Assembly (NCBI GenBank): GCA_043753565.1 | Contig: JAYUWM010000074.1 | Span: 25,273 to 89,272 of the forward strand | Origin: a bacterium | Lineage (GTDB): Bacteria; Patescibacteriota; Saccharimonadia; Saccharimonadales; SZUA-47 | Length of the DNA stretch: 64,000 nt | Direction: 5' to 3' | In this document: in pieces, positions 1 to 64,000 of the stretch | Numbering within the stretch: the first letter of the stretch is position 1 | Layout of the letters: each line of letters begins with the position of its first letter | The notes under the pieces: generated by a model | Databases searched by the model: none | Told to the model about the DNA's origin: nothing | What the model saw: the letters and a program-made list of their open reading frames with translations, nothing else | Position numbers and translations under genes: made by a program

Positions 1-45
1 CAGAGTAAGTTAGAAGTAGCCGATTCTAGTAGGTATAGCCATAGA

Positions 46-3000
46 ATGCAGATGGAAGCTAACTTAAATAAGGCTATGAAATCTGCTTCAAATGACAGGA
101 TACTAGCCACAGTTTCAGAAACTGCAGCTATAGAAGGACCTGTACGCGCTTGGAGAAAGCTTAACAGTGAAATAGCAAAGTCTAAAGCGGGAACTCAGGT
201 ACTAAATAGCTATGACGATAAAGGTAGTATTATAGGCACGGATGCTATTAATAAAACTGACGCAATGTCAAATGGGCTAGTAAGACTAAAAGGTGCGGTA
301 AGTATAGCAGCTTCTGCGGTATCTACCGCAGCTAACGCTTTTTCTGGTATTCTGTTTTACGTAGGTTTAGCAGTTGCAGGCTTCCAGCTATTATCCAGCT
401 GGTTAAGCACTAATAGTAAAGAGTTCGACAAGTTTTCTAGCAGCCTGACTTTAGTTTCTGATGCTTCAGAAAACATGTCAAGAACTTTAGCAGCTATTAT
501 ATCTAAAGACCCTTTAGAAGTGTTTAGTGTAGCTTCTGTACAGGCCAAAGCTAACGCTCTTCAAAGTATTTCAGACGGCACCAATACATTAGTTAAGGAC
601 TTCTACGCATTAAGAGCGGCATCTAGCTGGTTCGATAAGTTTTTAGACAGTTCATGGGATTCTATTGGTAAGGGTTCAGCAGATAAGTTATCTACTAACC
701 TAGCAAAAAGCATTGAAGCTTCTTTATCAGGTTTAGAAAAAGGTCCACTAAAGGAGAAAGCAAAAGCAGCTTTACAGAACATTTTAGGAGCTAATGTAGA
801 TCTCTCCAGTACTAGTAAGATTGAGGCTGCCTTACGAAAACTAAGTAACCCGGAAATTCAAAGTGCGGGTACAGGCATTACTAAAGTATTACAGGATATT
901 TCTAGAGAGGCGAATAACACAGCTTCTAATCTAACTTCTGTACTAGCTAGCTTTGAAGAACTATCTAAGATAGTTAAAGCTAATATGGCCTCAATGCAAC
1001 CTACAGATTACGCAGGTAAATTAGGTTTTCAAATGTTGAGTGACGCAGGGAAGCTAGCCCTAGCCCTAGAGTCTCCCTTAGATAGCATGAGAGCTCTAGG
1101 CGAGCTTACTAAGAATGCGCAAGTAATGAGCTTGCTACCTCCAGATACCTCAAATAGACTACTAGAGGCAAAGAAAGGTATAGACGCGCTTAATAAAAGC
1201 TACGGAGAGCTACAGCAAGCTGAATTTGCAGCAGAAAAAGCTATGCAAGCGCTAAAAGGTGGTGGCGTAATTAAAGCAGGACAAGTAGACCAAGCCCGTA
1301 ATAAAGTAGCGACAGTAGACACACTCACTCCAGCAGGTGCGCAGCAAAAAGCGATTATAGATAATATTTCTAAAGAAAAAGCCGCTATAGAAATAAAAAT
1401 GGCAGAGATGGGCACTAAAGTGTCTTCTACCCTACTAAAAGAGTTTGTGGAGGTCGGACTAAATAAGTTACAACAAAGTTTATCGGCTGCTATGGCAGAA
1501 GGTACTATAACTGCTGCCAAAGGGTATTTGTCTGTTTTAAAATCTGCTGGAGTAGGTACCGCAGCAGACGAAGGTAAACTACGACTGCAAGAAATAGGTA
1601 TTCAAAGAAAAATTCTAGAAGCTAATTTCCAGCAAGCTAAGCGTATAGAAGAAAATAATAATCGGCTAGAGGAGCTGTCTCTGTCACTTAAAGAAGCTAC
1701 CAATGCTTCCCAATTAGGTGGTACAAACCTTAGGGCTGCTGAAAAGGCAATGGCGGAGCAGCCTGGGTTAATAATAGAGCGTAAAAACCTAGATGATAGA
1801 AAAAGGCTTACTTCAGGCAAAGCACGTTCAGCTTCTGAAATTAAGGAAATGGGTATAGACCCTAAGGTGTTAGCATCTACAGCAGCCTATCAAGCCCAGG
1901 AAACAGCTTACTTAAGTGGTATTGCTAAGCTTAACGGTCAGGCTGCTGCTTCTAAAATACAGTCTATGGCAGAAGTAGCTAGAGAAGCCACTGAATTTAA
2001 TAAGAAGGAACTAACAAGAGAAATAGGTGTTAATGTTTTAGCTATAGAACGCCTAGATACCTTGCAAGCTATTAGAACTGAGTACGATAAGACACTTCAG
2101 GCAAAAAAATCTGAGCTAGAATTCACTAACCTAATGAAGGAAAGCGAAAAAACTAGACTAGACTTACAAACTAGTAAGAAGATCATAGAAGCAGCTAGCG
2201 CTTATGGAGACCCTGCTGAACGCGTAAAGGCACTTGAGGCAATAAAAGAAGAAATAAAGCTAAATGACAATAAGCGTATTAACAGTATTATTGCACTTAA
2301 ACTTAAGCATATGGACGCAGAGCAAAAAGGGTTAGAAAGTATCAGAGTAAAAAAGGCAGAACTAGCTGCTTTAGAACTTAACGAAAATAACGCAATAGCT
2401 CAAGCCAGAGTATCCCAGCAACAGGAAGAGCTTACTTATCTAGGTACTATAGGGGTATTGTCAGCAGAGCAGCTTACTAAACGCTCTGCCGCTTTAGCGC
2501 TGGATAGTCAGTCTTTAGTATATGCCAAAGAACTATCCGCCCTAGAAGCAGATAAAGCCGCTAAAATGCAGCCCCTGTTAGACGCTATGGCTAAGCAAAA
2601 ACAGATAATGGGCGGAGCTAAGGACCCTGCTACAGAAGCACAGCAAAAAGAACTAGAAGCCTCGTATACCAGACAGTTGACAACCTTAAACTTAATTAAT
2701 GCTACTAAAGTTGCTTCAATTACACTAACTGCCCAGCATAAAGCAGAGCAAGAGTTATTTGCGGAACAGATGGGCAAAATGGTCAGTATTACGGAAACGC
2801 TGACAGGGGCTTTTGGAGGTGTTGGGGAAGCTATTGGTAAGGTGGGTCAAGCTATTTTACAGATGGCTAAAGATGATGAAGACTACCTTAAAAGAAAACA
2901 AGCTATCTTAAGTAAGCAAAGAGGTACAGAAGAAGGGTCTACTGAGTATAAAGCATATACTAAAGACCTAATTAAGTTAGAGAAGGATAAGACTAATGCG

Positions 3001-5766
3001 GAGCTACAAGGTTACGCCAAGTCTGCATCAGCAGGTAAGAAGCTATTTGGTGAAAAAACCCTGGCGTATAAGGTACTTAGTGGGATAGAAAAAGCCTTTC
3101 AGATTGCTTCAGCAGCTTTACAATTAAAAGACTTGGCTATAAGCTTAGGTATTTTAACTACTAAAGTAGCTGCGACAGGAGTAGCTGAAACAAGTATTCT
3201 AGGTATTAAACTTGCATCCGCTCCAGCTAAAGTAGCAGCAGACAGTCCGGGAATATTTTCCAGCTTTGCATCAGCAGCCGGGCCTTATGGTCTAGTTGCC
3301 GCAGCTGGAGTAGTAGCTGCTCTTGTAGCAATGGCTGGTGGAGGAAGTACTAGCATGCCTGAAGTAGACATGACAGGGCTAACTTCTGAAGATCGTCAAA
3401 GCACTCAAGGTACAGGTCAATCCTGGGTTAATGGTATAAAAACGGATACAGGTGGTGGAGTTTTTGGAGATTCTGGTGCCAAGTCTACAGCAATTGTAGA
3501 TTCGCTAGAAGCCATTAAGTCCAACTCTATTTTAGGGCTTGACTATGACAATAAGATGCTCAAAGCACTAGAGAAGCTAGTCGATTCTATTAATAGTGCC
3601 GCTAAATCTATATACTCGGTACAGGGCCTTCGTCAAGGTACTGGATTCGGTACTATGGAAGGTAAGACTAAATCAAGTGGTGGGTTCCTAAGCAGCATTT
3701 TCGGCGGAGATACTACATCTACCACTAGTATACAGTCTGCAGGTATTCAGTTTACCGGTACTTTTAAGAATGTGATGGACGGCGTAGCAGGTAGTATTAG
3801 TCAGTATAAGGATGTATTAACACAGTTTACTGAATCCGGTGGATGGTTTAGTGACGACTCATCTTGGTCTACCCTAAGCCGCGAAAGCCAAGCACTTAGT
3901 TCAACTGTATCTAATTCTATTAGTGAAGTTTTCAGAGATGCAAATAGTATGTTCTTAGACGTAGCTGCTAAGATAGGTGTAGCATCTTCTAGAGTCGCAG
4001 ATGTTATTAGTAACTTTGATATTACCATGCCCGTGGATATCATGAATCTAAAAGGTGATGAGCTAGTAACCGAACTAAATGCTGTAATTGGCGCTAAGCT
4101 GGGTGAGGCAGCAAAACAGATATTTAGCGGTTTTGACCCATTTAGAAAGTTTGGTGAAGACTATCTAGCTACAGTTCTTAGAGTCATAGATGCTAGTGAT
4201 AAAGTAGACATGGCTTTACGCTCTATTGGTAATACTTTCCAGACCCTAAGCCGCTTCGATATATCAGAAGCTATGGTTAATGCAGCTGGAAGTCTAGAAA
4301 GCTTTATGGAACAGGCTAGCTTCTTTAAAGATAGTTTCTTAACTAATGTAGAGAAGCTTGCACCTCTACAAAAAGGAGTATCGGATGAACTAGCAAGACT
4401 TGGTTTAAGTACTACTACTACTAAAGACCAGTTTAAGGCTTTAGTACTTGCGCAAGACTTAAATACATTAGCTGGACGTACGCTATATCAAAGCCTAATG
4501 GAGCTAGCTCCGGGATTTGATTCTATGTTAAAACTTGCTGAAAGTATAGACTCGGAAAAGTTGTCAAGTAGTAACAATACTTTACAGCTGATGATCACTC
4601 TACTTACGTTGCAGGGTAAGGCTACAGAAGCCTTAAACCTTAGTAGGTCTAAAGAACTTAGCACTATGTCAGAAAGTGATAAACTTCTACAACGTCAGAT
4701 AAACGTATTACTTGACGCAAATAAGCATAGATCTAGTGAAATAGCTATTTATACTGCTTTAGGTGATAGCGCCCAAGCATTACTACTAACTAGAAAAGCG
4801 GAGATAGATGCTGTAGAAGAGTGGCTGAGACCTGCTAAGATGTACCTTTATGCTATGCAAGATGAAGCCAGTCAAAAAGCTAAGCTGACTACTGCGTATA
4901 CTAAGGAAACTGCTGCGATTAACTCTACAATAGCTAGTTTAACTACTTCTATAAAGACTCTTGCAGCATACAAGGATTCATTATTAGTAGGCCAGCAGAC
5001 TACCCTTACTCCTGCCGAAAGATACCAAGAAACTAAGCGTCAAGCTGCACTAGTAGCATCAATTGCTACAGGTATAGCCTCAACAGACGCAGAGATTTTA
5101 GCTAAGCAGGATGCTATTAGTAAACTGCCTAGTGTAACCTCTACCTTTTTGGAAGCTTCGAGACAGCTGTATGCTAGTTCTGAACAATACACCCAAGACT
5201 TTGCGTCTGTATTGAGCTTATTAGATACAACAGGAGCCTCTTTAATCCTACAACAAACAGATTCTCAAAGACAGTTAGATGTTTTAACTACTAGCACTAG
5301 TTTATTAGGCTTAATTGAAGTAAGTACTGCTACCGTAGCTACTTTATTACAGCAGTACTTAGTGCTGCAAAGTAATACAGGTGCTGCTAAGTACGCATAC
5401 GAGACTTCTGGAGCTTTAGCACCTAGCGTAGCTTTTGGGGGAGCATTTGCAGAGGGTGGACTAGCAAGAGGTACAGTACTAGTAGGAGAGAAAGGGCCAG
5501 AGATAGTGAATTTCACTAACCCTGGAAGAGTTTACTCTAATAAGGCAAGTAACGAGTTATTTAATACTTCGGAATTAGTTGCAGAAATTAAAGCTTTACG
5601 TACTGAGGTAACTCAGCTGCGTAAAGAGCAGCAGCAGCAGACGGGGCATCTAATTGCTGCTAACTATGATGCTAACAATAGAAACGCGGATAAAGTAAGT
5701 ACAGCTACTAGAGAAGTGTCTGCTCAGGCTGAGTGGAAAGCACGCTCTATGCTTAAAGTAGCATAA
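46..5766 (+). CDS. tail tape measure protein
   Basis: 1906-aa ORF with long Ala/Glu/Lys/Gln-rich coiled-coil stretches and hydrophobic Gly/Ala segments (GPYGLVAAAGVVAALVAMAGGG). Followed by a terminator and the tail-tip genes. Confidence 0.85.
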   Translation: MQMEANLNKAMKSASNDRILATVSETAAIEGPVRAWRKLNSEIAKSKAGTQVLNSYDDKGSIIGTDAINKTDAMSNGLVRLKGAVSIAASAVSTAANAFSGILFYVGLAVAGFQLLSSWLSTNSKEFDKFSSSLTLVSDASENMSRTLAAIISKDPLEVFSVASVQAKANALQSISDGTNTLVKDFYALRAASSWFDKFLDSSWDSIGKGSADKLSTNLAKSIEASLSGLEKGPLKEKAKAALQNILGANVDLSSTSKIEAALRKLSNPEIQSAGTGITKVLQDISREANNTASNLTSVLASFEELSKIVKANMASMQPTDYAGKLGFQMLSDAGKLALALESPLDSMRALGELTKNAQVMSLLPPDTSNRLLEAKKGIDALNKSYGELQQAEFAAEKAMQALKGGGVIKAGQVDQARNKVATVDTLTPAGAQQKAIIDNISKEKAAIEIKMAEMGTKVSSTLLKEFVEVGLNKLQQSLSAAMAEGTITAAKGYLSVLKSAGVGTAADEGKLRLQEIGIQRKILEANFQQAKRIEENNNRLEELSLSLKEATNASQLGGTNLRAAEKAMAEQPGLIIERKNLDDRKRLTSGKARSASEIKEMGIDPKVLASTAAYQAQETAYLSGIAKLNGQAAASKIQSMAEVAREATEFNKKELTREIGVNVLAIERLDTLQAIRTEYDKTLQAKKSELEFTNLMKESEKTRLDLQTSKKIIEAASAYGDPAERVKALEAIKEEIKLNDNKRINSIIALKLKHMDAEQKGLESIRVKKAELAALELNENNAIAQARVSQQQEELTYLGTIGVLSAEQLTKRSAALALDSQSLVYAKELSALEADKAAKMQPLLDAMAKQKQIMGGAKDPATEAQQKELEASYTRQLTTLNLINATKVASITLTAQHKAEQELFAEQMGKMVSITETLTGAFGGVGEAIGKVGQAILQMAKDDEDYLKRKQAILSKQRGTEEGSTEYKAYTKDLIKLEKDKTNAELQGYAKSASAGKKLFGEKTLAYKVLSGIEKAFQIASAALQLKDLAISLGILTTKVAATGVAETSILGIKLASAPAKVAADSPGIFSSFASAAGPYGLVAAAGVVAALVAMAGGGSTSMPEVDMTGLTSEDRQSTQGTGQSWVNGIKTDTGGGVFGDSGAKSTAIVDSLEAIKSNSILGLDYDNKMLKALEKLVDSINSAAKSIYSVQGLRQGTGFGTMEGKTKSSGGFLSSIFGGDTTSTTSIQSAGIQFTGTFKNVMDGVAGSISQYKDVLTQFTESGGWFSDDSSWSTLSRESQALSSTVSNSISEVFRDANSMFLDVAAKIGVASSRVADVISNFDITMPVDIMNLKGDELVTELNAVIGAKLGEAAKQIFSGFDPFRKFGEDYLATVLRVIDASDKVDMALRSIGNTFQTLSRFDISEAMVNAAGSLESFMEQASFFKDSFLTNVEKLAPLQKGVSDELARLGLSTTTTKDQFKALVLAQDLNTLAGRTLYQSLMELAPGFDSMLKLAESIDSEKLSSSNNTLQLMITLLTLQGKATEALNLSRSKELSTMSESDKLLQRQINVLLDANKHRSSEIAIYTALGDSAQALLLTRKAEIDAVEEWLRPAKMYLYAMQDEASQKAKLTTAYTKETAAINSTIASLTTSIKTLAAYKDSLLVGQQTTLTPAERYQETKRQAALVASIATGIASTDAEILAKQDAISKLPSVTSTFLEASRQLYASSEQYTQDFASVLSLLDTTGASLILQQTDSQRQLDVLTTSTSLLGLIEVSTATVATLLQQYLVLQSNTGAAKYAYETSGALAPSVAFGGAFAEGGLARGTVLVGEKGPEIVNFTNPGRVYSNKASNELFNTSELVAEIKALRTEVTQLRKEQQQQTGHLIAANYDANNRNADKVSTATREVSAQAEWKARSMLKVA

Positions 5767-5768
5767 AG

Positions 5769-5803
5769 AAAGCCCCTATCTTAATTAAGATAGGGGCTTT
5801 TTT
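5769..5803 (+). terminator. rho-independent terminator after tape measure gene
   Basis: Perfect 16-bp stem aaagcccctatcttaa/ttaagataggggcttt followed by a T-run. Confidence 0.8.
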
Positions 5804-5822
5804 ACGCTTATAAAAATTATAC

Positions 5823-5851
5823 TTGACATATATAGCTAGCTATAGTATAAT
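5823..5851 (+). promoter_or_regulatory. sigma70-type promoter (TTGACA-17-TATAAT)
   Basis: TTGACA at 5823-5828, 17-bp spacer, TATAAT at 5846-5851. Confidence 0.75.
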
Positions 5852-5881
5852 AGATAAAATATTGTGCATACTGGAGAAAAA

Positions 5882-7438
5882 ATGAGTTATTCTCAAGAAT
5901 GGTTAGAGGATCAATCTGCTATAAGGGGGGTTCTAGTAGAAGTGGGTGTTCTGAGCCTTAAGACTAATCAAGAAATAACACTGTACCTATCTAATATAGG
6001 GTATATTACTGAAGACTCCTTAGTTAGCTTTAATCCAGTTATTACTGGAGGAATACAGATAACTGAGTCTATATCTCTAGATAGTACTACATCACTATCT
6101 TTTGGAGATTTACAGGTTAGTAACTATAACGGTGAATACGACAGTTGGCTTGATGATAGCCTATTTGTATGGGTTAATAGACCAATAAAGATCTATATAG
6201 GGGACCCTTCTTGGGTATGTACTAATCTTGCTCAGGTACGTACCGATTTTGGGTTAGTATTTAGCGGCGTAGTTACTGATATTGACTCTAGCTCTAGAGA
6301 TAGTTTAAATATACGAATTGGTGACAAACTACAGAGATTAAACACACCCCTTAGCGAAGATAAGTTGGGTGTTTACGGTACGTGGCCAGGCGACCAGAGT
6401 AACCAAGATACAGTTAAGCCTTTAGTATTTGGCGAACCTTTTAATATAAGCCCTCTACTAATTAATCCCGCACAACTAGAATACATGTTCAATAACGGGG
6501 CAACTGAAAGAGTCATTGAAATTAGAGATAATGGTGTACCCATATATAATAGTAGCATTACCAGTAATGTTATAGTTAATACTACTTTAGGTACTTTCAA
6601 GCTATTAAAGCCTTTAATAGGTACTTGTACAGTGTCTCTTCAAGGAAAGCTAGGTAGTATAAATTTAGTGACAGGCGTACTGAGTAGCACTTACACTAAT
6701 ACTATTGCTAACGCGATAGCTTTAATATGCACACAATACGGCAATAATAGCACTAAGCTAGCTATATCGGAAATAGACTTAAATAATTTTGCTGCATTTA
6801 ATATAGCAAATTCCCAAGCTATTGGTATATATATATCTGATAGAGAGAATGTTCTAAATATATGTCAAAGTATAGCTAGTAGTCTTAATGCACAATTATA
6901 CATGACCCGTCTAGGTAAGCTACAGCTACTGCAATTAGGGGTGTATACTTCCGATGCTACTGTAGTAATCACCAATGACGACATACTTCAGCATACTTTA
7001 GGCATATCTACTAGAACACCCGTAATCGCAGCTAGTAAGTTAGGGTATTGTAAGAACTGGACAGTACAGCCTAATCTTACTACTAATATTCCTACCGAGC
7101 ATAAGGATATTATGAAGACAGAGTGGTATACTAGTACTGTAGTAGACCCAGAAGTTAAGCTAATGTACAGTCTTAATAGCGACCCTATACAGAAAGAGAC
7201 TGTATTCATTGATAGGCTTGAGTCAGACACGGAAGCCGTTAGACTTCTTAACTACTTTAGCGTACCTAGAACTATATACAGACTTACCGGGACTTCTAAA
7301 TTGTTATCCCTGAAGTTAGGGCAGGCTGTTACTCTTGTGCATGATAGATTTAACCTGGCTAATGGTAAGACAGGACAGGTAGTCACGCTCACCCCTAATT
7401 GGGCTACCTCAACTGTAGAATTAGAGGTACTAATTTAA
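5882..7438 (+). CDS. minor tail / distal tail protein (putative)
   Basis: 518 aa from ATG 5882, preceded by GGAG. The ORF-track GTG at 5864 sits right at the predicted transcription start. Position is immediately after the tape measure gene. Confidence 0.55.
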   Translation: MSYSQEWLEDQSAIRGVLVEVGVLSLKTNQEITLYLSNIGYITEDSLVSFNPVITGGIQITESISLDSTTSLSFGDLQVSNYNGEYDSWLDDSLFVWVNRPIKIYIGDPSWVCTNLAQVRTDFGLVFSGVVTDIDSSSRDSLNIRIGDKLQRLNTPLSEDKLGVYGTWPGDQSNQDTVKPLVFGEPFNISPLLINPAQLEYMFNNGATERVIEIRDNGVPIYNSSITSNVIVNTTLGTFKLLKPLIGTCTVSLQGKLGSINLVTGVLSSTYTNTIANAIALICTQYGNNSTKLAISEIDLNNFAAFNIANSQAIGIYISDRENVLNICQSIASSLNAQLYMTRLGKLQLLQLGVYTSDATVVITNDDILQHTLGISTRTPVIAASKLGYCKNWTVQPNLTTNIPTEHKDIMKTEWYTSTVVDPEVKLMYSLNSDPIQKETVFIDRLESDTEAVRLLNYFSVPRTIYRLTGTSKLLSLKLGQAVTLVHDRFNLANGKTGQVVTLTPNWATSTVELEVLI

Positions 7439-9015
7439 TGGCATATACTAAAAATAACAGAAATACCTCGCTTAGTGCCATAAATAGGTTAGTCCCTATT
7501 AATATAGCTATATCTACCTCAGTCAAAGAATACGGTATTAACATAATAGCTATCAATACTTCTAACACCCTACTAGTAGGGTATGAGTATCGGGTAGGAA
7601 CTAGCTGGGCAACCTCAGTTTTAATAGCTAATACTAATAGTAGCTCACATACTTGGACTGTACAGTCTGCAGGCATATATACTATATGGTGTGCTGCAAT
7701 AGATATATACGGGTACTACTCTGTACCTGCAAACACTGTTGTAGTCATAGCTGCCCCTGGATATAGTTCTATATCGGGTGTAGTTGAAGGGCCTAATATT
7801 AAGTTAGACTGGACAATTTCCGCTAGCGCCTTTGCTATTGATTCTTATGAGATTAGATACGGAGCCGCTTGGGGTACTGCTACATACGTAGGCTCTAGTA
7901 AAGCTACTACATATACTGTCAGAGTAGCCTATTTAGGTCCCTTAACTTGGTGGGTAGCAGCAAAAGACATTGCGGGTAATTTTAGTACCCCTACTGCTGT
8001 GAACATCCCGATTAATAGCCCTAGTAAGGTACTAAATATTATTGCAGATATAATAGATAATAATGTATTATTATATTGGGGGGCACCTGTAGTCGGGTAC
8101 GGGCAAGTACCTATTGACCAATACGAAGTTCGTAAGGGGGCTACCTGGGAAACAGGTACTTTAATAGGTTCAAACGCCAACAGTACTTTTACTAGTATAT
8201 TTGAGCAGGCTGCTGGAGAATACTCGTACTGGATAGCTGCTATTGATACTGCAGGAAACTACGGCGAAGCAGTTAAGTTAAGCGCTAAAGTTAATCAACC
8301 GCCTGACTACGTGCTGAGAAATAATTATAATAGTACTCTACTAGGTACTAAAGTTAATTTTTATCTAGATAATGGTGGATTAGTGGGACCTGTAATTACT
8401 AGTCAATTATGGAGCACACACTTCTCAGGAAATAATTGGAATACTCCAGCAGACCAAGTTACTGCGGGATACCCTATATACGCTACACCGGGAGTAACTT
8501 CTGGTAGCTACGAAGAGATTTTAGATTATGGTACAAATATACTCAGTACTATTGCTACCAGTAACATTACTATAAGCAATATTACTGGTACCGTCACTAA
8601 TGTGTGCACACTGTCATGGAAGCTAAATATTGGGGATCCTTGGACAGTAATGTCCACAGGTAGTAATGTTGTACTTCTACCCGTATTTAGGTACCTACGT
8701 GTACAATACGCATTTAGTTGCACCGGATTAAATAACCTAGTACGAATAAGTAGCTTAAATATCAAGCTGGATATTAAACAGCGCTCCGACTCTGGCAATG
8801 CAGTAGCTGTTGTAGGCGGAACTCAGGTAAATTTTGGGTACCCCTTTATATACGTAGATACCCCCATAGTACAGCCTAGCAGTACAACTACACCTCTTGT
8901 ACCTGTAGTTAATTATGTAGGTACAGTCAACCCCACTAATTTTACTGTACGAATTTTTAACCTATCTGGTGTTGAAGTTGGTGGGGCCTTTTCATGGGCA
9001 GTTAAGGGTTATTAA
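7438..9015 (+). CDS. tail-tip protein with FN3-like repeats (host-specificity J-like region)
   Basis: ATG overlaps the upstream stop (TAATG). Repeated motif YE[IV]R.G..W....(I/V)G......W(V/I)AA.D.AGN(F/Y) occurs about 3 times. Confidence 0.55.
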   Translation: MAYTKNNRNTSLSAINRLVPINIAISTSVKEYGINIIAINTSNTLLVGYEYRVGTSWATSVLIANTNSSSHTWTVQSAGIYTIWCAAIDIYGYYSVPANTVVVIAAPGYSSISGVVEGPNIKLDWTISASAFAIDSYEIRYGAAWGTATYVGSSKATTYTVRVAYLGPLTWWVAAKDIAGNFSTPTAVNIPINSPSKVLNIIADIIDNNVLLYWGAPVVGYGQVPIDQYEVRKGATWETGTLIGSNANSTFTSIFEQAAGEYSYWIAAIDTAGNYGEAVKLSAKVNQPPDYVLRNNYNSTLLGTKVNFYLDNGGLVGPVITSQLWSTHFSGNNWNTPADQVTAGYPIYATPGVTSGSYEEILDYGTNILSTIATSNITISNITGTVTNVCTLSWKLNIGDPWTVMSTGSNVVLLPVFRYLRVQYAFSCTGLNNLVRISSLNIKLDIKQRSDSGNAVAVVGGTQVNFGYPFIYVDTPIVQPSSTTTPLVPVVNYVGTVNPTNFTVRIFNLSGVEVGGAFSWAVKGY

Positions 9016-9098
9016 ATATATCAATTAAATTTAATATAGATAGCTATATTATTGAAATTGCACCAAATCAGGTAGCAGTAGTTAAGGACCAATACTAA

Positions 9099-9677
9099 AT
9101 GATAGAAGTTAACGTAATTAATCCCCTAACAGGTTTAGTATCTACTGTTAGTAGTAACCAGACTGAACAAATTGATGCTGTAGACTTCCAGGGTGCGTAT
9201 CTTGGAAAAGTGGCTAAATCAGCTAATGTAGTACAGGTGCCTTCTCCTCCTTCTACTAGCAACCTTAAGTGGGATTTTCTTACAAATACTTGGGTCAGGA
9301 ATTATAGTATTATAGACGTAGCCTTAATAGCCAAAAACGATATTGATAATATTGCAGGGGCTACTAGGCTAAGATATATTACAGACGTACCAGGCCAACA
9401 GGCTACTTATTTAGTAAAGAAACAACAGGCAGACACGTATTTATTGGATAATAGTATAGTTGGCCCTTATCTAGCTGTAGAAGCAGCTATTATGAATACC
9501 TCAGTTCTTACTACTGCACAGCAGATTGTATCAACCTATCACAGTTGGAATAACTATATAGGACCTAAGATAGAAGGCATCCGCCTTAAAGCTAAAGCAG
9601 ATATACGCTTAGCCACTAGTATACCCTCAATAGATAACATACGAGCAGTAGCTATACTAGAGCTAAGTTTAGTATAA
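9099..9677 (+). CDS. hypothetical tail-module protein
   Basis: 192-aa ORF in the co-directional structural block; no recognisable motif. Confidence 0.5.
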   Translation: MIEVNVINPLTGLVSTVSSNQTEQIDAVDFQGAYLGKVAKSANVVQVPSPPSTSNLKWDFLTNTWVRNYSIIDVALIAKNDIDNIAGATRLRYITDVPGQQATYLVKKQQADTYLLDNSIVGPYLAVEAAIMNTSVLTTAQQIVSTYHSWNNYIGPKIEGIRLKAKADIRLATSIPSIDNIRAVAILELSLV

Positions 9678-9687
9678 GAAAGGTACC

Positions 9688-10830
9688 ATGTCGAATAAAT
9701 TAAGAATAGTATACCAAAATTTAGTAAATAGTACCGCACCTATTAATACATCTAGTACAGCTTCGGCAGCCACCCCAAGTAGTAATTTAACTAAAGACAC
9801 TAAATCTTTAGTATGGAGGTCTGCTACTTCGCCTACTGCAGCAAAAGCTAATCTGGTACTAAGTTTCCCTAGTACTATAGTGGGCGGTGTTATTCTGCCT
9901 TTTTGTAATTTAAGCTCTGAAGCTACTATACGTATTCGCGGATATACGGGTAACACGCCCACATTAGGCAGTACTACTACCGCTAGTATAACAACTACTA
10001 GCGGTAGTAATATAGTTACAGGTAGTTTTCTTAATATTGCGGTAGGTGACGTACTATCTACCAATAGCTATACCCAGGCAGGTACTACAGTTTTAATAGG
10101 TTCTACTACAACTAGCCTTATTTTATCTACAAATGCTTTGGGTACAGTATCTAACTATTCAACGTTATTCACTAGCCCCACTAATTCTATAGTAAATACC
10201 TTAAGCGGCGGACCTAGTAAAAATGATGTCATTACAACCACAGGAACCTTGATATTTGATTCAGGGGCTGTATTAGCCGCACCTTACCAACCATTGGGGT
10301 TATGGAGCTGGGGAAGTCTACCATTAGGAGTTAATAGTTACTCTTATGGTGGAGGCACATATGGACGAGTATGGTTACCTGATAATCAGCAATTAGCATG
10401 TACTAGTATACTAATAGAAATATTAGATGTTACTAATATTTCTGGATATATAGAACTATCTAGGTTAGTAATAGGGGCTTACTGGTCGCCCAAGTTTAAT
10501 ACATCATTTGGACTATCTACAAATACTAAAGACCTTAGTACTCATCAGCGCAGCGAATCAGGAGATCTAGTAACTAATAGAGGTACTAGGCATAATAGTA
10601 TGTCTTTTGATTTAAAATGGCTAACTCCTATAGATCGCCTAGAATTTACTAGAATTCTTAAAGGTAACGGTCTGCCGAAACCTTTATTTATTAGTTTATT
10701 TCCAGATTCTTCAGAAGACTGGTCTAAAGAACAATCCCACCAAATATACGGTAAGTTATCCCAGTTAGTCGGTATAGAACACAGTATATTTGATATATAT
10801 AGCACTAGTATTGAGATAGAAGAGGTTTAG
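9688..10830 (+). CDS. hypothetical tail/baseplate protein
   Basis: 380-aa ORF, Ser/Thr-rich N-terminal half, tightly packed between tail genes. Confidence 0.5.
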   Translation: MSNKLRIVYQNLVNSTAPINTSSTASAATPSSNLTKDTKSLVWRSATSPTAAKANLVLSFPSTIVGGVILPFCNLSSEATIRIRGYTGNTPTLGSTTTASITTTSGSNIVTGSFLNIAVGDVLSTNSYTQAGTTVLIGSTTTSLILSTNALGTVSNYSTLFTSPTNSIVNTLSGGPSKNDVITTTGTLIFDSGAVLAAPYQPLGLWSWGSLPLGVNSYSYGGGTYGRVWLPDNQQLACTSILIEILDVTNISGYIELSRLVIGAYWSPKFNTSFGLSTNTKDLSTHQRSESGDLVTNRGTRHNSMSFDLKWLTPIDRLEFTRILKGNGLPKPLFISLFPDSSEDWSKEQSHQIYGKLSQLVGIEHSIFDIYSTSIEIEEV

Positions 10831-10835
10831 ACATA

Positions 10836-12659
10836 ATGCCACCAAATTTTTACGCAGGTCAAGCAGACTACATTACAGAATTAAATAAGCTAGCTACCGT
10901 TGCAGATATTGGCGGTATTACATCTAACGTCGCTTCTGCTGCTGCAAGTGCTACAGCAGCGGCAGCGTCCAATATTAATGCTGATACTGCAAGAGATGCG
11001 GCAGTGGTGGCACGCATCGCTGCAGAAACGGCTTTGGACAGCTTTGATGATCGGTATCTTGGACCAAAGGCTGCAGCTCCAACACTAGATAATGACGGGG
11101 TCGCACTGCTTGTAGGCGCACTTTACTTTGATACCGTGATCAACGGAGGTTCCATGCGTGCGTGGAACGGTACGAGTTGGGTAGGCTTTACAGCAGCTAC
11201 TAACGCATCCGCTGTGTCCAATACTCCGGCAGGTAATATCGCCGCGACCACAGTACAAACGGCACTTAATGAGCTGGACGTGGAGAAAGCTAATCTTGCT
11301 AGTCCCGCATTCACAGGTACAGTCAGTGGAATAACAAGCACAATGGTAGGCCTTGGAGCAGTTAACAACACTAGTGACTCTGCCAAACCAGTATCTACTG
11401 CTCAGGCAGCAGCGGATACTGCAGTACAATCTGCTGCTGCTACTGATGCCACTACTAAAGCTAATGCTGCACAAGCTGCTTCAGCTCCTGTAGCACACGT
11501 AGGCTCTAGTGGTACTTCACATGCTGTAGTATCTACTACAGTAGCAGGCTTTATGATTGCTGCTGATAAAGTAAAAATTGACGCCATAACTGGTACTAAT
11601 ACGGGCGATCAAACTACTATTACTGGTAATGCAGGTTCAGCTACGGTTCTTCAGACTACTAGGACTATCAATGGTGTAGCGTTTAACGGCTCAGCTAATA
11701 TTACTGTTAATGCTGTGGACGCTACCGCACGTATTGCTAGTTCTCTAATTGGTGCAGTTAGCGGCGTAGCCGCTTTAGATGCTACAGGCAAAGTTCCTGC
11801 AGCACAGCTGCCCTCATATGTAGATGATGTACTGGAATTCGCTAACCTCGCCGGATTTCCAGCTACAGGTGAGATAGGTAAAATATACGTAGCTATAGAT
11901 ACTAATAAGGCCTACCGTTGGTCTGGCACAGTATACGTCTACATTACTTCAGGAGCGGTAGATTCTGTAGCTGGTAAAACTGGCATTGTTACACTAGTCA
12001 AAGCTGATGTAGGTTTAAGTCTTGTTGATAATACGTCTGATGCCTCTAAGCCAGTATCTACTGCTCAAGCAACTGCGGATGCCCTTAAACAAGACCTAAG
12101 TGGTAAAGATGCTACAGGTGGTTATGCAGGCTTAACGCTGTTTAGGCTCAATCTTAAGAACGCGGCCAACACAATCACTAGTTGGTTTACTACTGCAGCT
12201 ACTGCAGCACGTACCTGGACTATGCCAGATAAAGATGGTACAGTAGCGATGACATCAGATATTACTGGTGTCAACTCAGGTACTAATACAGGTGACAATT
12301 CTGTTAATACTCTGTACTCAGGGTTAGTTAGTAACGCTACGCATACAGGCGATGCGACGGGCTCTACTATACTTACTATAGCAGCTGGTGTTGTTACCGA
12401 TGCTAAGCTGTCAGCAGTCAATACCGCAAGCATTAAAGGGCGAATATCTGCAGGAATTGGGGCTCCAGAGAACCTAACAGGAACGCAGACCACAACATTG
12501 CTCGATCCTTTTACTAGCACGCTTAAAGGTCTTGTTCCGGCGTCCGGAGGCGGTACAACTAACTTTTTGAGGGCTGACGGCACTTTCGCAACACCTGCTG
12601 GTGGCGGGGGCGGTGTCGCTACAGGATTCGAGACAAATTTTCTTTTAATGGGAGCGTAA
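10836..12659 (+). CDS. tail fibre protein
   Basis: Two NTSD(S/A).KPVSTAQA.AD fibre repeats, TGTNTGD motifs, TVQTALNELD, and C-terminal FLRADGTFATPAGGGGG. Composition turns GC-rich inside the gene. Confidence 0.75.
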   Translation: MPPNFYAGQADYITELNKLATVADIGGITSNVASAAASATAAAASNINADTARDAAVVARIAAETALDSFDDRYLGPKAAAPTLDNDGVALLVGALYFDTVINGGSMRAWNGTSWVGFTAATNASAVSNTPAGNIAATTVQTALNELDVEKANLASPAFTGTVSGITSTMVGLGAVNNTSDSAKPVSTAQAAADTAVQSAAATDATTKANAAQAASAPVAHVGSSGTSHAVVSTTVAGFMIAADKVKIDAITGTNTGDQTTITGNAGSATVLQTTRTINGVAFNGSANITVNAVDATARIASSLIGAVSGVAALDATGKVPAAQLPSYVDDVLEFANLAGFPATGEIGKIYVAIDTNKAYRWSGTVYVYITSGAVDSVAGKTGIVTLVKADVGLSLVDNTSDASKPVSTAQATADALKQDLSGKDATGGYAGLTLFRLNLKNAANTITSWFTTAATAARTWTMPDKDGTVAMTSDITGVNSGTNTGDNSVNTLYSGLVSNATHTGDATGSTILTIAAGVVTDAKLSAVNTASIKGRISAGIGAPENLTGTQTTTLLDPFTSTLKGLVPASGGGTTNFLRADGTFATPAGGGGGVATGFETNFLLMGA

Positions 12660-12660
12660 C

Positions 12661-12987
12661 ATGCCAAATTTATATAAAGTCCTTGGACAATCAAACCCAG
12701 CAGCGGCCACACTGACTACACTATACACAGTGCCTACAGCAACTTCGGCGGTCTGCTCTACTCTAGCAATCTGTAATCAAGGCGTTTCAACTTTATACCG
12801 AGTCGCAATTCGCCCAGCAGGAGCGCTCATTTCAGCTGCACACTATATTGTTTTCGATGCTGCGGTCGCTTCATTAGATACTGTTTTCCTTACGTTAGGC
12901 ACTACACTTGCAGCAACTGACGTTATTTCGGTACAAGCAGGTACAACAACAGTCAGCTTTAATCTTTCTGGCACGGAGATTACTTAA
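12661..12987 (+). CDS. small fibre-associated protein (hypothetical)
   Basis: 108 aa; starts 1 nt after the fibre stop and overlaps the next gene start (TAATG). Confidence 0.5.
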   Translation: MPNLYKVLGQSNPAAATLTTLYTVPTATSAVCSTLAICNQGVSTLYRVAIRPAGALISAAHYIVFDAAVASLDTVFLTLGTTLAATDVISVQAGTTTVSFNLSGTEIT

Positions 12988-15440
12988 TGAGTAGCCGCAC
13001 AGCGTCACGAAGCGGGCTTGTTGGAAAAAGCCTTTCTGTACCTTTCATCCATCCAAAGGGGGGAACCTCCAGTGCAGCATGGTACCGTGAACCTAGTTGG
13101 TTAGCACTACCTGACGTTACAGGGCTACAAAGACTTGTCGGTGTCGTTGCGATTTGGCCTGATTCGAACTTTCTTGCAGTGACATGCGCTGGGAGTCTTG
13201 GTTACCTGGTTGATTGGGGAGATGGCACGTCTTCCACAGTAGCCACAACAGTTCAAGCCGACAAACAGTACGATTTTAACTCTGTTTCTCTTGCAAATAC
13301 AAACGCACCCTGCACCTTGACAGATATAGGCGATTTGGTTACGCGTACTGCACACGGGTACACCAGCGGACAAACAGCAAAGTTTTTCAACATTTTAACG
13401 ACTACCGGGTTAACAGATAACTACACATACTTTGTTATCAACGCTACAGCAGACACTTTCCAAGTGGCGTTGACTCTAGGAGGTGCCGCGATTGCATTGA
13501 CACTTGATGGAACTGCGACACTGTTACCGTATAAGCAAGCTATAGTAAGTATAACACCTCAAAGCACAGGGACGTTAACATCACTGAATTTGAACGTAAA
13601 ACATGCAGCAATTGGTGGAAGTATTTTACCTGCGTACACAGCTGGCTGGCTGGATATAGCTATTGCTGGAACGAGTTTAGCTACTTTAACTATTGGGGGC
13701 GTTACTGTATATCAAGGGGATCTAGAACAGGTTAAGATAGTTGGTGGTAATAGCATCACGTCCATGGCCACTATGTTCAGTAACTGCTACTCCTTACAGT
13801 CAGTACCACTGTTCAGTACAGCGGGTGTAACGAATATGGTTAGTATGTTCCTTAACTGCTACTCCTTACAGTCTGTACCGCTATTCAATACAGGGGCTGT
13901 AACGAGTATGGCTAGCATGTTCAACGCCTGCTCCTCCTTACAGTCTGTACCACTGTTCAGTACAGCGGGTGTAACGAATATGGCTAGTATGTTCAACGCC
14001 TGCTACTCCTTACAGTCAGTACCGCTATTCAATACAGTGGCTGTAACGAGTATGTCTAGTATATTCAGTAGCTGCCCTTTATTACAGTCAGTACCTCTGT
14101 TTAATACAGCGGCTGTAACGAGTATGTCTAGTATGTTCAGTAGCTGCTCCTCACTACAGTCAGTACCGCTATTCAATACAGCGGGTGTAACGAATATGGT
14201 TAGTATGTTCATTAACTGCTACTCCTTACAGTCTGTACCGCTATTCAATACAGGGGCTGTAACGAGTATGGCTAGCATGTTCAACGCCTGCTCCTCACTA
14301 CAGTCAGTACCATTGTTTAATACAGCGGCTGTAACGAGTATGACTAGTATGTTCGCTAACTGCCCATCCTTACAGTCAGTACCACTGTTTAATACAGCGG
14401 TTGTAACGAATATGTCTAACATGTTCAACGCCTGCTTCTCTTTACAATCAGTACCTCTCTTCAATACAGGGGCTGTAACGACTATGTCTACTATGTTCAG
14501 TGGTGGCTGCTTCTCCTTACAGTCTGTACCACTGTTCAATACAGTAGCAGTTACCGATATGACCAGCATGTTCAGTAACTGCTCCTCCCTACAGTCAGTA
14601 CCGCTGTTCAATACAGCGGCTGTAACGAGTATGTCCACTATGTTCAACTCCTGTCCCTCCTTACAGTCAGTACCACTGTTCAATACAGCGGCTGTAACGA
14701 GTATGACTAACATGTTCAACACCTGTAGGTCTTTACAGTCAGTACCGCTGTTCAATGCAGGATTGATAGGATTTGCAACTGGCATGTTTTCAAACTCCAC
14801 TCAATTAGCTGTAGGCAGGTTGAATAATTTAAAAGTTGCTATCAGCTACGCAGGGTGTAAGTTATCTAAAACCGCCTTGGAAGATATTTTCAATGGGCTT
14901 GGAAAAGCATCAGGTGCACAGACATTTACCATCGGAACAAACTGGGGGGCAGCCCCTGTAGTATCTCTTTCTGGAACTACTACAGAGGGCTCTCTCACTG
15001 TGACAATGGCAAGCACTACAGGAATTGCAGTTGGGATGCAAGTAACTGGGACCAACTCTCCACTGACAAAAGATGGAGCCGTATCACTACAAGACGCGGG
15101 AGACACTGTTACGCGAGCTAGTCACCTACTACTAAATGGTACTGAAGTTTCGTTTGCAACCATTGTTAATACTACTGGTATTGCTACATTTACCCCATAC
15201 TTTGTTATCAACGCCACAGTAAATACTTTCCAAGTGGCACTGACTGCAGGAGGTGCCGCAATTGCGTTGACCCTTGACGGTACGGGTTCAATTCTGTATC
15301 GAACAGTGGTTGAGGCTATCAACCCAAACGTATCTGTAACGCTTTCGCGCCCCGCCACAGCAAGCGGATTGACAACGCTTACCTATCGTCAGTTAACAAC
15401 AGGAACGGCTATTCTTAAAGGCTGGACTGTTTCAGGATAA
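12987..15440 (+). CDS. BspA-like leucine-rich-repeat (DUF285-type) adhesin / receptor-binding protein
   Basis: 14 tandem 24-aa units xCxSLQSVPLFNTxxVTxMxxMFx, flanked by two paralogous ~68-aa domains (aa 113-180 and 703-770). Confidence 0.8.
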   Translation: MSSRTASRSGLVGKSLSVPFIHPKGGTSSAAWYREPSWLALPDVTGLQRLVGVVAIWPDSNFLAVTCAGSLGYLVDWGDGTSSTVATTVQADKQYDFNSVSLANTNAPCTLTDIGDLVTRTAHGYTSGQTAKFFNILTTTGLTDNYTYFVINATADTFQVALTLGGAAIALTLDGTATLLPYKQAIVSITPQSTGTLTSLNLNVKHAAIGGSILPAYTAGWLDIAIAGTSLATLTIGGVTVYQGDLEQVKIVGGNSITSMATMFSNCYSLQSVPLFSTAGVTNMVSMFLNCYSLQSVPLFNTGAVTSMASMFNACSSLQSVPLFSTAGVTNMASMFNACYSLQSVPLFNTVAVTSMSSIFSSCPLLQSVPLFNTAAVTSMSSMFSSCSSLQSVPLFNTAGVTNMVSMFINCYSLQSVPLFNTGAVTSMASMFNACSSLQSVPLFNTAAVTSMTSMFANCPSLQSVPLFNTAVVTNMSNMFNACFSLQSVPLFNTGAVTTMSTMFSGGCFSLQSVPLFNTVAVTDMTSMFSNCSSLQSVPLFNTAAVTSMSTMFNSCPSLQSVPLFNTAAVTSMTNMFNTCRSLQSVPLFNAGLIGFATGMFSNSTQLAVGRLNNLKVAISYAGCKLSKTALEDIFNGLGKASGAQTFTIGTNWGAAPVVSLSGTTTEGSLTVTMASTTGIAVGMQVTGTNSPLTKDGAVSLQDAGDTVTRASHLLLNGTEVSFATIVNTTGIATFTPYFVINATVNTFQVALTAGGAAIALTLDGTGSILYRTVVEAINPNVSVTLSRPATASGLTTLTYRQLTTGTAILKGWTVSG
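13323..13526 (+). repeat. intragenic domain duplication, copy 1
   Basis: Encodes DIGDLVTRTAHGY...YFVINATADTFQVALTLGGAAIALTLDGTATLL. The paralogous copy is at 15093-15296. Confidence 0.8.
13753..14797 (+). repeat. 14 x 72-bp coding tandem repeat (LRR units)
   Basis: Periodic ...tccttacagtcagtaccgctgttcaatacagcggctgtaacgagtatg... Segments 13821-13936 and 14181-14296 differ at one base. Confidence 0.9.
15093..15296 (+). repeat. intragenic domain duplication, copy 2
   Basis: Encodes DAGDTVTRASH...YFVINATVNTFQVALTAGGAAIALTLDGTGSIL. Confidence 0.8.
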
Positions 15441-15445
15441 TCATT

Positions 15446-15622
15446 ATGCCATTTTTCAAAATAGACAATGCTGAAATTGAAGAAACTACCCACATTGACG
15501 GGCCTGGATTCAGTCTTTCGGAGGCCGGAAAGACTGATTACATTTACCCTATAGAAGGGTGGTATTGGTTTGCTTCGGTGACTGATAGTAGAGTCTTCTT
15601 TAACTTGCCCGAACCTGCGTAA
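15446..15622 (+). CDS. small hypothetical protein (58 aa)
   Basis: ATG 15446 lies 6 nt after the LRR gene stop: MPFFKIDNAEIEE...EGWYWFASVTD... Below the ORF-track cutoff. Confidence 0.45.
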   Translation: MPFFKIDNAEIEETTHIDGPGFSLSEAGKTDYIYPIEGWYWFASVTDSRVFFNLPEPA

Positions 15623-15624
15623 AT

Positions 15625-15660
15625 AAAAATGCTCTGCGTATTTTTAGGCAGGGCATTTTT
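15625..15660 (+). terminator. rho-independent terminator
   Basis: Stem aaaaatgctctgc/gcagggcattttt ending in a T-run. Confidence 0.7.
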
Positions 15661-15664
15661 ACTC

Positions 15665-15693
15665 TTGACCCTAAACTGCGTTTGTGGTATAAT
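15665..15693 (+). promoter_or_regulatory. sigma70-type promoter (TTGACC-17-TGgTATAAT)
   Basis: -35 at 15665-15670, -10 at 15688-15693, with an extended -10 TG. Confidence 0.7.
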
Positions 15694-15784
15694 ATACCAG
15701 GCCTAGTAATAAGGTATATTATACAGCTTCTCAACACTGATACTTAGGTGTTCAACATATTTTTTACTGTACGAGGTTACTAAC

Positions 15785-17011
15785 ATGGCATTTGACCCAC
15801 TAAAACCAGCAACAACTGATAACTTCCTAACAGACTTTACACAAGGTATTAAGGCCAACTCAGTAGCATTAGCTCAGTGGCTTGACAGTACGAATGTGAC
15901 CATTACAGGCGCGACTCCTCCTTTTGCCAAGCGATACAATAGAGCTAGTGGCTTTATTGAGGAGTACAGTGGTACGGTGTGGGGTACCCTTACTGTGAAC
16001 ATCCCCGGAAATGCTGCAACTGCTACGAATGCAGTTAATGCTGTTAATGCCACGAATGCAGTTAACTCCACGAATGCAGTTAACTCTACGAATGCCACTA
16101 ATGCTGTCACAGCCACCAACCTAGCCGCAGGTGCAGCAGGCACAATCCCCTGGCAGTCCGCACCCGGCACTACTCTGTTTACTGTGGCAGGTACAGCTGG
16201 TATGGTATTAGTATCAAATGGAGCAGGTGCACCCACTTGGACGTCTGCCCCTACTTTCTCAGCTCCTACGCTTGGAACACCTGTATCTGGCAACCTTGTC
16301 AATTGTTCGATCCCATACTCACAATTGACTGGCACTATTCCAATTTGGAATCAAAGTACCACAGGCACCGCTGCAAGCGCAGACACGGCAGCTGCCTGCA
16401 CAGGCAACGCAGCCACGGCAACTACCTCTAATGGCTCATTCCGGTCCATACAGGTCTTTACAGCTTCTGGAACGTATACCAAGCCTGCCGGGCTGGTGCG
16501 GGCGAAGATTACTGTGGTGGGCGGCGGCGGCGGAGGTTCTGGTGCAAACGGAACCCCCTCTAGCGGCGGAGGAGGCGGAGGTACGGCTATCAGGGTACTT
16601 TCTGCTTCAAGTATTGGGACAACTGAAACTATCACTATTGGTGGCGGAGGAGGAGGAGGCTCCGCTGGATCTCCCGGTGGTGGCGACGCATACTCCCCTA
16701 TTCCGCCTGTCCCGGCTGGCGGCGGAGGCGGCGCTGGCACTTCCTCTATGGGCACACTGGCGTCTGCAACAGGAGGGGGTGCAGGAAACCCCGCTAGCGG
16801 AGGAGCTGGCGGGGGTACAGGCACGTCAGGAAATATAAATCTTGGCGGGGGCGGCGGGGGTCCTACTGGAGGATCCAGTTTTATGGGTGGTGGCGGCCCA
16901 GTAAACGGCGGCCCGGGTAGAGCCTTCGGCGGAGGCGGTGGAGGCTCTCTTGCCTATACCAGTGGCGGAGCCGGCGCAGCCGGCGTAGTATTTATTGAGG
17001 AGTTCTTCTAA
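15785..17011 (+). CDS. glycine-rich fibre-like structural protein
   Basis: N-terminal fibre-like region, (T/S)NAVN(A/S) hexapeptide repeats, then FTASGTYTKPAGLVRAKITVVGGGGGGSG and long poly-Gly blocks. Confidence 0.7.
   Translation: MAFDPLKPATTDNFLTDFTQGIKANSVALAQWLDSTNVTITGATPPFAKRYNRASGFIEEYSGTVWGTLTVNIPGNAATATNAVNAVNATNAVNSTNAVNSTNATNAVTATNLAAGAAGTIPWQSAPGTTLFTVAGTAGMVLVSNGAGAPTWTSAPTFSAPTLGTPVSGNLVNCSIPYSQLTGTIPIWNQSTTGTAASADTAAACTGNAATATTSNGSFRSIQVFTASGTYTKPAGLVRAKITVVGGGGGGSGANGTPSSGGGGGGTAIRVLSASSIGTTETITIGGGGGGGSAGSPGGGDAYSPIPPVPAGGGGGAGTSSMGTLASATGGGAGNPASGGAGGGTGTSGNINLGGGGGGPTGGSSFMGGGGPVNGGPGRAFGGGGGGSLAYTSGGAGAAGVVFIEEFF
16021..16110 (+). repeat. 18-bp coding tandem repeats (NAVNxT hexapeptides)
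   Basis: acgaatgcagttaa(c/t)nc(c/t) iterated about 5 times. Confidence 0.75.
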
Positions 17012-17451
17012 TGAAAAAAGTATTGATTTTTGAAAACAAAATCCACGACATTGTTGAAGTAGGGGCCGAGTTTCCGGTAGCCCGGGAAATGAAGTGGGTT
17101 GATGCGCCAGATACTGTAGACAGCGCCACACACGAATTCAATGGCAAGGCATTCGACCTTAAACTCATTCTAGTGACACCTCCTGTGCAAGCCTTCGTGG
17201 CAACCCTTGCGCCGTTAGACTTTCTTGAGCGATTCACGCTTACAGAGCAGCTTGCCATTACGACTGCAGCAATGCAGTCTCCCATGGTGCGCTTGTGGTA
17301 CGACAAGATGATTGCTGCACGCAGTATCGACGTTGCGGATGCTCGCGTAATTGCCGGTCTGGACGCGCTGATTGCAGCAGGCCTGCTATCAGCTTCACGC
17401 AAATCTGTGCTGTTGATACCCGCGGGCCAAATCCCAGTGGCCCTGCTATGA
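17011..17451 (+). CDS. hypothetical protein (cassette gene 2)
   Basis: 146 aa; TAATG overlap upstream and ATGA overlap downstream. Confidence 0.55.
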   Translation: MKKVLIFENKIHDIVEVGAEFPVAREMKWVDAPDTVDSATHEFNGKAFDLKLILVTPPVQAFVATLAPLDFLERFTLTEQLAITTAAMQSPMVRLWYDKMIAARSIDVADARVIAGLDALIAAGLLSASRKSVLLIPAGQIPVALL

Positions 17452-17837
17452 CGCAACCCGTAATTGCCTTAGGGTGCGTTGCAAACCTATTTTCCCGCAT
17501 GATGCGCTTTACCTACGCAGGGGATACAGAGCAAGGACATACGCACAATTTTGACCACCTTACGCTCCTTGCCAAAGGGAAGCTAAAGGTCACTGTCGAA
17601 GGCATGGCAACGGAGTTCAACGCGCCCCAGATGATTTACATCAAGGCCGACAAGAACCACGAACTTGTCGCCCTTGAGGACGACACACTGGCCTACTGCA
17701 TTCATGCCCTGCGTACAAAAGACGGCTCGGACATTCTTGACCCTGCCATGATTCCTGCGGGTGTTAATCCACTAGGTCTGGCCCAACCTATTTGTACTAT
17801 CACTACTGAAATTAATGTACCCAGCGTTGTTCTCTAA
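17448..17837 (+). CDS. cupin-like small protein (putative)
   Basis: Start trimmed to ATG 17448 (ATGA overlap with upstream stop). G-H-T-H-N-F-D-H plus a beta-rich region resembles a cupin metal site. Confidence 0.5.
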   Translation: MTQPVIALGCVANLFSRMMRFTYAGDTEQGHTHNFDHLTLLAKGKLKVTVEGMATEFNAPQMIYIKADKNHELVALEDDTLAYCIHALRTKDGSDILDPAMIPAGVNPLGLAQPICTITTEINVPSVVL

Positions 17838-17873
17838 CAGCTACGTATACTCATTGGCTCAGAAAGACGTCTT

Positions 17874-18341
17874 ATGAAAATCGTTTTTATTTACGGCAAC
17901 CATCTGAGCGCCCGTCTAACCAAGTTATTCACCGGCTCAACCTGCTACCACATTGGCTTTACTGACGGCATCAAGTTTTGGGACATGCACAAAATACGTC
18001 GTCGCCGCTTGTGGGACGGGCTGTACCCACCTGCTCGCTACCTGCTGGCTGATTGCCCAGTGCCCGTCACGGCTGAGTACCTTGACCACAAACTGGACAC
18101 CGACAACAGCACCTATGGCTACATCGATTATTTGCTGTTCGGCCTGCGCGGGTTTTACCACTTGGTGGGCAAGTCAACACGCAATGCCGGTGGCGTGATC
18201 TGCTCGGAGATGGTAGCCGACGACTTGGCAGCTTGCGGCTGGACAAAGCGGTTCTACGAAGTGCCTTCGCCCGCTGATTTGGAAGTATCTGTGCTGGGGC
18301 GAATAGACTACATGGCTAGAGATGTAGCTACCCGACCCTAA
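17874..18341 (+). CDS. permuted papain-fold (YiiX/LRAT-like) hydrolase, putative
   Basis: 155 aa with His (TCYHIGF) upstream of Cys (GGVICSEMV). Assignment from motif memory only. Confidence 0.35.
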   Translation: MKIVFIYGNHLSARLTKLFTGSTCYHIGFTDGIKFWDMHKIRRRRLWDGLYPPARYLLADCPVPVTAEYLDHKLDTDNSTYGYIDYLLFGLRGFYHLVGKSTRNAGGVICSEMVADDLAACGWTKRFYEVPSPADLEVSVLGRIDYMARDVATRP

Positions 18342-18359
18342 ACTGTTAAAACCGTAAAT

Positions 18360-18395
18360 AAAAATGCCCTGCTTATTTTTAGGCAAGGCATTTTT
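18360..18395 (+). terminator. rho-independent terminator
   Basis: Stem aaaaatgccctgc/gcaaggcattttt with a T-run. Confidence 0.65.
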
Positions 18396-18399
18396 ACTC

Positions 18400-18428
18400 T
18401 TGACCCTAAACTGCGTTTGTGGTATAAT
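18400..18428 (+). promoter_or_regulatory. sigma70-type promoter (TTGACC-17-TATAAT)
   Basis: -35 at 18400-18405, -10 at 18423-18428. Confidence 0.7.
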
Positions 18429-18506
18429 ATAGCAACCCTAGTAATAAGGTATAAATTTTCACAATATATAAGATAGGCTCTATCTTATTTTTATAAGGGC
18501 TTTCTT

Positions 18507-18863
18507 ATGGAAGTTACTAACCTAGCCCAAGTATTAGGCATTTTAATTGCATTTTTAGGTATTATAGCTTTCGGGCTACAAACTATTATGAAAAACTGGA
18601 AAAGTAGCTCTACTGAGTCTTCTCTGTTAACGCTTATGCATGGCGAACTAGAACGTATGTCTAGTCAAAATACTACTTTATCTAATGAAATTGGTAAGCT
18701 ACAAGTTGAACTAATTAAGCTTAGTAACCAGCTGTCTAGACTGAATGTAGAGAATCAAAAACTACAAGAAGAGGTAGCCATGCTAAATAAGGAAATCTCT
18801 AGACTGCACACTATTATGCTACGCCAAACAGTGGAATTTCCAGATGTACTCAAAAAAGATTGA
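18507..18863 (+). CDS. membrane-anchored coiled-coil protein
   Basis: N-terminal TM segment (LGILIAFLGIIAFGL) followed by heptad-rich LQVELIKLSNQLSRLNVENQKLQEEV. Confidence 0.55.
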   Translation: MEVTNLAQVLGILIAFLGIIAFGLQTIMKNWKSSSTESSLLTLMHGELERMSSQNTTLSNEIGKLQVELIKLSNQLSRLNVENQKLQEEVAMLNKEISRLHTIMLRQTVEFPDVLKKD

Positions 18864-19053
18864 GCTTGTATCTAAATATCTAGTATATAAGGGCGAAGCT
18901 TTATTAGGTAGCTCGGAAGATGCGCCCGTATGGAGAATACGCAGAATCTTAATAGATGTTAGTGGAGTAGAAACTACTGAATGTATTTATAATTCCAAAT
19001 GGAAAGATAGGTACTGCTTACCTTACGGAGACATACAATGTCCGCGACTATAA
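18844..19053 (+). CDS. hypothetical protein
   Basis: 69-aa ORF overlapping neighbours by 20 and 16 nt. Confidence 0.4.
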   Translation: MYSKKIELVSKYLVYKGEALLGSSEDAPVWRIRRILIDVSGVETTECIYNSKWKDRYCLPYGDIQCPRL

Positions 19054-19394
19054 ATTTAAAAATATACCAAGGAGCTACGTACTCTAAAAAAGTTATCTGG
19101 CAAGGCGGGACTCCCGTAGCTCCTATTAACCTTACTGGTTGTACAGCTAAAATGCACGTTAGAAGTAAGGCAGGCGACCCTAACCTACTTTTAGCCTTTA
19201 CTACAGAGAACGGCGGTATAGTACTTGGTGGTACAACAGGCTCTATTGAGTACTGTAAGCTTAGCGCTCTAGCGTCTGCTGCAATTACATGGCTTACAGG
19301 TGTGTACGATTTAAAAATTACCTTTCCTGATGGTACGGTTACCCGTAAAATATCAGGCAGTATAATTATATCTCCTGAGGTAACTAATGTCTGA
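19038..19394 (+). CDS. Ig-like tail adaptor protein (BppU-N-like), putative
   Basis: Pattern IYQGATY...W.......L.G......V.........[12 protein letters not shown]..(I)[10 protein letters not shown]. Confidence 0.45.
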
Positions 19395-19905
19395 TGAAGT
19401 ACTATTAGTATCAGAAACTCAATATTTCCTAGTAGATGGTACCACAGAGATATTAGTAAAAGAAGAAGGTACTGTTCAATTAATTGAACTTTATGAACAA
19501 GGCCCTCCCGGTCCTCAAGGTTCACTAGGTCTTACAGGACCTAGTGGACCTATTGGAATACAGGGACCTATAGGCCCCGTAGGCTTCACGGGGGCTATAG
19601 GTCTTACAGGTGCAACAGGCCTTACAGGTGCGCAGGGTCCTATAGGGGTAACTGGAGATACAGGGCCCACAGGACTTACCGGAGCCACAGGTCTTACAGG
19701 AGCTGCAGGTGACCTAAATTATAAGCATGTCCAAGGGCCTGCTTCAGCAGACTGGCTAGTGACGCATAATCTCGGCAAATTTCCTTCAGTTACTATAGTT
19801 GATAGTGCTGGCGAAGAGGTTGAAGGGTCTGTTCAACATATTAATAATAGCAGCCTAAGAATTCTATTTTCTGCTGGATTCACAGGTACTGCGTACCTAA
19901 ACTAA
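19387..19905 (+). CDS. collagen-like repeat fibre protein
   Basis: About 26 uninterrupted G-X-Y triplets ([19 protein letters not shown]...), then a C-terminal domain paralogous to 26986..27303. Confidence 0.75.
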
Positions 19906-19917
19906 TCGGAGTACATT

Positions 19918-21165
19918 ATGAGTCGCAAATTTCTTGCCCACATCAATCTAGCTAAAAACGAGATTCAAAACGCTATTATCCAGAATTTGGCTACAGCTCC
20001 TGCTGCACCGATTCCTGGACAGATTTATTACAATACTACGTCAGGTCGTTTTGAGTACTACAGTGCGGCTGCTTGGGTAGACCCAACCTCTAGAGCTAAT
20101 CATACTGGTACACAGCCTGTAGCCACAATTACAGGTCTTGCAGCTATAGCTACTAGTGGCTCTGCTGCTGATCTAAGCGCGGGAACACTACCAGCAGCTC
20201 GTTTTGATGACGTAGCTCACGGAGCCCGGGCTGGCGGTACTACACACTCTGTTGTATTAGCTGCAGGTGCTGCAGGTTTTATGACTGGAGCAGACAAGAC
20301 TAAGCTAGATGGCGTAGCCGCAGGTGCGACTGCTAACAGCACAGACGCTATCTTGCTCGCACGCGCTAATCATACAGGTACACAACTAGCCGCTACTATT
20401 AGTAACTTCGATACTCAGGTACGTACTAGTAGCATAGCGCAAATGACTGCACCTATAGCTTCTGTAAACGTGGGTGGTCAGTTACTAATCAACGTAGCTA
20501 CCCCCGTTTCGGCTACAGACGCTACTAATAAAGGTTACGTAGATGCACTAGTCAACGGTACTGACTGGAAACTATCTGTACGCGTTGCTTCTACAGCAAA
20601 TAGCTTGCTGTCTGGATTGTTGACACTTGACGGCATTACGGTAGCAGCAGGCGACCGCGTTCTACTAAAAAATCAGACAGTAGGTGCTGAAAACGGTATC
20701 TACGTGGCGTCTTCGGGTGCTTGGACAAGAGCTACAGATGCTGACGTAAGCGCAGAAGTAACGTCTGGCATGGCTATGATGGTCACCGAAGGTACTACGC
20801 AAGGCGACACTCAGTGGGTATTAACTACCAATGACCCTATCGTTATTGGTACTACAGCACTTGTATTTGCCCAAATCGGGGGAAGCACGAGCTACACTGC
20901 AAGTACTGGTATATCTATTACAGGTAACTCGATTGCTATAGATACTGCAGTAGTGGCTCGCAAATTTGCAGCTCTTGTTGGTGCAGGTACATCAGTTGCA
21001 ATTACGCATAACTTAAACACCTTAGACGTAACAGTGCAAGTGTACGAAGTAGCTGACGGGGCAACTGTTGAGTGTGATGTAATACGTAACACAGTAAATC
21101 AAGTTACATTAGGCTTCGCAATAGCTGTTGTTGCCAGCGCATTCCGAGTTGTTGTACAAGGCTAA
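19918..21165 (+). CDS. tail fibre protein
   Basis: Two RANHTGTQ repeats, a GADKTKLDG motif, and N- and C-termini paralogous to 27314..27706. Confidence 0.7.
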   Translation: MSRKFLAHINLAKNEIQNAIIQNLATAPAAPIPGQIYYNTTSGRFEYYSAAAWVDPTSRANHTGTQPVATITGLAAIATSGSAADLSAGTLPAARFDDVAHGARAGGTTHSVVLAAGAAGFMTGADKTKLDGVAAGATANSTDAILLARANHTGTQLAATISNFDTQVRTSSIAQMTAPIASVNVGGQLLINVATPVSATDATNKGYVDALVNGTDWKLSVRVASTANSLLSGLLTLDGITVAAGDRVLLKNQTVGAENGIYVASSGAWTRATDADVSAEVTSGMAMMVTEGTTQGDTQWVLTTNDPIVIGTTALVFAQIGGSTSYTASTGISITGNSIAIDTAVVARKFAALVGAGTSVAITHNLNTLDVTVQVYEVADGATVECDVIRNTVNQVTLGFAIAVVASAFRVVVQG

Positions 21166-21168
21166 AAT

Positions 21169-21690
21169 ATGGCTAAGAAAGTTCTGGGATATGAGGCCCT
21201 TGCGTCCCTTGCTATAGCAGCAGGGGCACTAACACCAAACCCTGGAATTATAGGTGTCCAGGTTTGGAGCACCACTTTAGCAGCCCCCGTAAGCTGGAAT
21301 GGTACTAGCTGGAATGCGGCGGGTTCTGGAGGAACTGTGGCCGCAAGTTCGGTAACGAACGTTCCAGCGAATGGTATCGTTGCAACAAACGTGCAGGCTG
21401 CTATCGACGAACTAGCTACCAAACCTAGCAGAGTGGTCGTGACTACCAGCGCTAACACCACAATGGCTTTAGTAAGCAACACGGACTATGTGTACTTTGT
21501 TGCTGGCGCACACCTAATTAGTCTTCCGTCACCAAATACAAATCGGTACACGGTCAAGAACAACCACTCAGCTGATATTACCATAGACACAGCAGGAGTT
21601 GAACTAATAGAGGGAGCAGCCAGTATTTCTATTAGACCAGAAAGCTCTGTTGATCTTGTCTCTAACGGTACAAATTGGTTCGTAATTTAA
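21169..21690 (+). CDS. fibre/spike-associated protein (putative)
   Basis: 173 aa; contains NVQAAIDELATK, a motif shared with the fibre genes. Confidence 0.5.
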   Translation: MAKKVLGYEALASLAIAAGALTPNPGIIGVQVWSTTLAAPVSWNGTSWNAAGSGGTVAASSVTNVPANGIVATNVQAAIDELATKPSRVVVTTSANTTMALVSNTDYVYFVAGAHLISLPSPNTNRYTVKNNHSADITIDTAGVELIEGAASISIRPESSVDLVSNGTNWFVI

Positions 21691-21702
21691 CGAGAACATC
21701 AT

Positions 21703-23085
21703 ATGGCATATACCCCCCAAAACCCAAATGGGCAAGCTATAGCAGCAGCTAGCTCCCCTGTAGTCTTAGCATCTAATCAAAGTGCAGTACCTGTCACAGG
21801 TCCACTAACAGACACCCAATTACGTACAACTCCTGTTGCGATCTCAGGCTCCATTGCAAACACTAGTTTTTCCGTCAATAACAACGGTGTTGTTTCCACG
21901 GTCAACAGTTCCGCCGTTGCGCTGGGTATAGGGGCTCTGTTCACAGGTTCATCCGAGGACGTAACAGAGCAGGCGGATGTGCGGGTCAGCGTTTTCACGG
22001 ATCAAGCCAGTGCTGTCGATGGCCTGCAATTACAGCAGTCCAGCAATGGCACAAACTGGGACATTGTTGATAGCTACACAGTGCCTGCCAACGCAGGCAA
22101 AACCTTTAGCGTAGGTGTTTCTGCCAAGTTTTTCCGCGTTGTTTACACCAATGGCGGGGTAGCGCAAACTCTATTTCGCTTACAGGTCAAATACCACAAG
22201 ACCTACAGCAAAGGCTCGTCCGTTCGTCCGCAAGATGCAAGAACCAACGACAACGACATGGAGGAGCAACTTGCGCATCTTCTAGGGTTTAATGGCGTAA
22301 GTTGGGATAGGTTACGTAGTACTGTAGCTAATGGCTTGGCGGTAGATGTGACCCGCTTGCCTGCTTTGGTAACAGGTGCTGCAGTAATCGGCGCTTTGGT
22401 GGCGAACCAGTCTGTCAACAAAGCACAGATTAATGGTGTCGTGCCTTTGATGGGCAACGGTATCACAGGTACAGGTAGCCAGCGGGTCACAATTGCATCA
22501 GATAACACAGCATTTCCAGTTAACGCAACTCTTGCAGCTGAGACGACTAAGATCATAGGTACCGTCAACAGCTCCGTAAAAGCAACCTATAGAGCATCCA
22601 CCATTATTCCTTTAGTGGCGGCAGTAACGGTTAATGTACCCTTCCTAAACATTATTGGGTCGGCTACCAAGACTATCACAGTAAAACGTATCAGAGTATC
22701 TGGTATGACGCTAACTGCTGTCGGATACTTTGCAATCAATGTGGAAAAGCTTTCATCGGCGTCTACTTTGGGTACTTTTTCAACCCTTGTGGCTACATCA
22801 TTGGATACCAATAATGCAGTCGTTACGGCGGTAGTCAAGGCGTACACAGCAGCACCAACAAAAGGTACATTAGTTGGCACCATTGCAAGCCATCGAACAC
22901 TTTGGCAAGCAACGGTAGCAGCAGCAGCGGGCGTCACAGACGACACCATATTTGAGTTTGGGAATGCTGGAGATGTACAAGGAGTCGTTTTACGTGGAGC
23001 TGCACAAGAATTGGCCATGACTTTCCCTGTGGTATTGGCATCAGCAGGTACTCTAGCAATAAGCATTGAGTGGACCGAGGAATAA
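21703..23085 (+). CDS. hypothetical structural protein
   Basis: 460-aa ORF in the late block. Confidence 0.5.
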   Translation: MAYTPQNPNGQAIAAASSPVVLASNQSAVPVTGPLTDTQLRTTPVAISGSIANTSFSVNNNGVVSTVNSSAVALGIGALFTGSSEDVTEQADVRVSVFTDQASAVDGLQLQQSSNGTNWDIVDSYTVPANAGKTFSVGVSAKFFRVVYTNGGVAQTLFRLQVKYHKTYSKGSSVRPQDARTNDNDMEEQLAHLLGFNGVSWDRLRSTVANGLAVDVTRLPALVTGAAVIGALVANQSVNKAQINGVVPLMGNGITGTGSQRVTIASDNTAFPVNATLAAETTKIIGTVNSSVKATYRASTIIPLVAAVTVNVPFLNIIGSATKTITVKRIRVSGMTLTAVGYFAINVEKLSSASTLGTFSTLVATSLDTNNAVVTAVVKAYTAAPTKGTLVGTIASHRTLWQATVAAAAGVTDDTIFEFGNAGDVQGVVLRGAAQELAMTFPVVLASAGTLAISIEWTEE

Positions 23086-23086
23086 A

Positions 23087-23476
23087 ATGATACTATCTCC
23101 TCTTTTAATTAAATGGGCAGGAGTAGGGCTAGTAATAGCAGCTCTACTATTTGGTGCACGCTCGGTATACTCTAATATCAAAGAGTCGGGGTACCAAGAA
23201 GCTGCTACTAAGTATCAACTAGTAATTGATAAACAGCAAGACGTAATTGACGCTAAACTGAAGAATATTGAAGAGCTGTCCCACTTACTAGTCACAGAAA
23301 GCAGAGTTTCAAACACCTTACTAGCAGCCAATGTTTCTAGTATTCTTACAAAAGTAAAGGGTGTTCCGCTTGTTGTTGTAAAAGACGGCAAGTGTACTCC
23401 ATCACAAACTTTTTCGGATACTATAGATGCGGTAAACAAACGCGTAAATGAGAGTATAAAGGAGAGTCAAAAGTGA
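23087..23476 (+). CDS. i-spanin (Rz-like), putative
   Basis: Start at ATG 23087, after GAGG. N-terminal TM helix plus a periplasmic coiled coil; overlaps the lipoprotein gene. Confidence 0.55.
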   Translation: MILSPLLIKWAGVGLVIAALLFGARSVYSNIKESGYQEAATKYQLVIDKQQDVIDAKLKNIEELSHLLVTESRVSNTLLAANVSSILTKVKGVPLVVVKDGKCTPSQTFSDTIDAVNKRVNESIKESQK

Positions 23477-23745
23477 AAATTATCCTTATACTAATTCTCT
23501 CATTATTTTTATCGGCGTGCGGAGTTTTCAAAAAAGACCCTGGCCCTGTTGTTTATACGAATGAACCTGTTCAAATAAACAAAGAAGCTTTAGAGCACTG
23601 TAGCCTTTTAAAAGAAGGTTTGGTAATAACTACTTTTGAAGATGCCCTACTAGCTTACTCTGATGTTGCAACCTTATACGCAACATGCAGCAACAAACAA
23701 GCTACTAGTATTAAGTTATTAAAACAATTCGGAGGTACTAAATAA
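23473..23745 (+). CDS. o-spanin lipoprotein (Rz1-like), putative
   Basis: GTG start overlaps the upstream stop. Lipobox LFLSAC at the end of the signal peptide. Confidence 0.65.
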   Translation: MKIILILILSLFLSACGVFKKDPGPVVYTNEPVQINKEALEHCSLLKEGLVITTFEDALLAYSDVATLYATCSNKQATSIKLLKQFGGTK

Positions 23746-23945
23746 TGGACTTAGAAAAAATAGGTGGGCGCAAGTTCATTATTTCTATGCTTATAGGAGC
23801 AGCTAGCACCATTTTAATGTGGTTTGCAAAAATTGGAGATTCTGCGTATACTACAATTATATTAGGTACTGTAGCTGCGTATATTACTGGAAATACCTAT
23901 GAGAAAGTAAAAACAAATGCAACTGAGCAAGCACTTCTCCCTTGA
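23745..23945 (+). CDS. holin, putative
   Basis: 66 aa with two hydrophobic helices, immediately upstream of the endolysin. Confidence 0.5.
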   Translation: MDLEKIGGRKFIISMLIGAASTILMWFAKIGDSAYTTIILGTVAAYITGNTYEKVKTNATEQALLP

Positions 23946-24348
23946 GGAGCTTACCTTCAGCCAAACAGCTGTACGTAATAAAATTGATAATGTTCCTACG
24001 GGGGCAGATTTAGCAGCTTTAACTAATACTGCTCAACAGATGGAATTAGTAAGAATATTGCTTAATAACCCTATTAGTATTAATAGCGGTTACCGATCGG
24101 CAGCACTTAATAAAGCCATTAAAGGCTCTTCTAAAACAAGCCAACATATGATAGGTGAAGCAGTAGACTTTACTTGTCGCGGTTTTGGTACTCCAAAACA
24201 AGTTGTTGAGAAAATAAAGAATTCTAACATAGAGTTTGATCAGTTAATCTATGAGTTTGAAAGCTGGGTACATATTAGTTTTACTAGTAAAAAGCCCCGT
24301 AAGCAGATTCTAACAATAGATCATAGCGGCACAAGAATTTTTGCATAA
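23917..24348 (+). CDS. endolysin, peptidase M15 family (L-alanyl-D-glutamate peptidase-like)
   Basis: FSLEELT...SGYRS..LN.....S.H..G.A.DF pattern typical of Peptidase_M15_3. Confidence 0.75.
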   Translation: MQLSKHFSLEELTFSQTAVRNKIDNVPTGADLAALTNTAQQMELVRILLNNPISINSGYRSAALNKAIKGSSKTSQHMIGEAVDFTCRGFGTPKQVVEKIKNSNIEFDQLIYEFESWVHISFTSKKPRKQILTIDHSGTRIFA

Positions 24349-24362
24349 CCTAAGGATACATA

Positions 24363-25106
24363 ATGGCAAGAAATAGTGGTAAAACGCAACGTACTTTTCC
24401 AGCAAAGAAATCCTATAGTCCTAGCCAAGAAGAGAAATCTCAGGCACGTAAGGCTACAAAAGGAGTTGAGTATCAATCTAACCACTCATTTAAGGAAGTA
24501 GTTCCGCTAAATGAGATTCAATCAAATTACCTTGATGCTATTAAGCACAATGATGTAATTTTGGGGGTTGGCTCAGCTGGAACAGGTAAGACGTTTATAG
24601 CAGCTAGTTATGCTGCTTCGGAGTTATTTCATCGTAGAGTAAATAAGATTATTCTTACAAGACCTAACGTAGAAACTGGACGAGGTCTAGGATTCTTACC
24701 AGGTACTCTAGAAGAGAAATACGCTCCTTATCTACTACCTTTTGACAATATATTTACCAAAGCTTTGGGTAAAGGTTTTTATGAATACGCCCTTAAAAAC
24801 AAAGATATTGAACCTACACCACTAGGTTTCTTGCGAGGTACTACATTTGAAAACTGTATTGTACTATTAGACGAAGCGCAGAACTGTACTAAAGAAGAAA
24901 TGAAAATGCTTCTTAGCCGTATAGGTAAAAATTGCAAAATGATTATTTCCGGTGACACCGAGCAAGCAGACATTGAGTACTCAGGACTAGATGACGCTAT
25001 CAATCGTTTAGAAGGAATTTCAGGAATTGAAGTAATTGAATTCTTGGATGAAGATATTGTACGCAGCAAAATGTGTAAACAGATTATTATGGCCTATAGA
25101 GGTTAA
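24363..25106 (+). CDS. phoH: PhoH-like ATPase
   Basis: Walker A GSAGTGKTF, LDEAQN, and ISGDTEQ motifs. Confidence 0.85.
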   Translation: MARNSGKTQRTFPAKKSYSPSQEEKSQARKATKGVEYQSNHSFKEVVPLNEIQSNYLDAIKHNDVILGVGSAGTGKTFIAASYAASELFHRRVNKIILTRPNVETGRGLGFLPGTLEEKYAPYLLPFDNIFTKALGKGFYEYALKNKDIEPTPLGFLRGTTFENCIVLLDEAQNCTKEEMKMLLSRIGKNCKMIISGDTEQADIEYSGLDDAINRLEGISGIEVIEFLDEDIVRSKMCKQIIMAYRG

Positions 25107-25115
25107 GGAATAGAA

Positions 25116-25337
25116 ATGACTTATTTATATAAAAGTACTACAGGTACTACAGTTAACATTGGATCTTATGTTATCTCGATCTTTGGTCTTGAACTAGATG
25201 AAAGAGTTGCTGAACTAGACGCAGAAGTAGGCATCAGCCTATCCATAGATTCAGAAGCGGTAGAAGCTGCGGAGGAGCCTGCTATTGTAGTACCCCCAGT
25301 TGTAGTACCCCCAGTTGCAGTACCTACAGGTAAATAA
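25116..25337 (+). CDS. hypothetical protein
   Basis: 73 aa; C-terminal VVPPVVVPPVAVP repeat. Confidence 0.45.
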   Translation: MTYLYKSTTGTTVNIGSYVISIFGLELDERVAELDAEVGISLSIDSEAVEAAEEPAIVVPPVVVPPVAVPTGK

Positions 25338-25341
25338 AAAA

Positions 25342-25375
25342 AGCCCCTATAACAGAAAATTATAGGGGCTTTTTT
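25342..25375 (+). terminator. rho-independent terminator
   Basis: Stem agcccctata/tataggggct followed by TTTTT. Confidence 0.8.
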
Positions 25376-25442
25376 ACGCCTATATTTAGTAGCTTACAAA
25401 ATTTCGCTCCTTGCAGAAATAGGGGCATTAAAAAAATGCAGG

Positions 25443-25471
25443 TTGACAAATTTTTGGTAAAGTAGTATAAT
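25443..25471 (+). promoter_or_regulatory. sigma70-type promoter (TTGACA-17-TATAAT)
   Basis: -35 at 25443-25448, -10 at 25466-25471. Confidence 0.75.
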
Positions 25472-25564
25472 TGTTGCATAAGTTAAAATAGGTAGGAATT
25501 TTTGTAAGCAGAAATTAATGCCTACTACGTTTTGCTCTTAAATTTAACCTAAAGGACGCTGTCA

Positions 25565-26824
25565 ATGTGGGCATTAGATAGTCCAGGTAGTAATACTACC
25601 AATAAAGTTGTAATACCTACTGGCGGTATTATATCAGTATCCAAGCCAGATAGTGTAACAGTGTATCCTTATGTAAATGATAGTACGGCAGCAACGCCGC
25701 ATATTCATGTCGCCGAAGGAGACACGGTATACTTTAAACTCTTAGGAACTTCAGATACACCTGTAACTGTAAGTTTCGACTATAACGGCGTAACTAGTAC
25801 AGTTGAAGTACCTGCCGCTAACACAAGCGCACTATTTGGCGCATATTCTACTAAGGAAAATATTATGACAGGTTCAGAAGCAATCAATCTATTTGCTAAT
25901 CCAAATAACGGAGGCAACATGGGTGGGGCCGGTGCAGGGCTAGGTGCAGGGCTACTAGGAGGTATTATAGGAGGTACTATTCTTAACAACCGTGGAGGTT
26001 TAGGCGACAACGTAGGCGGAATTGTTACACCTACAATGCTTACTGCGGCTTTGGGTCAAGTGCAGGACAATACAAATGCAGCAGTAGCCGCATCTGAACG
26101 CCTAAACATGGCAAGATTTGACGCTGATAGTCAACGTGAAATTCAGGCAACTATTGAGCGTACAGCTGCTGCAACTCAATTAGCCAACGCAGTACAAACA
26201 GGTGCTCTAGGTGTTAGCGTTATTAAAGGTCAGGGTGAGATCACTACTCAAGTTGCCTTAACTACTGGTAGCCTAAATACACAAAATGCTCTTAATTCTG
26301 CAGCCACGCAAACTCTAGTACAAAAAGTTGGTGGTGATCTAGGTGTTCAAGTAGCCCTCGGGCAGTCCGCTCTAGGTATGGCTATTGAACGTAATGCTGC
26401 TGCTTCTGCTTTAGCATTCAAAGATAGTGCTATTTTAGCTCTGCAAAATAGCAATAGCTTAGACAATGCAATTAAAGCCGACGGTGACCAGACTCGTGCT
26501 TTAATTGTAGCTCAAAATGACGCTGCTTTAAACCGTATGCTAACTACTGCTCAAGCTGAGATTATTGAGTTGCGCGGCGACCGTACTGCAAGCCTACGTA
26601 GTCGTGAAGTAGAAGTTAATGTAACGCAGTCTGTTAACCAGAACCAGATGCAACTACAAGCACAGCAGCAGCAGCAGCAGCAAGCTGTGTTGAATGCACA
26701 GATTGTTAGTGCACTACACGGCCTTCAGGTGGCTACTGCAACTAACCAACAATTAATTATTGGTAACAGTGGCATTACTACTGGCGGACCTCAGACAGCT
26801 AATCCGGTAAACGTACGCGCCTAA
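25565..26824 (+). CDS. hypothetical virion protein (Gly-rich and Gln-rich segments)
   Basis: 419 aa; contains GGNMGGAGAGLGAGLLGGIIGG and a QQQQQQQ tract. AAAGGA RBS. Confidence 0.5.
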   Translation: MWALDSPGSNTTNKVVIPTGGIISVSKPDSVTVYPYVNDSTAATPHIHVAEGDTVYFKLLGTSDTPVTVSFDYNGVTSTVEVPAANTSALFGAYSTKENIMTGSEAINLFANPNNGGNMGGAGAGLGAGLLGGIIGGTILNNRGGLGDNVGGIVTPTMLTAALGQVQDNTNAAVAASERLNMARFDADSQREIQATIERTAAATQLANAVQTGALGVSVIKGQGEITTQVALTTGSLNTQNALNSAATQTLVQKVGGDLGVQVALGQSALGMAIERNAAASALAFKDSAILALQNSNSLDNAIKADGDQTRALIVAQNDAALNRMLTTAQAEIIELRGDRTASLRSREVEVNVTQSVNQNQMQLQAQQQQQQQAVLNAQIVSALHGLQVATATNQQLIIGNSGITTGGPQTANPVNVRA

Positions 26825-26985
26825 TCTCTGGGGCAGTGGCCGAAATTGTGAAACAAACCATAATATTCGAAAGTGAACTCGAAAGAGAGATCAGAGAGTA
26901 CTATGCAGAGATTCAAGATGAGCTATATGTACTACGTAGACTTATAAAGCCTACGTAGTATAACAACTAATAAACTGAAGCTAGT

Positions 26986-27303
26986 ATGTTAATATCGCAA
27001 TTACAAAGTATGGAAAGCATACTTCAACAGCAGTTTCTAATAAGGTTTTATAATAGACCTATGCTTACGTACGCTACGCAGTGCACGTCCAGTTCGGCTT
27101 CCAAAGATTCTACGTATATTTTTACACAAGCAGTGGCTGCCAGGACCTGGACTATTAATCATAACTTAGGGCAATTTCCTTCAGTTACTATAGTAGACAA
27201 TTCTGGTAACGTAGTATTAGCACAGATACAGTATATTAATAGTAATCAAATAGTGCTTAGTTTTTCCCAACCATTTGCAGGTAGTGCATATTTGAACGTT
27301 TAA
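26986..27303 (+). CDS. fibre C-terminal-domain paralogue (small)
   Basis: [21 protein letters not shown]...SQPFAGSAYLN matches the C-terminus of 19387..19905. Start codon is uncertain. Confidence 0.5.
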   Translation: MLISQLQSMESILQQQFLIRFYNRPMLTYATQCTSSSASKDSTYIFTQAVAARTWTINHNLGQFPSVTIVDNSGNVVLAQIQYINSNQIVLSFSQPFAGSAYLNV

Positions 27304-27313
27304 GGAGCCTGTT

Positions 27314-27706
27314 ATGGCGTATGAAATTTTTACCCCTATTGATTTAAACCAGAATGAAATAGAAGGACTAGTCCTAGATAATTTAGTAACTGCGCCCGTT
27401 ACTCCAGTTCCGGGCCAGGCTTATTTTGATACCTTACTAGGATACGCTAGAATATGGAATGGCACTAGTTGGACCGGTCTTAGCGGTTTAGGGTCTAAGT
27501 TTGTTGCTGATGTTGGCAACGGTTTAGGGTCAGTATTTGTAGTAACTCATAATTTAAATACAAAAGATTTTGTGGCGTCTGTTTTTGATAGCGTTACTTC
27601 TAACGAGGTTTTAGCGGTAGTAAACCACACTACAATTAATACTGCCACTATCACATTCTCAACAATACCACTACTTAACCAATATAGAGTAACTATATTG
27701 GCATAA
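27314..27706 (+). CDS. mini tail-fibre paralogue
   Basis: N-terminus (IDLNQNEIEGLVLDNLVTAPVTPVPGQAYFD) and C-terminus (VTHNLNTKDF) match 19918..21165. Confidence 0.55.
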   Translation: MAYEIFTPIDLNQNEIEGLVLDNLVTAPVTPVPGQAYFDTLLGYARIWNGTSWTGLSGLGSKFVADVGNGLGSVFVVTHNLNTKDFVASVFDSVTSNEVLAVVNHTTINTATITFSTIPLLNQYRVTILA

Positions 27707-27733
27707 GTTACTGAACTAACTATTAAGGATAAT

Positions 27734-27850
27734 ATGGATGCTTCTATTAGGCTACTGTATACATTAATTCAAGAACAACAACAACTAACCCAGCTAGCTC
27801 TAGAGATGCAGCGTAAACTAATAGACCTAATGATAGGGCGATATGCTTAA
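27734..27850 (+). CDS. small hypothetical protein (38 aa)
   Basis: ATG after GGATAA; overlaps the next start by 8 nt. Below the ORF-track cutoff. Confidence 0.3.
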   Translation: MDASIRLLYTLIQEQQQLTQLALEMQRKLIDLMIGRYA

Positions 27851-28238
27851 TCAATTATTAAAAGTAATGACCCCAGATATGATTATAGAAGCTATAAAAG
27901 GCAACCCTATTATAGTTATGGAAACTTTACAAAAGTTTGATACTTTTAAATTACTGGGTCAAGCACTGACCCCTGATTTGCAGGTTGTATTATCTAATAA
28001 TGGTAGATTAATTAATCCTTACTTAAGTAGCTCAGAAGGCGTATCCGCCATTAAAGTCTGGGCAGAGGGGTTTTCTACATTTGTTGATAGGCAGAAACCC
28101 TTTCCCGAAGCTACTAAAAGTAGTGTAGAGGATAGCTTACGTAGTGAGCTAACTGCAAAGATTAGGCAAGAAATATTAGTCGAAATGAGAGAACTAGAGC
28201 TGAAAAAAGCAATAGACAGTTTACCAAAGAAAAAGTAA
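27843..28238 (+). CDS. hypothetical protein
   Basis: 131-aa ORF, last + strand gene before the convergent terminator. Confidence 0.5.
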   Translation: MLNQLLKVMTPDMIIEAIKGNPIIVMETLQKFDTFKLLGQALTPDLQVVLSNNGRLINPYLSSSEGVSAIKVWAEGFSTFVDRQKPFPEATKSSVEDSLRSELTAKIRQEILVEMRELELKKAIDSLPKKK

Positions 28239-28274
28239 AAAAGCCCGCTTAGAGCAATCTAAGCGGGCTTTTTT
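28237..28274. terminator. bidirectional rho-independent terminator
   Basis: Stem agcccgcttag/ctaagcgggct flanked by an A-run and a T-run, between convergent gene blocks. Confidence 0.8.
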
Positions 28275-30253
28275 CATTTAATAGGGCAAGAACCTGTTGC
28301 GCACTCGTCACCAACAATTTCATCAAAACTATTTGTATCATTAAGATCAACGATACCAAGAGTTTGAATATACTCATTGTATGTGTGCTCTGATACTACC
28401 TCCTGCGGAAGATATAAGTATCCTAGATCTTTAGCAGTCATACTAGGGTCCGTACGGTACAAGAAACTAACGCCTACATAGATATCCCAGTTACTAAGCA
28501 ACCAGTTAATAATATCTTCTACTTCATCTAAGGAGTATGAGATAGTTACCGAAGTATTCTGCTGAGTCCAGCTGGTTTGAATTAATTTATACTTCTCAAG
28601 CTGCTCAAGGGCTGTATCAAGATTAACTTCCTTACCGTTAACTTTGGCAAATGGTACATCGTCCCATTTTACTGGAAAGGTTACAAGTACGCCACTATCA
28701 TCCGTAGGATGGTTGATTACGTTGTAGTTTGCTTCTCGAAGCTTAACTACAACGGGGTCATACTTGCTAAACTGTACGTTATTAAAAATGTACTTACCAA
28801 GAGGTTTGTGAATACCTTCTGTAGTATCCATGATCTTAGAAAGCGTACCGGAAGGCTTAACTGTAGTTACGTTCTTAGGGCTAGGCAGGTCTAGTTCCTG
28901 AGCCATACCAATTGCAGCACTAGTAGCAGTACGCTTTAAGTATTCGTAATCATATCCGCCCATATCTGGACGCTTAGCGATACCCGTAAGGCCTACGCCA
29001 CATAAACGCAAGAAGTAGTTGTTTAAGTGCCAGGATTCTTGTAGAATACCATCTTTTAGGTTTACACAGGTTTGTCTATAATTTGCTCTAGATGCAAGAC
29101 GAATAGCCTCGTGCAAGCCAGCCGTATCGCCTTTGAATTTTCCAATGTCCGTTTCAGTGAGGTTGCAGAAAGACTTGTTCCCGAGAAGAATTTCGACGCA
29201 CGGATTGCACCCTGAGAACCAAGGAGCTCGTCTAGTTGCTTCAACTGCATTAATGAATCCAGGTTCAGAACCTCCTGCATCTGCCATGAGGTCAAAGATT
29301 CTTCTGAGGTCTGCATAAACTGGCTTTTCTTTAAATACTAGGGAATTATTAGACTGCTGACGCTGACTATTACCGTGCAACCACCAGTCTTTCTTAGCTA
29401 CTGCAAATTCTTCCCACTCAGGCTGCCCGTACTCAAATAGCGCAATCTCTGCACTCCGACGACTAGAAAGAATAGTACCCAGCCAGTTGACAATGTCAAG
29501 TATATCCATTCTGGTAAGTAAACTATCTGCTCGCCCATTAAGTATCTTAGCAATTGCAACATAGGCAACGCTAATAGCACTATCACCTGAGCTAATCCAC
29601 CCGTAACCCTTAAGCCTTTCGCCAGCTGGGCGTAACTCGCTAAAGTCCAGCACTAGTTCTTTAGCGGGATATTTACCGGCCATAAGTTTACCTATAGACT
29701 TTGCCCAAGCCTCGGCAGAATCTCCGACTTTAATTGTCCATACTCCGTTCTCAAAGATTTCAACGTTGTTTTCATTACCGCCTTTACCTGTACGAGTACT
29801 ATGAACTACACGAATAGTTTTAATAGGCTTTGAGAATCCATTAAGCGTACCTACAATAGGTTTAAACCCTACACCACACCCTTGAAGAAGTAGCCATAGA
29901 ACGTCTACTGTATCATAGATAGTCTCGACCTGCGTAAAGCTACAATTAAACTGTGATGCTTCTCGTGTTTTAGCAACTGTAGTGCCCCCAAGCCACAAAC
30001 TACGGCCACTCATAGATACCTTGCGATCAATCATTAGCTGTTCTAAATCATACAGCTCTGAGAACTCCGTGTCCCTAAGATCACGACCCAGTGCTCTCTC
30101 CCATAGCCATTGCTGGTGGTCAATAACTCTAGCTACTGTTTGCTCCCACGTTTCAAAAACTTTACCATCATCAGATAATGGCCTATTGTAGGTGCGCCGT
30201 GTAATAACCTGTGCTCGTGTACTTACTTTATCCATCTTTATTAATTCCTTCAT
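28274..30253 (-). CDS. ribonucleotide reductase, class II (adenosylcobalamin-dependent, monomeric RTPR-like)
   Basis: N-terminal RRTYNRPL...ETWEQTVARV, active-site-like NLTE/CNPC region, C-terminal redox pair C..GSCP. Confidence 0.7.
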   Translation of the reverse strand: MKELIKMDKVSTRAQVITRRTYNRPLSDDGKVFETWEQTVARVIDHQQWLWERALGRDLRDTEFSELYDLEQLMIDRKVSMSGRSLWLGGTTVAKTREASQFNCSFTQVETIYDTVDVLWLLLQGCGVGFKPIVGTLNGFSKPIKTIRVVHSTRTGKGGNENNVEIFENGVWTIKVGDSAEAWAKSIGKLMAGKYPAKELVLDFSELRPAGERLKGYGWISSGDSAISVAYVAIAKILNGRADSLLTRMDILDIVNWLGTILSSRRSAEIALFEYGQPEWEEFAVAKKDWWLHGNSQRQQSNNSLVFKEKPVYADLRRIFDLMADAGGSEPGFINAVEATRRAPWFSGCNPCVEILLGNKSFCNLTETDIGKFKGDTAGLHEAIRLASRANYRQTCVNLKDGILQESWHLNNYFLRLCGVGLTGIAKRPDMGGYDYEYLKRTATSAAIGMAQELDLPSPKNVTTVKPSGTLSKIMDTTEGIHKPLGKYIFNNVQFSKYDPVVVKLREANYNVINHPTDDSGVLVTFPVKWDDVPFAKVNGKEVNLDTALEQLEKYKLIQTSWTQQNTSVTISYSLDEVEDIINWLLSNWDIYVGVSFLYRTDPSMTAKDLGYLYLPQEVVSEHTYNEYIQTLGIVDLNDTNSFDEIVGDECATGSCPIK

Positions 30254-30410
30254 TAATTAGTCTTTGTCCAATTGCGGTGCATAGCCTGGCATACAAGGCC
30301 GTTTTTAGTTCTTCTATTTCCCTTACTTCTTCTATCTTGTAGGCCTTGCTACCTAGAAATGCACAAACTATATTAATAGCGCTATATACCGACTTTTCTT
30401 CGTCTATCAT
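30228..30410 (-). CDS. hypothetical protein
   Basis: 60-aa ORF coupled to dUTPase (ATGA overlap) and overlapping the RNR start. Confidence 0.4.
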   Translation of the reverse strand: MIDEEKSVYSAINIVCAFLGSKAYKIEEVREIEELKTALYARLCTAIGQRLINEGINKDG

Positions 30411-30838
30411 GATCCAGTACTCCCAAACCCACCGGTACCTCTTACAGTATCGTTCCAGCTAGTACCTTCATACTCTGTAAACTCGGCTAGCATAATAGGG
30501 GCGATAACCAGCTGCGCAATTCTAGTGTCAAAAGCCTTGACTTCGTAGTTAGTTCCACCGTTATTTTTTAGCAAAACTTTAATGTTTCCGCGATAATCTG
30601 AATCAATTACGCCAACGGAATTAGCCAATTGAACACCTATTTTCCCTTGCGAACTCCTATTATAAATAAGGCCTACGAAGCCCGCAGGAATTTGTAAGGC
30701 TACTCCTGTATCCAAAAGTTTTTGTTCTCCGGGATAGAGTATACCGGTTTCAGTACAAACCAAGTCTGCGCCAGCGTCCGTAGCGTGGGCTCTAATCGGT
30801 CGCGCTTTAGGGTTGCCTAATTTCATTAGTACGTTCAT
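30407..30838 (-). CDS. dut: dUTPase
   Basis: Motifs AGADL, NRSS, GVIDSDYRG, RGTGGFGSTG. Confidence 0.9.
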   Translation of the reverse strand: MNVLMKLGNPKARPIRAHATDAGADLVCTETGILYPGEQKLLDTGVALQIPAGFVGLIYNRSSQGKIGVQLANSVGVIDSDYRGNIKVLLKNNGGTNYEVKAFDTRIAQLVIAPIMLAEFTEYEGTSWNDTVRGTGGFGSTGS

Positions 30839-31689
30839 TTTAAATATTCTTCCATTATTTTATCTAGTTTTTTACAGTTATCTTCGCCAACTGCGTCAGA
30901 ACTATAGGTAACTAAGTCCATTAGCCGGTAGTTAAGCATTAGGTTATCAGCACCAAATTCGTTAAGTGAAGATATGTACTTATACTTACTAGCAATAGGT
31001 AAGGCTGAAATAATGTCAAAGGTGGAGCCGTATGTTTTTACAAGCTCAAGAGCTCGTTTAGGGCCAATACCGGGCACGCCTTTGACATTGTCCCCGGCAT
31101 CCCCCATTAAACACTTAATAGAAATGTACTCATCAATACTAAAGTCATAGTGGTCTTGCCAGTTATCTATAGTAAACTCTTTGCGTGTTACATAGCTAAA
31201 TTGGGATACGTTTTCAGATACCAAGAGGTTCCAATCTCGGTCTGAACTTATTAGCCAAATTTGCTTAATTGAAGCGTGCTGCTTACGTTTACCTACTATA
31301 TACGCGGCAATATCATCAGCCTCAACTCCTGGAAATCGAGCTACAGGGTACTTCGCTTCATTTTCATAACTAGACAAGATTTGCTGAACTTCGGTAAAGA
31401 ACGCTTCAAATTCTGCTTTTTCGGCTTCAGTCTGCTCAGCGTACTTATCTTTGCGATTTTGCTTATACTCAGGGTATATACCTTTGCGGTAGCTACTTGA
31501 GCCCATATCTCCTGCAATAATAAGTTTATCACATTTATACGATTTACGTAAGCTATCTACTGTTCGCATATAGTCTTCAGCAAAATCAACAGCTTTAGAG
31601 TGTTTATACCTAAAAGCAAGGTTGAGGCTATCAACTATCATTAGAGAACTTGATTCTGTTGAATTAATTTGTGTAAATGTTTTTGTCAT
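30835..31689 (-). CDS. flap endonuclease / 5'-3' exonuclease (T5 D15-like)
   Basis: DSLNLAFR, YPEYKQNR, GVEADD, and H3TH GIGPKRA motifs. Confidence 0.8.
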   Translation of the reverse strand: MTKTFTQINSTESSSLMIVDSLNLAFRYKHSKAVDFAEDYMRTVDSLRKSYKCDKLIIAGDMGSSSYRKGIYPEYKQNRKDKYAEQTEAEKAEFEAFFTEVQQILSSYENEAKYPVARFPGVEADDIAAYIVGKRKQHASIKQIWLISSDRDWNLLVSENVSQFSYVTRKEFTIDNWQDHYDFSIDEYISIKCLMGDAGDNVKGVPGIGPKRALELVKTYGSTFDIISALPIASKYKYISSLNEFGADNLMLNYRLMDLVTYSSDAVGEDNCKKLDKIMEEYLK

Positions 31690-31694
31690 TAGTT

Positions 31695-31723
31695 ATTATA
31701 GTGCATTATTAGCGTAAAGTCAA
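31695..31723 (-). promoter_or_regulatory. early-type promoter TTGACT-17-TATAAT
   Basis: On the minus strand: -35 at 31723-31718, -10 at 31700-31695. Confidence 0.5.
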
Positions 31724-32178
31724 GATATAAATTTAGGCTGTTCGTACTTAATGTAATCATCAAGCATAGCAACATAAAAAGGCTCATTAGCGTGGTCGTT
31801 AATAAACATATACATATAGTCACTACTAGGAATATCTTTAAAAGCTGCAAACACTTTGCTACGGTCATATTTAAATAGTAGCAAGGGATCTTTAGTGACT
31901 TGAATACCTTGTCTAACAGCCTGCTGCCACCATTCGATTAGCTGAGGGTTTTTTGAAGTCAAGATACTACTAGTTAGGTGGTCTTCTGCGTAATGCTTTA
32001 CTTCTACTGCATAGAGGTTCTTTTCATTAGGCACGTATAAATCGCCCTTGAGACCATGCTTAGGGTCTAATGCGCCTGAGCTAGGCACCCTTTCCCAGTT
32101 AAGTTTAGTTAGTACTCGTAGCTGGTCTCTGATTAAAGTCTCCGCTCTAGCGCCTTTGGCGCGTGGATCAACCGCCAT
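31720..32178 (-). CDS. PD-(D/E)xK nuclease (Holliday-junction resolvase-like), putative
   Basis: G.RAE...GDLY...EVKH arrangement typical of restriction-endonuclease-fold resolvases. Confidence 0.5.
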   Translation of the reverse strand: MAVDPRAKGARAETLIRDQLRVLTKLNWERVPSSGALDPKHGLKGDLYVPNEKNLYAVEVKHYAEDHLTSSILTSKNPQLIEWWQQAVRQGIQVTKDPLLLFKYDRSKVFAAFKDIPSSDYMYMFINDHANEPFYVAMLDDYIKYEQPKFIS

Positions 32179-32347
32179 TAGGTTGTCTCCAGTTAAATAC
32201 GTCGACTAAAGCGTTTTTTAACTTAGCCTTATCTTCGTCGGAAGGGCCATAGTCTTTAAGAGTTTTTAAACCTTTTTGTATCATAACACACATGCAGAAG
32301 GGTTCGTCTTGTCTAGGTCCTAAACAAGCGCATAAATTACTACTCAT
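32168..32347 (-). CDS. small Cys-rich protein (59 aa)
   Basis: ATGA overlap with the upstream stop; the 3' end overlaps the next ATG. Below the ORF-track cutoff. Confidence 0.45.
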   Translation of the reverse strand: MSSNLCACLGPRQDEPFCMCVMIQKGLKTLKDYGPSDEDKAKLKNALVDVFNWRQPNGG

Positions 32348-32553
32348 ACTCTACCTGACTCTGCTCTACCCCAAGTATTGCTAAAGGAGATGGATTCTGT
32401 AAGTCTAAAAGGAAACTCGCAGGTAGAGAATCCAGGAACGCTTCTCCATACTTTAACAGCTTTGTCGTATAAGTCTCTATCCGATAAAGGCGCGTGTACA
32501 CGCATTATTTTGTTACTAGTGTCAAAAGTCACTTCATTGTCGACGTATCTCAT
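32344..32553 (-). CDS. hypothetical protein
   Basis: 69 aa; ATGA-type coupling at both ends. Confidence 0.5.
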   Translation of the reverse strand: MRYVDNEVTFDTSNKIMRVHAPLSDRDLYDKAVKVWRSVPGFSTCEFPFRLTESISFSNTWGRAESGRV

Positions 32554-34346
32554 GCTTCAATCCTTGAAATATTAGCTTCTTTTACGATATGTAGTTTTTC
32601 TATAAGAGGGTGTGTAAACGAATGACTAATTAAAATAGTATTTAAGCTTTCTTCATCTAGTAAAACCTCAATCAATCTTTCTTTTCCTTCTGCATCTAGG
32701 TTCTCTACTGTTTCATCTAAGATTAGTAAATTAGTGCGACTATTAGATAGGGCTTGCATTAGTTTACGTATAGCTAATAAGGTGGCTATATTAACCCTAG
32801 CACGTTCTCCGCTAGATAAAGCACTAATATCAATGTCTCTACCGTTATCAGTAATTACTACGTTTAACTTATCAGCTGATGCAATTTTAAAAGATAACTG
32901 AAATCTACCGTCTGCTAGCACCCCAAGGTATTCATTAGTTATAGCCTCTAGGTCTTTTACTAAGCACTCTATTTTGTAGGCTACTAAACCTGTAGTAGAG
33001 AAGGCTTTCACTAAAACTTGAAGCGTAGCTTCTTGGCTTACTAAAGAAGCTAGCTCCTCACTATGCTTTTCTAAATCTGCACGCATGTCAGACATTTGTT
33101 CGGATATAACCGCTACCTTACTATTATGCGCCTCAACTAATTTATTACGAGCCCTGATTTTAGATATAGAGCTATTAACCTCAGCAATATTTAACTCTAG
33201 AGATAGTACTTCGGCTTCTAGATCTTCCGCATTAAGACACTGCTCTGGTAGTTCAGTGTCTATTAAAGCGTAGTACTTTTCCCACTCCGCTAATATTACT
33301 TTGTAATCCGAGAATTTTTTATTCTGAACTTGAGCTTTGGAAATTTCATCAGTTAGGCCTTGTATAGTTAATTCTATAGTAGATTTAGCTTCTTCAAACT
33401 TCTGAAATAGTGAAAAGCGTGTACTATTATCTATATCCTGAGAGCAGGATTTACATTTAGTAATAGCTGTAGTACCCGACAAACTTTTACCCTCACGCAA
33501 TCTGGCCTGAGTTAAAGCTAACTGTGTTTGAAGTTCAACTAAGTCTACACTAGAAGCAATGGGAGCTACAGCAGGCAGTATGATTTTTGTGTGTATGTTT
33601 CTATACGAGTTATTCTGAGTAACTTTCTTGTTTGTAAGAACTAGTCCACCTATTTCAATGCGCAAGTCCTTGACCCTAGCCTCTTCTACACTAGCAGTAT
33701 CAGGCTCTAATTCAAGAACTTTTAAAGTTAGATCTTCTTTTTCATACTTAGATAACCAACTTTTTACTGTACTACATTTAGCTTGCGTAACGTCACTTTG
33801 CTTAGACAAGGCACTAGCTAGTTCTTTAAAAACTTCAGAGGCTTTAGTATACTTAGTAAGATTTAAAAGCTCAATTAGGAACTTTTTTCTAGCTGTATCA
33901 GTTGCCGTTAAGAATTCTAAAGAAGATACACTACTTTGGTACACAATCTGACTAAATGTTTTATGATCGTAGCCTATGATGCCTTCAATAGTTTTATACG
34001 TGCCTGTAGCCGTGTGACTACTAATATCGATATCGGCACGTATAAGTTTAACGGTGCTAGAAGCGTTTGTTCTAACTGTTTTAATTTCGTACTCTACGCC
34101 GTCTTTTTCAAAGTCCAATTCTATAGAGTAGTTTTTACTATCTGTATACCTATTAAGAATGTCAGATTTCTTAATCTTTTTGGAATTAGTGTTGTAGAGC
34201 ACTTCCTCTAATACTAGGGCAATACTAGACTTACCGTTGCCATTCTTACCTACTAGCTGTGTAAGAGAGTTAGTATTTAGGTCTATAATGTTTACAGGCC
34301 CGTATGAAAACGCATTGGACCATCTTAGCTGCTTAAATTTAATCAT
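32550..34346 (-). CDS. SbcC/Rad50-like recombination ATPase (T5 D13-like)
   Basis: Walker A GKNGNGKSS, long coiled-coil middle with CxxC hook (CKSC), signature LSSGE, Walker B LLILDE. Confidence 0.8.
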   Translation of the reverse strand: MIKFKQLRWSNAFSYGPVNIIDLNTNSLTQLVGKNGNGKSSIALVLEEVLYNTNSKKIKKSDILNRYTDSKNYSIELDFEKDGVEYEIKTVRTNASSTVKLIRADIDISSHTATGTYKTIEGIIGYDHKTFSQIVYQSSVSSLEFLTATDTARKKFLIELLNLTKYTKASEVFKELASALSKQSDVTQAKCSTVKSWLSKYEKEDLTLKVLELEPDTASVEEARVKDLRIEIGGLVLTNKKVTQNNSYRNIHTKIILPAVAPIASSVDLVELQTQLALTQARLREGKSLSGTTAITKCKSCSQDIDNSTRFSLFQKFEEAKSTIELTIQGLTDEISKAQVQNKKFSDYKVILAEWEKYYALIDTELPEQCLNAEDLEAEVLSLELNIAEVNSSISKIRARNKLVEAHNSKVAVISEQMSDMRADLEKHSEELASLVSQEATLQVLVKAFSTTGLVAYKIECLVKDLEAITNEYLGVLADGRFQLSFKIASADKLNVVITDNGRDIDISALSSGERARVNIATLLAIRKLMQALSNSRTNLLILDETVENLDAEGKERLIEVLLDEESLNTILISHSFTHPLIEKLHIVKEANISRIEA

Positions 34347-35286
34347 TTAACTTGTTTATGTTATCATTAAACACACCAATAGCTTTATCTACTTGAGCGG
34401 TATTTAATTGTAGAATATAGGATAAGTACTCGGTCAACTCTTCCTGCATGGTCATAGTAGGGTCGAGAATAAGTGCTGTATCAGTTTCACGTTTCATGAC
34501 CTTTTTGTCGATAAGGTCATTGTCTTCAATAGCACCAAGCTGTGCAAGGTCGCCTTCGATTTCATACAGTGTGTGGTGATACTCCGTAGCTAGCATACTA
34601 TCGCCTGCCTGAATAGTTTTACGTAGTAGCTGCGGTAATTCTAACTTAACCCACTGATGCGCCATTATATCAGTATCATATATAATGACGCCTGTATCTA
34701 CTAAATTACGGTGAAAGCTTGTAGTGCAGGGAGAACCTGGATAAAGAAGGTTCCTCTGACTATTCTCATAAGAATGCAAATCTCCTAGTAAAACTATATC
34801 CCAACGATTAAATAAGTCTAAATCTATTTCAGCTTTAACATGTGGAGGTATTTCAGCCCTACAGTGTGTAAAAAGAATTTTGTTATTAAAGTTTTTAGGG
34901 TTAAATTCTTTTAACTTGTTATAGGGTATAATATCGTATAGATCGTTACTAAAGTAATCATCTATAATACGCACTAAAGGGTTAATACTATTAGTGACTT
35001 CCTTTAAATAAGTAAGGAATGTAGTGTTACGTTTATCACTCTCATGGTTTCCAGGAATAATAATAGTCTCAATAGTACAGTCCTTAATAAACTCAAAATA
35101 TAGTGCTAGTTCTTCCATATTAGGAAGTCTATCTACAATATCTCCGGCTATTACGTGTATAGATACGTTTTTTTCTAAGGCATGAAGTTGATTAAACATC
35201 ATCTTATAGCGATTAATGGCCCACTCTTTTGGTACGCCTTTCTGCCCTAATTTAAGGTGCCAATCTGCTGATACTAGTATTTTCAT
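34339..35286 (-). CDS. SbcD/Mre11-like nuclease (T5 D12-like)
   Basis: Phosphoesterase motifs DWHL, GDIVD, GNHE, GDLH. Confidence 0.85.
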   Translation of the reverse strand: MKILVSADWHLKLGQKGVPKEWAINRYKMMFNQLHALEKNVSIHVIAGDIVDRLPNMEELALYFEFIKDCTIETIIIPGNHESDKRNTTFLTYLKEVTNSINPLVRIIDDYFSNDLYDIIPYNKLKEFNPKNFNNKILFTHCRAEIPPHVKAEIDLDLFNRWDIVLLGDLHSYENSQRNLLYPGSPCTTSFHRNLVDTGVIIYDTDIMAHQWVKLELPQLLRKTIQAGDSMLATEYHHTLYEIEGDLAQLGAIEDNDLIDKKVMKRETDTALILDPTMTMQEELTEYLSYILQLNTAQVDKAIGVFNDNINKLND

Positions 35287-35774
35287 ATGTTATATTCTTT
35301 TTTGAATTTTAGGTATAAAGCATACGCTAATTCGGGGGTACTTTCGGTACCTAAATGTATTAACTTTTTATTATAAAGTATCTGGGCTTTCCATTTAGAC
35401 TTATTTTTAGATACTCCCATATATCCAGAAGTATTACGTCTAGATAGGCCTGTATTTCTTACATTTATATGCTGAGGTACATCTCTTAAGTTATCTAAAC
35501 TATTATTACTTCTATTTCTATCTATATGATCTATATTAAATGTAGGCCATTCTTTGAAACAGTAAAACCAAGCTAGTCTATGTGCGTAATATGATTTACC
35601 TTGTAAATAGATAGTTAAGTATCCGACACTATTTAAGCTACCCGAAATACTACCTTTAGTCGCCTAGTTACTTCTAGTCACTTTATTATTAAATATACCA
35701 GTATTAGGGCAGTAGTCTAAGTATTTAACTAGCTCTTCCCATGATATACTAACATTAGCTACCTCTATTTTCAT
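35283..35774 (-). pseudogene. HNH homing endonuclease (HNH_3 + AP2-like) with one in-frame amber codon
   Basis: 163-codon frame, ATGA-coupled at both ends. TAG is at codon 37 (35664-35666). Downstream: GYLTIYLQGKSYYAHRLAWF...IDHIDRNRSNNSLDNLR...GYMGVSKNKSKWKAQI. Confidence 0.7.
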
Positions 35775-36058
35775 GTAAGCGTACCTATAGAGTTACTAAG
35801 GCACCTAAATTCGGCATACCTATAGAGCTTTTTATTTAACTCTGCATCAGTAGATTCTAAATCAACTGCTAGAACTAACTCCAATTTTCGTATAGCTACT
35901 ACTAAATCACCTAATTCAGAACGTAAGTTATCTGTATTAGACCCTAAACTTAAGGGACCTACACCCTCTACACCAAACCTAAGCATCTTGCTACAAGCCT
36001 GCTGAACTTCTGCACACTCTTCTATTACTTTGACTAAACTGTATTCTATTGTATTCAT
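35771..36058 (-). CDS. MazG-like nucleotide pyrophosphohydrolase
   Basis: EECAEV...ELGDL motif spacing of the all-alpha NTP-PPase fold. Confidence 0.6.
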   Translation of the reverse strand: MNTIEYSLVKVIEECAEVQQACSKMLRFGVEGVGPLSLGSNTDNLRSELGDLVVAIRKLELVLAVDLESTDAELNKKLYRYAEFRCLSNSIGTLT

Positions 36059-36070
36059 ATTTTGTAGTGC

Positions 36071-36106
36071 AAAAAGCCCTCTAAGCTGTTTATTTCTTAG
36101 AGGGCT
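36071..36106 (-). terminator. rho-independent terminator
   Basis: Minus-strand stem AGCCCTCTAAG/CTTAGAGGGCT followed by UUUUU. Confidence 0.7.
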
Positions 36107-36113
36107 AGTTTAA

Positions 36114-36767
36114 TTAACCTAGTTCGTTAACTGCTTCGGTGTCTGTACCGGCAGGGCTAGAGCCTTCTGCTGGCTCGCCTTTGGTTAAGCGGTCAAGCAA
36201 GGCTTTTACTTCTTCAGAAGATTGACGCACAAACTTAGCGTCAATAGGCAGGGCTTCGGCAATTGCAGCACGCTCTGCTTCGTTAAGTGCGCGCTTTTTA
36301 AGCTTTAACTGAGCTAGGGTGTACTCTACGTTAAAGGCTAGTGGGCCGGTCTTAGCACGCTTGAACACAATGTCAAAGCCTTCGTCCATATCCGTCGGGT
36401 CAAGACTAAGATCGCTAGCTGCTGAGCAAATCTGCTCAAACAGCTTCTTTTTAAGGTTTAGTACGACGGCTTTAGGTACGCCATCAACTGTAACTAAACA
36501 GTTAACCGAGTAGCTCCATGAGCACTTAGCTTCTGGAAAGTATTCTTGAACGTGGTCAACTTCTTTGTTGTTGAACTTTTCTGCTTCTCGGTCAAATGCA
36601 AGGCACTCAACCGGAATGTCTTTATTATTTGTACCTTTTAGCCAGTATACATAGCGCGGAAGAATTCCCCCAAACATGCGAACTGTATTTTCACCATCTT
36701 TGTAGGTGTAAGACTCGTGTGAATTTTTAACCGCTTTACCATTGGTTTTTGCGAATGAGAGTGCCAT
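36114..36767 (-). CDS. ssDNA-binding protein (gp2.5-like), putative
   Basis: 217 aa with a flexible acidic C-terminal tail (GTDTEAVNELG), located in the replication module. Weak inference. Confidence 0.4.
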   Translation of the reverse strand: MALSFAKTNGKAVKNSHESYTYKDGENTVRMFGGILPRYVYWLKGTNNKDIPVECLAFDREAEKFNNKEVDHVQEYFPEAKCSWSYSVNCLVTVDGVPKAVVLNLKKKLFEQICSAASDLSLDPTDMDEGFDIVFKRAKTGPLAFNVEYTLAQLKLKKRALNEAERAAIAEALPIDAKFVRQSSEEVKALLDRLTKGEPAEGSSPAGTDTEAVNELG

Positions 36768-36773
36768 ATTTGT

Positions 36774-37202
36774 TTACTCGTATTTAAAATTGATTATAGT
36801 AGGTGTTATTTGTAGTAACGGGTTTGATCTAAGTGCGTCATAATTCAGATCAGGAAAAAACGACGTCGACAAGGCTTTGAACCCGTACTGTTTATAAAGG
36901 TTGTAGTCTCGTCTAGAGGCTAGTTTTACATACTGCATCTTAAATAGTATGTCTGTTGACATGTCGTTAAACAAGTCTACAAAGTTTAGTAGAAAGGAAC
37001 TTCCGTGTAGGGGTACTTTAGAGGGCTTTAGTTTAGCGTACTTACTAGGCAGTCGTTTAGAGTAGTGATACTCCAGCATAGACATAAACTTATCAGGAGT
37101 ATTACATGATTGTTCCTCTAAGGTACTTAAATTAAAAAAGATAATCATAGCGGCCTTTTGAATACTTATTATAGCATACTTTATGTGTGCAGACAAGCCC
37201 AA
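36774..37202 (-). CDS. hypothetical protein
   Basis: 142-aa ORF; an internal start is possible. Confidence 0.45.
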   Translation of the reverse strand: MGLSAHIKYAIISIQKAAMIIFFNLSTLEEQSCNTPDKFMSMLEYHYSKRLPSKYAKLKPSKVPLHGSSFLLNFVDLFNDMSTDILFKMQYVKLASRRDYNLYKQYGFKALSTSFFPDLNYDALRSNPLLQITPTIINFKYE

Positions 37203-37241
37203 ATTTTTTAAGCTTTATTTATACCACTCTTGTCGTTTTAA

Positions 37242-37460
37242 TCAGAGAGGTTCGTACAGTTTACCTTTAATTCCACAAGCTACTCCGAACCAACTATAGT
37301 TGGTTCGTTCGTTTAAGCACTCACGACCAATAATCTCAGGTCTAGATAGCTCATAAGAGTCTTTTATGTTTACACCAGGGTGCGTACATCTTAGTGTATT
37401 GAAGTAAGTACTTTTGTGGTCTATGCTATACTTACAGTTTGTACAATATTTTGGAGTCAT
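37242..37460 (-). CDS. small Cys-rich protein
   Basis: 72 aa; contains C.NC...C...C...C. Confidence 0.45.
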   Translation of the reverse strand: MTPKYCTNCKYSIDHKSTYFNTLRCTHPGVNIKDSYELSRPEIIGRECLNERTNYSWFGVACGIKGKLYEPL

Positions 37461-37636
37461 TTTTCTTTAACGATCAAATACTGCTCTTTAAAAACCCAAA
37501 AGGTACCCAAGGCTGTTGGGTAGTCAAGTAGTTTAGAGGAAACTAAAACGTCTCCATCTTCTCGCTTACTCCACGTTTCTACAATTACCTGGTGATTTGA
37601 GGTATCTGCGTTTTCAATTCTTACTGATTTTGTCAT
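37457..37636 (-). CDS. small hypothetical protein (59 aa)
   Basis: ATGA overlaps at both ends. Below the ORF-track cutoff. Confidence 0.45.
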   Translation of the reverse strand: MTKSVRIENADTSNHQVIVETWSKREDGDVLVSSKLLDYPTALGTFWVFKEQYLIVKEK

Positions 37637-38580
37637 AGTCCTGTTACTTCCCAGCCTTTACGCATGTAAAAGCCTTGTCTATTTCTATTTTGTACCCTAT
37701 CACTAGGCCCGCTAAAGTTAATATCTATAGCTACCGGTGCTAACTTGTTTTTGTGCTCACGTTGAATACGCCCTATTAGCTGCTCTAGTAATGCATCATT
37801 GGCAATAGGCTCTGCTAATATTATGCAGCTAAGGATATTGATGGAGATACCCTCTGAGAAGATTTGGCGCGAACCAGCAATGCAGCTCTTTTCACCGTCT
37901 TCAACTTGTCGTTTGAGCTCTTTACGTTCTTCGAAGGTTGTCCCCCCAGTAATACACACACATTCATCACCAATAAGCTCCTTTACTTGTTCTAAGAATT
38001 CAACTCTACTAGCTACTACTAATACTTTGTACCCTTTAGCAATCTGTACTTTAGCTAATCCTGCTATAAACTGCTGATAGTTGGGGTCGTATAAGAGGTT
38101 ATTAATTTTAATTACCCAAGGGTCTCCTTGGGACAATGAAATGCCAGGTTTCATAACTATAACGCTAGGCGTCATAGTATGAGATTGTGCAGGCTGCAAC
38201 AGCTTAGGGCCGAAGAAATCTTTGAATAAGATATGCCTACCGTCTACGCGTACCATAGTACCTGATAAGCCTATACGGTACTTAGCGTACATACCATCAA
38301 TAAAGTCTGTAAAGGTTGTAGCAGGGCAGTGATGTGCTTCGTCTACAATAACAGTACCAAACTCTTTAGATATTTTAGGAAGTAGTTTAGTTAGTGTTTG
38401 AATATTACCAACTACAATAGTATGGTCAATATCAAACTCCCCGCTACCTATAATACCAACAGGCATACCGTACAGGGCCTGCACTTCTTCAATCCACTGA
38501 TCTCTAAGCATTGTATTGTGACATACGATCAAAGTCTTCTGCCCGAGCTTTCTAGCAATGTGAAGGGCTGTGAATGTTTT
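37633..38580 (-). CDS. SF2 (DEAH) helicase, exon 2
   Basis: Starts KTFTALHIA (second half of Walker A); contains DEAH, SGT and QLIGRIQR motifs. The track ATG 38583-38581 is proposed to be the intron end. Confidence 0.75.
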   Translation of the reverse strand, partial: KTFTALHIARKLGQKTLIVCHNTMLRDQWIEEVQALYGMPVGIIGSGEFDIDHTIVVGNIQTLTKLLPKISKEFGTVIVDEAHHCPATTFTDFIDGMYAKYRIGLSGTMVRVDGRHILFKDFFGPKLLQPAQSHTMTPSVIVMKPGISLSQGDPWVIKINNLLYDPNYQQFIAGLAKVQIAKGYKVLVVASRVEFLEQVKELIGDECVCITGGTTFEERKELKRQVEDGEKSCIAGSRQIFSEGISINILSCIILAEPIANDALLEQLIGRIQREHKNKLAPVAIDINFSGPSDRVQNRNRQGFYMRKGWEVTGL

Positions 38581-39581
38581 CATTTATGGACTATACCATT
38601 ATCTTATAACTAACGACGCTATTTTGAATTTTCTATCAAGTCTGGTAGCTGTAGTAGAGTTTTTATATAGCATATTTATTAAGACGGCACTATCATCAAG
38701 TGTAAATCTAATATTATAAACTTGACCCTTAGGGTTTATATTTAATACTATTTTTTGTTCGATAGACTTATTAAGTAATATTTCACAAATACTTTTAAAC
38801 TCTTCTAAGAAACTTTTATTAGCGGAGCACAAACTTAAAGCTACTCTACCTGAAGCAGTTAAATTTAAGTTACCGTCCCCTTCTATATACCCACGCATAA
38901 ACTCTAAGAACAAGTAATCCTCAGTAAAATAGGGTAGCATATAGGTGTGTGTCTTAGCAGGGGTTATATTAAATATACTATTTAAATCCTGTACCATCTT
39001 TTCACTATTAAATCTAATTCTAAACGCAGACTCCTGCATAAAGGGACAAATATCGTGCGAAGAAGAAACGGCTAATTTGAATTTCTCTAAGTGACCTATA
39101 TCCTGCTTTTGTAAAGCTAATCCTACTCTATTACGTTCACCCTCTATCCAACCATCTGCCGCCAAAAAGCCTGCCCAGTAATTAGAAGATTTCGTATTAT
39201 TAGAGAAAAAATGCTCGTTTAATAGTTTCTTTTTTGAGAAATCTAAACCCCATCCTTTAGTTCTATAATTTACTTGTCGTTCTGTTAAATTAAAGTGCCT
39301 ACCAATTTGACTAAAAGTTAGTCCAGTTGCGCGTAGTTCTAAAAATTCTTCTAATGTCATTGTGTATCCCATATGTGGATTTGATACGTTAAATAAGATA
39401 TTCGCCGTGTTATACCTATATAGGTATCCCAGTCAACTTCTGTTCTAGAAGTTCTGTGAGTCTCTGAACCATTTGAAGGTATCCCTACCAACTCTGGCTG
39501 CTGATTATCCTTATTAAGGGCCTTCCAGCAATTGAGCGAATTTATTACCCTTTAATTACTTAAAGGGAGGGCAAAACGTCT
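38581..39581 (-). mobile_element. group I intron carrying a LAGLIDADG homing endonuclease ORF
   Basis: Exon 1 ends ..GGUUGGGGU and the intron ends ..AAAUG. Guide sequence GUUUU-GCCCU (39577-39568) pairs with exon 2 AAAAC (P10) and exon 1 GGGGU (P1, with U.G at the splice site). Splicing restores GWG|KT. Confidence 0.7.
38599..39372 (-). CDS. LAGLIDADG homing endonuclease (intron-encoded)
   Basis: Two motifs, WAGFLAADGWI and FMRGYIEGDGNL, plus an N-terminal HTH-like segment. Confidence 0.8.
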   Translation of the reverse strand: MGYTMTLEEFLELRATGLTFSQIGRHFNLTERQVNYRTKGWGLDFSKKKLLNEHFFSNNTKSSNYWAGFLAADGWIEGERNRVGLALQKQDIGHLEKFKLAVSSSHDICPFMQESAFRIRFNSEKMVQDLNSIFNITPAKTHTYMLPYFTEDYLFLEFMRGYIEGDGNLNLTASGRVALSLCSANKSFLEEFKSICEILLNKSIEQKIVLNINPKGQVYNIRFTLDDSAVLINMLYKNSTTATRLDRKFKIASLVIR

Positions 39582-39803
39582 ACCCCAACCAACTAGCGCA
39601 TTGATAAAGCAAGAGCCATCTACAGTATCGTATACTTCTTGCTGTCCGTCTCTAAGAGGGAATCTAGCATTTGGAAAAGGTAACTCATGCAGGCTACGTT
39701 TATCAATAATTTCATGACCTGCGGGTATTAAGTCTTCTCGGCCTACCGGAATAGACATAATACCACGTGGTAGCATTTTATAGTTTTTTACAATATCAAA
39801 CAT
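39582..39803 (-). CDS. SF2 helicase, exon 1
   Basis: Ends ...FPLRDGQQEVYDTVDGSCFINALVGWG (first half of Walker A). The frame stays open upstream to 39923 (possible ATT start after AAGGGAG). Confidence 0.65.
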
Positions 39804-39924
39804 ACCAAAAGAAATACCTGGTCTAGGTTTTTTCTTTATCTTGTATGTTAAAGCCTTGACAAGATTATTAGATATCTCAGGCGTAGTGTCTAGATATATT
39901 CTATTAGAAATAATTGCTTTAATA

Positions 39925-40290
39925 CTATACTCCCTTTGTTACTAGGTGCACGTAAACTAAAAGTTTACGTGCTTTAGCGACTGTAATCATATTAGCAGTC
40001 CCTCTGCTTTCTCCATCCCATAAGGCTACTAAGCAGTCTGCATTTTCTGCCATTTGAGCGTTACGTATGAATCCGGCTTTACGCCCATATACGTCCCAGG
40101 AAGCTAAAAACTCTTCTACAGGTACATTATTTAACTTACCCCATTGCCTACCTAGCTCGTCAGCACCCTTAGCGCCTCCGCATATAACTGTAGTAGGGGT
40201 CCAGGCAATATTGGCTAGGGCTGCTTCTAACAGTTTAGGGTCGGTAACGCCTCTACCGCCTGCTATAATAGTTCTCATACTAATCTCCAT
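39925..40290 (-). CDS. SLOG/DUF2493-like nucleotide-binding protein
   Basis: IIAGGRG...VICGGAKGADELG...ALWDGESRGT pattern. Confidence 0.6.
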   Translation of the reverse strand: MEISMRTIIAGGRGVTDPKLLEAALANIAWTPTTVICGGAKGADELGRQWGKLNNVPVEEFLASWDVYGRKAGFIRNAQMAENADCLVALWDGESRGTANMITVAKARKLLVYVHLVTKGV

Positions 40291-40817
40291 GTATCATCAA
40301 ATTTTTCAGTGTAAAATCCGTACAGGATAATAGACTTACCGAAGTGTAGCAGTCCGACGTATTTCTCGTGTACACTAGGGGGGTATAGGCTCTTAAATCT
40401 AGTAGGTACACCCTTGGCTTCGATAATTGCACCACCAGTATTAATAGGTATGTTTCTATTAATTAGATAAAAGCAGAGTTTAGCTCTAGTAGCCTTATCA
40501 TATTTAAATACTTTACCATTAGAATCAATAAACCAAGTGTGCGGTGTAGCTATTTTAATTAAGTCTCCTAAAAAGAAGATAGCTTGATCAATTCTATATA
40601 AAGGTACTTCATGTAACGATAGTTGTAGTCTACGTAACGCTAAAGTGGGCTTATCTATATTTTTATCGTCTACTAACTTATACTGACTAGTAACTACACC
40701 TTCTACTTCTCGTTCATAATAGTAGAAAACTACCCCGTTTTCTATAATAGGTTTATGTACTCCTAGCCTAAATACGGGGTACGTTATCTTATCAAGTGAC
40801 GTGCTACTCAGTATCAT
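40275..40817 (-). CDS. hypothetical protein
   Basis: 180-aa ORF overlapping both neighbours. Confidence 0.5.
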   Translation of the reverse strand: MILSSTSLDKITYPVFRLGVHKPIIENGVVFYYYEREVEGVVTSQYKLVDDKNIDKPTLALRRLQLSLHEVPLYRIDQAIFFLGDLIKIATPHTWFIDSNGKVFKYDKATRAKLCFYLINRNIPINTGGAIIEAKGVPTRFKSLYPPSVHEKYVGLLHFGKSIILYGFYTEKFDDTWRLV

Positions 40818-43098
40818 TTTTTATCAGAGCTCCGTCTCTAATGCTATAGTAATCTTCAAAAGCACCAAAAGCGTAGTCTTGCCCAATATCTTGGTCAACA
40901 CCAATAGAAGCACTTATAATAGAGCACCCCCGGTCTTTCTTAGTATTGCGCTTTAGAATTTCACAGTACTCGTCTACATCTTCATCTTTTACTATGGATA
41001 CAATAGAATCATGTACTAACATAAAAATCTTAGCGTCTAGTCGTTTATCAGCAGCTTCATTAGCTGTATCAATTGCACCAAGTAAGTTTACATCACTGCA
41101 CAGTGATTGGATCTCTGCGTTAATGCCAGATCGTACCTCGTGGGCAGCGATACCTTTATCTGAGGAGAACACATTAATAAGGCGACGCTTACGCCCAAAG
41201 AAACTGTAAGTATAACCATTAGCTTCAATGAACTCTTTACGGGACTTAAGCCATGATTTAAGTTTGTTGAACTTATCGAAGTAAGCCTTAATATCTTCTC
41301 TTGCTCTGTCAATTCCATAGTATTCCCCTGTAGCTTTTGAAACGGTATCTGATACCTTCTGCGGCCCGCTTCCATATAAAATGCCAAATGAAATGGCTTT
41401 GGCTGACTGTCTCATCGAGCCGTATAGCTTCTTTACGTCTTCTACTGCACAAGGCAAGTCAAAAACCATTTTAGCAATAGTAGAGTGAAAATCTCCGCCG
41501 TCTTTAAATACTTGCTGTAGGTTCTTATCGCCACTTAGCACTGCGGCATAGTACATCTCTCCTGTCTGCAAATCCTGTGAGATTATTTTATAGCCAGGCG
41601 GAGCAACAATGCACCCTTTAATAATGGGGTTATCTCTAGGTATTTGCTGCGCATTAAACTTACCACTACTAGACAAACGCCCAGAAGTGGTAAAAATAAG
41701 ATTAAAATTTGTACGAATTCGACCATCTCTGTCTAGCTCCGGTAAAATTTTACTAATATAGGTACTCTTGATCTTTCCTAGTTGCCTGACTTTAAGAATT
41801 GCAGCAGGTAATGGGTGTTCTTCTGCTAGAAGTGTTAGTACTTCAGCATCAGTAGAGATTGCACCAGTTCCCGTAAGCTTACCCTGAATAGGGTTAAGCT
41901 TTACGTAGTCAAACAGTACTTTACGTAGTTGTTGTACTGAATTAGGGTTAAAGATAATGCCTGCATCTGTTTCAAAGTTTTTAACATGGTCAAAAGCGTA
42001 AATCTCTTCTTTAGCTTCTAGAATCCAACGGTCTAAGTACGTATTAGCTTGAACCATACGTTCTTTACTAATAGGAATACCTACTTCTTCCATGTCCATT
42101 AAGAACAAAGTACCAGGAATCATTAGTGTATTGTATACATTAAGAATTTTAGCATTTTTTTGGATAATAGGCCAGAATTTCTGAAATAAATCATAAGTTA
42201 CAGCGGTATCAATTGCCGCGTACTTACTAATAAGATCGAAAGGAATAAGATCGTATGTAAAGTCATCGCTAGATACGCCCATTCTAGCACAATAGGCCTT
42301 CTTAAACTCGTCTAGCTCTGTATCGTAATCTCCGTAGTCCGTGTACTTTAGAGCTAAAGGTTTTAGTCCATGGCCTTCATTTTCATCTAAACAGTAGTGC
42401 ATACACATGGTATCATGTACTCGACTGCGATCAAATTTAATACCAAGATGATACTCAATCATTTTAATGTCAAACTTCATATTATGAAAGATACTAGAGT
42501 ACTTTTTAATGATTTCGTTTAAGATCTCTAGACACTCTTCGTCTATACAGTCGGTGCTGACGTAAGCACCGTGTTTGGATTTATACGACATAGACAGTCC
42601 TAGTACGTACCCATCTCTAGGGTACAAACAAGTAGTTTCCGTGTCCCAAGCTACGTATCCTTGAGCATTTTCTAATACTTCTTTAAAGAATTCAATAGCT
42701 TTAGTAGTACTATTAATACCTAAGTAGTCTCCCGTAGCTTTGGCATTAGTTAATGCTCCCGTAACGTACTTATGAATACGGTCTACTGCACGCGTAAAGG
42801 CTTCTTTACCTTCCGGTTTAAAATGCAAGATAGCGGGGTTACTAATACAGATAAACTTATCGTACATTAGCTGTCCAGCGTAATTAGTAACAGAACTGAT
42901 TTTAGCATATTCTTTAGCGGCTTCAGACCCGACTAAGATAACATAGTTATAAGGTTCTAAGTCTACAATTAAGTCTACGTCCTTTTTTAACAGTTTAGGG
43001 ACTGGTACACTAGACATATGGTACGTATCAAACTCAAACTTAAAGTAGTCTTTATAGTTATTTCTGCTAGGGGCTTTGTCTATTACTGCAATTTTCAT
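40804..43098 (-). CDS. DNA polymerase, family A, with 3'-5' exonuclease domain
   Basis: Exonuclease motif WDTET; polymerase motifs RQSAKAISFGILYGSG and LVHDS. Confidence 0.9.
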   Translation of the reverse strand: MKIAVIDKAPSRNNYKDYFKFEFDTYHMSSVPVPKLLKKDVDLIVDLEPYNYVILVGSEAAKEYAKISSVTNYAGQLMYDKFICISNPAILHFKPEGKEAFTRAVDRIHKYVTGALTNAKATGDYLGINSTTKAIEFFKEVLENAQGYVAWDTETTCLYPRDGYVLGLSMSYKSKHGAYVSTDCIDEECLEILNEIIKKYSSIFHNMKFDIKMIEYHLGIKFDRSRVHDTMCMHYCLDENEGHGLKPLALKYTDYGDYDTELDEFKKAYCARMGVSSDDFTYDLIPFDLISKYAAIDTAVTYDLFQKFWPIIQKNAKILNVYNTLMIPGTLFLMDMEEVGIPISKERMVQANTYLDRWILEAKEEIYAFDHVKNFETDAGIIFNPNSVQQLRKVLFDYVKLNPIQGKLTGTGAISTDAEVLTLLAEEHPLPAAILKVRQLGKIKSTYISKILPELDRDGRIRTNFNLIFTTSGRLSSSGKFNAQQIPRDNPIIKGCIVAPPGYKIISQDLQTGEMYYAAVLSGDKNLQQVFKDGGDFHSTIAKMVFDLPCAVEDVKKLYGSMRQSAKAISFGILYGSGPQKVSDTVSKATGEYYGIDRAREDIKAYFDKFNKLKSWLKSRKEFIEANGYTYSFFGRKRRLINVFSSDKGIAAHEVRSGINAEIQSLCSDVNLLGAIDTANEAADKRLDAKIFMLVHDSIVSIVKDEDVDEYCEILKRNTKKDRGCSIISASIGVDQDIGQDYAFGAFEDYYSIRDGALIKNDTE

Positions 43099-43131
43099 TT
43101 ATTTCCTTTTAGATACCTTTACTAAGGTGTA

Positions 43132-43989
43132 TCAAGTTCCTTTTGTATATTCTATTAGTGAATGTATGTCTTCAGTACTCATTGTACCAGGATCAACGCC
43201 ATCTGGCAAGTCTACTATTTCTACGGTGAAACCTGCTTCTTCAATTAAAGGTTTAATCTTTTTTGCGGCTTCGCGTCCAGGAGCGTCTCCATCATATAGA
43301 ATAAATACTTTTTCAATGCCCATTACCTTATAGCTTAGCATCTTCTGAGCTACGTCGTTATTAAGCTTACTAGTACCAAAAGTACATACTACGTTATGTA
43401 AACCGTTATCGTAACAATTAAGCATATCAAATATACCCTCTACTAGAACAATACTAGTAAAGTGCTCATCAAATCTGGCAGGGTACATAGGTATAGTTGC
43501 GCCTGTAGGATAATTAACGTATCTAGGATTTCCGTTAGACATAGTATGTCTACCTACGTAGCATACAGTTTTGTTTCGCACGTCTTTAACAGGAAAAACT
43601 ATTCGGTCTTCCATAACAGAAACTTTATCAGTAGAAAACGCGTCAAAATATTTCAAGGTTTTGGCGCTGACTCCGCGAAATGCGGAAGTGTAGGGGGTGC
43701 TACCTTCCATAGGCTCTAGTCCGTTAGTACTCTCGCTCAAGGCTTTAAGCTTCTCTTTAAGTTTAGCTATTCTAATAGAGACGTTATTAGTTAATAGCCC
43801 GTAAAATTTAAATAGGTTAGCTTTGTAGCCGCAAGAAAAGCAGTGGCATATCCCGGTAATCTTATCAATTCTAAAACTAGGAGTATTATCGGAGTGGTCT
43901 GGATTAAAGCACGTGGTAACGTAGTCCTTGCCTGAAATAGAGAAAGAAACCCCTTTTTCTTTTAGAAGTTCTAGTACTGGGTCACTCAT
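43132..43989 (-). CDS. DNA primase (DnaG-like, CHC2 zinc finger + Toprim)
   Basis: CFNPDHSDNTPSF...CHCFSCG zinc finger; Toprim EGIFD...DGDAPG. Confidence 0.85.
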   Translation of the reverse strand: MSDPVLELLKEKGVSFSISGKDYVTTCFNPDHSDNTPSFRIDKITGICHCFSCGYKANLFKFYGLLTNNVSIRIAKLKEKLKALSESTNGLEPMEGSTPYTSAFRGVSAKTLKYFDAFSTDKVSVMEDRIVFPVKDVRNKTVCYVGRHTMSNGNPRYVNYPTGATIPMYPARFDEHFTSIVLVEGIFDMLNCYDNGLHNVVCTFGTSKLNNDVAQKMLSYKVMGIEKVFILYDGDAPGREAAKKIKPLIEEAGFTVEIVDLPDGVDPGTMSTEDIHSLIEYTKGT

Positions 43990-44188
43990 TATTTGCCCTA
44001 TTAAAATCTTTGCAAGCTTTCCACCCCTGCTGGAAAGCTAACAACCTTTCCCATACTCCAGGCTCTGTCCACGTCCCGTCAGCAGTTTTAGCTAAACTAG
44101 CGTTATCTGGGTGCGCCCAGTAGTCCATGCTTATGTAAGCTATTTCGGATTCGCTAGATAGACCGCTAGGGTGCGCTACGCATCCCAT
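43982..44188 (-). CDS. hypothetical protein
   Basis: 68-aa ORF coupled between helicase and primase. Confidence 0.45.
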   Translation of the reverse strand: MGCVAHPSGLSSESEIAYISMDYWAHPDNASLAKTADGTWTEPGVWERLLAFQQGWKACKDFNRANNE

Positions 44189-45558
44189 GCTAGATCTCCT
44201 GCTTTTTCTTCTGTGGCGTGCGCTCTTTTCATACTATCCTTTTTAGGCTTTTCTGCAACTACAGGTTTCTCGATTGAAATTGGGCTAATACGAAGAGTGT
44301 CCCAATCTATAGGGCTAGTAAATTTCATTTCCTTAGCTCCTCGAATTTTGGTAGTCTCCATGCTAATAGCACTATCTTCTTTTGTATGTGCTTCCATAAT
44401 TACGGCAATATCCGCGGCATCTAAAATACCCTTAGCAAACCTAGTTTGGCCCGTATCATCAATCTGATAAGGTGAGACCATAACAACGTCGTGCTTGCGA
44501 GCTAGCTCTTTTAATTTCTTACTGATTACTAATTGAGGCTGCCAGTCAAACTGAGACCCGGTACCTTCTACAACAATTTGATTAAGGTAGTCTACTACTA
44601 CTGTAGTTAGCTTGTCCCCAAAGCGCGCTTTAACTTTACCAATATGAAGGTCTAGGGAGGTAAGGCTTAGTGCTCTATCGTCAACAATAATCATTTGAGC
44701 TTCTTGCAACTCGCATTCTCGGACAATACTCTCTTCGAAGATATAAGGGTCTCTGCTCTTTAAAAACTCTTGAACAAAGGGATCTGCCCCTACAAACATA
44801 GCGCCACGGGCTTTAATGACTTTTAGCATCTCGTCATCGGTGAGCTTATTGTTCTTAAGATTCATATGGTTGACGTTAGCTAGAATACTCATATTCCTTG
44901 TTAACGTTTCCTGCGCAATCATCTCAATAGTGAAGTATATACTTGTATTGCCCATCTCATACTGATTAATCATTAGGTTGCTACAGGTAATAGACTTACC
45001 AGAACCGCGTTTACCTCCAATAAGTATAAGCTCTTGTCGGGCTACTCCACCTAGTACTGAATCAAAAGTGTTGTTAAGGCCCAGGTGCACTCGGTTTTTA
45101 GCCAGTTCTTCTGGTCTTACAAAAACCATGATCTCATTCATTCCGAAAACGCCTTCAGTTTTCAGCGTCTTCTCGTCTAGTTTCATTACAATACTAGCTA
45201 GACTTTCTTTTATTTCTGTAGTGTCGTATAAGGGTAGTTTATCAATAAACTTGTCCAATAGCATAATACACTCATTTTGAGTGTACTGGTCTATAAGTGC
45301 GTCTAAGGCTACTTCTGCACTTACCTCTGTTTCATCAATAAGCCTAAGCGTGGCTAATGTCTTCTGCGCAATTCCTTCTCTGGATGTTGTCTCTAGGTCA
45401 TCAAAACTAGGGACGGTACTATACTTGTCGTAGTGTTTAGTGATAAGGTTGTAAACTGAGGAATAGGCAGGGTCAAGGAATACTAGCTTTAGTTTGGCCC
45501 AGACGTCAATATTTTTCTCTAATAAGAGCTTATTCAAAACTACTGCTGAAATATCCAT
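44176..45558 (-). CDS. replicative DNA helicase (DnaB-like)
   Basis: Walker A GGKRGSGKS, Walker B IIVDD, RecA-fold C-terminal domain. Confidence 0.75.
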   Translation of the reverse strand: MDISAVVLNKLLLEKNIDVWAKLKLVFLDPAYSSVYNLITKHYDKYSTVPSFDDLETTSREGIAQKTLATLRLIDETEVSAEVALDALIDQYTQNECIMLLDKFIDKLPLYDTTEIKESLASIVMKLDEKTLKTEGVFGMNEIMVFVRPEELAKNRVHLGLNNTFDSVLGGVARQELILIGGKRGSGKSITCSNLMINQYEMGNTSIYFTIEMIAQETLTRNMSILANVNHMNLKNNKLTDDEMLKVIKARGAMFVGADPFVQEFLKSRDPYIFEESIVRECELQEAQMIIVDDRALSLTSLDLHIGKVKARFGDKLTTVVVDYLNQIVVEGTGSQFDWQPQLVISKKLKELARKHDVVMVSPYQIDDTGQTRFAKGILDAADIAVIMEAHTKEDSAISMETTKIRGAKEMKFTSPIDWDTLRISPISIEKPVVAEKPKKDSMKRAHATEEKAGDLAWDA

Positions 45559-45587
45559 TTGGCTCCTATGTGGTTACTCACCACACA

Positions 45588-45893
45588 TTACGCTGCGGCT
45601 ACTTTAGTTTCATTATCAATAATGACCTGGTCTAAAATTTCTTCTAGTTTGTACAGAGTTTCTGATCTAAGCCGCTGAAGGCTGGCATGATACCCATGTT
45701 TGTCGTCATACAACAAGCCTAGTTGCTGATGTGTTATAATCTGCTGTAGCCCAAAATAGATTAGGTCATGTGCCTTAGCCGACTCCGGCATAATGTCTAC
45801 TTTAACCGTTTTTCCGTAATTATGCTCAGCTTGTTTCACAACCTCTTCTGATGTGAAAGCTTCGTTATCATGGTAAGTTATGGTAATTTTCAT
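45588..45893 (-). CDS. hypothetical protein
   Basis: 101-aa ORF. Confidence 0.5.
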   Translation of the reverse strand: MKITITYHDNEAFTSEEVVKQAEHNYGKTVKVDIMPESAKAHDLIYFGLQQIITHQQLGLLYDDKHGYHASLQRLRSETLYKLEEILDQVIIDNETKVAAA

Positions 45894-45903
45894 AGTATAA
45901 ACT

Positions 45904-45937
45904 AAAAAAGGCCGGGAGCTATATGTAACTCCCGGCC
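45904..45937 (-). terminator. rho-independent terminator
   Basis: Minus-strand stem GGCCGGGAG/CTCCCGGCC followed by UUUUUU. Confidence 0.75.
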
Positions 45938-45956
45938 TATTATTTAATCAATTAGA

Positions 45957-46703
45957 TTAAGCTGCTTTAGCTTCTGCTTTAGCTTTTTTAGCCTGACCAT
46001 CATAATCAGCAACTTTAATGCCGCGACGGGTAAGCAGTGTCTTCAAGCCACGCTCTGTTTTATCCACAGCTTTAGCAATTTCAGCCACGGTCATGGTTGC
46101 AATTGCGTCACCCAAGTCAGTAACAGGGTCTGTTACGTTCTTAGCGTGACTGATCTGCTGCGCAGGAATCTTCTCAATTTGTCCGTTACGGGTTAGGGAC
46201 AGAGCCTTACCGCGAACACTAGCAATAGTCTTGCCAAGTGTGGCTGCAATTTCTTCAATGAATTTACCTGCTTGTGCCATCTTAACAAACACGCCTTCTT
46301 CTGCTGTAGTGTACGTACGCGCTACTTCTACCTTTTCAGCAGCTTTAACACTACCAGTCAACTCAAGAGCAAGAAGCTTGCCCTGAATCTGCTTTGCACT
46401 AAAGGAACCGCCGTCGAACTGCTCGGAGATTTCTTTATACGTCAAATTACCTGCATTACGGCTTACAAATGCGCTCAAAGCAGCACCTTGCTCAGGAGTA
46501 AAGGCAGTAACTTTTTCTTTTGCCATCGAAGCAACTTCACGGTCTAGTTGACGCAGCTTAGAAGCAACAGAACGGGGGGTGAGTTCCATTGTGGCAGCAG
46601 CTTGTTCAACAGAGGCAACGCTTACAGGTGAACTATCTCCTACGATCGACAGGAGTTGTTCAACAGTAGCATCAGACCATTTTTTAGCTTTTGATTCAGT
46701 CAT
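45957..46703 (-). CDS. four-repeat HTH-like protein (hypothetical)
   Basis: Four ~55-aa units, each ending in a ...(I/L)A..LG.(T/S)..SVR.KL..L-like helix. A single-unit paralogue is at 51871..52233. Confidence 0.5.
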   Translation of the reverse strand: MTESKAKKWSDATVEQLLSIVGDSSPVSVASVEQAAATMELTPRSVASKLRQLDREVASMAKEKVTAFTPEQGAALSAFVSRNAGNLTYKEISEQFDGGSFSAKQIQGKLLALELTGSVKAAEKVEVARTYTTAEEGVFVKMAQAGKFIEEIAATLGKTIASVRGKALSLTRNGQIEKIPAQQISHAKNVTDPVTDLGDAIATMTVAEIAKAVDKTERGLKTLLTRRGIKVADYDGQAKKAKAEAKAA

Positions 46704-47458
46704 TAATTTATTTCTTTCAGTAGATCATTTAGATCGGTTATAATTGTAATACCGTATTGAACGGCTTTTTCCCGTTTACTAGACATTTTGCCTTCTTCGT
46801 CTACTAGATAATCTGTAGTTTTAGTTACAGAATCTACTAGAATGTAGCCTGCCGCTGAAAGGGAAGCTTCAGCATCGACTTTCTTCTTGAAGGACTTTAA
46901 CTTACCAGTAATACAAACACGTTTAGCATCTGTATTAACTAATTTCTTCTCCGAACTCTTAAAACTAAAGGGCATAAACTCTTTAATTTCTGGGTACTCT
47001 GTACTAATCCAGTTTAATAGATTAGCTGTTACCTTATCTCCTAGACCTGCTATTTTGCAGGTTTCCTGATTAATTTCTTCAATTGAGGAAACCGTATCAG
47101 CAATCTTCTTAGCAGCAGTTCCGCCAACTAGCGGTATGCTGAAAGCGGCGATTACTGCTGCTAGATCTGCACCCTTAGCGCGCTCAATTTCATCTAGTAG
47201 TTTGTCTGCTGTTTTGGCACCGAGAGCTTCTATTACCATATCTCTATCGAGATAGAACAGCTCGGTAATATCTGCTAAATTTAGTTTTTCAATAGTTTTA
47301 GGGCCAAAGCCTTTAATCTGTAAAACTTTGCAGAAATTCTCTAGTTTCTTATTAAGTTGAGCAGTACATGCCGTGTTTCTGCAGAACAGCTGCTCATTAA
47401 CAAAAATAAGCGAGTATTCGCAACAAGGACACGTAGTGGGAATCTCAATCTTTTGCAT
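46703..47458 (-). CDS. NAD-dependent DNA ligase, C-terminal piece (Zn finger-HhH-BRCT)
   Basis: CPCC...C..C zinc finger, GFGPKT HhH repeats, BRCT-like ITGKL...V. Confidence 0.75.
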   Translation of the reverse strand: MQKIEIPTTCPCCEYSLIFVNEQLFCRNTACTAQLNKKLENFCKVLQIKGFGPKTIEKLNLADITELFYLDRDMVIEALGAKTADKLLDEIERAKGADLAAVIAAFSIPLVGGTAAKKIADTVSSIEEINQETCKIAGLGDKVTANLLNWISTEYPEIKEFMPFSFKSSEKKLVNTDAKRVCITGKLKSFKKKVDAEASLSAAGYILVDSVTKTTDYLVDEEGKMSSKREKAVQYGITIITDLNDLLKEIN

Positions 47459-47482
47459 AGTTCGTTTTCGGTTTATGTATTA

Positions 47483-47511
47483 ATTATAACCCAAAAGGGT
47501 ACGTTGCACAA
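47483..47511 (-). promoter_or_regulatory. possible promoter TTGTGC-17-TATAAT between ligase pieces
   Basis: -10 at 47488-47483, weak -35 at 47511-47506. Confidence 0.35.
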
Positions 47512-47528
47512 GTCTAAATTTTTAATGC

Positions 47529-48482
47529 CTAAGCATCTACTTTGTGGGTAATGCAAGGTATTATTTCGCCACCTAAAATCACCCCTACTGTATCACCTAT
47601 ACGCAAGCCTAGCATTTCAATAAACCCAGGGTTATTAAGAGTTGCACGAGATACTAGTTTGTCGCCAATCATAACAGGTTTAAGAACGGCTACAGGCGTG
47701 ACCTTACCACTTTTGCCTACGCCCCATTCTACTGACAGAATCTGAGTTTCTACTGCCTCTTGTCTGACTTTTTTAGCGTAAGCACCATGAGGGAACTTAC
47801 TTGTGTACCCCATACTTTCAAATAGTCTATTGCTATCAACACGAAGTACGACACCGTCACACTCATAGATATTATGTAATTCACTATCGAAAATAGTATT
47901 AAAGCCAAGAGCTTTGAGATTTTGAATATCACGGGTATATGTATCTTCTGTATAAGGTATTACGCTATAAGCGAAAAAGCTAATAGCTCGGGTACAGAAC
48001 TCAGCAGTGTCTTTTAGGTTTAACGCACCACTTGCGTAGTTACGACTATTAGGTACTTCTTTAGGGGCTACAATCTCACCCGTTACTTGAAAAGTACCAG
48101 TGTTAGCAACTGTTAAAGGTACTAGGTCTTTACGAGCAATTACTTTTGCAGTAATGTCTGTACCTTCTGTACCGTCACCACGAGTAAGTGCCTGTACTAG
48201 TTCGCCTTCAATATAAAGCAGGCTTATGGCTGCGCCATCAAGTTTAGGGGTACATACTTTGTTAGGAATGTCTGCTAAAGGGACCGCACCCTCGTCTTCG
48301 TAGTATTTTTTCAGGCTGTACATAGGGTACAAATGCTTGCTAATATTCTCGTGCTGTTTTGCACCTACTTTAGCGTATCCAATCGAATCAGCTAAACGGT
48401 CAAATACTTCGTCACTAATAATAGGGGTTCCAGAGTAGTAAGATATAGACGCCTCGTCCAAATATATTTTAATTTTGTTCAT
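47529..48482 (-). CDS. NAD-dependent DNA ligase, N-terminal piece (adenylation + OB fold)
   Basis: N-terminal YY.G.P.ISD.(E/V)(Y/F)D, nucleotidyl lysine motif KLDG, and RGDG. Confidence 0.8.
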   Translation of the reverse strand: MNKIKIYLDEASISYYSGTPIISDEVFDRLADSIGYAKVGAKQHENISKHLYPMYSLKKYYEDEGAVPLADIPNKVCTPKLDGAAISLLYIEGELVQALTRGDGTEGTDITAKVIARKDLVPLTVANTGTFQVTGEIVAPKEVPNSRNYASGALNLKDTAEFCTRAISFFAYSVIPYTEDTYTRDIQNLKALGFNTIFDSELHNIYECDGVVLRVDSNRLFESMGYTSKFPHGAYAKKVRQEAVETQILSVEWGVGKSGKVTPVAVLKPVMIGDKLVSRATLNNPGFIEMLGLRIGDTVGVILGGEIIPCITHKVDA

Positions 48483-48526
48483 AAGATATATTATATACTA
48501 TTAGGCAGACTAAAGCAAATACAAAT

Positions 48527-49507
48527 TTACTGTAGCCCAAGGAACCATTTGCGGGCTGCACTAGCGGCTGTAGAAGTTACATCTTTACTAGTAAAGCCAC
48601 TGGCCGCTAACGTATCGGACTCTTCTTTAAAGATATCAGACATAACCCACTTAATGAAGACCCCTGTATTTTTAGGGTCACGACTTTCAACGTGCTCTAG
48701 ACCTTGTAGTAGTCTAGGCTCTGTAACTACTTTATCTACAAACTCACGGATTGAGGCAATTTTTTCAACGTCAACAGCTGCTAAAGTACTAACCTTAGAA
48801 CTAGAGTGCTTTTCTCCTTTTACTTTAAACCTTAGCGTGTTGCCTTTATACACGGTAGTCCATACTACCCCTTCTCCTACAAGCTCCCCAGCAAAATCAG
48901 CGCCTAGTAGTTGACGCGCAACTGGGCAGTCCTGCTCTACTAGATTAGTTTGGTATATTAATCCTGCTTGTGCTAGCTCCGGAATGTTAAAGTTAACCTT
49001 AATGGTATAGTTAGGAAACTGGTAGATACTAAGAAGTACTCCGCCGCACGCGTCTAGAACTTCTTGGCTAGACAGGAATTTTTGGGAGTCTGAGTTCTCA
49101 GAGATACGAATAGCAAATACAACAAACATTTTAGGAAGGTTATTAAGGCCTACGCTTTTTTGAATGTTGCCACCACAAAACTCGCCAAATATTTGTACAG
49201 TATCTTGAGCAGTTAAGGTATGCTGGGTCTGTATGTTAGCAAGAACCTGCGTAAATAAAGGCCTATTAGCGTAACTCCAAGTACTAGACCCTGCATTGTC
49301 GTCTTCTGGAGTAGTAACACGTTCACGGCTTTGTGTATACATAATACCTAAAGGTGAGAAACATACCGCGTGATTAGTTCCGTGTAGTTTAACCGTACCG
49401 CTGAAGTTTAGGGTCGGAAGGGGTTCATTGTGAAACTTGGCGGTATCTTTAACGTGTTTAATAACACTGCGAAATTGATCAATAGAAGGAAAAGAAATGT
49501 GTCTCAT
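48527..49507 (-). CDS. Rnl2-like RNA ligase
   Basis: Motif I VKLHGTN (compare EKIHGTN of T4 Rnl2), III FGEFCG, IV GEGVVW, V RFKVKGEKH. Confidence 0.65.
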   Translation of the reverse strand: MRHISFPSIDQFRSVIKHVKDTAKFHNEPLPTLNFSGTVKLHGTNHAVCFSPLGIMYTQSRERVTTPEDDNAGSSTWSYANRPLFTQVLANIQTQHTLTAQDTVQIFGEFCGGNIQKSVGLNNLPKMFVVFAIRISENSDSQKFLSSQEVLDACGGVLLSIYQFPNYTIKVNFNIPELAQAGLIYQTNLVEQDCPVARQLLGADFAGELVGEGVVWTTVYKGNTLRFKVKGEKHSSSKVSTLAAVDVEKIASIREFVDKVVTEPRLLQGLEHVESRDPKNTGVFIKWVMSDIFKEESDTLAASGFTSKDVTSTAASAARKWFLGLQ

Positions 49508-49514
49508 AAAGTAT

Positions 49515-49543
49515 ATTATAAAGGATTAAGCAACTATTTGCAA
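49515..49543 (-). promoter_or_regulatory. promoter TTGCAA-17-TATAAT, 7 nt upstream of the ATG
   Basis: -10 at 49520-49515, -35 at 49543-49538. No SD before ATG 49507. Confidence 0.5.
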
Positions 49544-49545
49544 TA

Positions 49546-49728
49546 TCAATAATATTGAACTAAACTCATAACTTCCGATACAGTTTCTTTAACAAGCCTA
49601 GTGTGGCCGCTATTATAGACTAAAATACTTCCACTTTGGTGGTTGTTATCATAAATTTCTAATAACTGTTCAGCATTTACTTTCATAGGGAGACCTGTAT
49701 CTAGCTCCGTTAGTGGTATAAACTTCAT
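49546..49728 (-). CDS. hypothetical protein
   Basis: 60-aa ORF abutting the next gene. Confidence 0.45.
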   Translation of the reverse strand: MKFIPLTELDTGLPMKVNAEQLLEIYDNNHQSGSILVYNSGHTRLVKETVSEVMSLVQYY

Positions 49729-50004
49729 TTAATTTACCTTAAAATGTTTTGCTACTATTTGAGCAGCTTCTTCTTTAGATACAATTTCCATAAGCCCGTC
49801 TAGTAGGCTAAGAATGTTAGAGATGCTTGCTTCCATACTTACACCCTCGCGGCTAGCTTGGTAGTCGCCTTCGTATGTTTGAAAGTATTTACGGATGTGC
49901 ACGTACTGTTTGCCACGAAACTCATTAACTACCAACCTTAGCTGGTAGAACTTATCCTCATTACTATAAACGAGTTTTTCGTACAGTTCTGGTTCTTCAT
50001 TCAT
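49729..50004 (-). CDS. PC4-like ssDNA-binding protein, putative
   Basis: ...YQLRLVVNEFRGKQYVHIRKYF... resembles the p15/PC4 beta-sheet motif. Confidence 0.45.
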   Translation of the reverse strand: MNEEPELYEKLVYSNEDKFYQLRLVVNEFRGKQYVHIRKYFQTYEGDYQASREGVSMEASISNILSLLDGLMEIVSKEEAAQIVAKHFKVN

Positions 50005-50615
50005 ATACGTACCCCAATTTCTCTAAGATGCTCAAGCGAAGCTAGTTCGTAGGCTTCGGTATTCATACTCTGCTGCCATTTCTCTGCTAGCAACCAGCAC
50101 CGATAAATATACCCATACCTGTCTGTAAGAGTTTCTAAGTCTACACGAGCTAGGGAATCGTATCGTGTAGAGTAAACGATCTCACCTACTTTGAAGCGGA
50201 TACGGGTAGCTCCGTCGGGAACTAGCTCTGGTTTAAAGTAGTCGTGCGAGGTTGCGCGTAGCGGCACATCATTAACTTCTAGGATAGTTTTAACAAATCC
50301 CGCACTACGGTAAATAGATTTAGAAATAGCATCAACTGTAGAGCCTTCAAGGTACTCTTGAATAGCGTAAACAATCTCGTCTTTTGTAGCAGCCTTACCA
50401 CGTAGAGCAGCCCTACGTGACGCATCTCGGGCTTTGTTTTCTTTGTACTTGTCAATTAAAACTGCTAAGCGTGTGACGTTGTAGGCAATACCTAAAATTG
50501 CGCACGCGTCTTTTTTAGTAATAGGCTTGCCTTCTACAGGCTCAAGCCCTGCAATCACGCGCTCAAAGTGCGCCTCGTCTAGTCTCTCGTTATCATTCTT
50601 AGCGCGTGTTGCCAT
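50001..50615 (-). CDS. hypothetical DNA-binding protein
   Basis: 204 aa with an HTH-like KKDACAILGIAYNVTRL segment. Confidence 0.45.
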   Translation of the reverse strand: MATRAKNDNERLDEAHFERVIAGLEPVEGKPITKKDACAILGIAYNVTRLAVLIDKYKENKARDASRRAALRGKAATKDEIVYAIQEYLEGSTVDAISKSIYRSAGFVKTILEVNDVPLRATSHDYFKPELVPDGATRIRFKVGEIVYSTRYDSLARVDLETLTDRYGYIYRCWLLAEKWQQSMNTEAYELASLEHLREIGVRI

Positions 50616-50623
50616 TATTTATC

Positions 50624-50803
50624 CTATGGGTTGGTTCTATGAAAGTTTCCGCAATTAGGACAGTGTAGTCCTTTAATCTTAGTACCTTCGTCTGTTCTAT
50701 CTGTGTATTTATCTTCTTGAGGAGTGTACTCAACAATAGCACTACAATGATAACAAGTAAACTGTTTAAGAACTTTTTTGTCGTATCTGATAACTGTTGC
50801 CAT
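50624..50803 (-). CDS. zinc-ribbon protein (59 aa)
   Basis: CYHC...CPNC pairs. Below the ORF-track cutoff; a promoter lies directly upstream. Confidence 0.5.
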   Translation of the reverse strand: MATVIRYDKKVLKQFTCYHCSAIVEYTPQEDKYTDRTDEGTKIKGLHCPNCGNFHRTNP

Positions 50804-50827
50804 ATTATATTAATTTCTTTAAAAGAT

Positions 50828-50856
50828 AATTATATCAAAGATCTAGCTTAGGGTCA
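50828..50856 (-). promoter_or_regulatory. early-type promoter TTGACC-17-TATAAT
   Basis: -35 at 50856-50851, -10 at 50833-50828. Confidence 0.65.
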
Positions 50857-50861
50857 ACTTA

Positions 50862-51014
50862 TTAAATATAGTGGTTACCGAATGCGCAATAAATTTTAAA
50901 CCAACGTACAGGCTTGTTACGCACATGGTATGTGTTAACTTTAAAGCTAAAAGTCTCAGGACCTATTTGAAGGTGCCTAGTACCAAACCTAATGTTAAAA
51001 AGAAGATCACTCAT
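50862..51014 (-). CDS. small hypothetical protein (50 aa)
   Basis: Start trimmed to ATG 51014, which overlaps the glutaredoxin stop by 8 nt. Confidence 0.4.
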   Translation of the reverse strand: MSDLLFNIRFGTRHLQIGPETFSFKVNTYHVRNKPVRWFKIYCAFGNHYI

Positions 51015-51261
51015 ATTTAAGATACTTTTGTAGTTCCAGGAATCCACCAATGTGCTTAGTACCTACAAAGATTTGAGGTACTGAGGTTGCGTTAGGGGCT
51101 TTGTCTTTTAGGTGAGTAACTGGAACGTACTGCTTACCGGGCTCGTGCTTTTGCCCTACGTTAAGAACGAGTTCTACATAGTCGTGCTTTTTTAGTTTAA
51201 TTAATGCTTTAGCTTGTTCACAGTACGTGCAATTAGGTTTGGAGTAAATAGTAAAATTCAT
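51007..51261 (-). CDS. glutaredoxin / NrdH-like redoxin
   Basis: CTYC active site, ...VPQIFVG.KHIGGF. Confidence 0.75.
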   Translation of the reverse strand: MNFTIYSKPNCTYCEQAKALIKLKKHDYVELVLNVGQKHEPGKQYVPVTHLKDKAPNATSVPQIFVGTKHIGGFLELQKYLKYE

Positions 51262-51431
51262 GTATTTTTCTGGAGTTTGGCGCAGGTTAAAAATCCGGCA
51301 GTTGTAATATAGACTAACAATGCTTTGAAATTGATAGATACTTGAGGTACGGGGCTAATTACAGCAGTAGTGTCGTAATGCACAATGGGGGCTTCCATAC
51401 AGATTTTGTGAGCTTCTGAGAAGTACTTCAT
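51258..51431 (-). CDS. small hypothetical protein (57 aa)
   Basis: ATGA overlaps at both ends. Below the ORF-track cutoff. Confidence 0.45.
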   Translation of the reverse strand: MKYFSEAHKICMEAPIVHYDTTAVISPVPQVSINFKALLVYITTAGFLTCAKLQKNT

Positions 51432-51823
51432 ACTGCTAATCTACCATGAGTTAAGTTAATTTCAGTGTTTGTATAGGGAAGAAACTCTTTCCAGATGTTT
51501 AACCAAGGGCCTCTAAAAGAGATAGCCCATGTGGTATCTGCAATTCCTTCTACTTTATGAAACCGCTCTCTGGGTGTGTAGATACAGTTTAGGGACGGTG
51601 TATATACACACTGAATAGGTTTGCCTGAGTTTTTAACGTACTCTAACAGCTTGCCTTTTAAGACCCACGATACCGCATTAAATGCGTGCGTATGGTAAAC
51701 TTCTCTGCTACCTTTATCAAATCGTAGTAAGACAATGGAGAAGAACATTTTAGACTCTATTAGCCAGTATCCTGTTACTTTAGACTCATGGCCCCCGTCT
51801 TTTGCTTTAAAAAATAATTTCAT
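51428..51823 (-). CDS. hypothetical protein
   Basis: 131-aa ORF; a His-rich beta-type region (VYHTHAFNA) may be cupin-like. Confidence 0.45.
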   Translation of the reverse strand: MKLFFKAKDGGHESKVTGYWLIESKMFFSIVLLRFDKGSREVYHTHAFNAVSWVLKGKLLEYVKNSGKPIQCVYTPSLNCIYTPRERFHKVEGIADTTWAISFRGPWLNIWKEFLPYTNTEINLTHGRLAV

Positions 51824-51840
51824 ATCTAACCTATAAATGC

Positions 51841-51861
51841 AAAAAGGCAGCCGAAGCTGCC
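51841..51861 (-). terminator. rho-independent terminator
   Basis: Minus-strand stem GGCAGC-UUCG-GCUGCC followed by UUUUU. Confidence 0.7.
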
Positions 51862-51870
51862 TTTTAAGGA

Positions 51871-52233
51871 TTAGGCTGCAAGAACCTTGGTGAAATAAGC
51901 AGCGGCTTTGCCTGTTAGCTTATTAAGAATTTCGTCGTCTGCTTCGGCACCTGCTTTGAGAATTGCAGCTTTCAGCTCAGCAATTTGGTCTTCTTTACTA
52001 ATGCGAGGAGCTTTGTCGCCTGTTTTAGCTTTAGTAGCGCTGGTTGAACCTGCCGCACTAGCGTCTTTCTTCAAGTATACACCTGCCTGAACCAGAATCA
52101 TGCGCACACCATTAGGTGACTGTTCCATTTCTTCTGCAATGGATTTAACCAATTCAGTAGAGTTTTCTGGAGTAGGGCTACCTGATTCGTATTTTTCAAT
52201 AACCAATTTTTTGTCGTCGTCTGTCCAAGCCAT
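51871..52233 (-). CDS. single-repeat paralogue of 45957..46703
   Basis: N-terminal W(T/S)D...V..Y....P.....E..K.IAEE(M/L)..S..(G/S)VR unit. Confidence 0.5.
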   Translation of the reverse strand: MAWTDDDKKLVIEKYESGSPTPENSTELVKSIAEEMEQSPNGVRMILVQAGVYLKKDASAAGSTSATKAKTGDKAPRISKEDQIAELKAAILKAGAEADDEILNKLTGKAAAYFTKVLAA

Positions 52234-52269
52234 TATTAATTTTCCTAGTTGTGTGTTGTTTAAAGATTA

Positions 52270-52298
52270 ATTATACAATATAATTACTAACTATTCAA
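52270..52298 (-). promoter_or_regulatory. early-type promoter TTGAAT-17-TATAATTAAT
   Basis: -35 at 52298-52293, -10 at 52275-52270. Confidence 0.65.
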
Positions 52299-52312
52299 GT
52301 AAGTAATTATAT

Positions 52313-52387
52313 TGGTACTACATAGCAGAGTTGAACTGCTCTTAATGGCTTGAAAAGCCACTGTCCTAACCGATAGACGAATGTAGT
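52313..52387 (-). tRNA. tRNA-Glu(UUC)
   Basis: Acceptor ACTACAT/ATGTAGT, anticodon loop UUUUCAA, T-loop UUCAACU, CCA encoded. Confidence 0.85.
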
Positions 52388-52631
52388 ATAATAAAAGATA
52401 AGATAGTGTGCTATTACGCTAAAAGGGACTTCAGCCTTACCGTTTCCGGGGTGCCTATGTACTTTACCAAGTGGCTCACGCGAGATTCGTATACTAAGCT
52501 AGAAGTTGCGCTGCGTTATTATATACTTTTCTACTTTCAGAAACCTAGATGCCCTTCAGTTTCTTACAGACCCAACGTGCCTTTGCCCTACTCTTTAAAT
52601 GATGGCTGCTTCTAAGCCCACATTCTAACTT

Positions 52632-52726
52632 ACCATATTTAAGTACCCTAGCAGCCCTGAAGCCCTGAAGCCCTGAAGCCCTGAAGCCCTTGCTGTGGTT
52701 TTAACACAAAGGTACTTAAATATGGT
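52632..52726 (-). ncRNA. CCAUAU-type long hairpin H1
   Basis: 16-bp arms accatatttaagtacc/ggtacttaaatatggt. The interior carries (GCCCTGAA)x4. The arm overlaps the CCA of tRNA-Thr. Confidence 0.6.
52654..52690. repeat. octamer tandem repeat (GCCCTGAA)x4 + partial
   Basis: Exact 8-bp repeats inside hairpin H1. Confidence 0.9.
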
Positions 52727-52797
52727 GCCCAGTGTCCGGATTGAACAGACGACCTATCCCTTACAAGGGGATTGCACTACCGCTGTGCTAACTGGGC
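52723..52797 (-). tRNA. tRNA-Thr(UGU)
   Basis: Acceptor GCCCAGT/ACTGGGC, anticodon loop CUUGUAA, T-loop UUCAAUC, CCA encoded. Confidence 0.9.
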
Positions 52798-52808
52798 ACG
52801 TAACTTGT

Positions 52809-53081
52809 TTATACAGATTCTTTAGTTACATCTGTCATTTTTAGCGGGTCAAAACGACGATACATAGTCTTTACATCAAACTTATCACGAATACGTGCAG
52901 CTTCTGCAAGGAAGTCGCTTTTTGCTGCTTCGTTTTCTGCAATGAATAGTCCCTGGTCTTCTACGCTAAGCTCAGAAATATCGACGCCTTCATACATATT
53001 ATTAGGACTAACAGTAACATAAAGAGCACGCTGGCTGGCTTTGTGGTCGGCTTTAGTGTAAGTAAATTGCATGAAGTTCAT
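52809..53081 (-). CDS. hypothetical protein
   Basis: 90-aa ORF downstream of a promoter. Confidence 0.5.
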   Translation of the reverse strand: MNFMQFTYTKADHKASQRALYVTVSPNNMYEGVDISELSVEDQGLFIAENEAAKSDFLAEAARIRDKFDVKTMYRRFDPLKMTDVTKESV

Positions 53082-53109
53082 TGTATTTTGCTTTCTGTGT
53101 TTAAGTATT

Positions 53110-53138
53110 AATTATACAGCGATTTATGTACTAAATCA
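53110..53138 (-). promoter_or_regulatory. early-type promoter TTGATT-17-TATAATTAAT
   Basis: -35 at 53138-53133, -10 at 53115-53110. Confidence 0.6.
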
Positions 53139-53232
53139 AGTCAATATTTAGTGACTAATAGGTGGGTACTTATACCGTCTGTGTAAGTATATATTATACA
53201 GCTTTAAGCAAAACTAATCAACTCTAAAATTT

Positions 53233-53484
53233 TTAATCTTCTTTGAATAGCCCATCATAAACGTGCTTTTGAAAGATTAAACTAAGATAAGGGTGAGTAA
53301 AACTAAAAAACACTAGGGGGGCTGCTATTAAAGCTACTACAAAAAAGGCGAAATATACGGTGCCTTTGTTAAACACTGCAAAGCCTTCTGCCTCTCGCCT
53401 TAAGATAGCAGGTCTTAAGCTAACGATGATTGCGGTAAGTGCTGTTGTTATTGCAAACAGGATATAGAGTAAAACTAACTCCAT
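53233..53484 (-). CDS. membrane protein (hypothetical)
   Basis: 83 aa with two to three hydrophobic helices. Confidence 0.5.
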   Translation of the reverse strand: MELVLLYILFAITTALTAIIVSLRPAILRREAEGFAVFNKGTVYFAFFVVALIAAPLVFFSFTHPYLSLIFQKHVYDGLFKED

Positions 53485-53485
53485 C

Positions 53486-53884
53486 TTAAGCCGGTACTCT
53501 TAGATTAGCCCGCGCTGCAATAGAGAAATAAGACTCTCGCATAGCTTTAGTTTCCGGCTTAAGAGTAGTTCTAGCAGCAACGGGGCTTTGAGCTTGAAGT
53601 GCTGCACGAGAAATCTCAACATTAGCACTCATAATAGCGCGATTAAACTTACCACCAAACAGTTTAAATAGTTTAGCGGCTGCAATCCAGCTTGCTGACC
53701 ACTCTTGATTCACGGGAGTTTTACGACGGTAAACCATGCCCTTTAAGGCAAGCTTTGCCTGCTCGTTATTAGGCTGATTACGGATAGTTCGTTCCAACCT
53801 GGCTTTACGGTTAGTTTCCCAGCGGCGGCTGGTTTTGTAAACTGAAGAGGCTGCGACTGCTGTTTTACTTTTTGCTTTTGACAT
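53486..53884 (-). CDS. basic hypothetical protein
   Basis: 132 aa, Lys/Arg-rich. Confidence 0.5.
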   Translation of the reverse strand: MSKAKSKTAVAASSVYKTSRRWETNRKARLERTIRNQPNNEQAKLALKGMVYRRKTPVNQEWSASWIAAAKLFKLFGGKFNRAIMSANVEISRAALQAQSPVAARTTLKPETKAMRESYFSIAARANLRVPA

Positions 53885-53907
53885 AGGTTTTATTAGAAGT
53901 TAAGTTT

Positions 53908-54315
53908 TTAAGATTCTGCGCCTTGAACCAAGATGTTGTATAAATAGGCTTCTACAACTTCAGGGTCTTGGAATTGTTTGATAACCATACGATGTTTAAT
54001 GTACTTGGCTACGCGTTTTAGGATAAACAAAAGCGAAGAAATTTCCGAACTATCAAAAGGTACTTCATCGCCACCAGATACAACTGTAATCGTCGGAATT
54101 TTCAAGGTTTTAGCTTGCTTAATTTGACTAATAAGTTCGTCTAAAGAATCTACGTGAAATTCTACATACCTATAAGCCGTATCAGATATACTAATTTTAG
54201 TGTCTGTAAAACTTACTGCATAATAAAAGGGTACTCCTGCAGGGCTACGAAACAAGCAGCCGGGGTCTAGTTTAGAAATAGAGTTATCAGGGACAGGACA
54301 GATGAGAAATTCCAT
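53908..54315 (-). CDS. hypothetical protein
   Basis: 135-aa ORF. Confidence 0.5.
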   Translation of the reverse strand: MEFLICPVPDNSISKLDPGCLFRSPAGVPFYYAVSFTDTKISISDTAYRYVEFHVDSLDELISQIKQAKTLKIPTITVVSGGDEVPFDSSEISSLLFILKRVAKYIKHRMVIKQFQDPEVVEAYLYNILVQGAES

Positions 54316-54345
54316 TGTATATTCTTAGTTGGTTATTTAGTTAAT

Positions 54346-54422
54346 TGGTAGATCGACTGGGATTCTAACCCAGGATCAACGGCTTATGAGGCCGCTGCTT
54401 TAGGACTCTAAGCTATCGACCT
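54346..54422 (-). tRNA. tRNA-Met or Ile2 (CAU)
   Basis: Acceptor AGGTCGA/TCGATCT, anticodon loop CUCAUAA, T-loop UUAGAAU, CCA encoded. Confidence 0.8.
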
Positions 54423-54428
54423 TTATTT

Positions 54429-54511
54429 TGGTATCCCTGGCCAGATTCGAACTGGCACGCCAAAGGCGGGAGATTTTAAGTCTCCTGTGTCTACCGTTCC
54501 ACCACAGGGAC
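54429..54511 (-). tRNA. tRNA-Leu(UAA)
   Basis: Anticodon loop CUUAAAA, long variable arm CGCCUUUGGCG, T-loop UUCGAAU, CCA encoded. Confidence 0.85.
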
Positions 54512-54517
54512 AAAAGG

Positions 54518-54982
54518 TTACATAGACCAGTAAAATGCTGTAAATGCGTGCTTTACAGCATATGCAATATCTTCTTTTTTATAGTTTTTCAATAGCGGCA
54601 ACTGGATAGTCTCACCGTTTAAGAATTTTTGTGTAGCTCCCGCATTACCGATCTTCTTGCTAAAAGAGTCTGCTGTTGAGCACACATGCACAGCTACGTC
54701 TACCATTGCACCAGAGCTATAGGGGCTAGACTTTTGATAGGCAACGGTCATACCGCCCTTTGGGTGCTCCGGGTCGTAAATATGTACGATGCCTATAGCG
54801 TTATCAGGTTTTTGCGGCTTATTAGCTTCTACTACGTCTGTTTCAAGTACGGGAAAGGGCCAAACAGTATCCGAAGTGCCGGAAGCAAACTCCATACCTG
54901 AAGTGTTTTTTGATGTGCGACTAGGAAAGGCGTTCTGGAATAGTTTAATAAGTTCAGGAGGCAGATTAAGGGGGTTAGTCAT
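54518..54982 (-). CDS. hypothetical protein
   Basis: 154-aa ORF downstream of a promoter. Confidence 0.5.
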   Translation of the reverse strand: MTNPLNLPPELIKLFQNAFPSRTSKNTSGMEFASGTSDTVWPFPVLETDVVEANKPQKPDNAIGIVHIYDPEHPKGGMTVAYQKSSPYSSGAMVDVAVHVCSTADSFSKKIGNAGATQKFLNGETIQLPLLKNYKKEDIAYAVKHAFTAFYWSM

Positions 54983-55007
54983 ATTGTTTTCTGTTTAATA
55001 AGTAATA

Positions 55008-55036
55008 ATTATATCAAAGTTAAGCACACTAATCAA
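55008..55036 (-). promoter_or_regulatory. early-type promoter TTGATT-17-TATAAT
   Basis: -35 at 55036-55031, -10 at 55013-55008. Confidence 0.6.
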
Positions 55037-55566
55037 GTAGATTTTTTAATACCTAGTTTAAGCTCTTCTAGGGAAATAGGTGTATAGTCTTCTAGTTGTT
55101 CCATACATACACATACGTATCTAGGGTCAGGAAGTTTAGTACTTTCAAAGGTTACTACGTTAGAGTGTAAGTGTCCGTGTACATTTACAGGCCAACGACC
55201 TAGGCTATTAACATGCACAGGAATGTGTGTAAGCAGCATACCGTCAAATTGGTGGCTGCCTCTAACGTCTTTAAAGTATTTTACGTACTCTGTTAGTTTT
55301 TCTTTATCGTGATTACCTTTGATAAGCACTTTTTCACCGTTTAGTCTTGCTACGTTAGCTAGTGCTTTCTTGTTAAAAGCTACATCACCTAAAAAGTACA
55401 CTTTATCCGAAGGCTTTACCGTTTTATTATGTTGAGCAATCATATGCTCATCCATTTCATCTATGTTTTTGAAATCACGAAGAACTGTTACACCATCTGC
55501 ACGAGTAAAGGTAATCATTCCTAAGTGTGAAAAATGGTGATCTGAACAGAGAAAAATGTTACTCAT
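55033..55566 (-). CDS. calcineurin-like metallophosphoesterase (Ser/Thr phosphatase-like)
   Basis: Motifs DHHFSH, GDVAF, GNHD, HGHLH. Confidence 0.8.
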   Translation of the reverse strand: MSNIFLCSDHHFSHLGMITFTRADGVTVLRDFKNIDEMDEHMIAQHNKTVKPSDKVYFLGDVAFNKKALANVARLNGEKVLIKGNHDKEKLTEYVKYFKDVRGSHQFDGMLLTHIPVHVNSLGRWPVNVHGHLHSNVVTFESTKLPDPRYVCVCMEQLEDYTPISLEELKLGIKKST

Positions 55567-55579
55567 ATACTACAATAAA

Positions 55580-55601
55580 GAAAAGCCGCGTATAGGCGGC
55601 T
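55580..55601 (-). terminator. hairpin terminator after tRNA sub-cluster
   Basis: Minus-strand stem AGCCGC/GCGGCU followed by a U-run. Confidence 0.55.
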
Positions 55602-55611
55602 TAGGGTATGG

Positions 55612-55685
55612 TGGCGGGGCATGGGAGAATCAAACCCCATCAGCGGATAGACAATCCGCGATAACGGCCGTTATATGAATGCCCG
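55612..55685 (-). tRNA. tRNA-Asp(GUC), atypical
   Basis: Anticodon stem GCGGA/UCCGC with loop UUGUCUA. Has a C1.C72 mismatch, a weak T-stem, and ends GCCACCA (double CCA). Confidence 0.6.
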
Positions 55686-55790
55686 TGGTATAGCGTGTAG
55701 GATTCTAACCTACGAAAAGATACTTTAACTAGCGACGCCTTGTCTAGTTATATAAGTTTACCGTGTCTTACGGCTCTCACTTAACGCTAT
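55686..55790 (-). ncRNA. 105-nt tRNA-like RNA without recognisable anticodon arm
   Basis: Perfect acceptor ATAGCGT/ACGCTAT with A-CCA, T-arm GUAGG-UUAGAAU-CCUAC. The core is replaced by two hairpins (CCGU-AAGAC-ACGG; ACUU..UAACUAG-11nt-CUAGUUA..AAGU). Confidence 0.55.
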
Positions 55791-55795
55791 AATAT

Positions 55796-55870
55796 TGGTA
55801 CTCTTTCGTGGTTTTGAACCACGCCGCACGGATTTTCAGTCCGCCGCTCTACCAAATGAGCTAAAAGAGT
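55796..55870 (-). tRNA. tRNA-Phe(GAA)
   Basis: Acceptor ACTCTTT/AAAGAGT, anticodon loop CUGAAAA, T-loop UUCAAAA, CCA encoded. Confidence 0.9.
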
Positions 55871-55877
55871 AAGTTGT

Positions 55878-56165
55878 TTATCCTTCTATCCAGACTGGTG
55901 TGCCAGTCATAGTATATCCGTCGTGCTTTTTAGAATCATAAAGCTCCCAAGTACCTTCTATGTTTTCGTCTGCTGAATCGTTGTCACATTCTTCATCTTC
56001 ATCTTCAGAAGGCGGATAAAAGCCGTACATTTCAGCGTTAGCTATTGCACACTCATTGGCTAAGCTATAAAGCGAGTCATCAGTTGTATCATCCGGGACT
56101 TCAAAAAATTCCCAAGAATCAGTTCCAATAGTATTGGTTGTGCAGTGAATTACAATCTTTTTCAT
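55878..56165 (-). CDS. acidic hypothetical protein
   Basis: Start trimmed to MKKIVIHC (ATG 56165, after AGGAAC). The longer track ORF would run over the promoter. Confidence 0.5.
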   Translation of the reverse strand: MKKIVIHCTTNTIGTDSWEFFEVPDDTTDDSLYSLANECAIANAEMYGFYPPSEDEDEECDNDSADENIEGTWELYDSKKHDGYTMTGTPVWIEG

Positions 56166-56187
56166 TTTAGTTCCTGTTAATGTATTA

Positions 56188-56216
56188 ATTATACAGAAAA
56201 GTAACACAGACTTCAA
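56188..56216 (-). promoter_or_regulatory. early-type promoter TTGAAG-17-TATAATTAAT
   Basis: -35 at 56216-56211, -10 at 56193-56188. Confidence 0.6.
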
Positions 56217-56227
56217 ATAAGAAATTA

Positions 56228-56302
56228 TGGTAGTTCCTCACAGTTTCGAACTGTGGACCTTCTCCGTGTAAAGGAGTTGCTCTACCCCTGAGCTAAGGAA
56301 CT
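56228..56302 (-). tRNA. tRNA-Val(UAC)
   Basis: Acceptor AGTTCCT/AGGAACT, anticodon loop UUUACAC, T-loop UUCGAAA, CCA encoded. Confidence 0.9.
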
Positions 56303-56307
56303 ATAGC

Positions 56308-56616
56308 TTAGTAACTATTGGTGGCTACTGTAACGGGGGTTATTTCTGCGCCTGATAGCTCAAGAAATATATATAGCTTTCCAGGCACCATTTTAGATAA
56401 ACGATTACACTCCAAACGAGCTGCTGCTCTGGATGTGTGTAGCGTAGGGTCTTTGGCGATAGAAAACCCGGAAGAGTTAGAGTAGCTACCTACAATAAAT
56501 CTTTTGTTAAGTACTCCTTCAATGGCTGCGTCGATAGAGTATAATATTGTGTTGTTATTCATACGTTTGCAGTAGCTTGCTAGGTACTCTAGTTCGTTAA
56601 TTGATTCTGGATTCAT
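56308..56616 (-). CDS. hypothetical protein
   Basis: 102-aa ORF. Confidence 0.5.
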   Translation of the reverse strand: MNPESINELEYLASYCKRMNNNTILYSIDAAIEGVLNKRFIVGSYSNSSGFSIAKDPTLHTSRAAARLECNRLSKMVPGKLYIFLELSGAEITPVTVATNSY

Positions 56617-56641
56617 AGTAATTTTTATTTTATTTTATTTT

Positions 56642-56718
56642 TGGTGTGAGATAAGAGATTCGAACTCTTTCTTGCTGGGTGGAAGCCAGCCGTGCTAGCC
56701 GTTAAACACTAACCCCAC
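56642..56718 (-). tRNA. tRNA-Gly(UCC)
   Basis: Acceptor GTGGGGT/ATCTCAC (two G.U pairs), anticodon loop CUUCCAC, T-loop UUCGAAU, CCA encoded. The 5' 24 nt overlap the end of CDS 56695..57060. Confidence 0.85.
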
Positions 56719-57060
56719 TATTAATATATAGGTAACCTGATGCAAATACTGGTCAAAGCCAGTCAGCCACCAAAACTCTGGGTGAGTGGTGGGACCCCAT
56801 TTTGTAATTCTAGTAACATTCATCTTAGCCCAGTCAATATGGTAATGTAAAATGAAATCTATAAAAAACACTAAGATGTACTGGTTTGTTACTAGAGAGA
56901 AACAGAGTACAGTAAATACTGCATTAAAAGCAGCATGAAGTATACCTCCATAATGTCCGTAGGTACCTTTGTTCTTCCACATCCAAGAAGGTTGTAAAAT
57001 CCAATCCACTATCAGGTGTTTTGTTTGTAACAGCAGTAATAGTATAATTAGTGTTTTCAT
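56695..57060 (-). CDS. His-rich multi-pass membrane protein (DUF3307-like)
   Basis: 121 aa with TM helices and HYHIDW/H..F motifs. Confidence 0.45.
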   Translation of the reverse strand: MKTLIILLLLLQTKHLIVDWILQPSWMWKNKGTYGHYGGILHAAFNAVFTVLCFSLVTNQYILVFFIDFILHYHIDWAKMNVTRITKWGPTTHPEFWWLTGFDQYLHQVTYILIVGLVFNG

Positions 57061-57105
57061 ACAACAGTTCTAACAAGTTTTAGTATATGTTTCAAGCTAA
57101 TATCT

Positions 57106-57179
57106 TGGTGCGGGCGGAGAGAATTGAACTCTCGTCTAGACGTTGGCAACGTCCTATTCTACCATTGAACTACGCACGC
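57106..57179 (-). tRNA. tRNA-Gly(GCC)
   Basis: Acceptor GCGTGCG/CGCCCGC (one mismatch), anticodon loop UUGCCAA, T-loop UUCAAUU, CCA encoded. Confidence 0.85.
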
Positions 57180-57185
57180 TTACTA

Positions 57186-57410
57186 CTAACGCCGCATAGA
57201 GGCAGCGTCTACAGCAGCTTGTTTGCTAAAAATAGGTTGCAAGCAGCTTTTGTGGATAATGGAAATACCAATCATTTTATCTCCAGTATAGACAGGAACT
57301 TCTTTAAGAGAAGTAGTGCCTCCATGGGTTGCAAAACTAGGGATATAAGGAGTTTCACGGTCACCAACGCGGGCTGGTGAAACTGAGGATAGTTTAAATT
57401 GCTTTTTCAT
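57186..57410 (-). CDS. hypothetical protein
   Basis: 74-aa ORF. No SD; the -10 box ends 6 nt before the ATG. Confidence 0.4.
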   Translation of the reverse strand: MKKQFKLSSVSPARVGDRETPYIPSFATHGGTTSLKEVPVYTGDKMIGISIIHKSCLQPIFSKQAAVDAASMRR

Positions 57411-57416
57411 ATAATT

Positions 57417-57445
57417 ATTATAACAATATTAAGCAAGTATTTCAA
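57417..57445 (-). promoter_or_regulatory. promoter TTGAAA-17-TATAAT abutting the ATG
   Basis: -35 at 57445-57440, -10 at 57422-57417. Confidence 0.55.
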
Positions 57446-57454
57446 GTAAGAATT

Positions 57455-57528
57455 TGGGGTAATAACGGGTTTCAATCCCTATCTTATAGTTTCACAGACG
57501 ATGGTGCTATCATTACACTATTATTACC
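57455..57528 (-). tRNA. tRNA-His(GUG)
   Basis: Encoded G-1 pairs with C73 (G-GTAATAA...TTATTAC-C-CCA). Anticodon loop CUGUGAA. Weak T-arm (GGG-AUUGAAA-CCC). Confidence 0.7.
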
Positions 57529-57529
57529 A

Positions 57530-57823
57530 TTAAAAAGGAATGTCAGTATCCCAAGCACCGTCGTCATACCGAGTAAACTCAGTATACCTGCCATCTTTTT
57601 CAGGTTCTTTAGGGGCTCCCCACTTTTCAAAGTTAGCCATATCTTGAATGGTTTCTATAACAATGTGCTGAAATTTACAGTAGCCTTGCTTTTCTGCCCA
57701 TATTAAGTACTCGTAGTGGTCTTCAATAACGTCACAAACTCTGCAACCTTTTAGTTTACCAAATGTAATTTGATCAAGTAAGCCCAGCTTAGGGTCTTTT
57801 AAGTTTCTAAAGTTTAGGGCCAT
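57530..57823 (-). CDS. hypothetical protein
   Basis: 97-aa ORF; its ATG lies inside the 3' arm of hairpin H2. Confidence 0.5.
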   Translation of the reverse strand: MALNFRNLKDPKLGLLDQITFGKLKGCRVCDVIEDHYEYLIWAEKQGYCKFQHIVIETIQDMANFEKWGAPKEPEKDGRYTEFTRYDDGAWDTDIPF

Positions 57824-57946
57824 ATGTTAGTAGATACGTAAAGTTAACTAAGAAACCCCCAGGCAGGTAGCCCTGTTTCCACTTATGATATGATGCTTCC
57901 AACCACTCTCATATACCCCTTGGGTAGGGTATCTACTAACATATGG
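57820..57946 (-). ncRNA. CCAUAU-type long hairpin H2
   Basis: 18-bp arms ccatatgttagtagatac/gtatctactaacatatgg. It bridges the tRNA-Arg CCA and ATG 57823. Confidence 0.6.
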
Positions 57947-58020
57947 CCTCTCCTGACAGACTCGAACTGCCACCGTACGGTTTCGTAAACCGACGCATTA
58001 TCCATTTGTGCTAAGGAGAG
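57944..58020 (-). tRNA. tRNA-Arg(ACG)
   Basis: Acceptor CTCTCCT/AGGAGAG, anticodon loop UUACGAA, T-loop UUCGAGU, CCA encoded. Confidence 0.85.
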
Positions 58021-58121
58021 ATTAGTGCAGCGTCTAGTCTGATGACCATGCGAGGATTTGCGGTATTCCGGTGTACCTTTAGTAGAAATCCATCTACTAG
58101 GCCCTTCACGTTGGCCTTTAT

Positions 58122-58196
58122 TGGTAGTAAAGATAGGATTTGAACCTATGATCTTCTCCGTATGAAGGAGCTGCTTTACCGCTAAGCTACTTTACC
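58122..58196 (-). tRNA. tRNA-Met or Ile2 (CAU)
   Basis: Acceptor GGTAAAG/CTTTACT, anticodon loop UUCAUAC, T-loop UUCAAAU, CCA encoded. Confidence 0.8.
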
Positions 58197-58202
58197 TCAA
58201 TT

Positions 58203-58412
58203 TTAATCGTTTGTTATGGTAAACACTTTTCTATTAGAGCAGGTAGTAGTTTCATTTCCTATAAAACTAGCTCGGATGCTTACTACTGTACTACTATTCT
58301 TAGCACACAATAGTACGGCTGTGTCTATGTCATTAGAGCTAACGGATTGGTAAAAGCAGCCGCTAAGCATAATGCTAGTCAGTATTGTTATCAGTATTTT
58401 GTTCATCAGCAC
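58203..58412 (-). CDS. small lipoprotein, putative
   Basis: Signal peptide with lipobox MLSGC; overlaps the protease gene end. Confidence 0.5.
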   Translation of the reverse strand: MLMNKILITILTSIMLSGCFYQSVSSNDIDTAVLLCAKNSSTVVSIRASFIGNETTTCSNRKVFTITND

Positions 58413-58992
58413 GCTCTTGTAAAAGTTTAGTACGTTGTTCCATGCGCAAGACTACTTCGTCTACGTCCATCCACAAATCTTTATTATCTAGTAAGGACTG
58501 GATTTCTGCTGGAGATAAGAACTCTTCGTAGATTTCTTTTAAAAGCTGTTCTGACCACTTACGCTCATGCTGAATCTGGCCGTACATCTCGCCACCTTTG
58601 CCCATTGTTCCACCAGAATAATTGTGGAACATAAACATAGAGTGCGGAGTTACCTCAAACTGGTCTGCACATAAAAAGATCATAGTAGCGGCACTCATAC
58701 AAGCACCTTCAACACTACAAATAACCAACGCTTCTGTTTCTGCTAAAACACGCATGAACTGAATACCTGTAAACATATCACCACCGTAGCTGTTAATATA
58801 AATTTTAACAGTATCGTCAGGCTTGCAGTGTCGAATGGTATCAAACCAATCAATGTAATTTTCAGGGCTATCAATAGTACCTGAAATATAAAACTCGTAC
58901 ACGTGAGAGGATGCTTTAGGCTCAATCATTCCAGGGATGCCGTCCCCAAAGATAGGTACTAGTTTACTTGCTTTGGTCATTGTCGCTTTCAT
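58375..58992 (-). CDS. ClpP-like serine protease (S14 family)
   Basis: INSYGGD, G.CMSAA (Ser), and MFHNYSGG (His) resemble the ClpP catalytic motifs. Confidence 0.6.
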   Translation of the reverse strand: MKATMTKASKLVPIFGDGIPGMIEPKASSHVYEFYISGTIDSPENYIDWFDTIRHCKPDDTVKIYINSYGGDMFTGIQFMRVLAETEALVICSVEGACMSAATMIFLCADQFEVTPHSMFMFHNYSGGTMGKGGEMYGQIQHERKWSEQLLKEIYEEFLSPAEIQSLLDNKDLWMDVDEVVLRMEQRTKLLQERADEQNTDNNTD

Positions 58993-58996
58993 AAAG

Positions 58997-59071
58997 TGGA
59001 GTCGGGTACTGGAGTTGCACCAGTCTGGTACGGATTTGCAATCCGCTGCCTAACTACTCGGCCAACCCGAC
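58997..59071 (-). tRNA. tRNA-Cys(GCA)
   Basis: Acceptor GTCGGGT/ACCCGAC, anticodon loop UUGCAAA, non-canonical T-loop UGCAACU, CCA encoded. Confidence 0.8.
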
Positions 59072-59191
59072 ATAAATAAGTACTACTCAGCGCTTGAATC
59101 TGTGAAAACCCTGCTCTTCATGGCCTACCTTCACGTTCTGCAGAATAGTGTCGGTTATCGGTGTTCCATTGTAGTTTTTGTAGTAATATGG
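59071..59191 (-). ncRNA. CCAUAU-type long hairpin H3 (imperfect)
   Basis: CCAUA-U-UACUAC ... GUAGUA-CUUAUU-UAUG. It bridges the tRNA-Ser(UGA) CCA and tRNA-Cys G1. Confidence 0.45.
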
Positions 59192-59278
59192 CGGAAAAGG
59201 AGAGGGTCGAACTCTCAAGGCTATTTCTAACTCGACGGTTTTCAAGACCGGTCCCATCGCCAATTGGGTTGCTTTTCC
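59189..59278 (-). tRNA. tRNA-Ser(UGA)
   Basis: Acceptor GGAAAAG/CTTTTCC, anticodon loop CUUGAAA, long variable arm, T-loop UUCGACC, CCA encoded. Confidence 0.85.
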
Positions 59279-59427
59279 TTCTAATTAGAACACTTAGTAA
59301 GTATGCTAATTAGAAGAGTCTCATATAGTGTTAACTGATGAAACTCTGTACTGTTTATCAAATAGGAGTGGACGTGTGACCTCATACCCTATTAGTTCTA
59401 GTACTTTTAAGCACTGCTGCTTAAATC

Positions 59428-59503
59428 TGGTTGCGGGTGTTGGAGTCGAACCAACGGCCTCTAGGTTATGAGCCTAGCTATCTACCACCTGATATAACCC
59501 GCG
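59428..59503 (-). tRNA. initiator-type tRNA-fMet(CAU)
   Basis: CGCGGG...CCCGCAACCA ends with a C1.A72 mismatch; anticodon loop CUCAUAA on a stem with two G-C pairs. Confidence 0.75.
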
Positions 59504-59520
59504 TTATTTTTTTAATTGTA

Positions 59521-59597
59521 TGGCAACCCAGGTAGGATTTGAACCTACAACACATGCGTTTGGAGCGCACCGCTCTGCCAATTGGAGCTACTGAGTT
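59521..59597 (-). tRNA. tRNA-Trp(CCA)
   Basis: Acceptor AACTCAG/CTGGGTT, anticodon loop CUCCAAA, T-loop UUCAAAU, CCA encoded. Confidence 0.85.
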
Positions 59598-59602
59598 ATA
59601 TT

Positions 59603-59676
59603 TGGTACCTGCTGATGGTTACGCTCCACCGTCTAACGATTATCAGTCATTGGCTCTACTATTGAGCTAAGCAGGT
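59603..59676 (-). tRNA. tRNA-Ile(GAU)
   Basis: Acceptor ACCTGCT/AGCAGGT, anticodon loop CUGAUAA, non-canonical T-loop AGCGUAA, CCA encoded. Confidence 0.8.
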
Positions 59677-59770
59677 TTATTATATTTAGTAGTTAGCCAG
59701 TAGTACCAAGTATTTAATTTCCACCCTAAGGCAATAAATGCAAATACTACTAACGCTAAAATTAGGTTAA

Positions 59771-60196
59771 TCACTTAAACTTTTCCAGGTTTTCAAGATT
59801 TTGGCAAGAACCTTCTTCTGCTTTATATGTTTTAGTCTCAAACTCAGCCTTGGTCATGCAGCCATTAATGCCTTTGCCAGTACCGTTTGTTTGGCACTTA
59901 ACAGGCAAGACTTTACCCGTTTCAAACTGAATTTCTCCACTAGCCCAGCCGTCACCGTTACGGCAATTTTTAGCGACTGTGCTGTCTGACTGCATAAGAA
60001 TACGTGTAGGCTTTCCCAGTTTAGCGTCTACAGCGCCTTCAGGATACGCAATAGGGAAATAACTAGCAGCGTTTTTCTGGGCATTAAAACGGGTTACAGC
60101 CATGTTATTATCTACTACATCCTGAGGTGCCTCTGAAGTACAAGCTACCAAAGACGCAGCAATAATCATAGAAGCCAGTAGTTTAGTGAATTTCAT
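59771..60196 (-). CDS. lipoprotein, putative (possible superinfection-exclusion type)
   Basis: Signal peptide with lipobox SLVAC; the mature part is Cys-containing. The function is inference only. Confidence 0.5.
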   Translation of the reverse strand: MKFTKLLASMIIAASLVACTSEAPQDVVDNNMAVTRFNAQKNAASYFPIAYPEGAVDAKLGKPTRILMQSDSTVAKNCRNGDGWASGEIQFETGKVLPVKCQTNGTGKGINGCMTKAEFETKTYKAEEGSCQNLENLEKFK

Positions 60197-60222
60197 TTTA
60201 GAGATTTGTTGTTTAAAGAATA

Positions 60223-60251
60223 ATTATAACGCATTTTGACTAGGGTTTCAA
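60223..60251 (-). promoter_or_regulatory. early-type promoter TTGAAA-17-TATAAT
   Basis: -35 at 60251-60246, -10 at 60228-60223. Confidence 0.6.
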
Positions 60252-60264
60252 GTCTATTTTTATC

Positions 60265-60351
60265 TGGCGGAAAACATTGGAATCGAACCAATCAGCCCAT
60301 TACTGAGCGAGTATTTAGCAAACACTTGTCGCACCTTGCAACACGTCTTCC
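60265..60351 (-). tRNA. tRNA-Ser(GCU)
   Basis: Acceptor GGAAGAC/GTTTTCC, anticodon loop UUGCUAA, long variable arm, T-loop UUCGAUU, CCA encoded. Confidence 0.85.
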
Positions 60352-61659
60352 ATTGAAAACTTAGATAAATGTAAGCTATACACTTATCTAAGTTCTCGCG
60401 AACTTAGGGCTTTAACTGGCTTGCGGCCTAGGACTGGCTACCTTTTAGGTGTAAATCACTATTGCACTTACGGACTGAATACCGGCTCATAAATGGGTGT
60501 GCCTTTGATTACTTAATCACTGAGCTGAATTCGGCTGACTAGGCCCATAGGACTGACTACCTACTGAAGTAATAATTGAATATAAGTAGTCATCTCAAAT
60601 ATTCAACTCATATTTACTACCTTTTCACGGCTGGTTACGTCTAGTGTTATAGTGGGTAGCTTAGGCAAGAGCATAATCACATCTAGCAGGTATATGCAAG
60701 AAACTCTTTCGAGATTCTGCAACCCTGTATTAAAAACACAGAGCGGGTATAAGTGTAGAGCTATGTCAAAGCTCTTAGGAATTCAAGCCCTCGTAGATTC
60801 GCAAATCTACTACATTGCCACCCAGTTATTACACTTATTAGGAACAAATAAACCTAAACAATTTAGCTTGATAAGCATTTTTAGGCTTAGCGTGTACTAA
60901 GCGCAATACTTTTGCTAGCATAGGTTTATTTGTAATGTTTTGATAATCTAAAGTATTAAATTCTACTCGCAACTGCTTTCGTAGCTGATTGGAGATAGGG
61001 CAGAAGCCGTTTTTCCAATAATTTTGCATTGTTTTAATAATCATAATATATGTAAAGGTTAACCTCTGTTCAGAAGTCTTATTAGGGTTAAACAGTTATT
61101 ATCTGTGTACACCGTTATACGTTTTGTAGACCTTAGGTAATTATTCTAAGCTCATACAAGAGCTTTATTGTCATTCTTACTGTGGCCACAGCCAAAGGTT
61201 AATCTTTAAATGCCTTTACGCTAAGATTCTAGCCATAGGAGTATTGAAGTCTCCAGGTAGCTAGCTGCTCTTGCGTTTCGGTTCTGTTTAAAGTTACTAC
61301 AACTTGCCTGAAATCAGGAAATTTGCTACAACTTAGGGTCGAACCATCATCAGAAGGTTACCATAATAATTAGGGCTGTTGCTAAGATTTGTCAACAATT
61401 AAGAACTTGATTAGCGGCCAAACTAAATCGACTATCATTTAAGCTATCTCATGTCCACCCGAATAACAAGTTTTACCTTAGGACATTATTAGGTCCAAAT
61501 AGAGAAGTTATCCGTCTAAGTTCACTACAACTTATTTACACATACAAGGGTGTTGTATGTAGCAAAATCCGAGAGGCTTACACGAACCTAAAACGTCTAC
61601 ATTGATCTTATGTTAAATGTGGGTAGCGCCGGTGTGTCTTACTCTGTCTCTAAGTATTA
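60352..61659 (-). ncRNA. promoter-driven ORF-poor 1.3-kb segment (candidate long structured RNA)
   Basis: A consensus promoter at 61660-61688 fires into it. Only one weak 68-aa ORF is present. It has many 6-9 bp hairpins and short direct repeats. Confidence 0.35.
60838..61044 (-). CDS. doubtful ORF (68 aa)
   Basis: The only minus-strand ORF of 60 aa or more in the ORF-poor segment; no SD at either candidate ATG. Confidence 0.2.
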   Translation of the reverse strand: MIIKTMQNYWKNGFCPISNQLRKQLRVEFNTLDYQNITNKPMLAKVLRLVHAKPKNAYQAKLFRFICS

Positions 61660-61688
61660 ATTATACAATGATTTTATTATTACTTCAA
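61660..61688 (-). promoter_or_regulatory. early-type promoter TTGAAG-17-TATAATTAAT
   Basis: -35 at 61688-61683, -10 at 61665-61660. Confidence 0.65.
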
Positions 61689-61705
61689 GCCTAAATTTTA
61701 CTAAC

Positions 61706-61906
61706 TTACCAGGAAGCTTCGTCTACAACTGTTTTAGTAATAGTTACTAGGTCGCCATTAACCATGGCGACTAGAGATGCTGTTACAAGTGACCCAATAC
61801 CACTAGAAGAGTCTACATTAATAGTAAGGTATTCCGAATCTGGGTACTTAGAATGCCACAAAGTTATAGCAGTTACGTCATCACGGTGTAAGGATATAGT
61901 GTTCAT
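61706..61906 (-). CDS. hypothetical protein
   Basis: 66-aa ORF downstream of a promoter. Confidence 0.5.
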   Translation of the reverse strand: MNTISLHRDDVTAITLWHSKYPDSEYLTINVDSSSGIGSLVTASLVAMVNGDLVTITKTVVDEASW

Positions 61907-61932
61907 TTTGCGGTATTTCCAAATAAGTATTA

Positions 61933-61962
61933 ATTATACAATAAATAATACTTAGTTATCAA
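61933..61962 (-). promoter_or_regulatory. early-type promoter TTGATA-18-TATAATTAAT
   Basis: -35 at 61962-61957, -10 at 61938-61933. Confidence 0.55.
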
Positions 61963-61980
61963 GTTTAAAATTATTAATGC

Positions 61981-62058
61981 TGGCTGACCGTCTTGGAATC
62001 GAACCAAGCTTATTCTTCGTTAACAGCGAAGCGCCTACACCATGTTTGCTTACGGTCA
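61981..62058 (-). tRNA. tRNA-Asn(GUU)
   Basis: Acceptor TGACCGT/ACGGTCA, anticodon stem CUUCG/CGAAG with loop CUGUUAA, T-loop UUCGAUU, CCA encoded. Weak D-stem. Confidence 0.8.
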
Positions 62059-62202
62059 ATTTATTAGTAATCGGTATCCCTCTTCCCGATTGTGTAACTT
62101 GATTTTATAGATGGTTGTCAATTTAGTGTGGCACCAAGAATGACGTTTACCGAGTGTTACTTACCATCAACTCGCATAGGGTTCTTTATCTCTAAAGAAT
62201 AC

Positions 62203-62276
62203 TGGCAGGGGTACTAGGGCTCGAACCTAGAATAACGACGTCAAAGGTCGTTGTGTTACCATTACACTATACCCCA
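62203..62276 (-). tRNA. tRNA-Gln(UUG)
   Basis: TGGGGTA...TACCCCT with U1.U72, anticodon loop CUUUGAC, T-loop UUCGAGC, CCA encoded. Confidence 0.85.
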
Positions 62277-62399
62277 GTAATCATATTTAAGCATACTCCC
62301 ATTTGCCTTATGAGCCGGGTGTTCTTACTGGTTCTTATATACTGCCAACGCGCTAACAATCAGTTGTGCCCATTTACACTAATGCTTAAATATATTTAC
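62277..62399 (-). ncRNA. CCAUAU-type long hairpin H4
   Basis: 12-bp arms atatttaagcat/atgcttaaatat plus outer gtaa/ttac. It abuts the 5' end of tRNA-Gln. Confidence 0.55.
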
Positions 62400-62405
62400 T
62401 ACAAA

Positions 62406-62526
62406 CATATTTATGAATTTTAAATATTAACTACGCCTGACAACGTAGCTGTTTCGCAGGTGTCAGCCTACCGACCTAGGTTCCACGGCATGGTGGAACA
62501 AAAGCCGTCTAAAATTCATAAATATG
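62406..62526 (-). ncRNA. CCAUAU-type long hairpin H5
   Basis: 17-bp arms catatttatgaatttta/taaaattcataaatatg. Confidence 0.6.
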
Positions 62527-62527
62527 C

Positions 62528-62603
62528 GAACTCATTGCAAGCAGGATTCGAACCTACGTTTACCCTAACGGGCCGTCCTAAGCCACTAGACTATTGCGAG
62601 TTC
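62528..62603 (-). ncRNA. tRNA-like module lacking an anticodon loop (Y-RNA/YrlA-like architecture?)
   Basis: D-arm GUCU-AGUGGCUUA-GGAC and canonical T-arm GUAGG-UUCGAAU-CCUGC. The anticodon arm is replaced by GCCC-GUUA-GGGU. Extended 10-bp closing helix GAACUCGCAA/UUGC(AAU)GAGUUC, with no CCA. Confidence 0.55.
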
Positions 62604-62653
62604 TTTGGGTCATGACTCCCAAATCTGGTTAAAGGGTAATTAATCCTCGTGAC

Positions 62654-62765
62654 CATATTTAACAACACTTTAAAGCTACTAGTACACTGTACCGTTACGC
62701 TCCACGCGCGGAGAGTATAATGTTAAGCACCAATCACTCATGAATGATAAATGTTGTTAAATATG
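62654..62765 (-). ncRNA. CCAUAU-type long hairpin H6
   Basis: 14-bp arms catatttaacaaca/tgttgttaaatatg. Confidence 0.6.
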
Positions 62766-62863
62766 ATTAGAGTTAGTTACTTGATGGTACTTAGCACCGT
62801 CTATTACTTAGTATAGGGCACAACTTAACTGCCCGGACGTATTGTCGTTTCACCGAACTCTGA

Positions 62864-62964
62864 CCATATTTAAGTAATCTAATCTTACTATAGTTGGCGC
62901 TATAGATTCGCAACTCGTCAAAGTTACCGGGCTAGTAATTGCCCGTTAAATTACTTAAATATGG
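62864..62964 (-). ncRNA. CCAUAU-type long hairpin H7
   Basis: 15-bp arms ccatatttaagtaat/attacttaaatatgg; two internal hairpins. The arm overlaps the CCA of tRNA-Lys. Confidence 0.6.
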
Positions 62965-63035
62965 TGGGACTGCTAGGTATCGCGCCTAGTTTTACTGGTT
63001 AAAAGCCAGTTACTTCACTTTAAAGTTTCAATCCC
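62962..63035 (-). tRNA. tRNA-Lys(UUU), divergent
   Basis: Acceptor GGGATTG/CAGTCCC, anticodon loop CUUUUAA. T-loop is CGCGAUA and the D-loop lacks GG. Confidence 0.75.
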
Positions 63036-63119
63036 ATTAAATATCCCAACCTTCGCGGTTGAGTGCACCTCGAGTAGCCCTGTAAGGCTTCTGGTGACTA
63101 CCCGCGCTTCTTTTTCTAG

Positions 63120-63153
63120 CTAGTGCCGCAAAGGGGGGGTTTCGCGGCACTAG
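63120..63153. other. strong hairpin with G7 loop
   Basis: ctagtgccgc-aaa-ggggggg-ttt(c)-gcggcactag. A T-rich tract follows on the + strand only. Confidence 0.6.
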
Positions 63154-63158
63154 CGTTT

Positions 63159-63190
63159 GTTTTCGTGTTTTCGTGTTTTCATGTTTTCAT
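63159..63190. repeat. octamer tandem repeat (GTTTTCGT)x2(GTTTTCAT)x2
   Basis: Four contiguous 8-bp units between the hairpin and the stop codon at 63192. Confidence 0.85.
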
Positions 63191-63191
63191 G

Positions 63192-63365
63192 TTAATTATA
63201 TGGTCCGGTGTACACTGGTTTTTCTACTACCCATGTAGGGATATATTGCTGCTGGAAAGGCATACCTGGGTATTCGTGCGTTACACTAGGTTGACCAAAT
63301 GTAACTGTACACTCTTTTGTTTGATCCATTTGCTCTAGCATAGCAATAGCTTCATGAATTTTCAT
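63192..63365 (-). CDS. small hypothetical protein (57 aa)
   Basis: MKIHEAIAMLEQMDQTKECT... Below the ORF-track cutoff; lies 2 nt after the upstream small ORF. Confidence 0.45.
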   Translation of the reverse strand: MKIHEAIAMLEQMDQTKECTVTFGQPSVTHEYPGMPFQQQYIPTWVVEKPVYTGPYN

Positions 63366-63367
63366 AA

Positions 63368-63496
63368 TTAACTCTTTCTAGGCTGATTAGTGTACTGCTC
63401 ATAGTTGGCAGCTTCGTGCCACTGAGCAAATGGAATAACTACGGGGACTGCTGTAAGTGGCAGGCCCCCAAATCCTTGAAATTGAAAGGCTGTCAT
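63368..63496 (-). CDS. small hypothetical protein (42 aa)
   Basis: ATG 63496 after AGAAAGAG; a promoter is directly upstream. Confidence 0.4.
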   Translation of the reverse strand: MTAFQFQGFGGLPLTAVPVVIPFAQWHEAANYEQYTNQPRKS

Positions 63497-63521
63497 GTTT
63501 ACTCTTTCTGTTTAAGTATTA

Positions 63522-63550
63522 ATTATACAGCGAAACAGCTAGCCATTCAA
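63522..63550 (-). promoter_or_regulatory. early-type promoter TTGAAT-17-TATAATTAAT
   Basis: -35 at 63550-63545, -10 at 63527-63522. Confidence 0.6.
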
Positions 63551-63551
63551 G

Positions 63552-63686
63552 TTAATAATCTTCGCGGTATGGGATACCTTGCGCTTTACAAAACATCTTT
63601 TTTAGCCATAGAAGCAAGGCATCACTACGAGCACGTTTCATAGATGATAGGTAAGACTTGTATGTAGGTGTGTATAGTTTTTTCAT
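63552..63686 (-). CDS. small hypothetical protein (44 aa)
   Basis: ATG 63686 lies 4 nt after the tRNA-Thr 3' end; basic peptide. Confidence 0.3.
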   Translation of the reverse strand: MKKLYTPTYKSYLSSMKRARSDALLLWLKKMFCKAQGIPYREDY

Positions 63687-63690
63687 AATG

Positions 63691-63766
63691 TGGAGCTATT
63701 TGTTGGACTTGAACCAACGACCTTACCCATACCAAGGGCAAATTCTACCAACTGAACTAAAATAGC
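63691..63766 (-). tRNA. tRNA-Thr(GGU)
   Basis: Acceptor GCTATTT/AAATAGC, anticodon loop UUGGUAU, T-loop UUCAAGU, CCA encoded. Confidence 0.9.
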
Positions 63767-63876
63767 ATATGTTAACACTAACTTGGCTTCTAAGGGCTTA
63801 TAACAATTAAAGGGCTAGGACCCCCACGTAATTGTAATACCTAACTTTCCTAGAGAAAGGCGTAGTGCTAACATAT
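63767..63876 (-). ncRNA. CCAUAU-type long hairpin H8
   Basis: 13-bp arms atatgttaacact/agtgctaacatat (one A.C mismatch). The 3' arm abuts G1 of tRNA-Thr(GGU). Confidence 0.5.
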
Positions 63877-64000
63877 ATTATTCTGCGTACCATCGTGCAG
63901 CTATCTAACAGTATACAAGGTGCGACCATGTATGGATAGGGGGTGAGAACTTATTTGCTTCACTCAGTCTAGACACAGTGCTACTAGCAGGCAATAAAAA

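What the first reader, a model, noticed from the sequence alone, without database searches (positions are those of the whole stretch)
62277..62964. 685-nt tRNA-free stretch made only of four long hairpins, one tRNA-like module and short stems
Between tRNA-Lys and tRNA-Gln the transcript consists, in 5'-to-3' order, of:
- H7
- a ~95-nt element closed by AGAGUU/AACUCU that contains an anticodon-arm-like GGGCA-GUUAAGU-UGCCC
- H6
- a UUUGGG/CCCAAA stem
- the anticodon-less tRNA-like module
- H5
- H4

There is no ORF of 30 aa or more with an RBS. This is the densest concentration of the hairpin family. It is the best place to test whether the hairpins are processed into discrete RNAs.
Basis: seen in the sequence. 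Interest (0 to 1): 0.7.

Follow-up and report, generated by a model that had tools for sequence, protein, structure and literature searches.

The report
Phage tRNA-operon hairpin and tRNA-like RNAs
Between two tRNA genes of a distant T5-like phage lies a real, conserved array of non-coding structured RNAs (long hairpins plus anticodon-less tRNA look-alikes), the same kind of thing as the 'stable RNAs of unknown function' annotated in phage T5; one piece belongs to a widespread, uncatalogued phage RNA family.

Summary
On the minus strand, 62277-62964 lies between tRNA-Lys(UUU) and tRNA-Gln(UUG). It contains four long hairpins with 17-20 nt AU-rich stems, a 93-nt cloverleaf-like element, two small hairpins and an anticodon-less tRNA-like module. 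The sense strand folds at -220 kcal/mol (z = -6.7), against -180 for the antisense strand.

The long hairpins belong to a family that starts at the encoded CCA of the preceding tRNA or tRNA-like unit. Among 884 phage tRNA 3' ends, 80 carry such a hairpin and 0 do after shuffling.

The tRNA-like module belongs to a conserved family of 43 distinct sequences, found only in phage and metagenome contigs. Of its 33 base pairs, 16 show compensatory changes. The family has no Rfam entry of its own. The hairpin in front of it has a self-complementary loop.

Phage T5's record annotates 'stable RNAs with unknown functions' in its tRNA region. They have the same architecture and the same position.

Best reading: these are co-transcribed, non-decoding RNAs derived from or resembling tRNAs, cut out by the tRNA-processing machinery and probably RNase III. 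Any role beyond that is unknown.

A decoy role against tRNA-targeting defence is not supported by my test, though not excluded. Verdict: a new variant of a known kind whose function is unsolved.

The parts
62965..63035 (-). tRNA-Lys(UUU), the upstream boundary. It has non-canonical D and T loops (T loop CGCGAUA), and its encoded CCA forms the first pairs of H7.
   Evidence: Rfam tRNA 46.3 bits. ARAGORN misses it. Conserved in L001 with 2 compensatory pairs.
62863..62965 (-). H7: a CCA-anchored long hairpin with a 20-nt stem (ACCAUAUUUAAGUAAUUUAA / UUAGAUUACUUAAAUAUGGU) that encloses three small hairpins in a four-way junction.
   Evidence: -41.4 kcal/mol. Conserved in L001, where 4 changed pairs are kept and 1 is broken.
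62769..62861 (-). A 93-nt cloverleaf-like element closed by AGAGUU/AACUCU, with three hairpins inside. The middle one is GGGCA-GUUAAGUUG-UGCCC (62834-62816). It has no canonical D or T loops. The L001 copy ends in ACCA.
   Evidence: 4 changed pairs kept and 2 broken. No tRNA hit at E<=10.
62654..62765 (-). H6: a long hairpin with a 17-nt stem (CAUAUUUAACAACAUUU / AAGUGUUGUUAAAUAUG). L001 keeps the stem but has an unrelated interior.
62626..62648 (-). Small hairpin A (GAGGAUUAAUUACCCUU, whose loop contains the palindrome UAAUUA), followed by a conserved CCA at 62628-62626.
   Evidence: A hairpin followed by CCA is present in all family members examined.
62604..62623 (-). Small hairpin B: UUUGGG-AGUCAUGA-CCCAAA. 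The loop holds the self-complementary hexamer UCAUGA. The same GGGAGUCAUGACCC hairpin occurs in T5 RNAX.
   Evidence: All 6 stem pairs show double-sided changes across the family.
62527..62603 (-). Anticodon-less tRNA-like module. Its parts are an extended acceptor (GAACUC/GAGUUC, an invariant AAU bulge, then GCAA/UUGC), a D arm, a 4-bp stem with a GUUA loop, a T arm (GGUUCGAAUCC) and a discriminator G.
   Evidence: Rfam tRNA 34.9 bits. Family alignment A3 and its covariation. Model R1 scores it 91.1 bits.
62406..62526 (-). H5: a long hairpin with a perfect 17-nt stem (CAUAUUUAUGAAUUUUA / UAAAAUUCAUAAAUAUG) that encloses three hairpins.
   Evidence: -53.4 kcal/mol. 8 changed pairs kept and 5 broken against L001.
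62276..62400 (-). H4: a long hairpin (AGUAAAUAUAUUUAAGCAU / AUGCUUAAAUAUGAUUACU) that abuts the 5' end of tRNA-Gln. It is missing as a unit from the closest relative, L001.
62203..62276 (-). tRNA-Gln(UUG), the downstream boundary.
52632..52726 (-). Member of the same hairpin family outside the finding. It is anchored on the CCA of tRNA-Thr(UGU), and its interior holds four copies of GGGCUUCA.
57818..57948 (-). Member of the same hairpin family, anchored on the CCA of tRNA-Arg(ACG), with a perfect 20-nt stem.
63761..63882 (-). Member of the same hairpin family that ends in the 5' end of tRNA-Thr(GGU).
   Evidence: L001 has the orthologous hairpin at 3559-3678.

Best explanation
The stretch is part of a polycistronic tRNA transcript on the minus strand of a distant T5-like phage. 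It encodes an array of non-decoding RNA modules that are derived from tRNAs or resemble them.

**The two kinds of module**
- Units with tRNA-type ends alternate with long hairpins. These units are tRNA-Lys, the 93-nt cloverleaf-like element, the anticodon-less tRNA-like module and tRNA-Gln.
- Each long hairpin has a 16-20 bp AU-rich stem that begins at the CCA (or its remnant CA) of the preceding unit (H4, which follows H5, instead reaches the 5' end of tRNA-Gln).
- The stems act like leader-trailer duplexes. Each encloses a fast-evolving core, usually of three hairpins; in related phages 17 of 77 such cores still carry a canonical T arm.

**Proposed mechanism (inferred, not shown)**
1. RNase P cuts at the 5' side of each tRNA-type unit.
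2. A double-strand cut of the RNase III type, or an RNase E cut at CCA-U|AUU, near the base of each long stem frees the 3' end of the preceding unit.
3. Each hairpin is released as a closed, exonuclease-resistant small RNA of about 100-125 nt.

These RNAs would be the counterparts of T5's stable RNAs I, III, IV, 1, 2, 2H, 3 and X.

**Shown here:** the structures, their conservation and covariation, the CCA anchoring, the sense-strand bias and the T5 parallel.

**Inferred:** transcription, the processing enzymes and accumulation of the RNAs.

**Not known:** any role beyond punctuating, insulating and protecting the tRNA precursor.
For: **Structure**
- Four inverted repeats with 17-20 nt arms lie in 688 nt.
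- The sense-strand fold is -220 kcal/mol (z = -6.7), 40 kcal/mol better than the antisense strand.
- In 94 family hairpins, the tRNA strand is the more stable one in 77. G-U pairs number 348 against 210. This points to RNA-level rather than DNA-level structure.

**CCA anchoring**
- 37 of 447 hairpins start at -6 to +3 of a tRNA 3' end. I estimate about 1.4 by chance.
- Of 884 distinct tRNA 3' ends, 80 have an anchored hairpin of at least 16 pairs, against 0 after shuffling. The consensus is CCA-UAUWDAARYAYAUU.

**Positions are conserved and cores are not**
- Hairpins follow Lys(UUU), Thr(UGU) and Arg(ACG) in the window, L001 and L017.
- In L001 the H6 core is replaced and H4 is absent.
- L003 has a single hairpin between tRNA-Lys and tRNA-Gln.

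**tRNA ancestry**
- 17 of 77 distinct hairpins contain a canonical T arm, against my estimate of about 1 by chance.
- The cores of H7 and H5, the 93-nt element, and T5 RNAIII and RNAIV all fold into three-hairpin junctions.

**The tRNA-like module is a real family**
- There are 43 distinct sequences. 98.7% of cells are paired, 16 of 33 pairs have double-sided changes, and 0 of 500 shuffles reach the observed values.
- Its upstream neighbour is tRNA-Lys(UUU) in 30 loci and tRNA-Glu(UUC) in 13.

**T5 precedent**
- Record NC_005859 annotates stable RNAs in the tRNA region.
- RNAIII starts 4 nt after the GCCA end of RNAI and ends at the 5' end of tRNA-His. It folds with a 12-bp terminal stem and a 2-nt 3' overhang.
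- RNAX (719 nt) contains the same GGGAGUCAUGACCC hairpin.

**Non-coding**
- The only ORFs are short and start with GTG or TTG.
- The alignment with L001 has 1-nt indels.
Against: - There are no expression or end-mapping data for this phage, so transcription and processing rest on analogy.
- Apart from the hairpin B motif there is no sequence homology to the T5 RNAs. The best R1 hit in T5, at 35.7 bits, is an ordinary tRNA-Arg.
- RNase E needs single-stranded RNA, yet its candidate site lies inside the stem.
- Stems of 16-20 bp are at the lower end for RNase III substrates.
- A pure spacer role does not explain why cores of 60-90 nt are kept and stay structured.
- It also does not explain why the tRNA-like module is so strongly conserved.
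- Covariation for H7, H5 and the 93-nt element rests on one relative only.
Confidence: 0.55

Rival explanations
1. **Anti-defence decoys.** The hairpins and tRNA look-alikes would bind or absorb host tRNA-targeting nucleases (anticodon nucleases, PARIS AriB, retron PtuAB and the like) or tRNA-sensing immune proteins. This would protect the phage's real tRNAs.
For: - The array sits between tRNA-Lys(UUU) and tRNA-Gln(UUG).
- The tRNA-like family follows tRNA-Lys(UUU) or tRNA-Glu(UUC) in 43 of about 53 loci.
- tRNA-Lys is the target of PARIS, and T5 escapes with its own tRNA-Lys (PMC11464382).
- The phage encodes an RNA ligase (PF09414), which fits pressure from tRNA cleavage.
- The cores turn over fast, as expected in an arms race.
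- H7 contains CUUUGAC, the anticodon-loop sequence of the phage's tRNA-Gln.
Against: - Anticodon-loop 7-mers occur 2 times against about 0.6 expected, and their flanks do not form anticodon stems.
- The 'anticodon-like' loop is 9 nt.
- The middle arm of the tRNA-like family has loops of 4-7 nt with no conserved U33 or anticodon, so it cannot mimic the part that AriB- or PrrC-type enzymes recognise.
- Fast turnover of the cores fits weak constraint equally well.
Confidence: 0.17
2. **DNA-level palindromic cassettes.** The hairpins would be MITE-like elements or recombination sites that spread or shuffle within phage tRNA clusters. Their RNA structure would be incidental.
For: - Terminal inverted repeats share a consensus (CCATATTTAAGTA...) between non-orthologous copies and between distant phages.
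- H4 is present in the window and absent from L001 as a unit.
- The same core occurs after different tRNAs, even within one genome (L133 Trp against Lys, 86% over 52 nt).
Against: - The preference for sense-strand G-U pairs and stability (77 of 94) points to selection on RNA.
- The seven copies in the window all have different cores.
- No target-site duplication is visible at the H4 indel.
- No transposase was recognised among the 19 window ORFs scanned against Pfam.
- The start is fixed at the CCA of a transcribed tRNA.
- T5 counterparts accumulate as RNAs according to the record.
Confidence: 0.1
3. **One large RNA.** The whole 688 nt would act as a single ornate RNA, comparable to T5 RNAX (719 nt) or to GOLLD/ROOL-type RNAs that sit next to phage tRNAs. 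It would not be an array of separate small RNAs.
For: - T5 RNAX is annotated as one 719-nt stable RNA next to a tRNA and shares hairpin B.
- A GOLLD RNA lies in the tRNA cluster of a phage that carries the tRNA-like family (L146).
- There is no canonical tRNA inside the stretch.
Against: - The modules come and go independently. H4 is absent from L001, and L003 has only one hairpin between Lys and Gln. In L093 tRNA-Lys is followed by one hairpin, the module and two more hairpins.
- There is no Rfam hit to GOLLD or ROOL.
- The predicted long-range pairs are few and are not conserved.
Confidence: 0.08
4. **Decaying pseudo-tRNAs.** The modules would be relics of tRNA gene duplication with no function of their own.
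For: - There is a continuum from cores with a T arm to unrecognisable cores.
- Cores are replaced and lost.
- The modules do no decoding.
Against: - The stem sequences and positions are conserved across distant lineages.
- The folds are significantly stable.
- The tRNA-like family is under strong purifying selection, with compensatory changes.
Confidence: 0.1

Closest known systems
Phage T5 stable RNAs of the tRNA region (RNAI, RNAIII, RNAIV, RNA2H, the tRNA-like RNA1/RNA2/RNA3, and the 719-nt RNAX; record NC_005859)
   Same: - They lie inside the tRNA cluster on the tRNA strand and are contiguous with tRNAs.
- They are 70-170 nt long and closed by a terminal stem.
- RNAIII and RNAIV have three-hairpin cores.
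- RNAIII's stem pairs the GCCA end of the preceding RNA and ends at the next tRNA.
- Some are tRNA-like with T arms.
- RNAX shares the GGGAGUCAUGACCC hairpin.
   Different: - There is no detectable sequence homology otherwise.
- The CCAUAUUUAAGUA-type stem consensus is not that of T5.
- T5 has no high-scoring member of the anticodon-less tRNA-like family.
- The function of the T5 RNAs is itself unknown.
Processing stems of rRNA operons and RNase III sites of phage T7 early RNA (from established knowledge)
   Same: Complementary leader and trailer sequences form a long duplex around a structured RNA within a polycistronic transcript. Staggered cleavage releases it. T5 RNAIII as annotated has a 2-nt 3' overhang.
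   Different: Cleavage by RNase III is not shown here. The stems are shorter (16-20 bp) and start exactly at a tRNA CCA end.
tRNA punctuation and tRNA-like 't-elements' or mascRNA (mitochondrial transcripts, MALAT1; from established knowledge, PMC1920247 listed)
   Same: Non-decoding tRNA-like structures placed between other RNAs could recruit RNase P and 3' processing to define ends.
   Different: Those are eukaryotic or organellar systems. Here the look-alikes sit inside a bacterial-virus tRNA operon, and one of them has a 10-bp bulged acceptor stem.
Bacterial Y RNAs (YrlA) (from established knowledge)
   Same: A long terminal stem combined with a tRNA-like domain, sometimes phage-encoded.
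   Different: - In YrlA the termini sit on the anticodon-stem side. Here the order is the normal tRNA order, and the long stem extends the acceptor.
- No Rfam Y RNA hit.
- None of the 19 window ORFs scanned against Pfam looked like Ro/Rsr.
HIV-1 dimerisation initiation site and other kissing-loop hairpins (from established knowledge)
   Same: In most family members, hairpin B has a 9-nt loop made of two purines, a 6-nt palindrome and an A (AG-UAAUUA-A). The palindrome changes symmetrically to UCAUGA or CAUAUG.
   Different: Dimerisation is untested. The window's loop is 8 nt (AG-UCAUGA). The context is a phage tRNA operon.
Two-piece (permuted) tmRNA of related phages
   Same: It sits in the same tRNA clusters of relatives (L002, L003, L110, L146). 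It has a tRNA-like domain without an anticodon, and a CCA-anchored hairpin serves as its intervening segment.
   Different: The window stretch has no tag reading frame, no pseudoknots, and no ARAGORN or Rfam tmRNA hit.

Membership tests
Canonical tRNA | Cloverleaf with D arm and T arm (GGUUCGAAUCC-type T loop) | tested here: met
   Module 62527-62603: Rfam tRNA 34.9 bits, above the 29-bit cut-off, with D and T arms aligned. The 93-nt element and H4-H7 give no tRNA hit at E<=10.
Canonical tRNA | 5-bp anticodon stem with a 7-nt loop carrying an anticodon | tested here: not met
   The module has a 4-bp stem with a GUUA loop. Across the family the loop is 4-7 nt with no conserved U33. ARAGORN calls no tRNA. 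The loop of the 93-nt element is 9 nt.
Canonical tRNA | 7-bp acceptor stem followed by a discriminator and CCA | tested here: not met
   The acceptor is 6 bp, an AAU bulge, then 4 bp. G-CCA follows in about half of the family, and G-CA in the window.
T5-type stable RNAs of the phage tRNA region | Non-coding, on the tRNA strand inside the tRNA cluster, abutting tRNA ends, closed by a terminal stem | tested here: met
   for the window. for T5 RNAIII, RNAIV and RNA2H.
T5-type stable RNAs of the phage tRNA region | Accumulates as a discrete stable RNA in infected cells | not testable with these tools
   No expression data. Needs a northern blot or small-RNA-seq.
T5-type stable RNAs of the phage tRNA region | Sequence homology to the T5 RNAs | tested here: not met
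   No megablast or blastn match. R1 finds only tRNA-level scores in T5. The only shared piece is the hairpin GGGAGUCAUGACCC.
CCA-anchored long hairpins of phage tRNA clusters (family defined here) | Stem of at least 13 bp that starts within the NCCA of a tRNA or tRNA-like unit, AU-rich, with consensus CCAUAUWDAAR and an interior of 20-160 nt | tested here: met
   H7 starts at the ACCA of tRNA-Lys. H6 and H5 start at CA after tRNA-like units (in L001, H6 starts at ACCA). The family statistic is 80 against 0.
Anticodon-less tRNA-like family with bulged acceptor (family defined here, model R1) | Hairpin B, GAACUC/GAGUUY, an AAU bulge, GCRR/YYGC, a 3-4 bp D stem, a short middle arm and a T arm | tested here: met
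   The window copy scores 91.1 bits with R1 (it was part of the seed). All features are visible in A3.
tmRNA (one- or two-piece) | tRNA-like domain with a tag reading frame and pseudoknots | tested here: not met
   No ARAGORN tmRNA and no Rfam tmRNA hit in the window, although relatives carry one.
GOLLD / ROOL large ornate RNAs | Match to the Rfam models | tested here: not met
   No hit at the gathering score or at E<=10. GOLLD is found in L146 as a positive control.
Bacterial Y RNA (YrlA) | Termini form the Ro-binding stem on the anticodon side of a tRNA-like domain, and the RNA is linked to rsr | tested here: not met
   No Rfam hit. The order of arms is the normal tRNA order. No Ro/Rsr domain among the ORFs scanned (not all ORFs were scanned).
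MITE / REP-type mobile palindromic elements | Terminal inverted repeats, target-site duplication and several near-identical copies | tested here: inconclusive
   Inverted termini with a shared consensus are present. No duplication is seen at the H4 indel. The seven window copies have unrelated cores, but paralogous cores exist in other phages.
RNase III processing stem | Double-stranded stem cut with a 2-nt 3' overhang | not testable with these tools
   The geometry is compatible (16-20 bp AU-rich stems, and T5 RNAIII's annotated ends leave a 2-nt 3' overhang). Cleavage itself is untested.
Kissing-loop dimerisation hairpin (DIS-like) | Loop holding a self-complementary hexamer flanked by purines | tested here: met
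   Loops are AG-UAAUUA-A/C (52 copies), AG-UCAUGA (9), AG-UAAUUG (7, which stays self-complementary through G-U) and CAUAUG (2). No mixed, non-self-complementary variant occurs upstream of the module. Dimer formation is untested.

The most novel reading that the evidence does not exclude
The anticodon-less tRNA-like RNA and its leader hairpins would form a self-assembling RNA.

- Hairpin A (UAAUUA) and hairpin B (UCAUGA) carry two different self-complementary loops. Across the family these loops change only by symmetric double substitutions.
- Copies could therefore pair loop to loop into dimers or larger assemblies.
- The result would be a small relative, in principle, of the multimeric GOLLD/ROOL RNAs that occupy the same phage tRNA clusters.
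- Such an assembly would display several tRNA elbows at once, for example to capture a tRNA-binding host factor.
Probability: 0.12. Interest if true: 0.85.

Novelty: new variant of a known kind. Interest (0 to 1): 0.6.

Why it matters
Phage tRNA clusters are now seen as counter-defence tools, yet the stable RNAs that T5 makes from the same region are still annotated with unknown functions. This window shows that such RNAs are not peculiar to T5.

- One class, the long hairpins that start at the CCA end of a tRNA, recurs across distant uncultivated phages. It has a conserved stem sequence.
- A second class, an anticodon-less tRNA look-alike with a bulged 10-bp acceptor stem and palindromic-loop leader hairpins, is a well-conserved family. 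It has no Rfam entry of its own, and no match was found in a scan of 185,579 bacterial and archaeal genomes.

Together these give defined, testable objects. The questions they open are how phage tRNA operons are processed, and whether non-decoding tRNA look-alikes have a role of their own.

Tried and rejected
- **Nearby sequence matches.** Megablast of 61900-63200 against 50,697 phage records gave no match. Distant blastn of the module gave one weak hit in an uncultured megaphage. The commoner subtype gave only a weak hit in an Alcaligenes phage.
- **Rfam.** At the gathering score and at E<=10, only tRNA hits and chance-level matches appeared. SpF41 sRNA scored 20.8 bits against a 52-bit cut-off, though it has a similar outline.
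- **tmRNA, GOLLD/ROOL and Y RNA.** All rejected.
- **Anticodon-loop mimicry.** Tested and not significant.
- **Homologue in T5.** A search with model R1 found only ordinary tRNAs at 35.7 bits or less.
- **Cellular genomes.** A scan with the family pattern gave 0 hits.
- **Literature.** Four searches for T5 stable RNAs or tRNA-like phage RNAs returned results (one search failed on a term shorter than 3 characters). None found an open-access description. What I say about T5 rests on the GenBank record and my own folding.
- **Coding potential.** Rejected. The ORFs are short with GTG or TTG starts, and 1-nt indels occur in L001.
- **Internal promoter.** The promoter-like match inside the region (62417-62389, 9 of 12) was treated as chance, because the region-wide promoter count is near the shuffled expectation.
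Full report
**Context**

The window comes from a distant relative of T5-like phages. Its family A DNA polymerase is 47% identical to those of Vibrio phage pVp-1 and coliphage DT57C. No phage record matches the DNA.

From about 52.3 kb to the end of the window at 64 kb, the minus strand carries a tRNA cluster. ARAGORN finds 17 tRNAs there. Rfam adds four more tRNA-type hits, including tRNA-Lys(UUU) at 62965-63035 and a weak hit at 62533-62600. Strong sigma-70-type promoters point along the minus strand, for example 63550-63522 and 61962-61933. The finding therefore lies inside a minus-strand transcription unit that reads tRNA-Lys, the 688-nt stretch, tRNA-Gln, tRNA-Asn.

**The observation**

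Reading 5' to 3' on the minus strand:

| Element | Coordinates | Main features |
|---|---|---|
| H7 | 62965-62863 | 20-nt arms |
| Cloverleaf-like element | 62861-62769 | Closed by AGAGUU/AACUCU |
| H6 | 62765-62654 | 17-nt arms |
| Hairpin A, then CCA | 62648-62626 | Small hairpin |
| Hairpin B | 62623-62604 | UUUGGG-AGUCAUGA-CCCAAA |
| tRNA-like module | 62603-62527 | No anticodon arm |
| H5 | 62526-62406 | Perfect 17-nt arms |
| H4 | 62400-62276 | Abuts tRNA-Gln |

- The sense strand folds to -220 kcal/mol (z = -6.7). The antisense strand reaches -180 (z = -4.9).
- One detail is wrong. The 'anticodon-arm-like' hairpin has a 9-nt loop (GUUAAGUUG), not 7 nt.
- Mechanical ORFs of 25-56 aa exist. 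They have GTG or TTG starts, and single-base indels in the closest relative break them.

**The long hairpins are one family, anchored on CCA ends**

The 5' arm of H7 starts at the ACCA of tRNA-Lys. The window has three more copies:
- one after tRNA-Thr(UGU) at 52632-52726;
- one after tRNA-Arg(ACG) at 57818-57948;
- one before tRNA-Thr(GGU) at 63761-63882.

I fetched relatives through the ClpP-like gene of the cluster and through a hairpin pattern.

- Long hairpins number 172 in 1.31 Mb of these loci, against 47 in block-shuffled sequence.
- 37 hairpins start within -6 to +3 of a tRNA 3' end. I estimate about 1.4 by chance.
- With all loci held at the end, 884 distinct tRNA 3' ends give 80 anchored hairpins of at least 16 pairs. 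Shuffling the downstream sequence gives none. The consensus after CCA is UAUWDAARYAYAUU.
- tRNA-Lys(UUU) carries such a hairpin in 35 of 46 cases. That sample is enriched for loci found through the neighbouring module.
- The structure is on the RNA sense strand. In 77 of 94 hairpins the tRNA strand is the more stable one, and G-U pairs number 348 against 210.

**Stems are conserved and cores are not**

The closest relative is L001, whose ClpP is 87% identical.

- It aligns through tRNA-Lys, H7, the 93-nt element, the module and H5, with compensatory changes. Examples are CUAUAG/CUAUAG becoming CCCAAG/CUUGG in H7, and GGGCA/UGCCC becoming AGGCA/UGCCU.
- It keeps only the stem of H6 around an unrelated core.
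- It lacks H4 altogether.
- Changed pairs kept against broken are 4/1 in H7, 4/2 in the 93-nt element, 8/5 in H5 and 8/8 in H6.
- In L003, tRNA-Lys and tRNA-Gln are separated by a single anchored hairpin. In L017 and L093 the hairpin cores after tRNA-Lys are unrelated to H7.
- In other phages the same core occurs after different tRNAs, even within one genome. In L133 the copies after Trp and Lys are 86% identical over 52 nt. Cores are therefore duplicated or shuffled as cassettes.

**The cores look like former tRNAs**

Seventeen of 77 distinct anchored hairpins contain a canonical T arm, a 5-bp stem with a UUCRANN loop. I estimate about one by chance.

Several cores fold as small cloverleaves with a truncated anticodon arm inside the long stem. 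H7, H5 and the 93-nt element, like T5 RNAIII and RNAIV, have three-hairpin cores without recognisable T loops. The L001 copy of the 93-nt element ends in ACCA.

I read the long hairpins as tRNA-like RNAs enclosed by a leader-trailer duplex, in various states of divergence.

**The tRNA-like module is a member of a widespread family**

A pattern from its invariant 3' part (GGTTCGANTCCTNNNNGCAATGAGTT) gave these results:
- 15 viral and 52 metagenome loci, mostly from lakes;
- none in 185,579 bacterial and archaeal genomes.

The 43 distinct sequences (alignment A3) share these features:
- hairpin B;
- an extended acceptor, made of GAACUC/GAGUUY, an invariant AAU bulge and GCRR/YYGC;
- a 3-bp D stem;
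- a middle arm with a loop of 4-7 nt;
- in one subtype, a long variable arm and a tRNA-Leu-like D loop;
- a canonical T arm;
- then G and, in about half of the sequences, CCA, followed by the next long hairpin.

On this structure 98.7% of cells pair, and 16 of 33 pairs show changes on both sides. No shuffle out of 500 reaches the observed values on four of the five measures, including the covariation score (2 of 500 reach the count of further pair types), and slid controls fall to 29-49% paired.

Part of the invariance comes from the search pattern. GAACUCGC, hairpin B, the D stem and the middle arms were not in the pattern.

Rfam has no family for it. It scores only weakly with the tRNA model. 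Its upstream neighbour is tRNA-Lys(UUU) in 30 loci and tRNA-Glu(UUC) in 13. A covariance model (R1) separates members (58-104 bits) from ordinary tRNAs (36 bits or less), and finds no member in T5.

**Self-complementary loops**

- Hairpin B's loop is AG-UAAUUA-A/C in most members, AG-UCAUGA in the window's group, UAAUUG in a few, and CAUAUG in two.
- No non-self-complementary mixture occurs upstream of a module.
- The change from UAAUUA to UCAUGA needs two symmetric substitutions.
- In the window's group, hairpin A carries UAAUUA and hairpin B carries UCAUGA.
- This is the format of kissing-loop dimerisation hairpins. Whether dimers form is untested.

**The T5 precedent**

The T5 record (NC_005859) annotates 'stable RNA with unknown functions' inside its tRNA region:

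| RNA | Length (nt) | Note |
|---|---|---|
| RNAIII | 106 | |
| RNAI | 107 | |
| RNAIV | 103 | |
| RNA2H | 172 | |
| RNA1 | 144 | tRNA-like |
| RNA2 | 125 | tRNA-like |
| RNA3 | 73 | tRNA-like |
| RNAX | 719 | Next to tRNA-Arg |

When folded, RNAIII, RNAIV and RNA2H are long terminal stems around several hairpins. RNAI ends in GCCA. RNAIII begins 4 nt after that CCA, its stem pairs the GCCA with the first bases of tRNA-His, and it ends at the tRNA-His 5' end. As annotated, it has a 12-bp terminal stem with a 2-nt 3' overhang. RNAX contains GGUAGGGAGUCAUGACCCUAACC, the same hairpin as hairpin B here.

This is the same kind of object as the window's stretch, although the sequences are otherwise unrelated.

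**How it most likely works**

*Shown:*
- the modules are conserved RNA structures on the tRNA strand;
- the long stems begin at CCA ends;
- units with tRNA-type ends alternate with hairpins.

*Inferred:*
1. RNase P cuts at each tRNA-type 5' end.
2. A cut near the base of each long stem releases the preceding 3' end. It would be of the RNase III type, which the stem length, the AU richness and the RNAIII overhang suggest. Alternatively RNase E would cut at CCA-U|AUU, which fits the RN|WUU preference known for that enzyme.
3. The closed hairpins survive as stable RNAs.

This accounts for the conserved stems, the free-running cores, the gain and loss of modules and the T5 species. It does not explain the strong conservation of the tRNA-like family or the palindromic loops, which point to a function of their own.

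**Rivals**

- *Decoys against tRNA-targeting defence.* This is attractive because of the Lys/Glu/Gln neighbourhood, the phage RNA ligase and the PARIS-T5 tRNA-Lys story (PMC11464382). But anticodon-loop mimicry is not significant, and the family lacks an anticodon loop.
- *DNA-level mobile palindromes.* These fit the indel and the paralogous cores. They do not fit the sense-strand bias or the CCA anchoring.
- *A single large RNA.* The independent gain and loss of modules makes this unlikely.
- *Plain pseudo-tRNA decay.* This does not fit the conserved stems or the conserved family.

**Verdict**

The finding is real and well described. It is a new variant of a known kind whose function remains unsolved: the stable RNAs of phage tRNA clusters.

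- the CCA-anchored hairpin family, with its conserved stem sequence;
- an uncatalogued, covariation-supported family of anticodon-less tRNA look-alikes with self-complementary leader loops.

Noticed in passing
window 62965-63035 (-): tRNA-Lys(UUU) has non-canonical D and T loops. It has no GG in the D loop, and its T loop is CGCGAUA rather than UUCGAAU. ARAGORN misses it. The oddity is conserved in L001 (T loop GGCAGUA). tRNA-Lys is the target of PARIS AriB and of PrrC-type nucleases, so this may be a nuclease-resistant variant.
   Followed up: partly
L002 6706-7069; L003 9157-9597; L110 7672-8069; L146 941-1359: Related phages carry a permuted (two-piece) tmRNA inside their tRNA clusters (Rfam RF04321, 108-144 bits; ARAGORN reads the tag ANDTQFALAA in L002, L003 and L089). 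In L002 the segment between the two pieces is itself a CCA-anchored hairpin. None is detected in the window.
   Followed up: partly
L146 7976-8443: A GOLLD RNA (205 bits) lies in the same phage tRNA cluster that holds the tRNA-like family and a permuted tmRNA. A tRNA hit (8039-8110) lies inside it.
   Followed up: no
window 48527-49507 (-): An ORF of 326 aa has an RNA ligase domain (PF09414, E = 1e-13). It lies next to a split NAD-dependent DNA ligase (47529-48482 and 46703-47458). It may have an RNA repair function relevant to tRNA cleavage.
   Followed up: no
window 52632-52726 (-): The core of the hairpin after tRNA-Thr(UGU) consists largely of four tandem copies of GGGCUUCA.
   Followed up: no
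window 59606-59676 and 57458-57527 (-): Two further Rfam tRNA hits (50.9 and 31.5 bits) that ARAGORN does not call. They may be additional non-canonical tRNAs or tRNA look-alikes in the cluster.
   Followed up: no
window 63119-63195: A GC-rich hairpin has a run of seven G (C on the minus strand) in its loop (63119-63154). An 8-nt tandem repeat follows (GTTTTCGT x2, then GTTTTCAT x2). On the plus strand the hairpin looks like a terminator. It lies between the small ORFs and tRNA-Lys.
   Followed up: no
window 62059-62202 (-): The 144-nt spacer between tRNA-Gln and tRNA-Asn also contains several small hairpins, for example UUCUUUAGAGAUAAAGAA. It is conserved in L001 (83% identity).
   Followed up: no
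L017 3213-3373: This relative's copy of the tRNA-like module has a 60-nt insertion with a second D-like and T-like arm (GUUGGUUCGAAUCCAGC). That makes it a nested double tRNA look-alike, reminiscent of T5 RNA2, which also has two T-arm motifs.
   Followed up: partly
window 38599-39372 (-) and 12987-15440 (+): A LAGLIDADG-type ORF lies in the replication module. A large 817-aa protein has four DUF285 repeats, and the 16-18 kb region has unusually high GC (0.54).
   Followed up: no

What the first reader, a model, noticed from the sequence alone, without database searches (positions are those of the whole stretch)
62528..62603. tRNA-like module without anticodon loop on an extended helix (Y-RNA/YrlA-like design)
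The RNA GAACUCGCAA-UA-GUCU-AGUGGCUUA-GGAC-G-GCCC-GUUA-GGGU-AAAC-GUAGG-UUCGAAU-CCUGC-UUGC-AAU-GAGUUC has a canonical D-arm (GG in the loop) and a canonical T-arm. The anticodon arm is replaced by a 4-bp stem with a tetraloop. The 'acceptor' is a 10-bp helix with a 3-nt bulge and no CCA. tRNA mimicry with D and T arms, a truncated anticodon arm and an acceptor-like stem continuing into a long helix is how bacterial YrlA (Y RNA-like) RNAs are described. Those normally accompany a Ro60/Rsr gene, which I do not see in this window. Alternatively it is a decoy for tRNA-modifying or tRNA-cleaving enzymes.
Basis: partly seen in the sequence, partly recalled or inferred. Interest (0 to 1): 0.7.

Follow-up and report, generated by a model that had tools for sequence, protein, structure and literature searches.

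The report
Phage tRNA-like RNA without an anticodon
This is a real, conserved phage gene for an RNA that folds like a tRNA but cannot read codons, one member of an apparently undescribed family found in the tRNA gene clusters of about fifty uncultured phages, so it probably imitates tRNA to bind some protein rather than to make protein.

Summary
It is not a decayed tRNA. It belongs to a conserved family: 37 distinct sequences from about 50 IMG/VR phage contigs (T5-like and jumbo phages). In these, 97.5% of pair cells are standard pairs and 17 of 25 pairs show compensatory changes. The outer helix, the AAU bulge and an upstream hairpin with an 8-nt loop are nearly invariant. The anticodon-position loop is 3-7 nt, mostly 6, with no consistent anticodon, so the RNA cannot decode. 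Rfam has no family for it.

It is not a YrlA. YrlA is permuted (T, acceptor hairpin, D), and canonical YrlA-type RNAs with a GUUACUUC motif sit next to Ro60 genes in related phages. The Ro60 idea is still not empty. The closest relatives carry a TROVE/Ro60 gene 1-3 kb downstream on the same strand, and the window keeps a 68-aa remnant of it at the same place. Most family members and most Ro60 loci do not co-occur.

Best reading: a new non-decoding tRNA mimic whose partner is unknown.

The parts
62528..62603 (-). Core tRNA-like RNA (76 nt). Outer helix 5' strand 62603-62598; inner acceptor 5' strand 62597-62594; U8 A9 62593-62592; D arm 62591-62575; anticodon-position stem and tetraloop 62573-62562 (loop GUUA 62569-62566); variable AAAC 62561-62558; T arm 62557-62541; inner acceptor 3' strand 62540-62537; AAU bulge 62536-62534; outer helix 3' strand 62533-62528.
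   Evidence: Sequence. Rfam tRNA 34.9 bits. Family model R1 99.2 bits. Pair counts on A2 and A3. RNAalifold.
62604..62623 (-). Upstream hairpin B, UUUGGG-AGUCAUGA-CCCAAA, directly abutting the outer helix. The 8-nt loop AGUCAUGA (AGUAAUUA in other members) holds a 6-nt palindrome.
   Evidence: Part of model R1. Five of the 6 stem pairs show compensatory changes on 37 sequences. The loop alternates between AGUCAUGA and AGUAAUUA in the set found without fixing it.
62626..62655 (-). 5' stem UGGU/ACCA (62655-62652 with 62629-62626) enclosing hairpin A (62648-62632, loop AUUAAUUAC). This is the probable 5' part of the primary transcript.
   Evidence: RNAfold of 62400-62670(-). The same arrangement (UAUGG...hairpin A...CCAUA) is seen in relatives. 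Inferred, not tested for covariation.
62652..62662 (-). Motif TTAAATATGGT, the window's version of the relatives' GTGTGTTTCTATATGG. It is the 3' arm of the upstream spacer hairpin and is possibly a phage promoter that starts at GG.
   Evidence: 16 matches in the window against 4.4 expected, clustered in the tRNA array. In relatives the motif ends in the GG that begins a tRNA and also precedes other ncRNA units. The promoter role is an inference.
62405..62527 (-). Long spacer hairpin that starts at the first base after the element. The closing stem GCAUAUUUAUGAAUUUU / AAAAUUCAUAAAUAUGU has 17 bp and is not followed by a U tract.
   Evidence: RNAfold (z = -4.5 for the whole 271 nt). In L081 the equivalent is a perfect 16-bp hairpin.
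60838..61044 (-). 68-aa ORF, a remnant of a Ro60/TROVE gene. It lies at the place where L001, L017 and L081 have an intact 426-443 aa gene.
   Evidence: tblastn with the L017 protein: 36% identity over 67 aa, E 5e-5. HMM built from 63 phage Ro60 proteins: E 1.8e-6. Pfam TROVE hit on the intact relatives.
62965..63035 (-). tRNA-Lys(UUU), the conserved upstream neighbour of the element. It has an aberrant T loop (CGCGAUA) and a D loop without GG.
   Evidence: Rfam 46.3 bits; missed by ARAGORN. The order Lys(UUU) then element is seen in 13 of about 19 loci.

Best explanation
The element is a functional gene for a non-decoding tRNA-like RNA. It is one member of a phage-specific family that lives inside large phage tRNA gene arrays.

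Shown:
- The RNA keeps everything needed for the tRNA L-shape: U8, A14, GG in the D loop, A21, the UUCGAAU T loop, and D, T and acceptor helices that covary.
- Its anticodon-position arm is a variable stub with a 3-7 nt loop.
- Its acceptor side is a sequence-invariant 6-bp helix plus an AAU bulge plus a 4-bp helix.

Inferred:
- It is transcribed from the conserved motif about 50 nt upstream, together with two 5' hairpins, and is bounded 3' by a long spacer hairpin.
- It is stabilised, and perhaps trimmed, by the tRNA maturation machinery.
- It works by mimicry. The elbow and body are read as 'tRNA' by a tRNA-binding protein. The invariant bulged helix and the hairpin loops give specificity for a dedicated partner, and they also keep the RNA out of aminoacylation and the ribosome.
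- The most likely roles are a decoy or sponge for a tRNA-targeting host factor, or a scaffold that recruits an RNA-processing factor.

The partner is not identified.
For: - Family size: 37 distinct sequences from about 50 phage contigs of 4-374 kb.
- Model scores: R1 gives members 51-114 bits and ordinary tRNAs at most 36 bits.
- Structure: 97.5% of pair cells are standard pairs and 17 of 25 pairs show double changes, with 0 of 500 shuffles as high. RNAalifold agrees.
- Inner acceptor helix covaries: GCAA/UUGC, GUAG/CUAC, GGG/CCC.
- Outer helix: pair 1 is G-C, A-U or G-U (21/3/12). L160 has a fully compensated GAUCC/GGAUC with the AAU bulge kept.
- Invariance: AAU in 35 of 37, and the outer helix is invariant at 3 of its 6 pairs.
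- Anticodon-position loop: about 21 of 36 have 6 nt and 3-5 have 7 nt. ARAGORN reads the few 7-nt loops as Lys UUU, Glu UUC and Val CAC, and gives '???' for 6-nt loops.
- Body type: both type-I-like and Leu-like long-variable-arm bodies carry the same acceptor, T arm and hairpin-B module, and L124 has one of each.
- Dimeric forms: L017 and L086 enclose two D/T bodies in one outer helix.
- Copy number: one copy in the 64-kb window.
- Distribution: phage-restricted. Among one genome for each of 185,579 species, only two MAG contigs carry it.
- Ro60 decay: the window copy is intact although the neighbouring Ro60 gene has decayed.
Against: - There are no expression data.
- The single-sequence fold is not significantly stable.
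- No conserved neighbouring protein gene was found, so the partner is only inferred.
- The alignments used for pair counting were fitted to the model. Part of the invariance (hairpin B loop, GAACTC, CTACAATGAGTT) was imposed by the search patterns, although each pattern left the other half free.
- The decoy or scaffold mechanism has no direct support here.
Confidence: 0.6

Rival explanations
1. It is a Ro60-binding Y RNA of the Yrn1 type. The invariant bulged closing helix is the Ro60 (Rsr) site and the tRNA-like body is the effector or protective module. It would work with the phage Ro60 in relatives, and with a host Rsr where the phage gene is lost.
For: - The TROVE + Ro60-vWA gene lies 1.07-2.9 kb downstream on the same strand in L001, L017 and L081/L170, and 8.3 kb downstream in L160.
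- The window has a remnant at the syntenic site.
- This meets the criterion of within 4 kb and on the same strand used in PMC4201824.
- The layout (ends in a long helix, then D arm, 6-nt-loop arm, T arm) is the one described for Yrn1.
- L017 and L170 show no canonical YrlA unit with a T arm near Ro60.
Against: - The element lacks the GUUACUUC and GGYGUAG motifs shared by the canonical Y RNAs next to these Ro60 genes.
- It lacks the GNCGAAN0-1G motif (2 of 37 sequences, and there it lies in the variable region).
- L001 and L160 have a canonical YrlA-type RNA as well.
- Only 4 of 63 Ro60 loci hold the element.
- Fourteen jumbo-type members with at least 4 kb of downstream DNA held have no Ro60 there.
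- L002 keeps a Ro60 fragment but has no element.
- The window's Ro60 decayed while the element stayed intact.
- The four linked cases may be a single inherited arrangement.
Confidence: 0.2
2. It is a processing or insulating element. A tRNA-shaped module would be placed in the array only so that RNase P and RNase Z cut the polycistronic transcript there, or so that neighbours fold independently (tRNA punctuation, as for mascRNA).
For: - It sits in a dense array between long spacer hairpins.
- The acceptor, T arm and elbow, which are the RNase P and RNase Z determinants, are the conserved parts.
- Ten of 37 members have G-CCA after the helix.
Against: - Any ordinary tRNA in the array would serve this purpose.
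- It does not explain the invariant outer-helix sequence, the AAU bulge, the conserved hairpin-B loop, a single copy per genome, or retention across very different phages.
Confidence: 0.1
3. It is a special-purpose chargeable tRNA-like RNA. It would be aminoacylated through anticodon-independent identity (Ala, Ser or Leu type) and used outside normal decoding.
For: - The acceptor helix ends with the discriminator G, and some members encode CCA.
- One subfamily has a Leu-like D arm and a long variable arm.
Against: - With the T stem, the 10-bp bulged acceptor gives a 15-bp arm, which does not fit the 12- or 13-bp rule for EF-Tu and SelB (general knowledge).
- There is no G3-U70.
- CCA is absent in most members.
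- There is no mRNA-like part.
Confidence: 0.05
4. It is a decaying tRNA pseudogene (for example a former tRNA-Lys or tRNA-Glu copy), or a DNA-level site such as an attachment or homing-endonuclease target.
For: - L081's copy still has a 7-nt loop and is called tRNA-Lys(UUU) by ARAGORN.
- The element usually follows tRNA-Lys.
- The loop of the window copy is 2 nt shorter than the common GUUAUG.
Against: - Compensatory changes occur in every helix across 37 sequences.
- Non-tRNA features are invariant.
- The family is present in distantly related phages.
- A DNA site would not need covarying stems.
Confidence: 0.04

Closest known systems
Canonical tRNA (Rfam RF00005)
   Same: Cloverleaf order, a 4-bp D stem with GG in its loop, a 5-bp T stem with UUCGAAU, U8/A14/A21, and location in a tRNA array. 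The window copy scores 34.9 bits.
   Different: There is no 7-nt anticodon loop and no conserved U33 or R37, and no consistent anticodon. The acceptor side is 6 bp + AAU bulge + 4 bp instead of 7 bp. CCA is mostly absent. Conserved 5' hairpins are present. Most relatives fall below the Rfam threshold.
D. radiodurans Yrn1 (Y RNA), as described in PMC4201824
   Same: The ends lie in a long helix that occupies the acceptor position, followed by a D-like region, a stem with a 6-nt loop in the anticodon position, and a T arm. A Ro60 gene is nearby in the window's closest relatives.
   Different: No sequence similarity could be tested, because no Yrn1 sequence was held. The known Ro60-site motifs are absent. 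Most family members have no Ro60 gene nearby.
YrlA (bacterial and mycobacteriophage Y RNA) and the YrlA-type RNAs found here next to phage Ro60 genes
   Same: A tRNA mimic with D and T arms, encoded by phages, and present in the same arrays in L001 and L160.
   Different: YrlA is circularly permuted (T arm, acceptor hairpin, D arm, with the ends in the anticodon-stem position). It carries the GGYGUAG..GUUACUUC motifs and sits 90-480 nt from Ro60.
mascRNA and other tRNA-like small RNAs cut out by RNase P and RNase Z (from general knowledge)
   Same: tRNA-like fold with an undersized anticodon loop; not a decoder.
   Different: These are eukaryotic and derive from the 3' end of a long ncRNA. They have no extended bulged acceptor.
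SpF41 sRNA (Rfam RF02435, Streptococcus)
   Same: The Rfam consensus has the same plan: a bulged closing helix, a D-like stretch, a 5-bp stem with a tetraloop, and a GGUUCGAAUCC T arm (alignment).
   Different: The score is only 20.8 bits (gathering score 52, E 2.4). SpF41 ends in a terminator and its function is unknown.
tmRNA tRNA-like domain, and GOLLD RNA
   Same: Both are structured ncRNAs carried in the same phage tRNA arrays (permuted tmRNA and GOLLD in L089 and L116).
   Different: The element has no tag reading frame and no pseudoknots, and ARAGORN and Rfam give no tmRNA or GOLLD hit on it.

Membership tests
tRNA (decoding adaptor) | Score at or above the Rfam RF00005 gathering threshold | tested here: met
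   34.9 bits against a threshold of 29 for the window copy. Of the relatives scanned, only L084 reaches it, at 29.8 bits.
tRNA (decoding adaptor) | 5-bp anticodon stem with a 7-nt loop (U33, anticodon, purine 37) | tested here: not met
   The window has a 4-bp stem with the loop GUUA. Family loops are 3-7 nt and mostly 6. ARAGORN does not call the window copy.
tRNA (decoding adaptor) | 7-bp acceptor stem, discriminator base, CCA end | tested here: not met
   Read in register, only 5 of 7 pairs form (flagged). The conserved structure is 6 bp + AAU + 4 bp. CCA is encoded in 10 of 37 members and not in the window.
tRNA (decoding adaptor) | Elbow nucleotides (GG in the D loop, UUCRANY T loop, U8, A14) | tested here: met
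YrlA | Order of 5' strand, T arm, acceptor-like hairpin, D arm, 3' strand | tested here: not met
   The element runs D, short arm, T. The YrlA order is taken from PMC4201824 and from the phage YrlA-type RNAs.
YrlA | Ro60-site motif (GNCGAAN0-1G; in the phage relatives GGYGUAG..GUUACUUC) | tested here: not met
   GNCGAAN0-1G occurs in 2 of 37 sequences and lies outside the helix. There is no GUUACUUC in or beside the element.
YrlA / Y RNA in general | Encoded within about 4 kb of a Ro60 (TROVE) gene on the same strand | tested here: inconclusive
   Met in L001, L017 and L081/L170, and for the window only with respect to a 68-aa remnant. Not met in 14 jumbo-type members with enough flank. Only 4 of 63 Ro60 loci hold the element.
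Y RNA in general | Binds Ro60/Rsr | not testable with these tools
   Needs immunoprecipitation or gel shift.
tmRNA | tRNA-like domain together with a tag reading frame and pseudoknots | tested here: not met
   ARAGORN and Rfam give no tmRNA call in the window.
New family defined here (model R1) | Hairpin B, then 6-bp outer helix, AAU bulge, 4-bp inner helix, D arm, short arm, T arm | tested here: met
   The window copy scores 99.2 bits over model positions 1-102 and forms all 25 pairs.

The most novel reading that the evidence does not exclude
Phage tRNA arrays carry a second, so far undescribed class of tRNA-mimic RNA. It would be a modular platform: an invariant bulged closing helix plus specific hairpin loops, holding one or two L-shaped bodies. 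It would either recruit an RNA-surveillance protein (Ro60-like or other) or neutralise tRNA-targeting antiviral nucleases or toxins by occupying their tRNA-body binding site. Its conserved position right after tRNA-Lys(UUU), a favoured immune target, would then reflect one anti-defence cassette.
Probability: 0.3. Interest if true: 0.85.

Novelty: new variant of a known kind. Interest (0 to 1): 0.68.

Why it matters
Phage tRNA arrays are now understood largely as counter-measures to tRNA-cleaving bacterial immunity. They also harbour enigmatic structured RNAs such as GOLLD and phage tmRNA.

A conserved RNA that keeps the tRNA body but has discarded the anticodon loop cannot replenish decoding capacity. 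It must therefore act by being recognised as a tRNA. Identifying its partner would show either a new RNA-based anti-defence strategy or a new branch of Ro60/Y-RNA-like biology in viruses.

The family is well defined by a covariance model with strong covariation, and it occurs in T5-like phages, so it is experimentally approachable. It also explains a class of odd ARAGORN calls in phage annotation: '???' anticodons and spurious Lys, Glu or Val tRNAs.

Tried and rejected
- BLAST against 50,697 cultured-phage records. Near and distant searches with the window locus, and with a jumbo-phage member, found nothing beyond tRNA-Gln and one 27-nt match. The family is so far known only from uncultured contigs.
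- First exact pattern across the D, short-arm and T region: no hits. That region is too variable.
- Conserved neighbouring protein. All-against-all clustering of ORFs in 18 member loci gave no family shared across lineages. The top cluster is made of spurious antisense ORFs over the element itself.
- K-turn at the AAU bulge. Rejected because the pairs after the bulge are Watson-Crick G-C and A-U, not tandem G-A.
- Hammerhead or other small ribozyme cores around hairpin B. CCGAUGAAC is not conserved (the window has CCCAAAGAAC).
- Short ORF through hairpin B. It is not conserved (stops differ in L001).
- Pseudoknot between the short-arm loop (GUUAUG) and the CAUAAU linker between the hairpins. 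They are complementary in several members but not in L084, L085, L001, L081 or L116, so this was dropped.
- CRISPR type I-E repeat similarity (GAGUUC). Only a hexamer matches, so it was dismissed.
- Sigma-70 promoter and intrinsic terminator scan of 62150-63250: no excess over shuffles.
- Rfam at permissive thresholds over the locus and over the Ro60-remnant region: only tRNA and sub-threshold noise.
- Literature searches for a described family (tRNA-like, phage, tRNA array, SpF41) found none.
- I did not verify whether Rfam 15 holds a YrlA model. No Y-RNA family appeared even in loci that clearly carry YrlA-type RNAs.

Full report
**Setting**

The window is part of a phage genome. Its DNA polymerase is 47% identical to those of T5-like Vibrio and Escherichia phages. 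The window also encodes a primase, a DnaB-type helicase, an NAD-dependent DNA ligase, an RNA ligase and a ribonucleotide reductase. From about 52 kb to the end of the window, the - strand carries a tRNA array. ARAGORN tRNAs there, and Rfam finds several more. The finding lies in this array, between tRNA-Lys(UUU) at 62965-63035 and tRNA-Gln at 62203-62276.

**The observation**

- The Rfam tRNA model matches 62533-62600(-) at 34.9 bits, above the gathering score of 29. Four nucleotides stand where nine model positions of the anticodon loop should be, and two acceptor pairs are non-standard.
- ARAGORN does not call it.
- On its own the sequence does not fold significantly better than shuffles (z = -1.87). 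The structure therefore had to be tested by comparison.

**Relatives**

Anchoring on a nearby ClpP-like gene gave 80 related phage loci. BLAST found the element in L001 and, for its 3' half only, in L017. Three exact-pattern scans of IMG/VR then found many more:
- GGTTCGANTCCNNCTTGCAATGAGTTC, on the 3' half, found L081.
- GGAGTCATGACCCNNNGAACTC, on the upstream hairpin plus the 5' strand.
- GGTTCGANNCCNNNCTACAATGAGTT, on the T loop plus the 3' strand.

Each of the last two patterns left the other half of the molecule free. I built a covariance model, R1, from 11 sequences.
- It scores members at 51-114 bits and ordinary tRNAs at no more than 36 bits.
- Two divergent variants fall in between: L160 at 42.5 bits, and the dimeric L017 at 32 bits.
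- The window has a single copy, at 99.2 bits.
- In all there are 37 distinct sequences from about 50 contigs of 4 to 374 kb.
- A scan of one genome for each of 185,579 bacterial and archaeal species found only two true members. Both are on small MAG contigs.
- No record among 50,697 cultured phages matched.

**Structure**

I counted pairs on the 37-sequence alignment.
- 97.5% of pair cells are standard pairs, against 33-46% when partners are slid by 1-3 columns and 85% in column shuffles.
- None of 500 shuffles reaches the observed values.
- 17 of 25 pairs show changes on both sides.
- RNAalifold predicts the same 25 pairs independently.

Every helix is supported.
- Hairpin B: 5 of 6 pairs covary.
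- Inner acceptor helix: GCAA/UUGC, GUAG/CUAC or GGG/CCC.
- D stem: 4 of 4 pairs covary.
- T stem: 4 of 5 pairs covary.
- Outer helix: nearly invariant in sequence. Its first pair is G-C, A-U or G-U, and L160 has a fully compensated GAUCC/GGAUC with the AAU bulge kept.

The AAU bulge is present in 35 of 37 sequences. L001 has an extra C opposite the bulge. L017 and L086 have a whole second D/T body inserted there, enclosed by the same outer helix. These cases show that the outer helix is a closing stem and not a mis-registered acceptor.

**Not a decoder and not a pseudogene**

- The arm in the anticodon position has 4-6 pairs that covary in sequence.
- Its loop is 6 nt in about 21 of 36 members, 7 nt in three to five, and 3-5 nt in the rest. 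The window's GUUA looks like the common GUUAUG minus two bases.
- Where ARAGORN forces a call, it reads Lys UUU (L081), Glu UUC (L088) or Val CAC (L108), or gives '???'.
- The body can be type-I-like, or Leu-like with a long variable arm. The acceptor, T arm and hairpin-B module stays the same, and L124 has one of each type side by side.
- The nucleotides that build the tRNA elbow are kept throughout.

This is the pattern expected of an RNA selected to look like a tRNA, but not to decode.

**Surroundings**

- In all members the element is preceded by hairpin B. This has a 4-6 bp stem and an 8-nt loop, AGUCAUGA or AGUAAUUA, and both loops contain a 6-nt palindrome.
- It is usually also preceded by hairpin A, or by a palindromic substitute.
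- Further upstream lies a roughly 17-nt motif: GTGTGTTTCTATATGG in the jumbo-type phages and TTAAATATGG in the window. The same motif directly abuts the 5' GG of ordinary tRNAs and precedes other ncRNA units. Its reverse complement follows the genes.
- Together the two copies make long spacer hairpins between genes. Their stems carry pair-specific extensions. I read the motif as a probable phage promoter that starts at GG. This is an inference.
- The element follows tRNA-Lys(UUU) in 13 of about 19 loci examined.
- The same arrays hold GOLLD RNA and permuted tmRNA.

**The Ro60 question**

- No ORF of 257 aa or more in the window has a TROVE domain.
- A protein shared by L001, L017 and L081 does: TROVE at 42.8 and 33.1 bits (cut-off 23), plus a Ro60-type vWA domain. 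It lies 1.45, 2.9 and 1.07 kb downstream of the element, on the same strand.
- At the syntenic place the window has only a 68-aa ORF, 60838-61044(-), that still resembles the middle of that protein (E 5e-5 by tblastn; E 1.8e-6 against an HMM of 63 phage Ro60 proteins). The rest of the 1.6 kb there is non-coding.

The lineage therefore had Ro60 next to the element, and the window's phage lost it.

I then anchored on Ro60 itself and obtained 63 phage loci.
- Only four contain the element: L161 = L001, L170 = L081, L202 = L017, and L160.
- In at least 34 of the 63 loci there is a different RNA 90-480 nt upstream of Ro60. It has the canonical YrlA layout: GGYGUAG..CRGUUACUUC, a hairpin, a T arm, an acceptor-like hairpin, a D arm UAGCUCAGUUGGUAGAGC, and a 3' strand. 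L001 and L160 have both RNAs.
- The element lacks those motifs, and it lacks the GNCGAAN0-1G motif of PMC4201824.
- Fourteen jumbo-type members have at least 4 kb of downstream DNA held, and none has a Ro60 gene in the held DNA.
- L002 keeps a Ro60 fragment but no element.

The paper describes YrlA as permuted. It describes D. radiodurans Yrn1 as having the D arm, then a 6-nt-loop arm, then the T arm, with the ends passing through the acceptor position. The element therefore resembles Yrn1 in design and is not a YrlA. Its link to Ro60 is confined to one lineage and may be a single inherited arrangement.

**Mechanism**

What is shown is a conserved, structured, phage-restricted, non-decoding tRNA-shaped RNA. 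It has a sequence-invariant bulged closing helix and a conserved 5' hairpin.

What I infer:
- It is made as a transcript of about 130 nt from the upstream motif.
- It is recognised through its elbow and body by a tRNA-binding protein.
- The invariant helix, bulge and hairpin loops are the specific contact for a dedicated partner, and they also keep it out of translation.

I rate a decoy or scaffold role as most likely (0.6 for the mimic reading as a whole). The other readings are a Ro60-bound Y RNA at 0.2, a mere processing or insulating signal at 0.1, a chargeable special tRNA at 0.05, and a pseudogene or DNA-level site at 0.04.

Immune nucleases that read tRNA bodies are documented. AriB, for example, is modelled as contacting both the anticodon stem and the D loop (PMC12409363). 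That makes the decoy idea plausible, but nothing here tests it.

**Novelty**

Rfam 15 has no family for this RNA, and the literature searches found no description. The kind of RNA, a tRNA mimic in bacteria and phages, is known. This architecture and its distribution are new.

Noticed in passing
window 62965-63035 (-): tRNA-Lys(UUU) with a non-canonical elbow. The T loop is CGCGAUA instead of UUCGAAU, and the D loop UAAAGUG has no GG. Rfam gives 46.3 bits and ARAGORN misses it. L086 and L088 seem to have the same odd Lys tRNA. It could be a variant that evades a body-reading tRNA nuclease.
   Followed up: partly
window 60838-61044 (-), within the non-coding stretch 60352-61980: A 68-aa remnant of a Ro60/TROVE gene that is intact in L001, L017 and L081. 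Short non-coding segments nearby are conserved with relatives: 60615-60701 is 92% identical to L001 8550-8636, and 60504-60571 is 82% identical to L170 11631-11698. These may be leftover Y-RNA-like units (AUUACUUC at about 60570).
   Followed up: partly
L142-L204, 90-480 nt upstream of the Ro60 gene (e.g. L176 2935-3074, L149 9852-9990, L001 about 6990-7130): A family of canonical YrlA-type RNAs (GGYGUAG..GUUACUUC, hairpin, T arm, acceptor hairpin, D arm) next to Ro60 genes embedded in T5-like phage tRNA arrays. Rfam reports no Y-RNA family for them. Extra GUUACUUC units without a T arm flank Ro60 in L170 and L202, and one YrlA-like unit (L101 about 1480-1590) has no Ro60 in the held DNA.
   Followed up: partly
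window 62863-62963, 62652-62769, 62405-62527, 62280-62397, 52632-52726 (-): Long spacer hairpins between tRNA genes. Their 16-17 bp closing stems are built from CATATTTAA.../...TTAAATATG with pair-specific extensions. In jumbo-type relatives the same role is played by CCATATATAAACAC / GTGTGTTTCTATATGG. The forward copy ends in the GG that starts the next tRNA, so it may be a phage promoter.
   Followed up: partly
window 59606-59676, 57458-57527, 59193-59278 (-): Further tRNA-like hits seen by Rfam only: 50.9 bits, 31.5 bits, and 39.9 bits on the tRNA-Sec model (below its threshold of 47). ARAGORN calls none of them.
   Followed up: no
L089 7073-7534, L116 7933-8393; L089 2742-3096; L143, L149, L160, L169; L002 6728-7098, L003 9196-9621: GOLLD RNA and permuted tmRNA genes (tag ...ANDTQFALAA and variants) lie inside the same phage tRNA arrays that hold the element or the Ro60 gene.
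   Followed up: no
L084 (- strand, about 220 nt downstream of the element) and L089: A second conserved non-tRNA unit follows the promoter-like motif. It begins ...GGUCUGAGGUCAUUACUCAGCGUAAACGGCAGCG, shows a compensatory change between the two phages, and has a hairpin loop GGUCAUUA like the loops of hairpins A and B.
   Followed up: no
window about 63157-63195 and 63108-63150: Four tandem 8-nt repeats (CATGAAAA / CACGAAAA on the - strand) sit next to a GC-rich perfect hairpin (GCUAGUGCCGC...GCGGCACUAGC), downstream of a small ORF.
   Followed up: no
window 48527-49507 (-), 38599-39372 (-), 12987-15440 (+): An RNA ligase (PF09414) next to an NAD-dependent DNA ligase, a LAGLIDADG homing endonuclease, and an 817-aa DUF285-repeat protein.
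   Followed up: no
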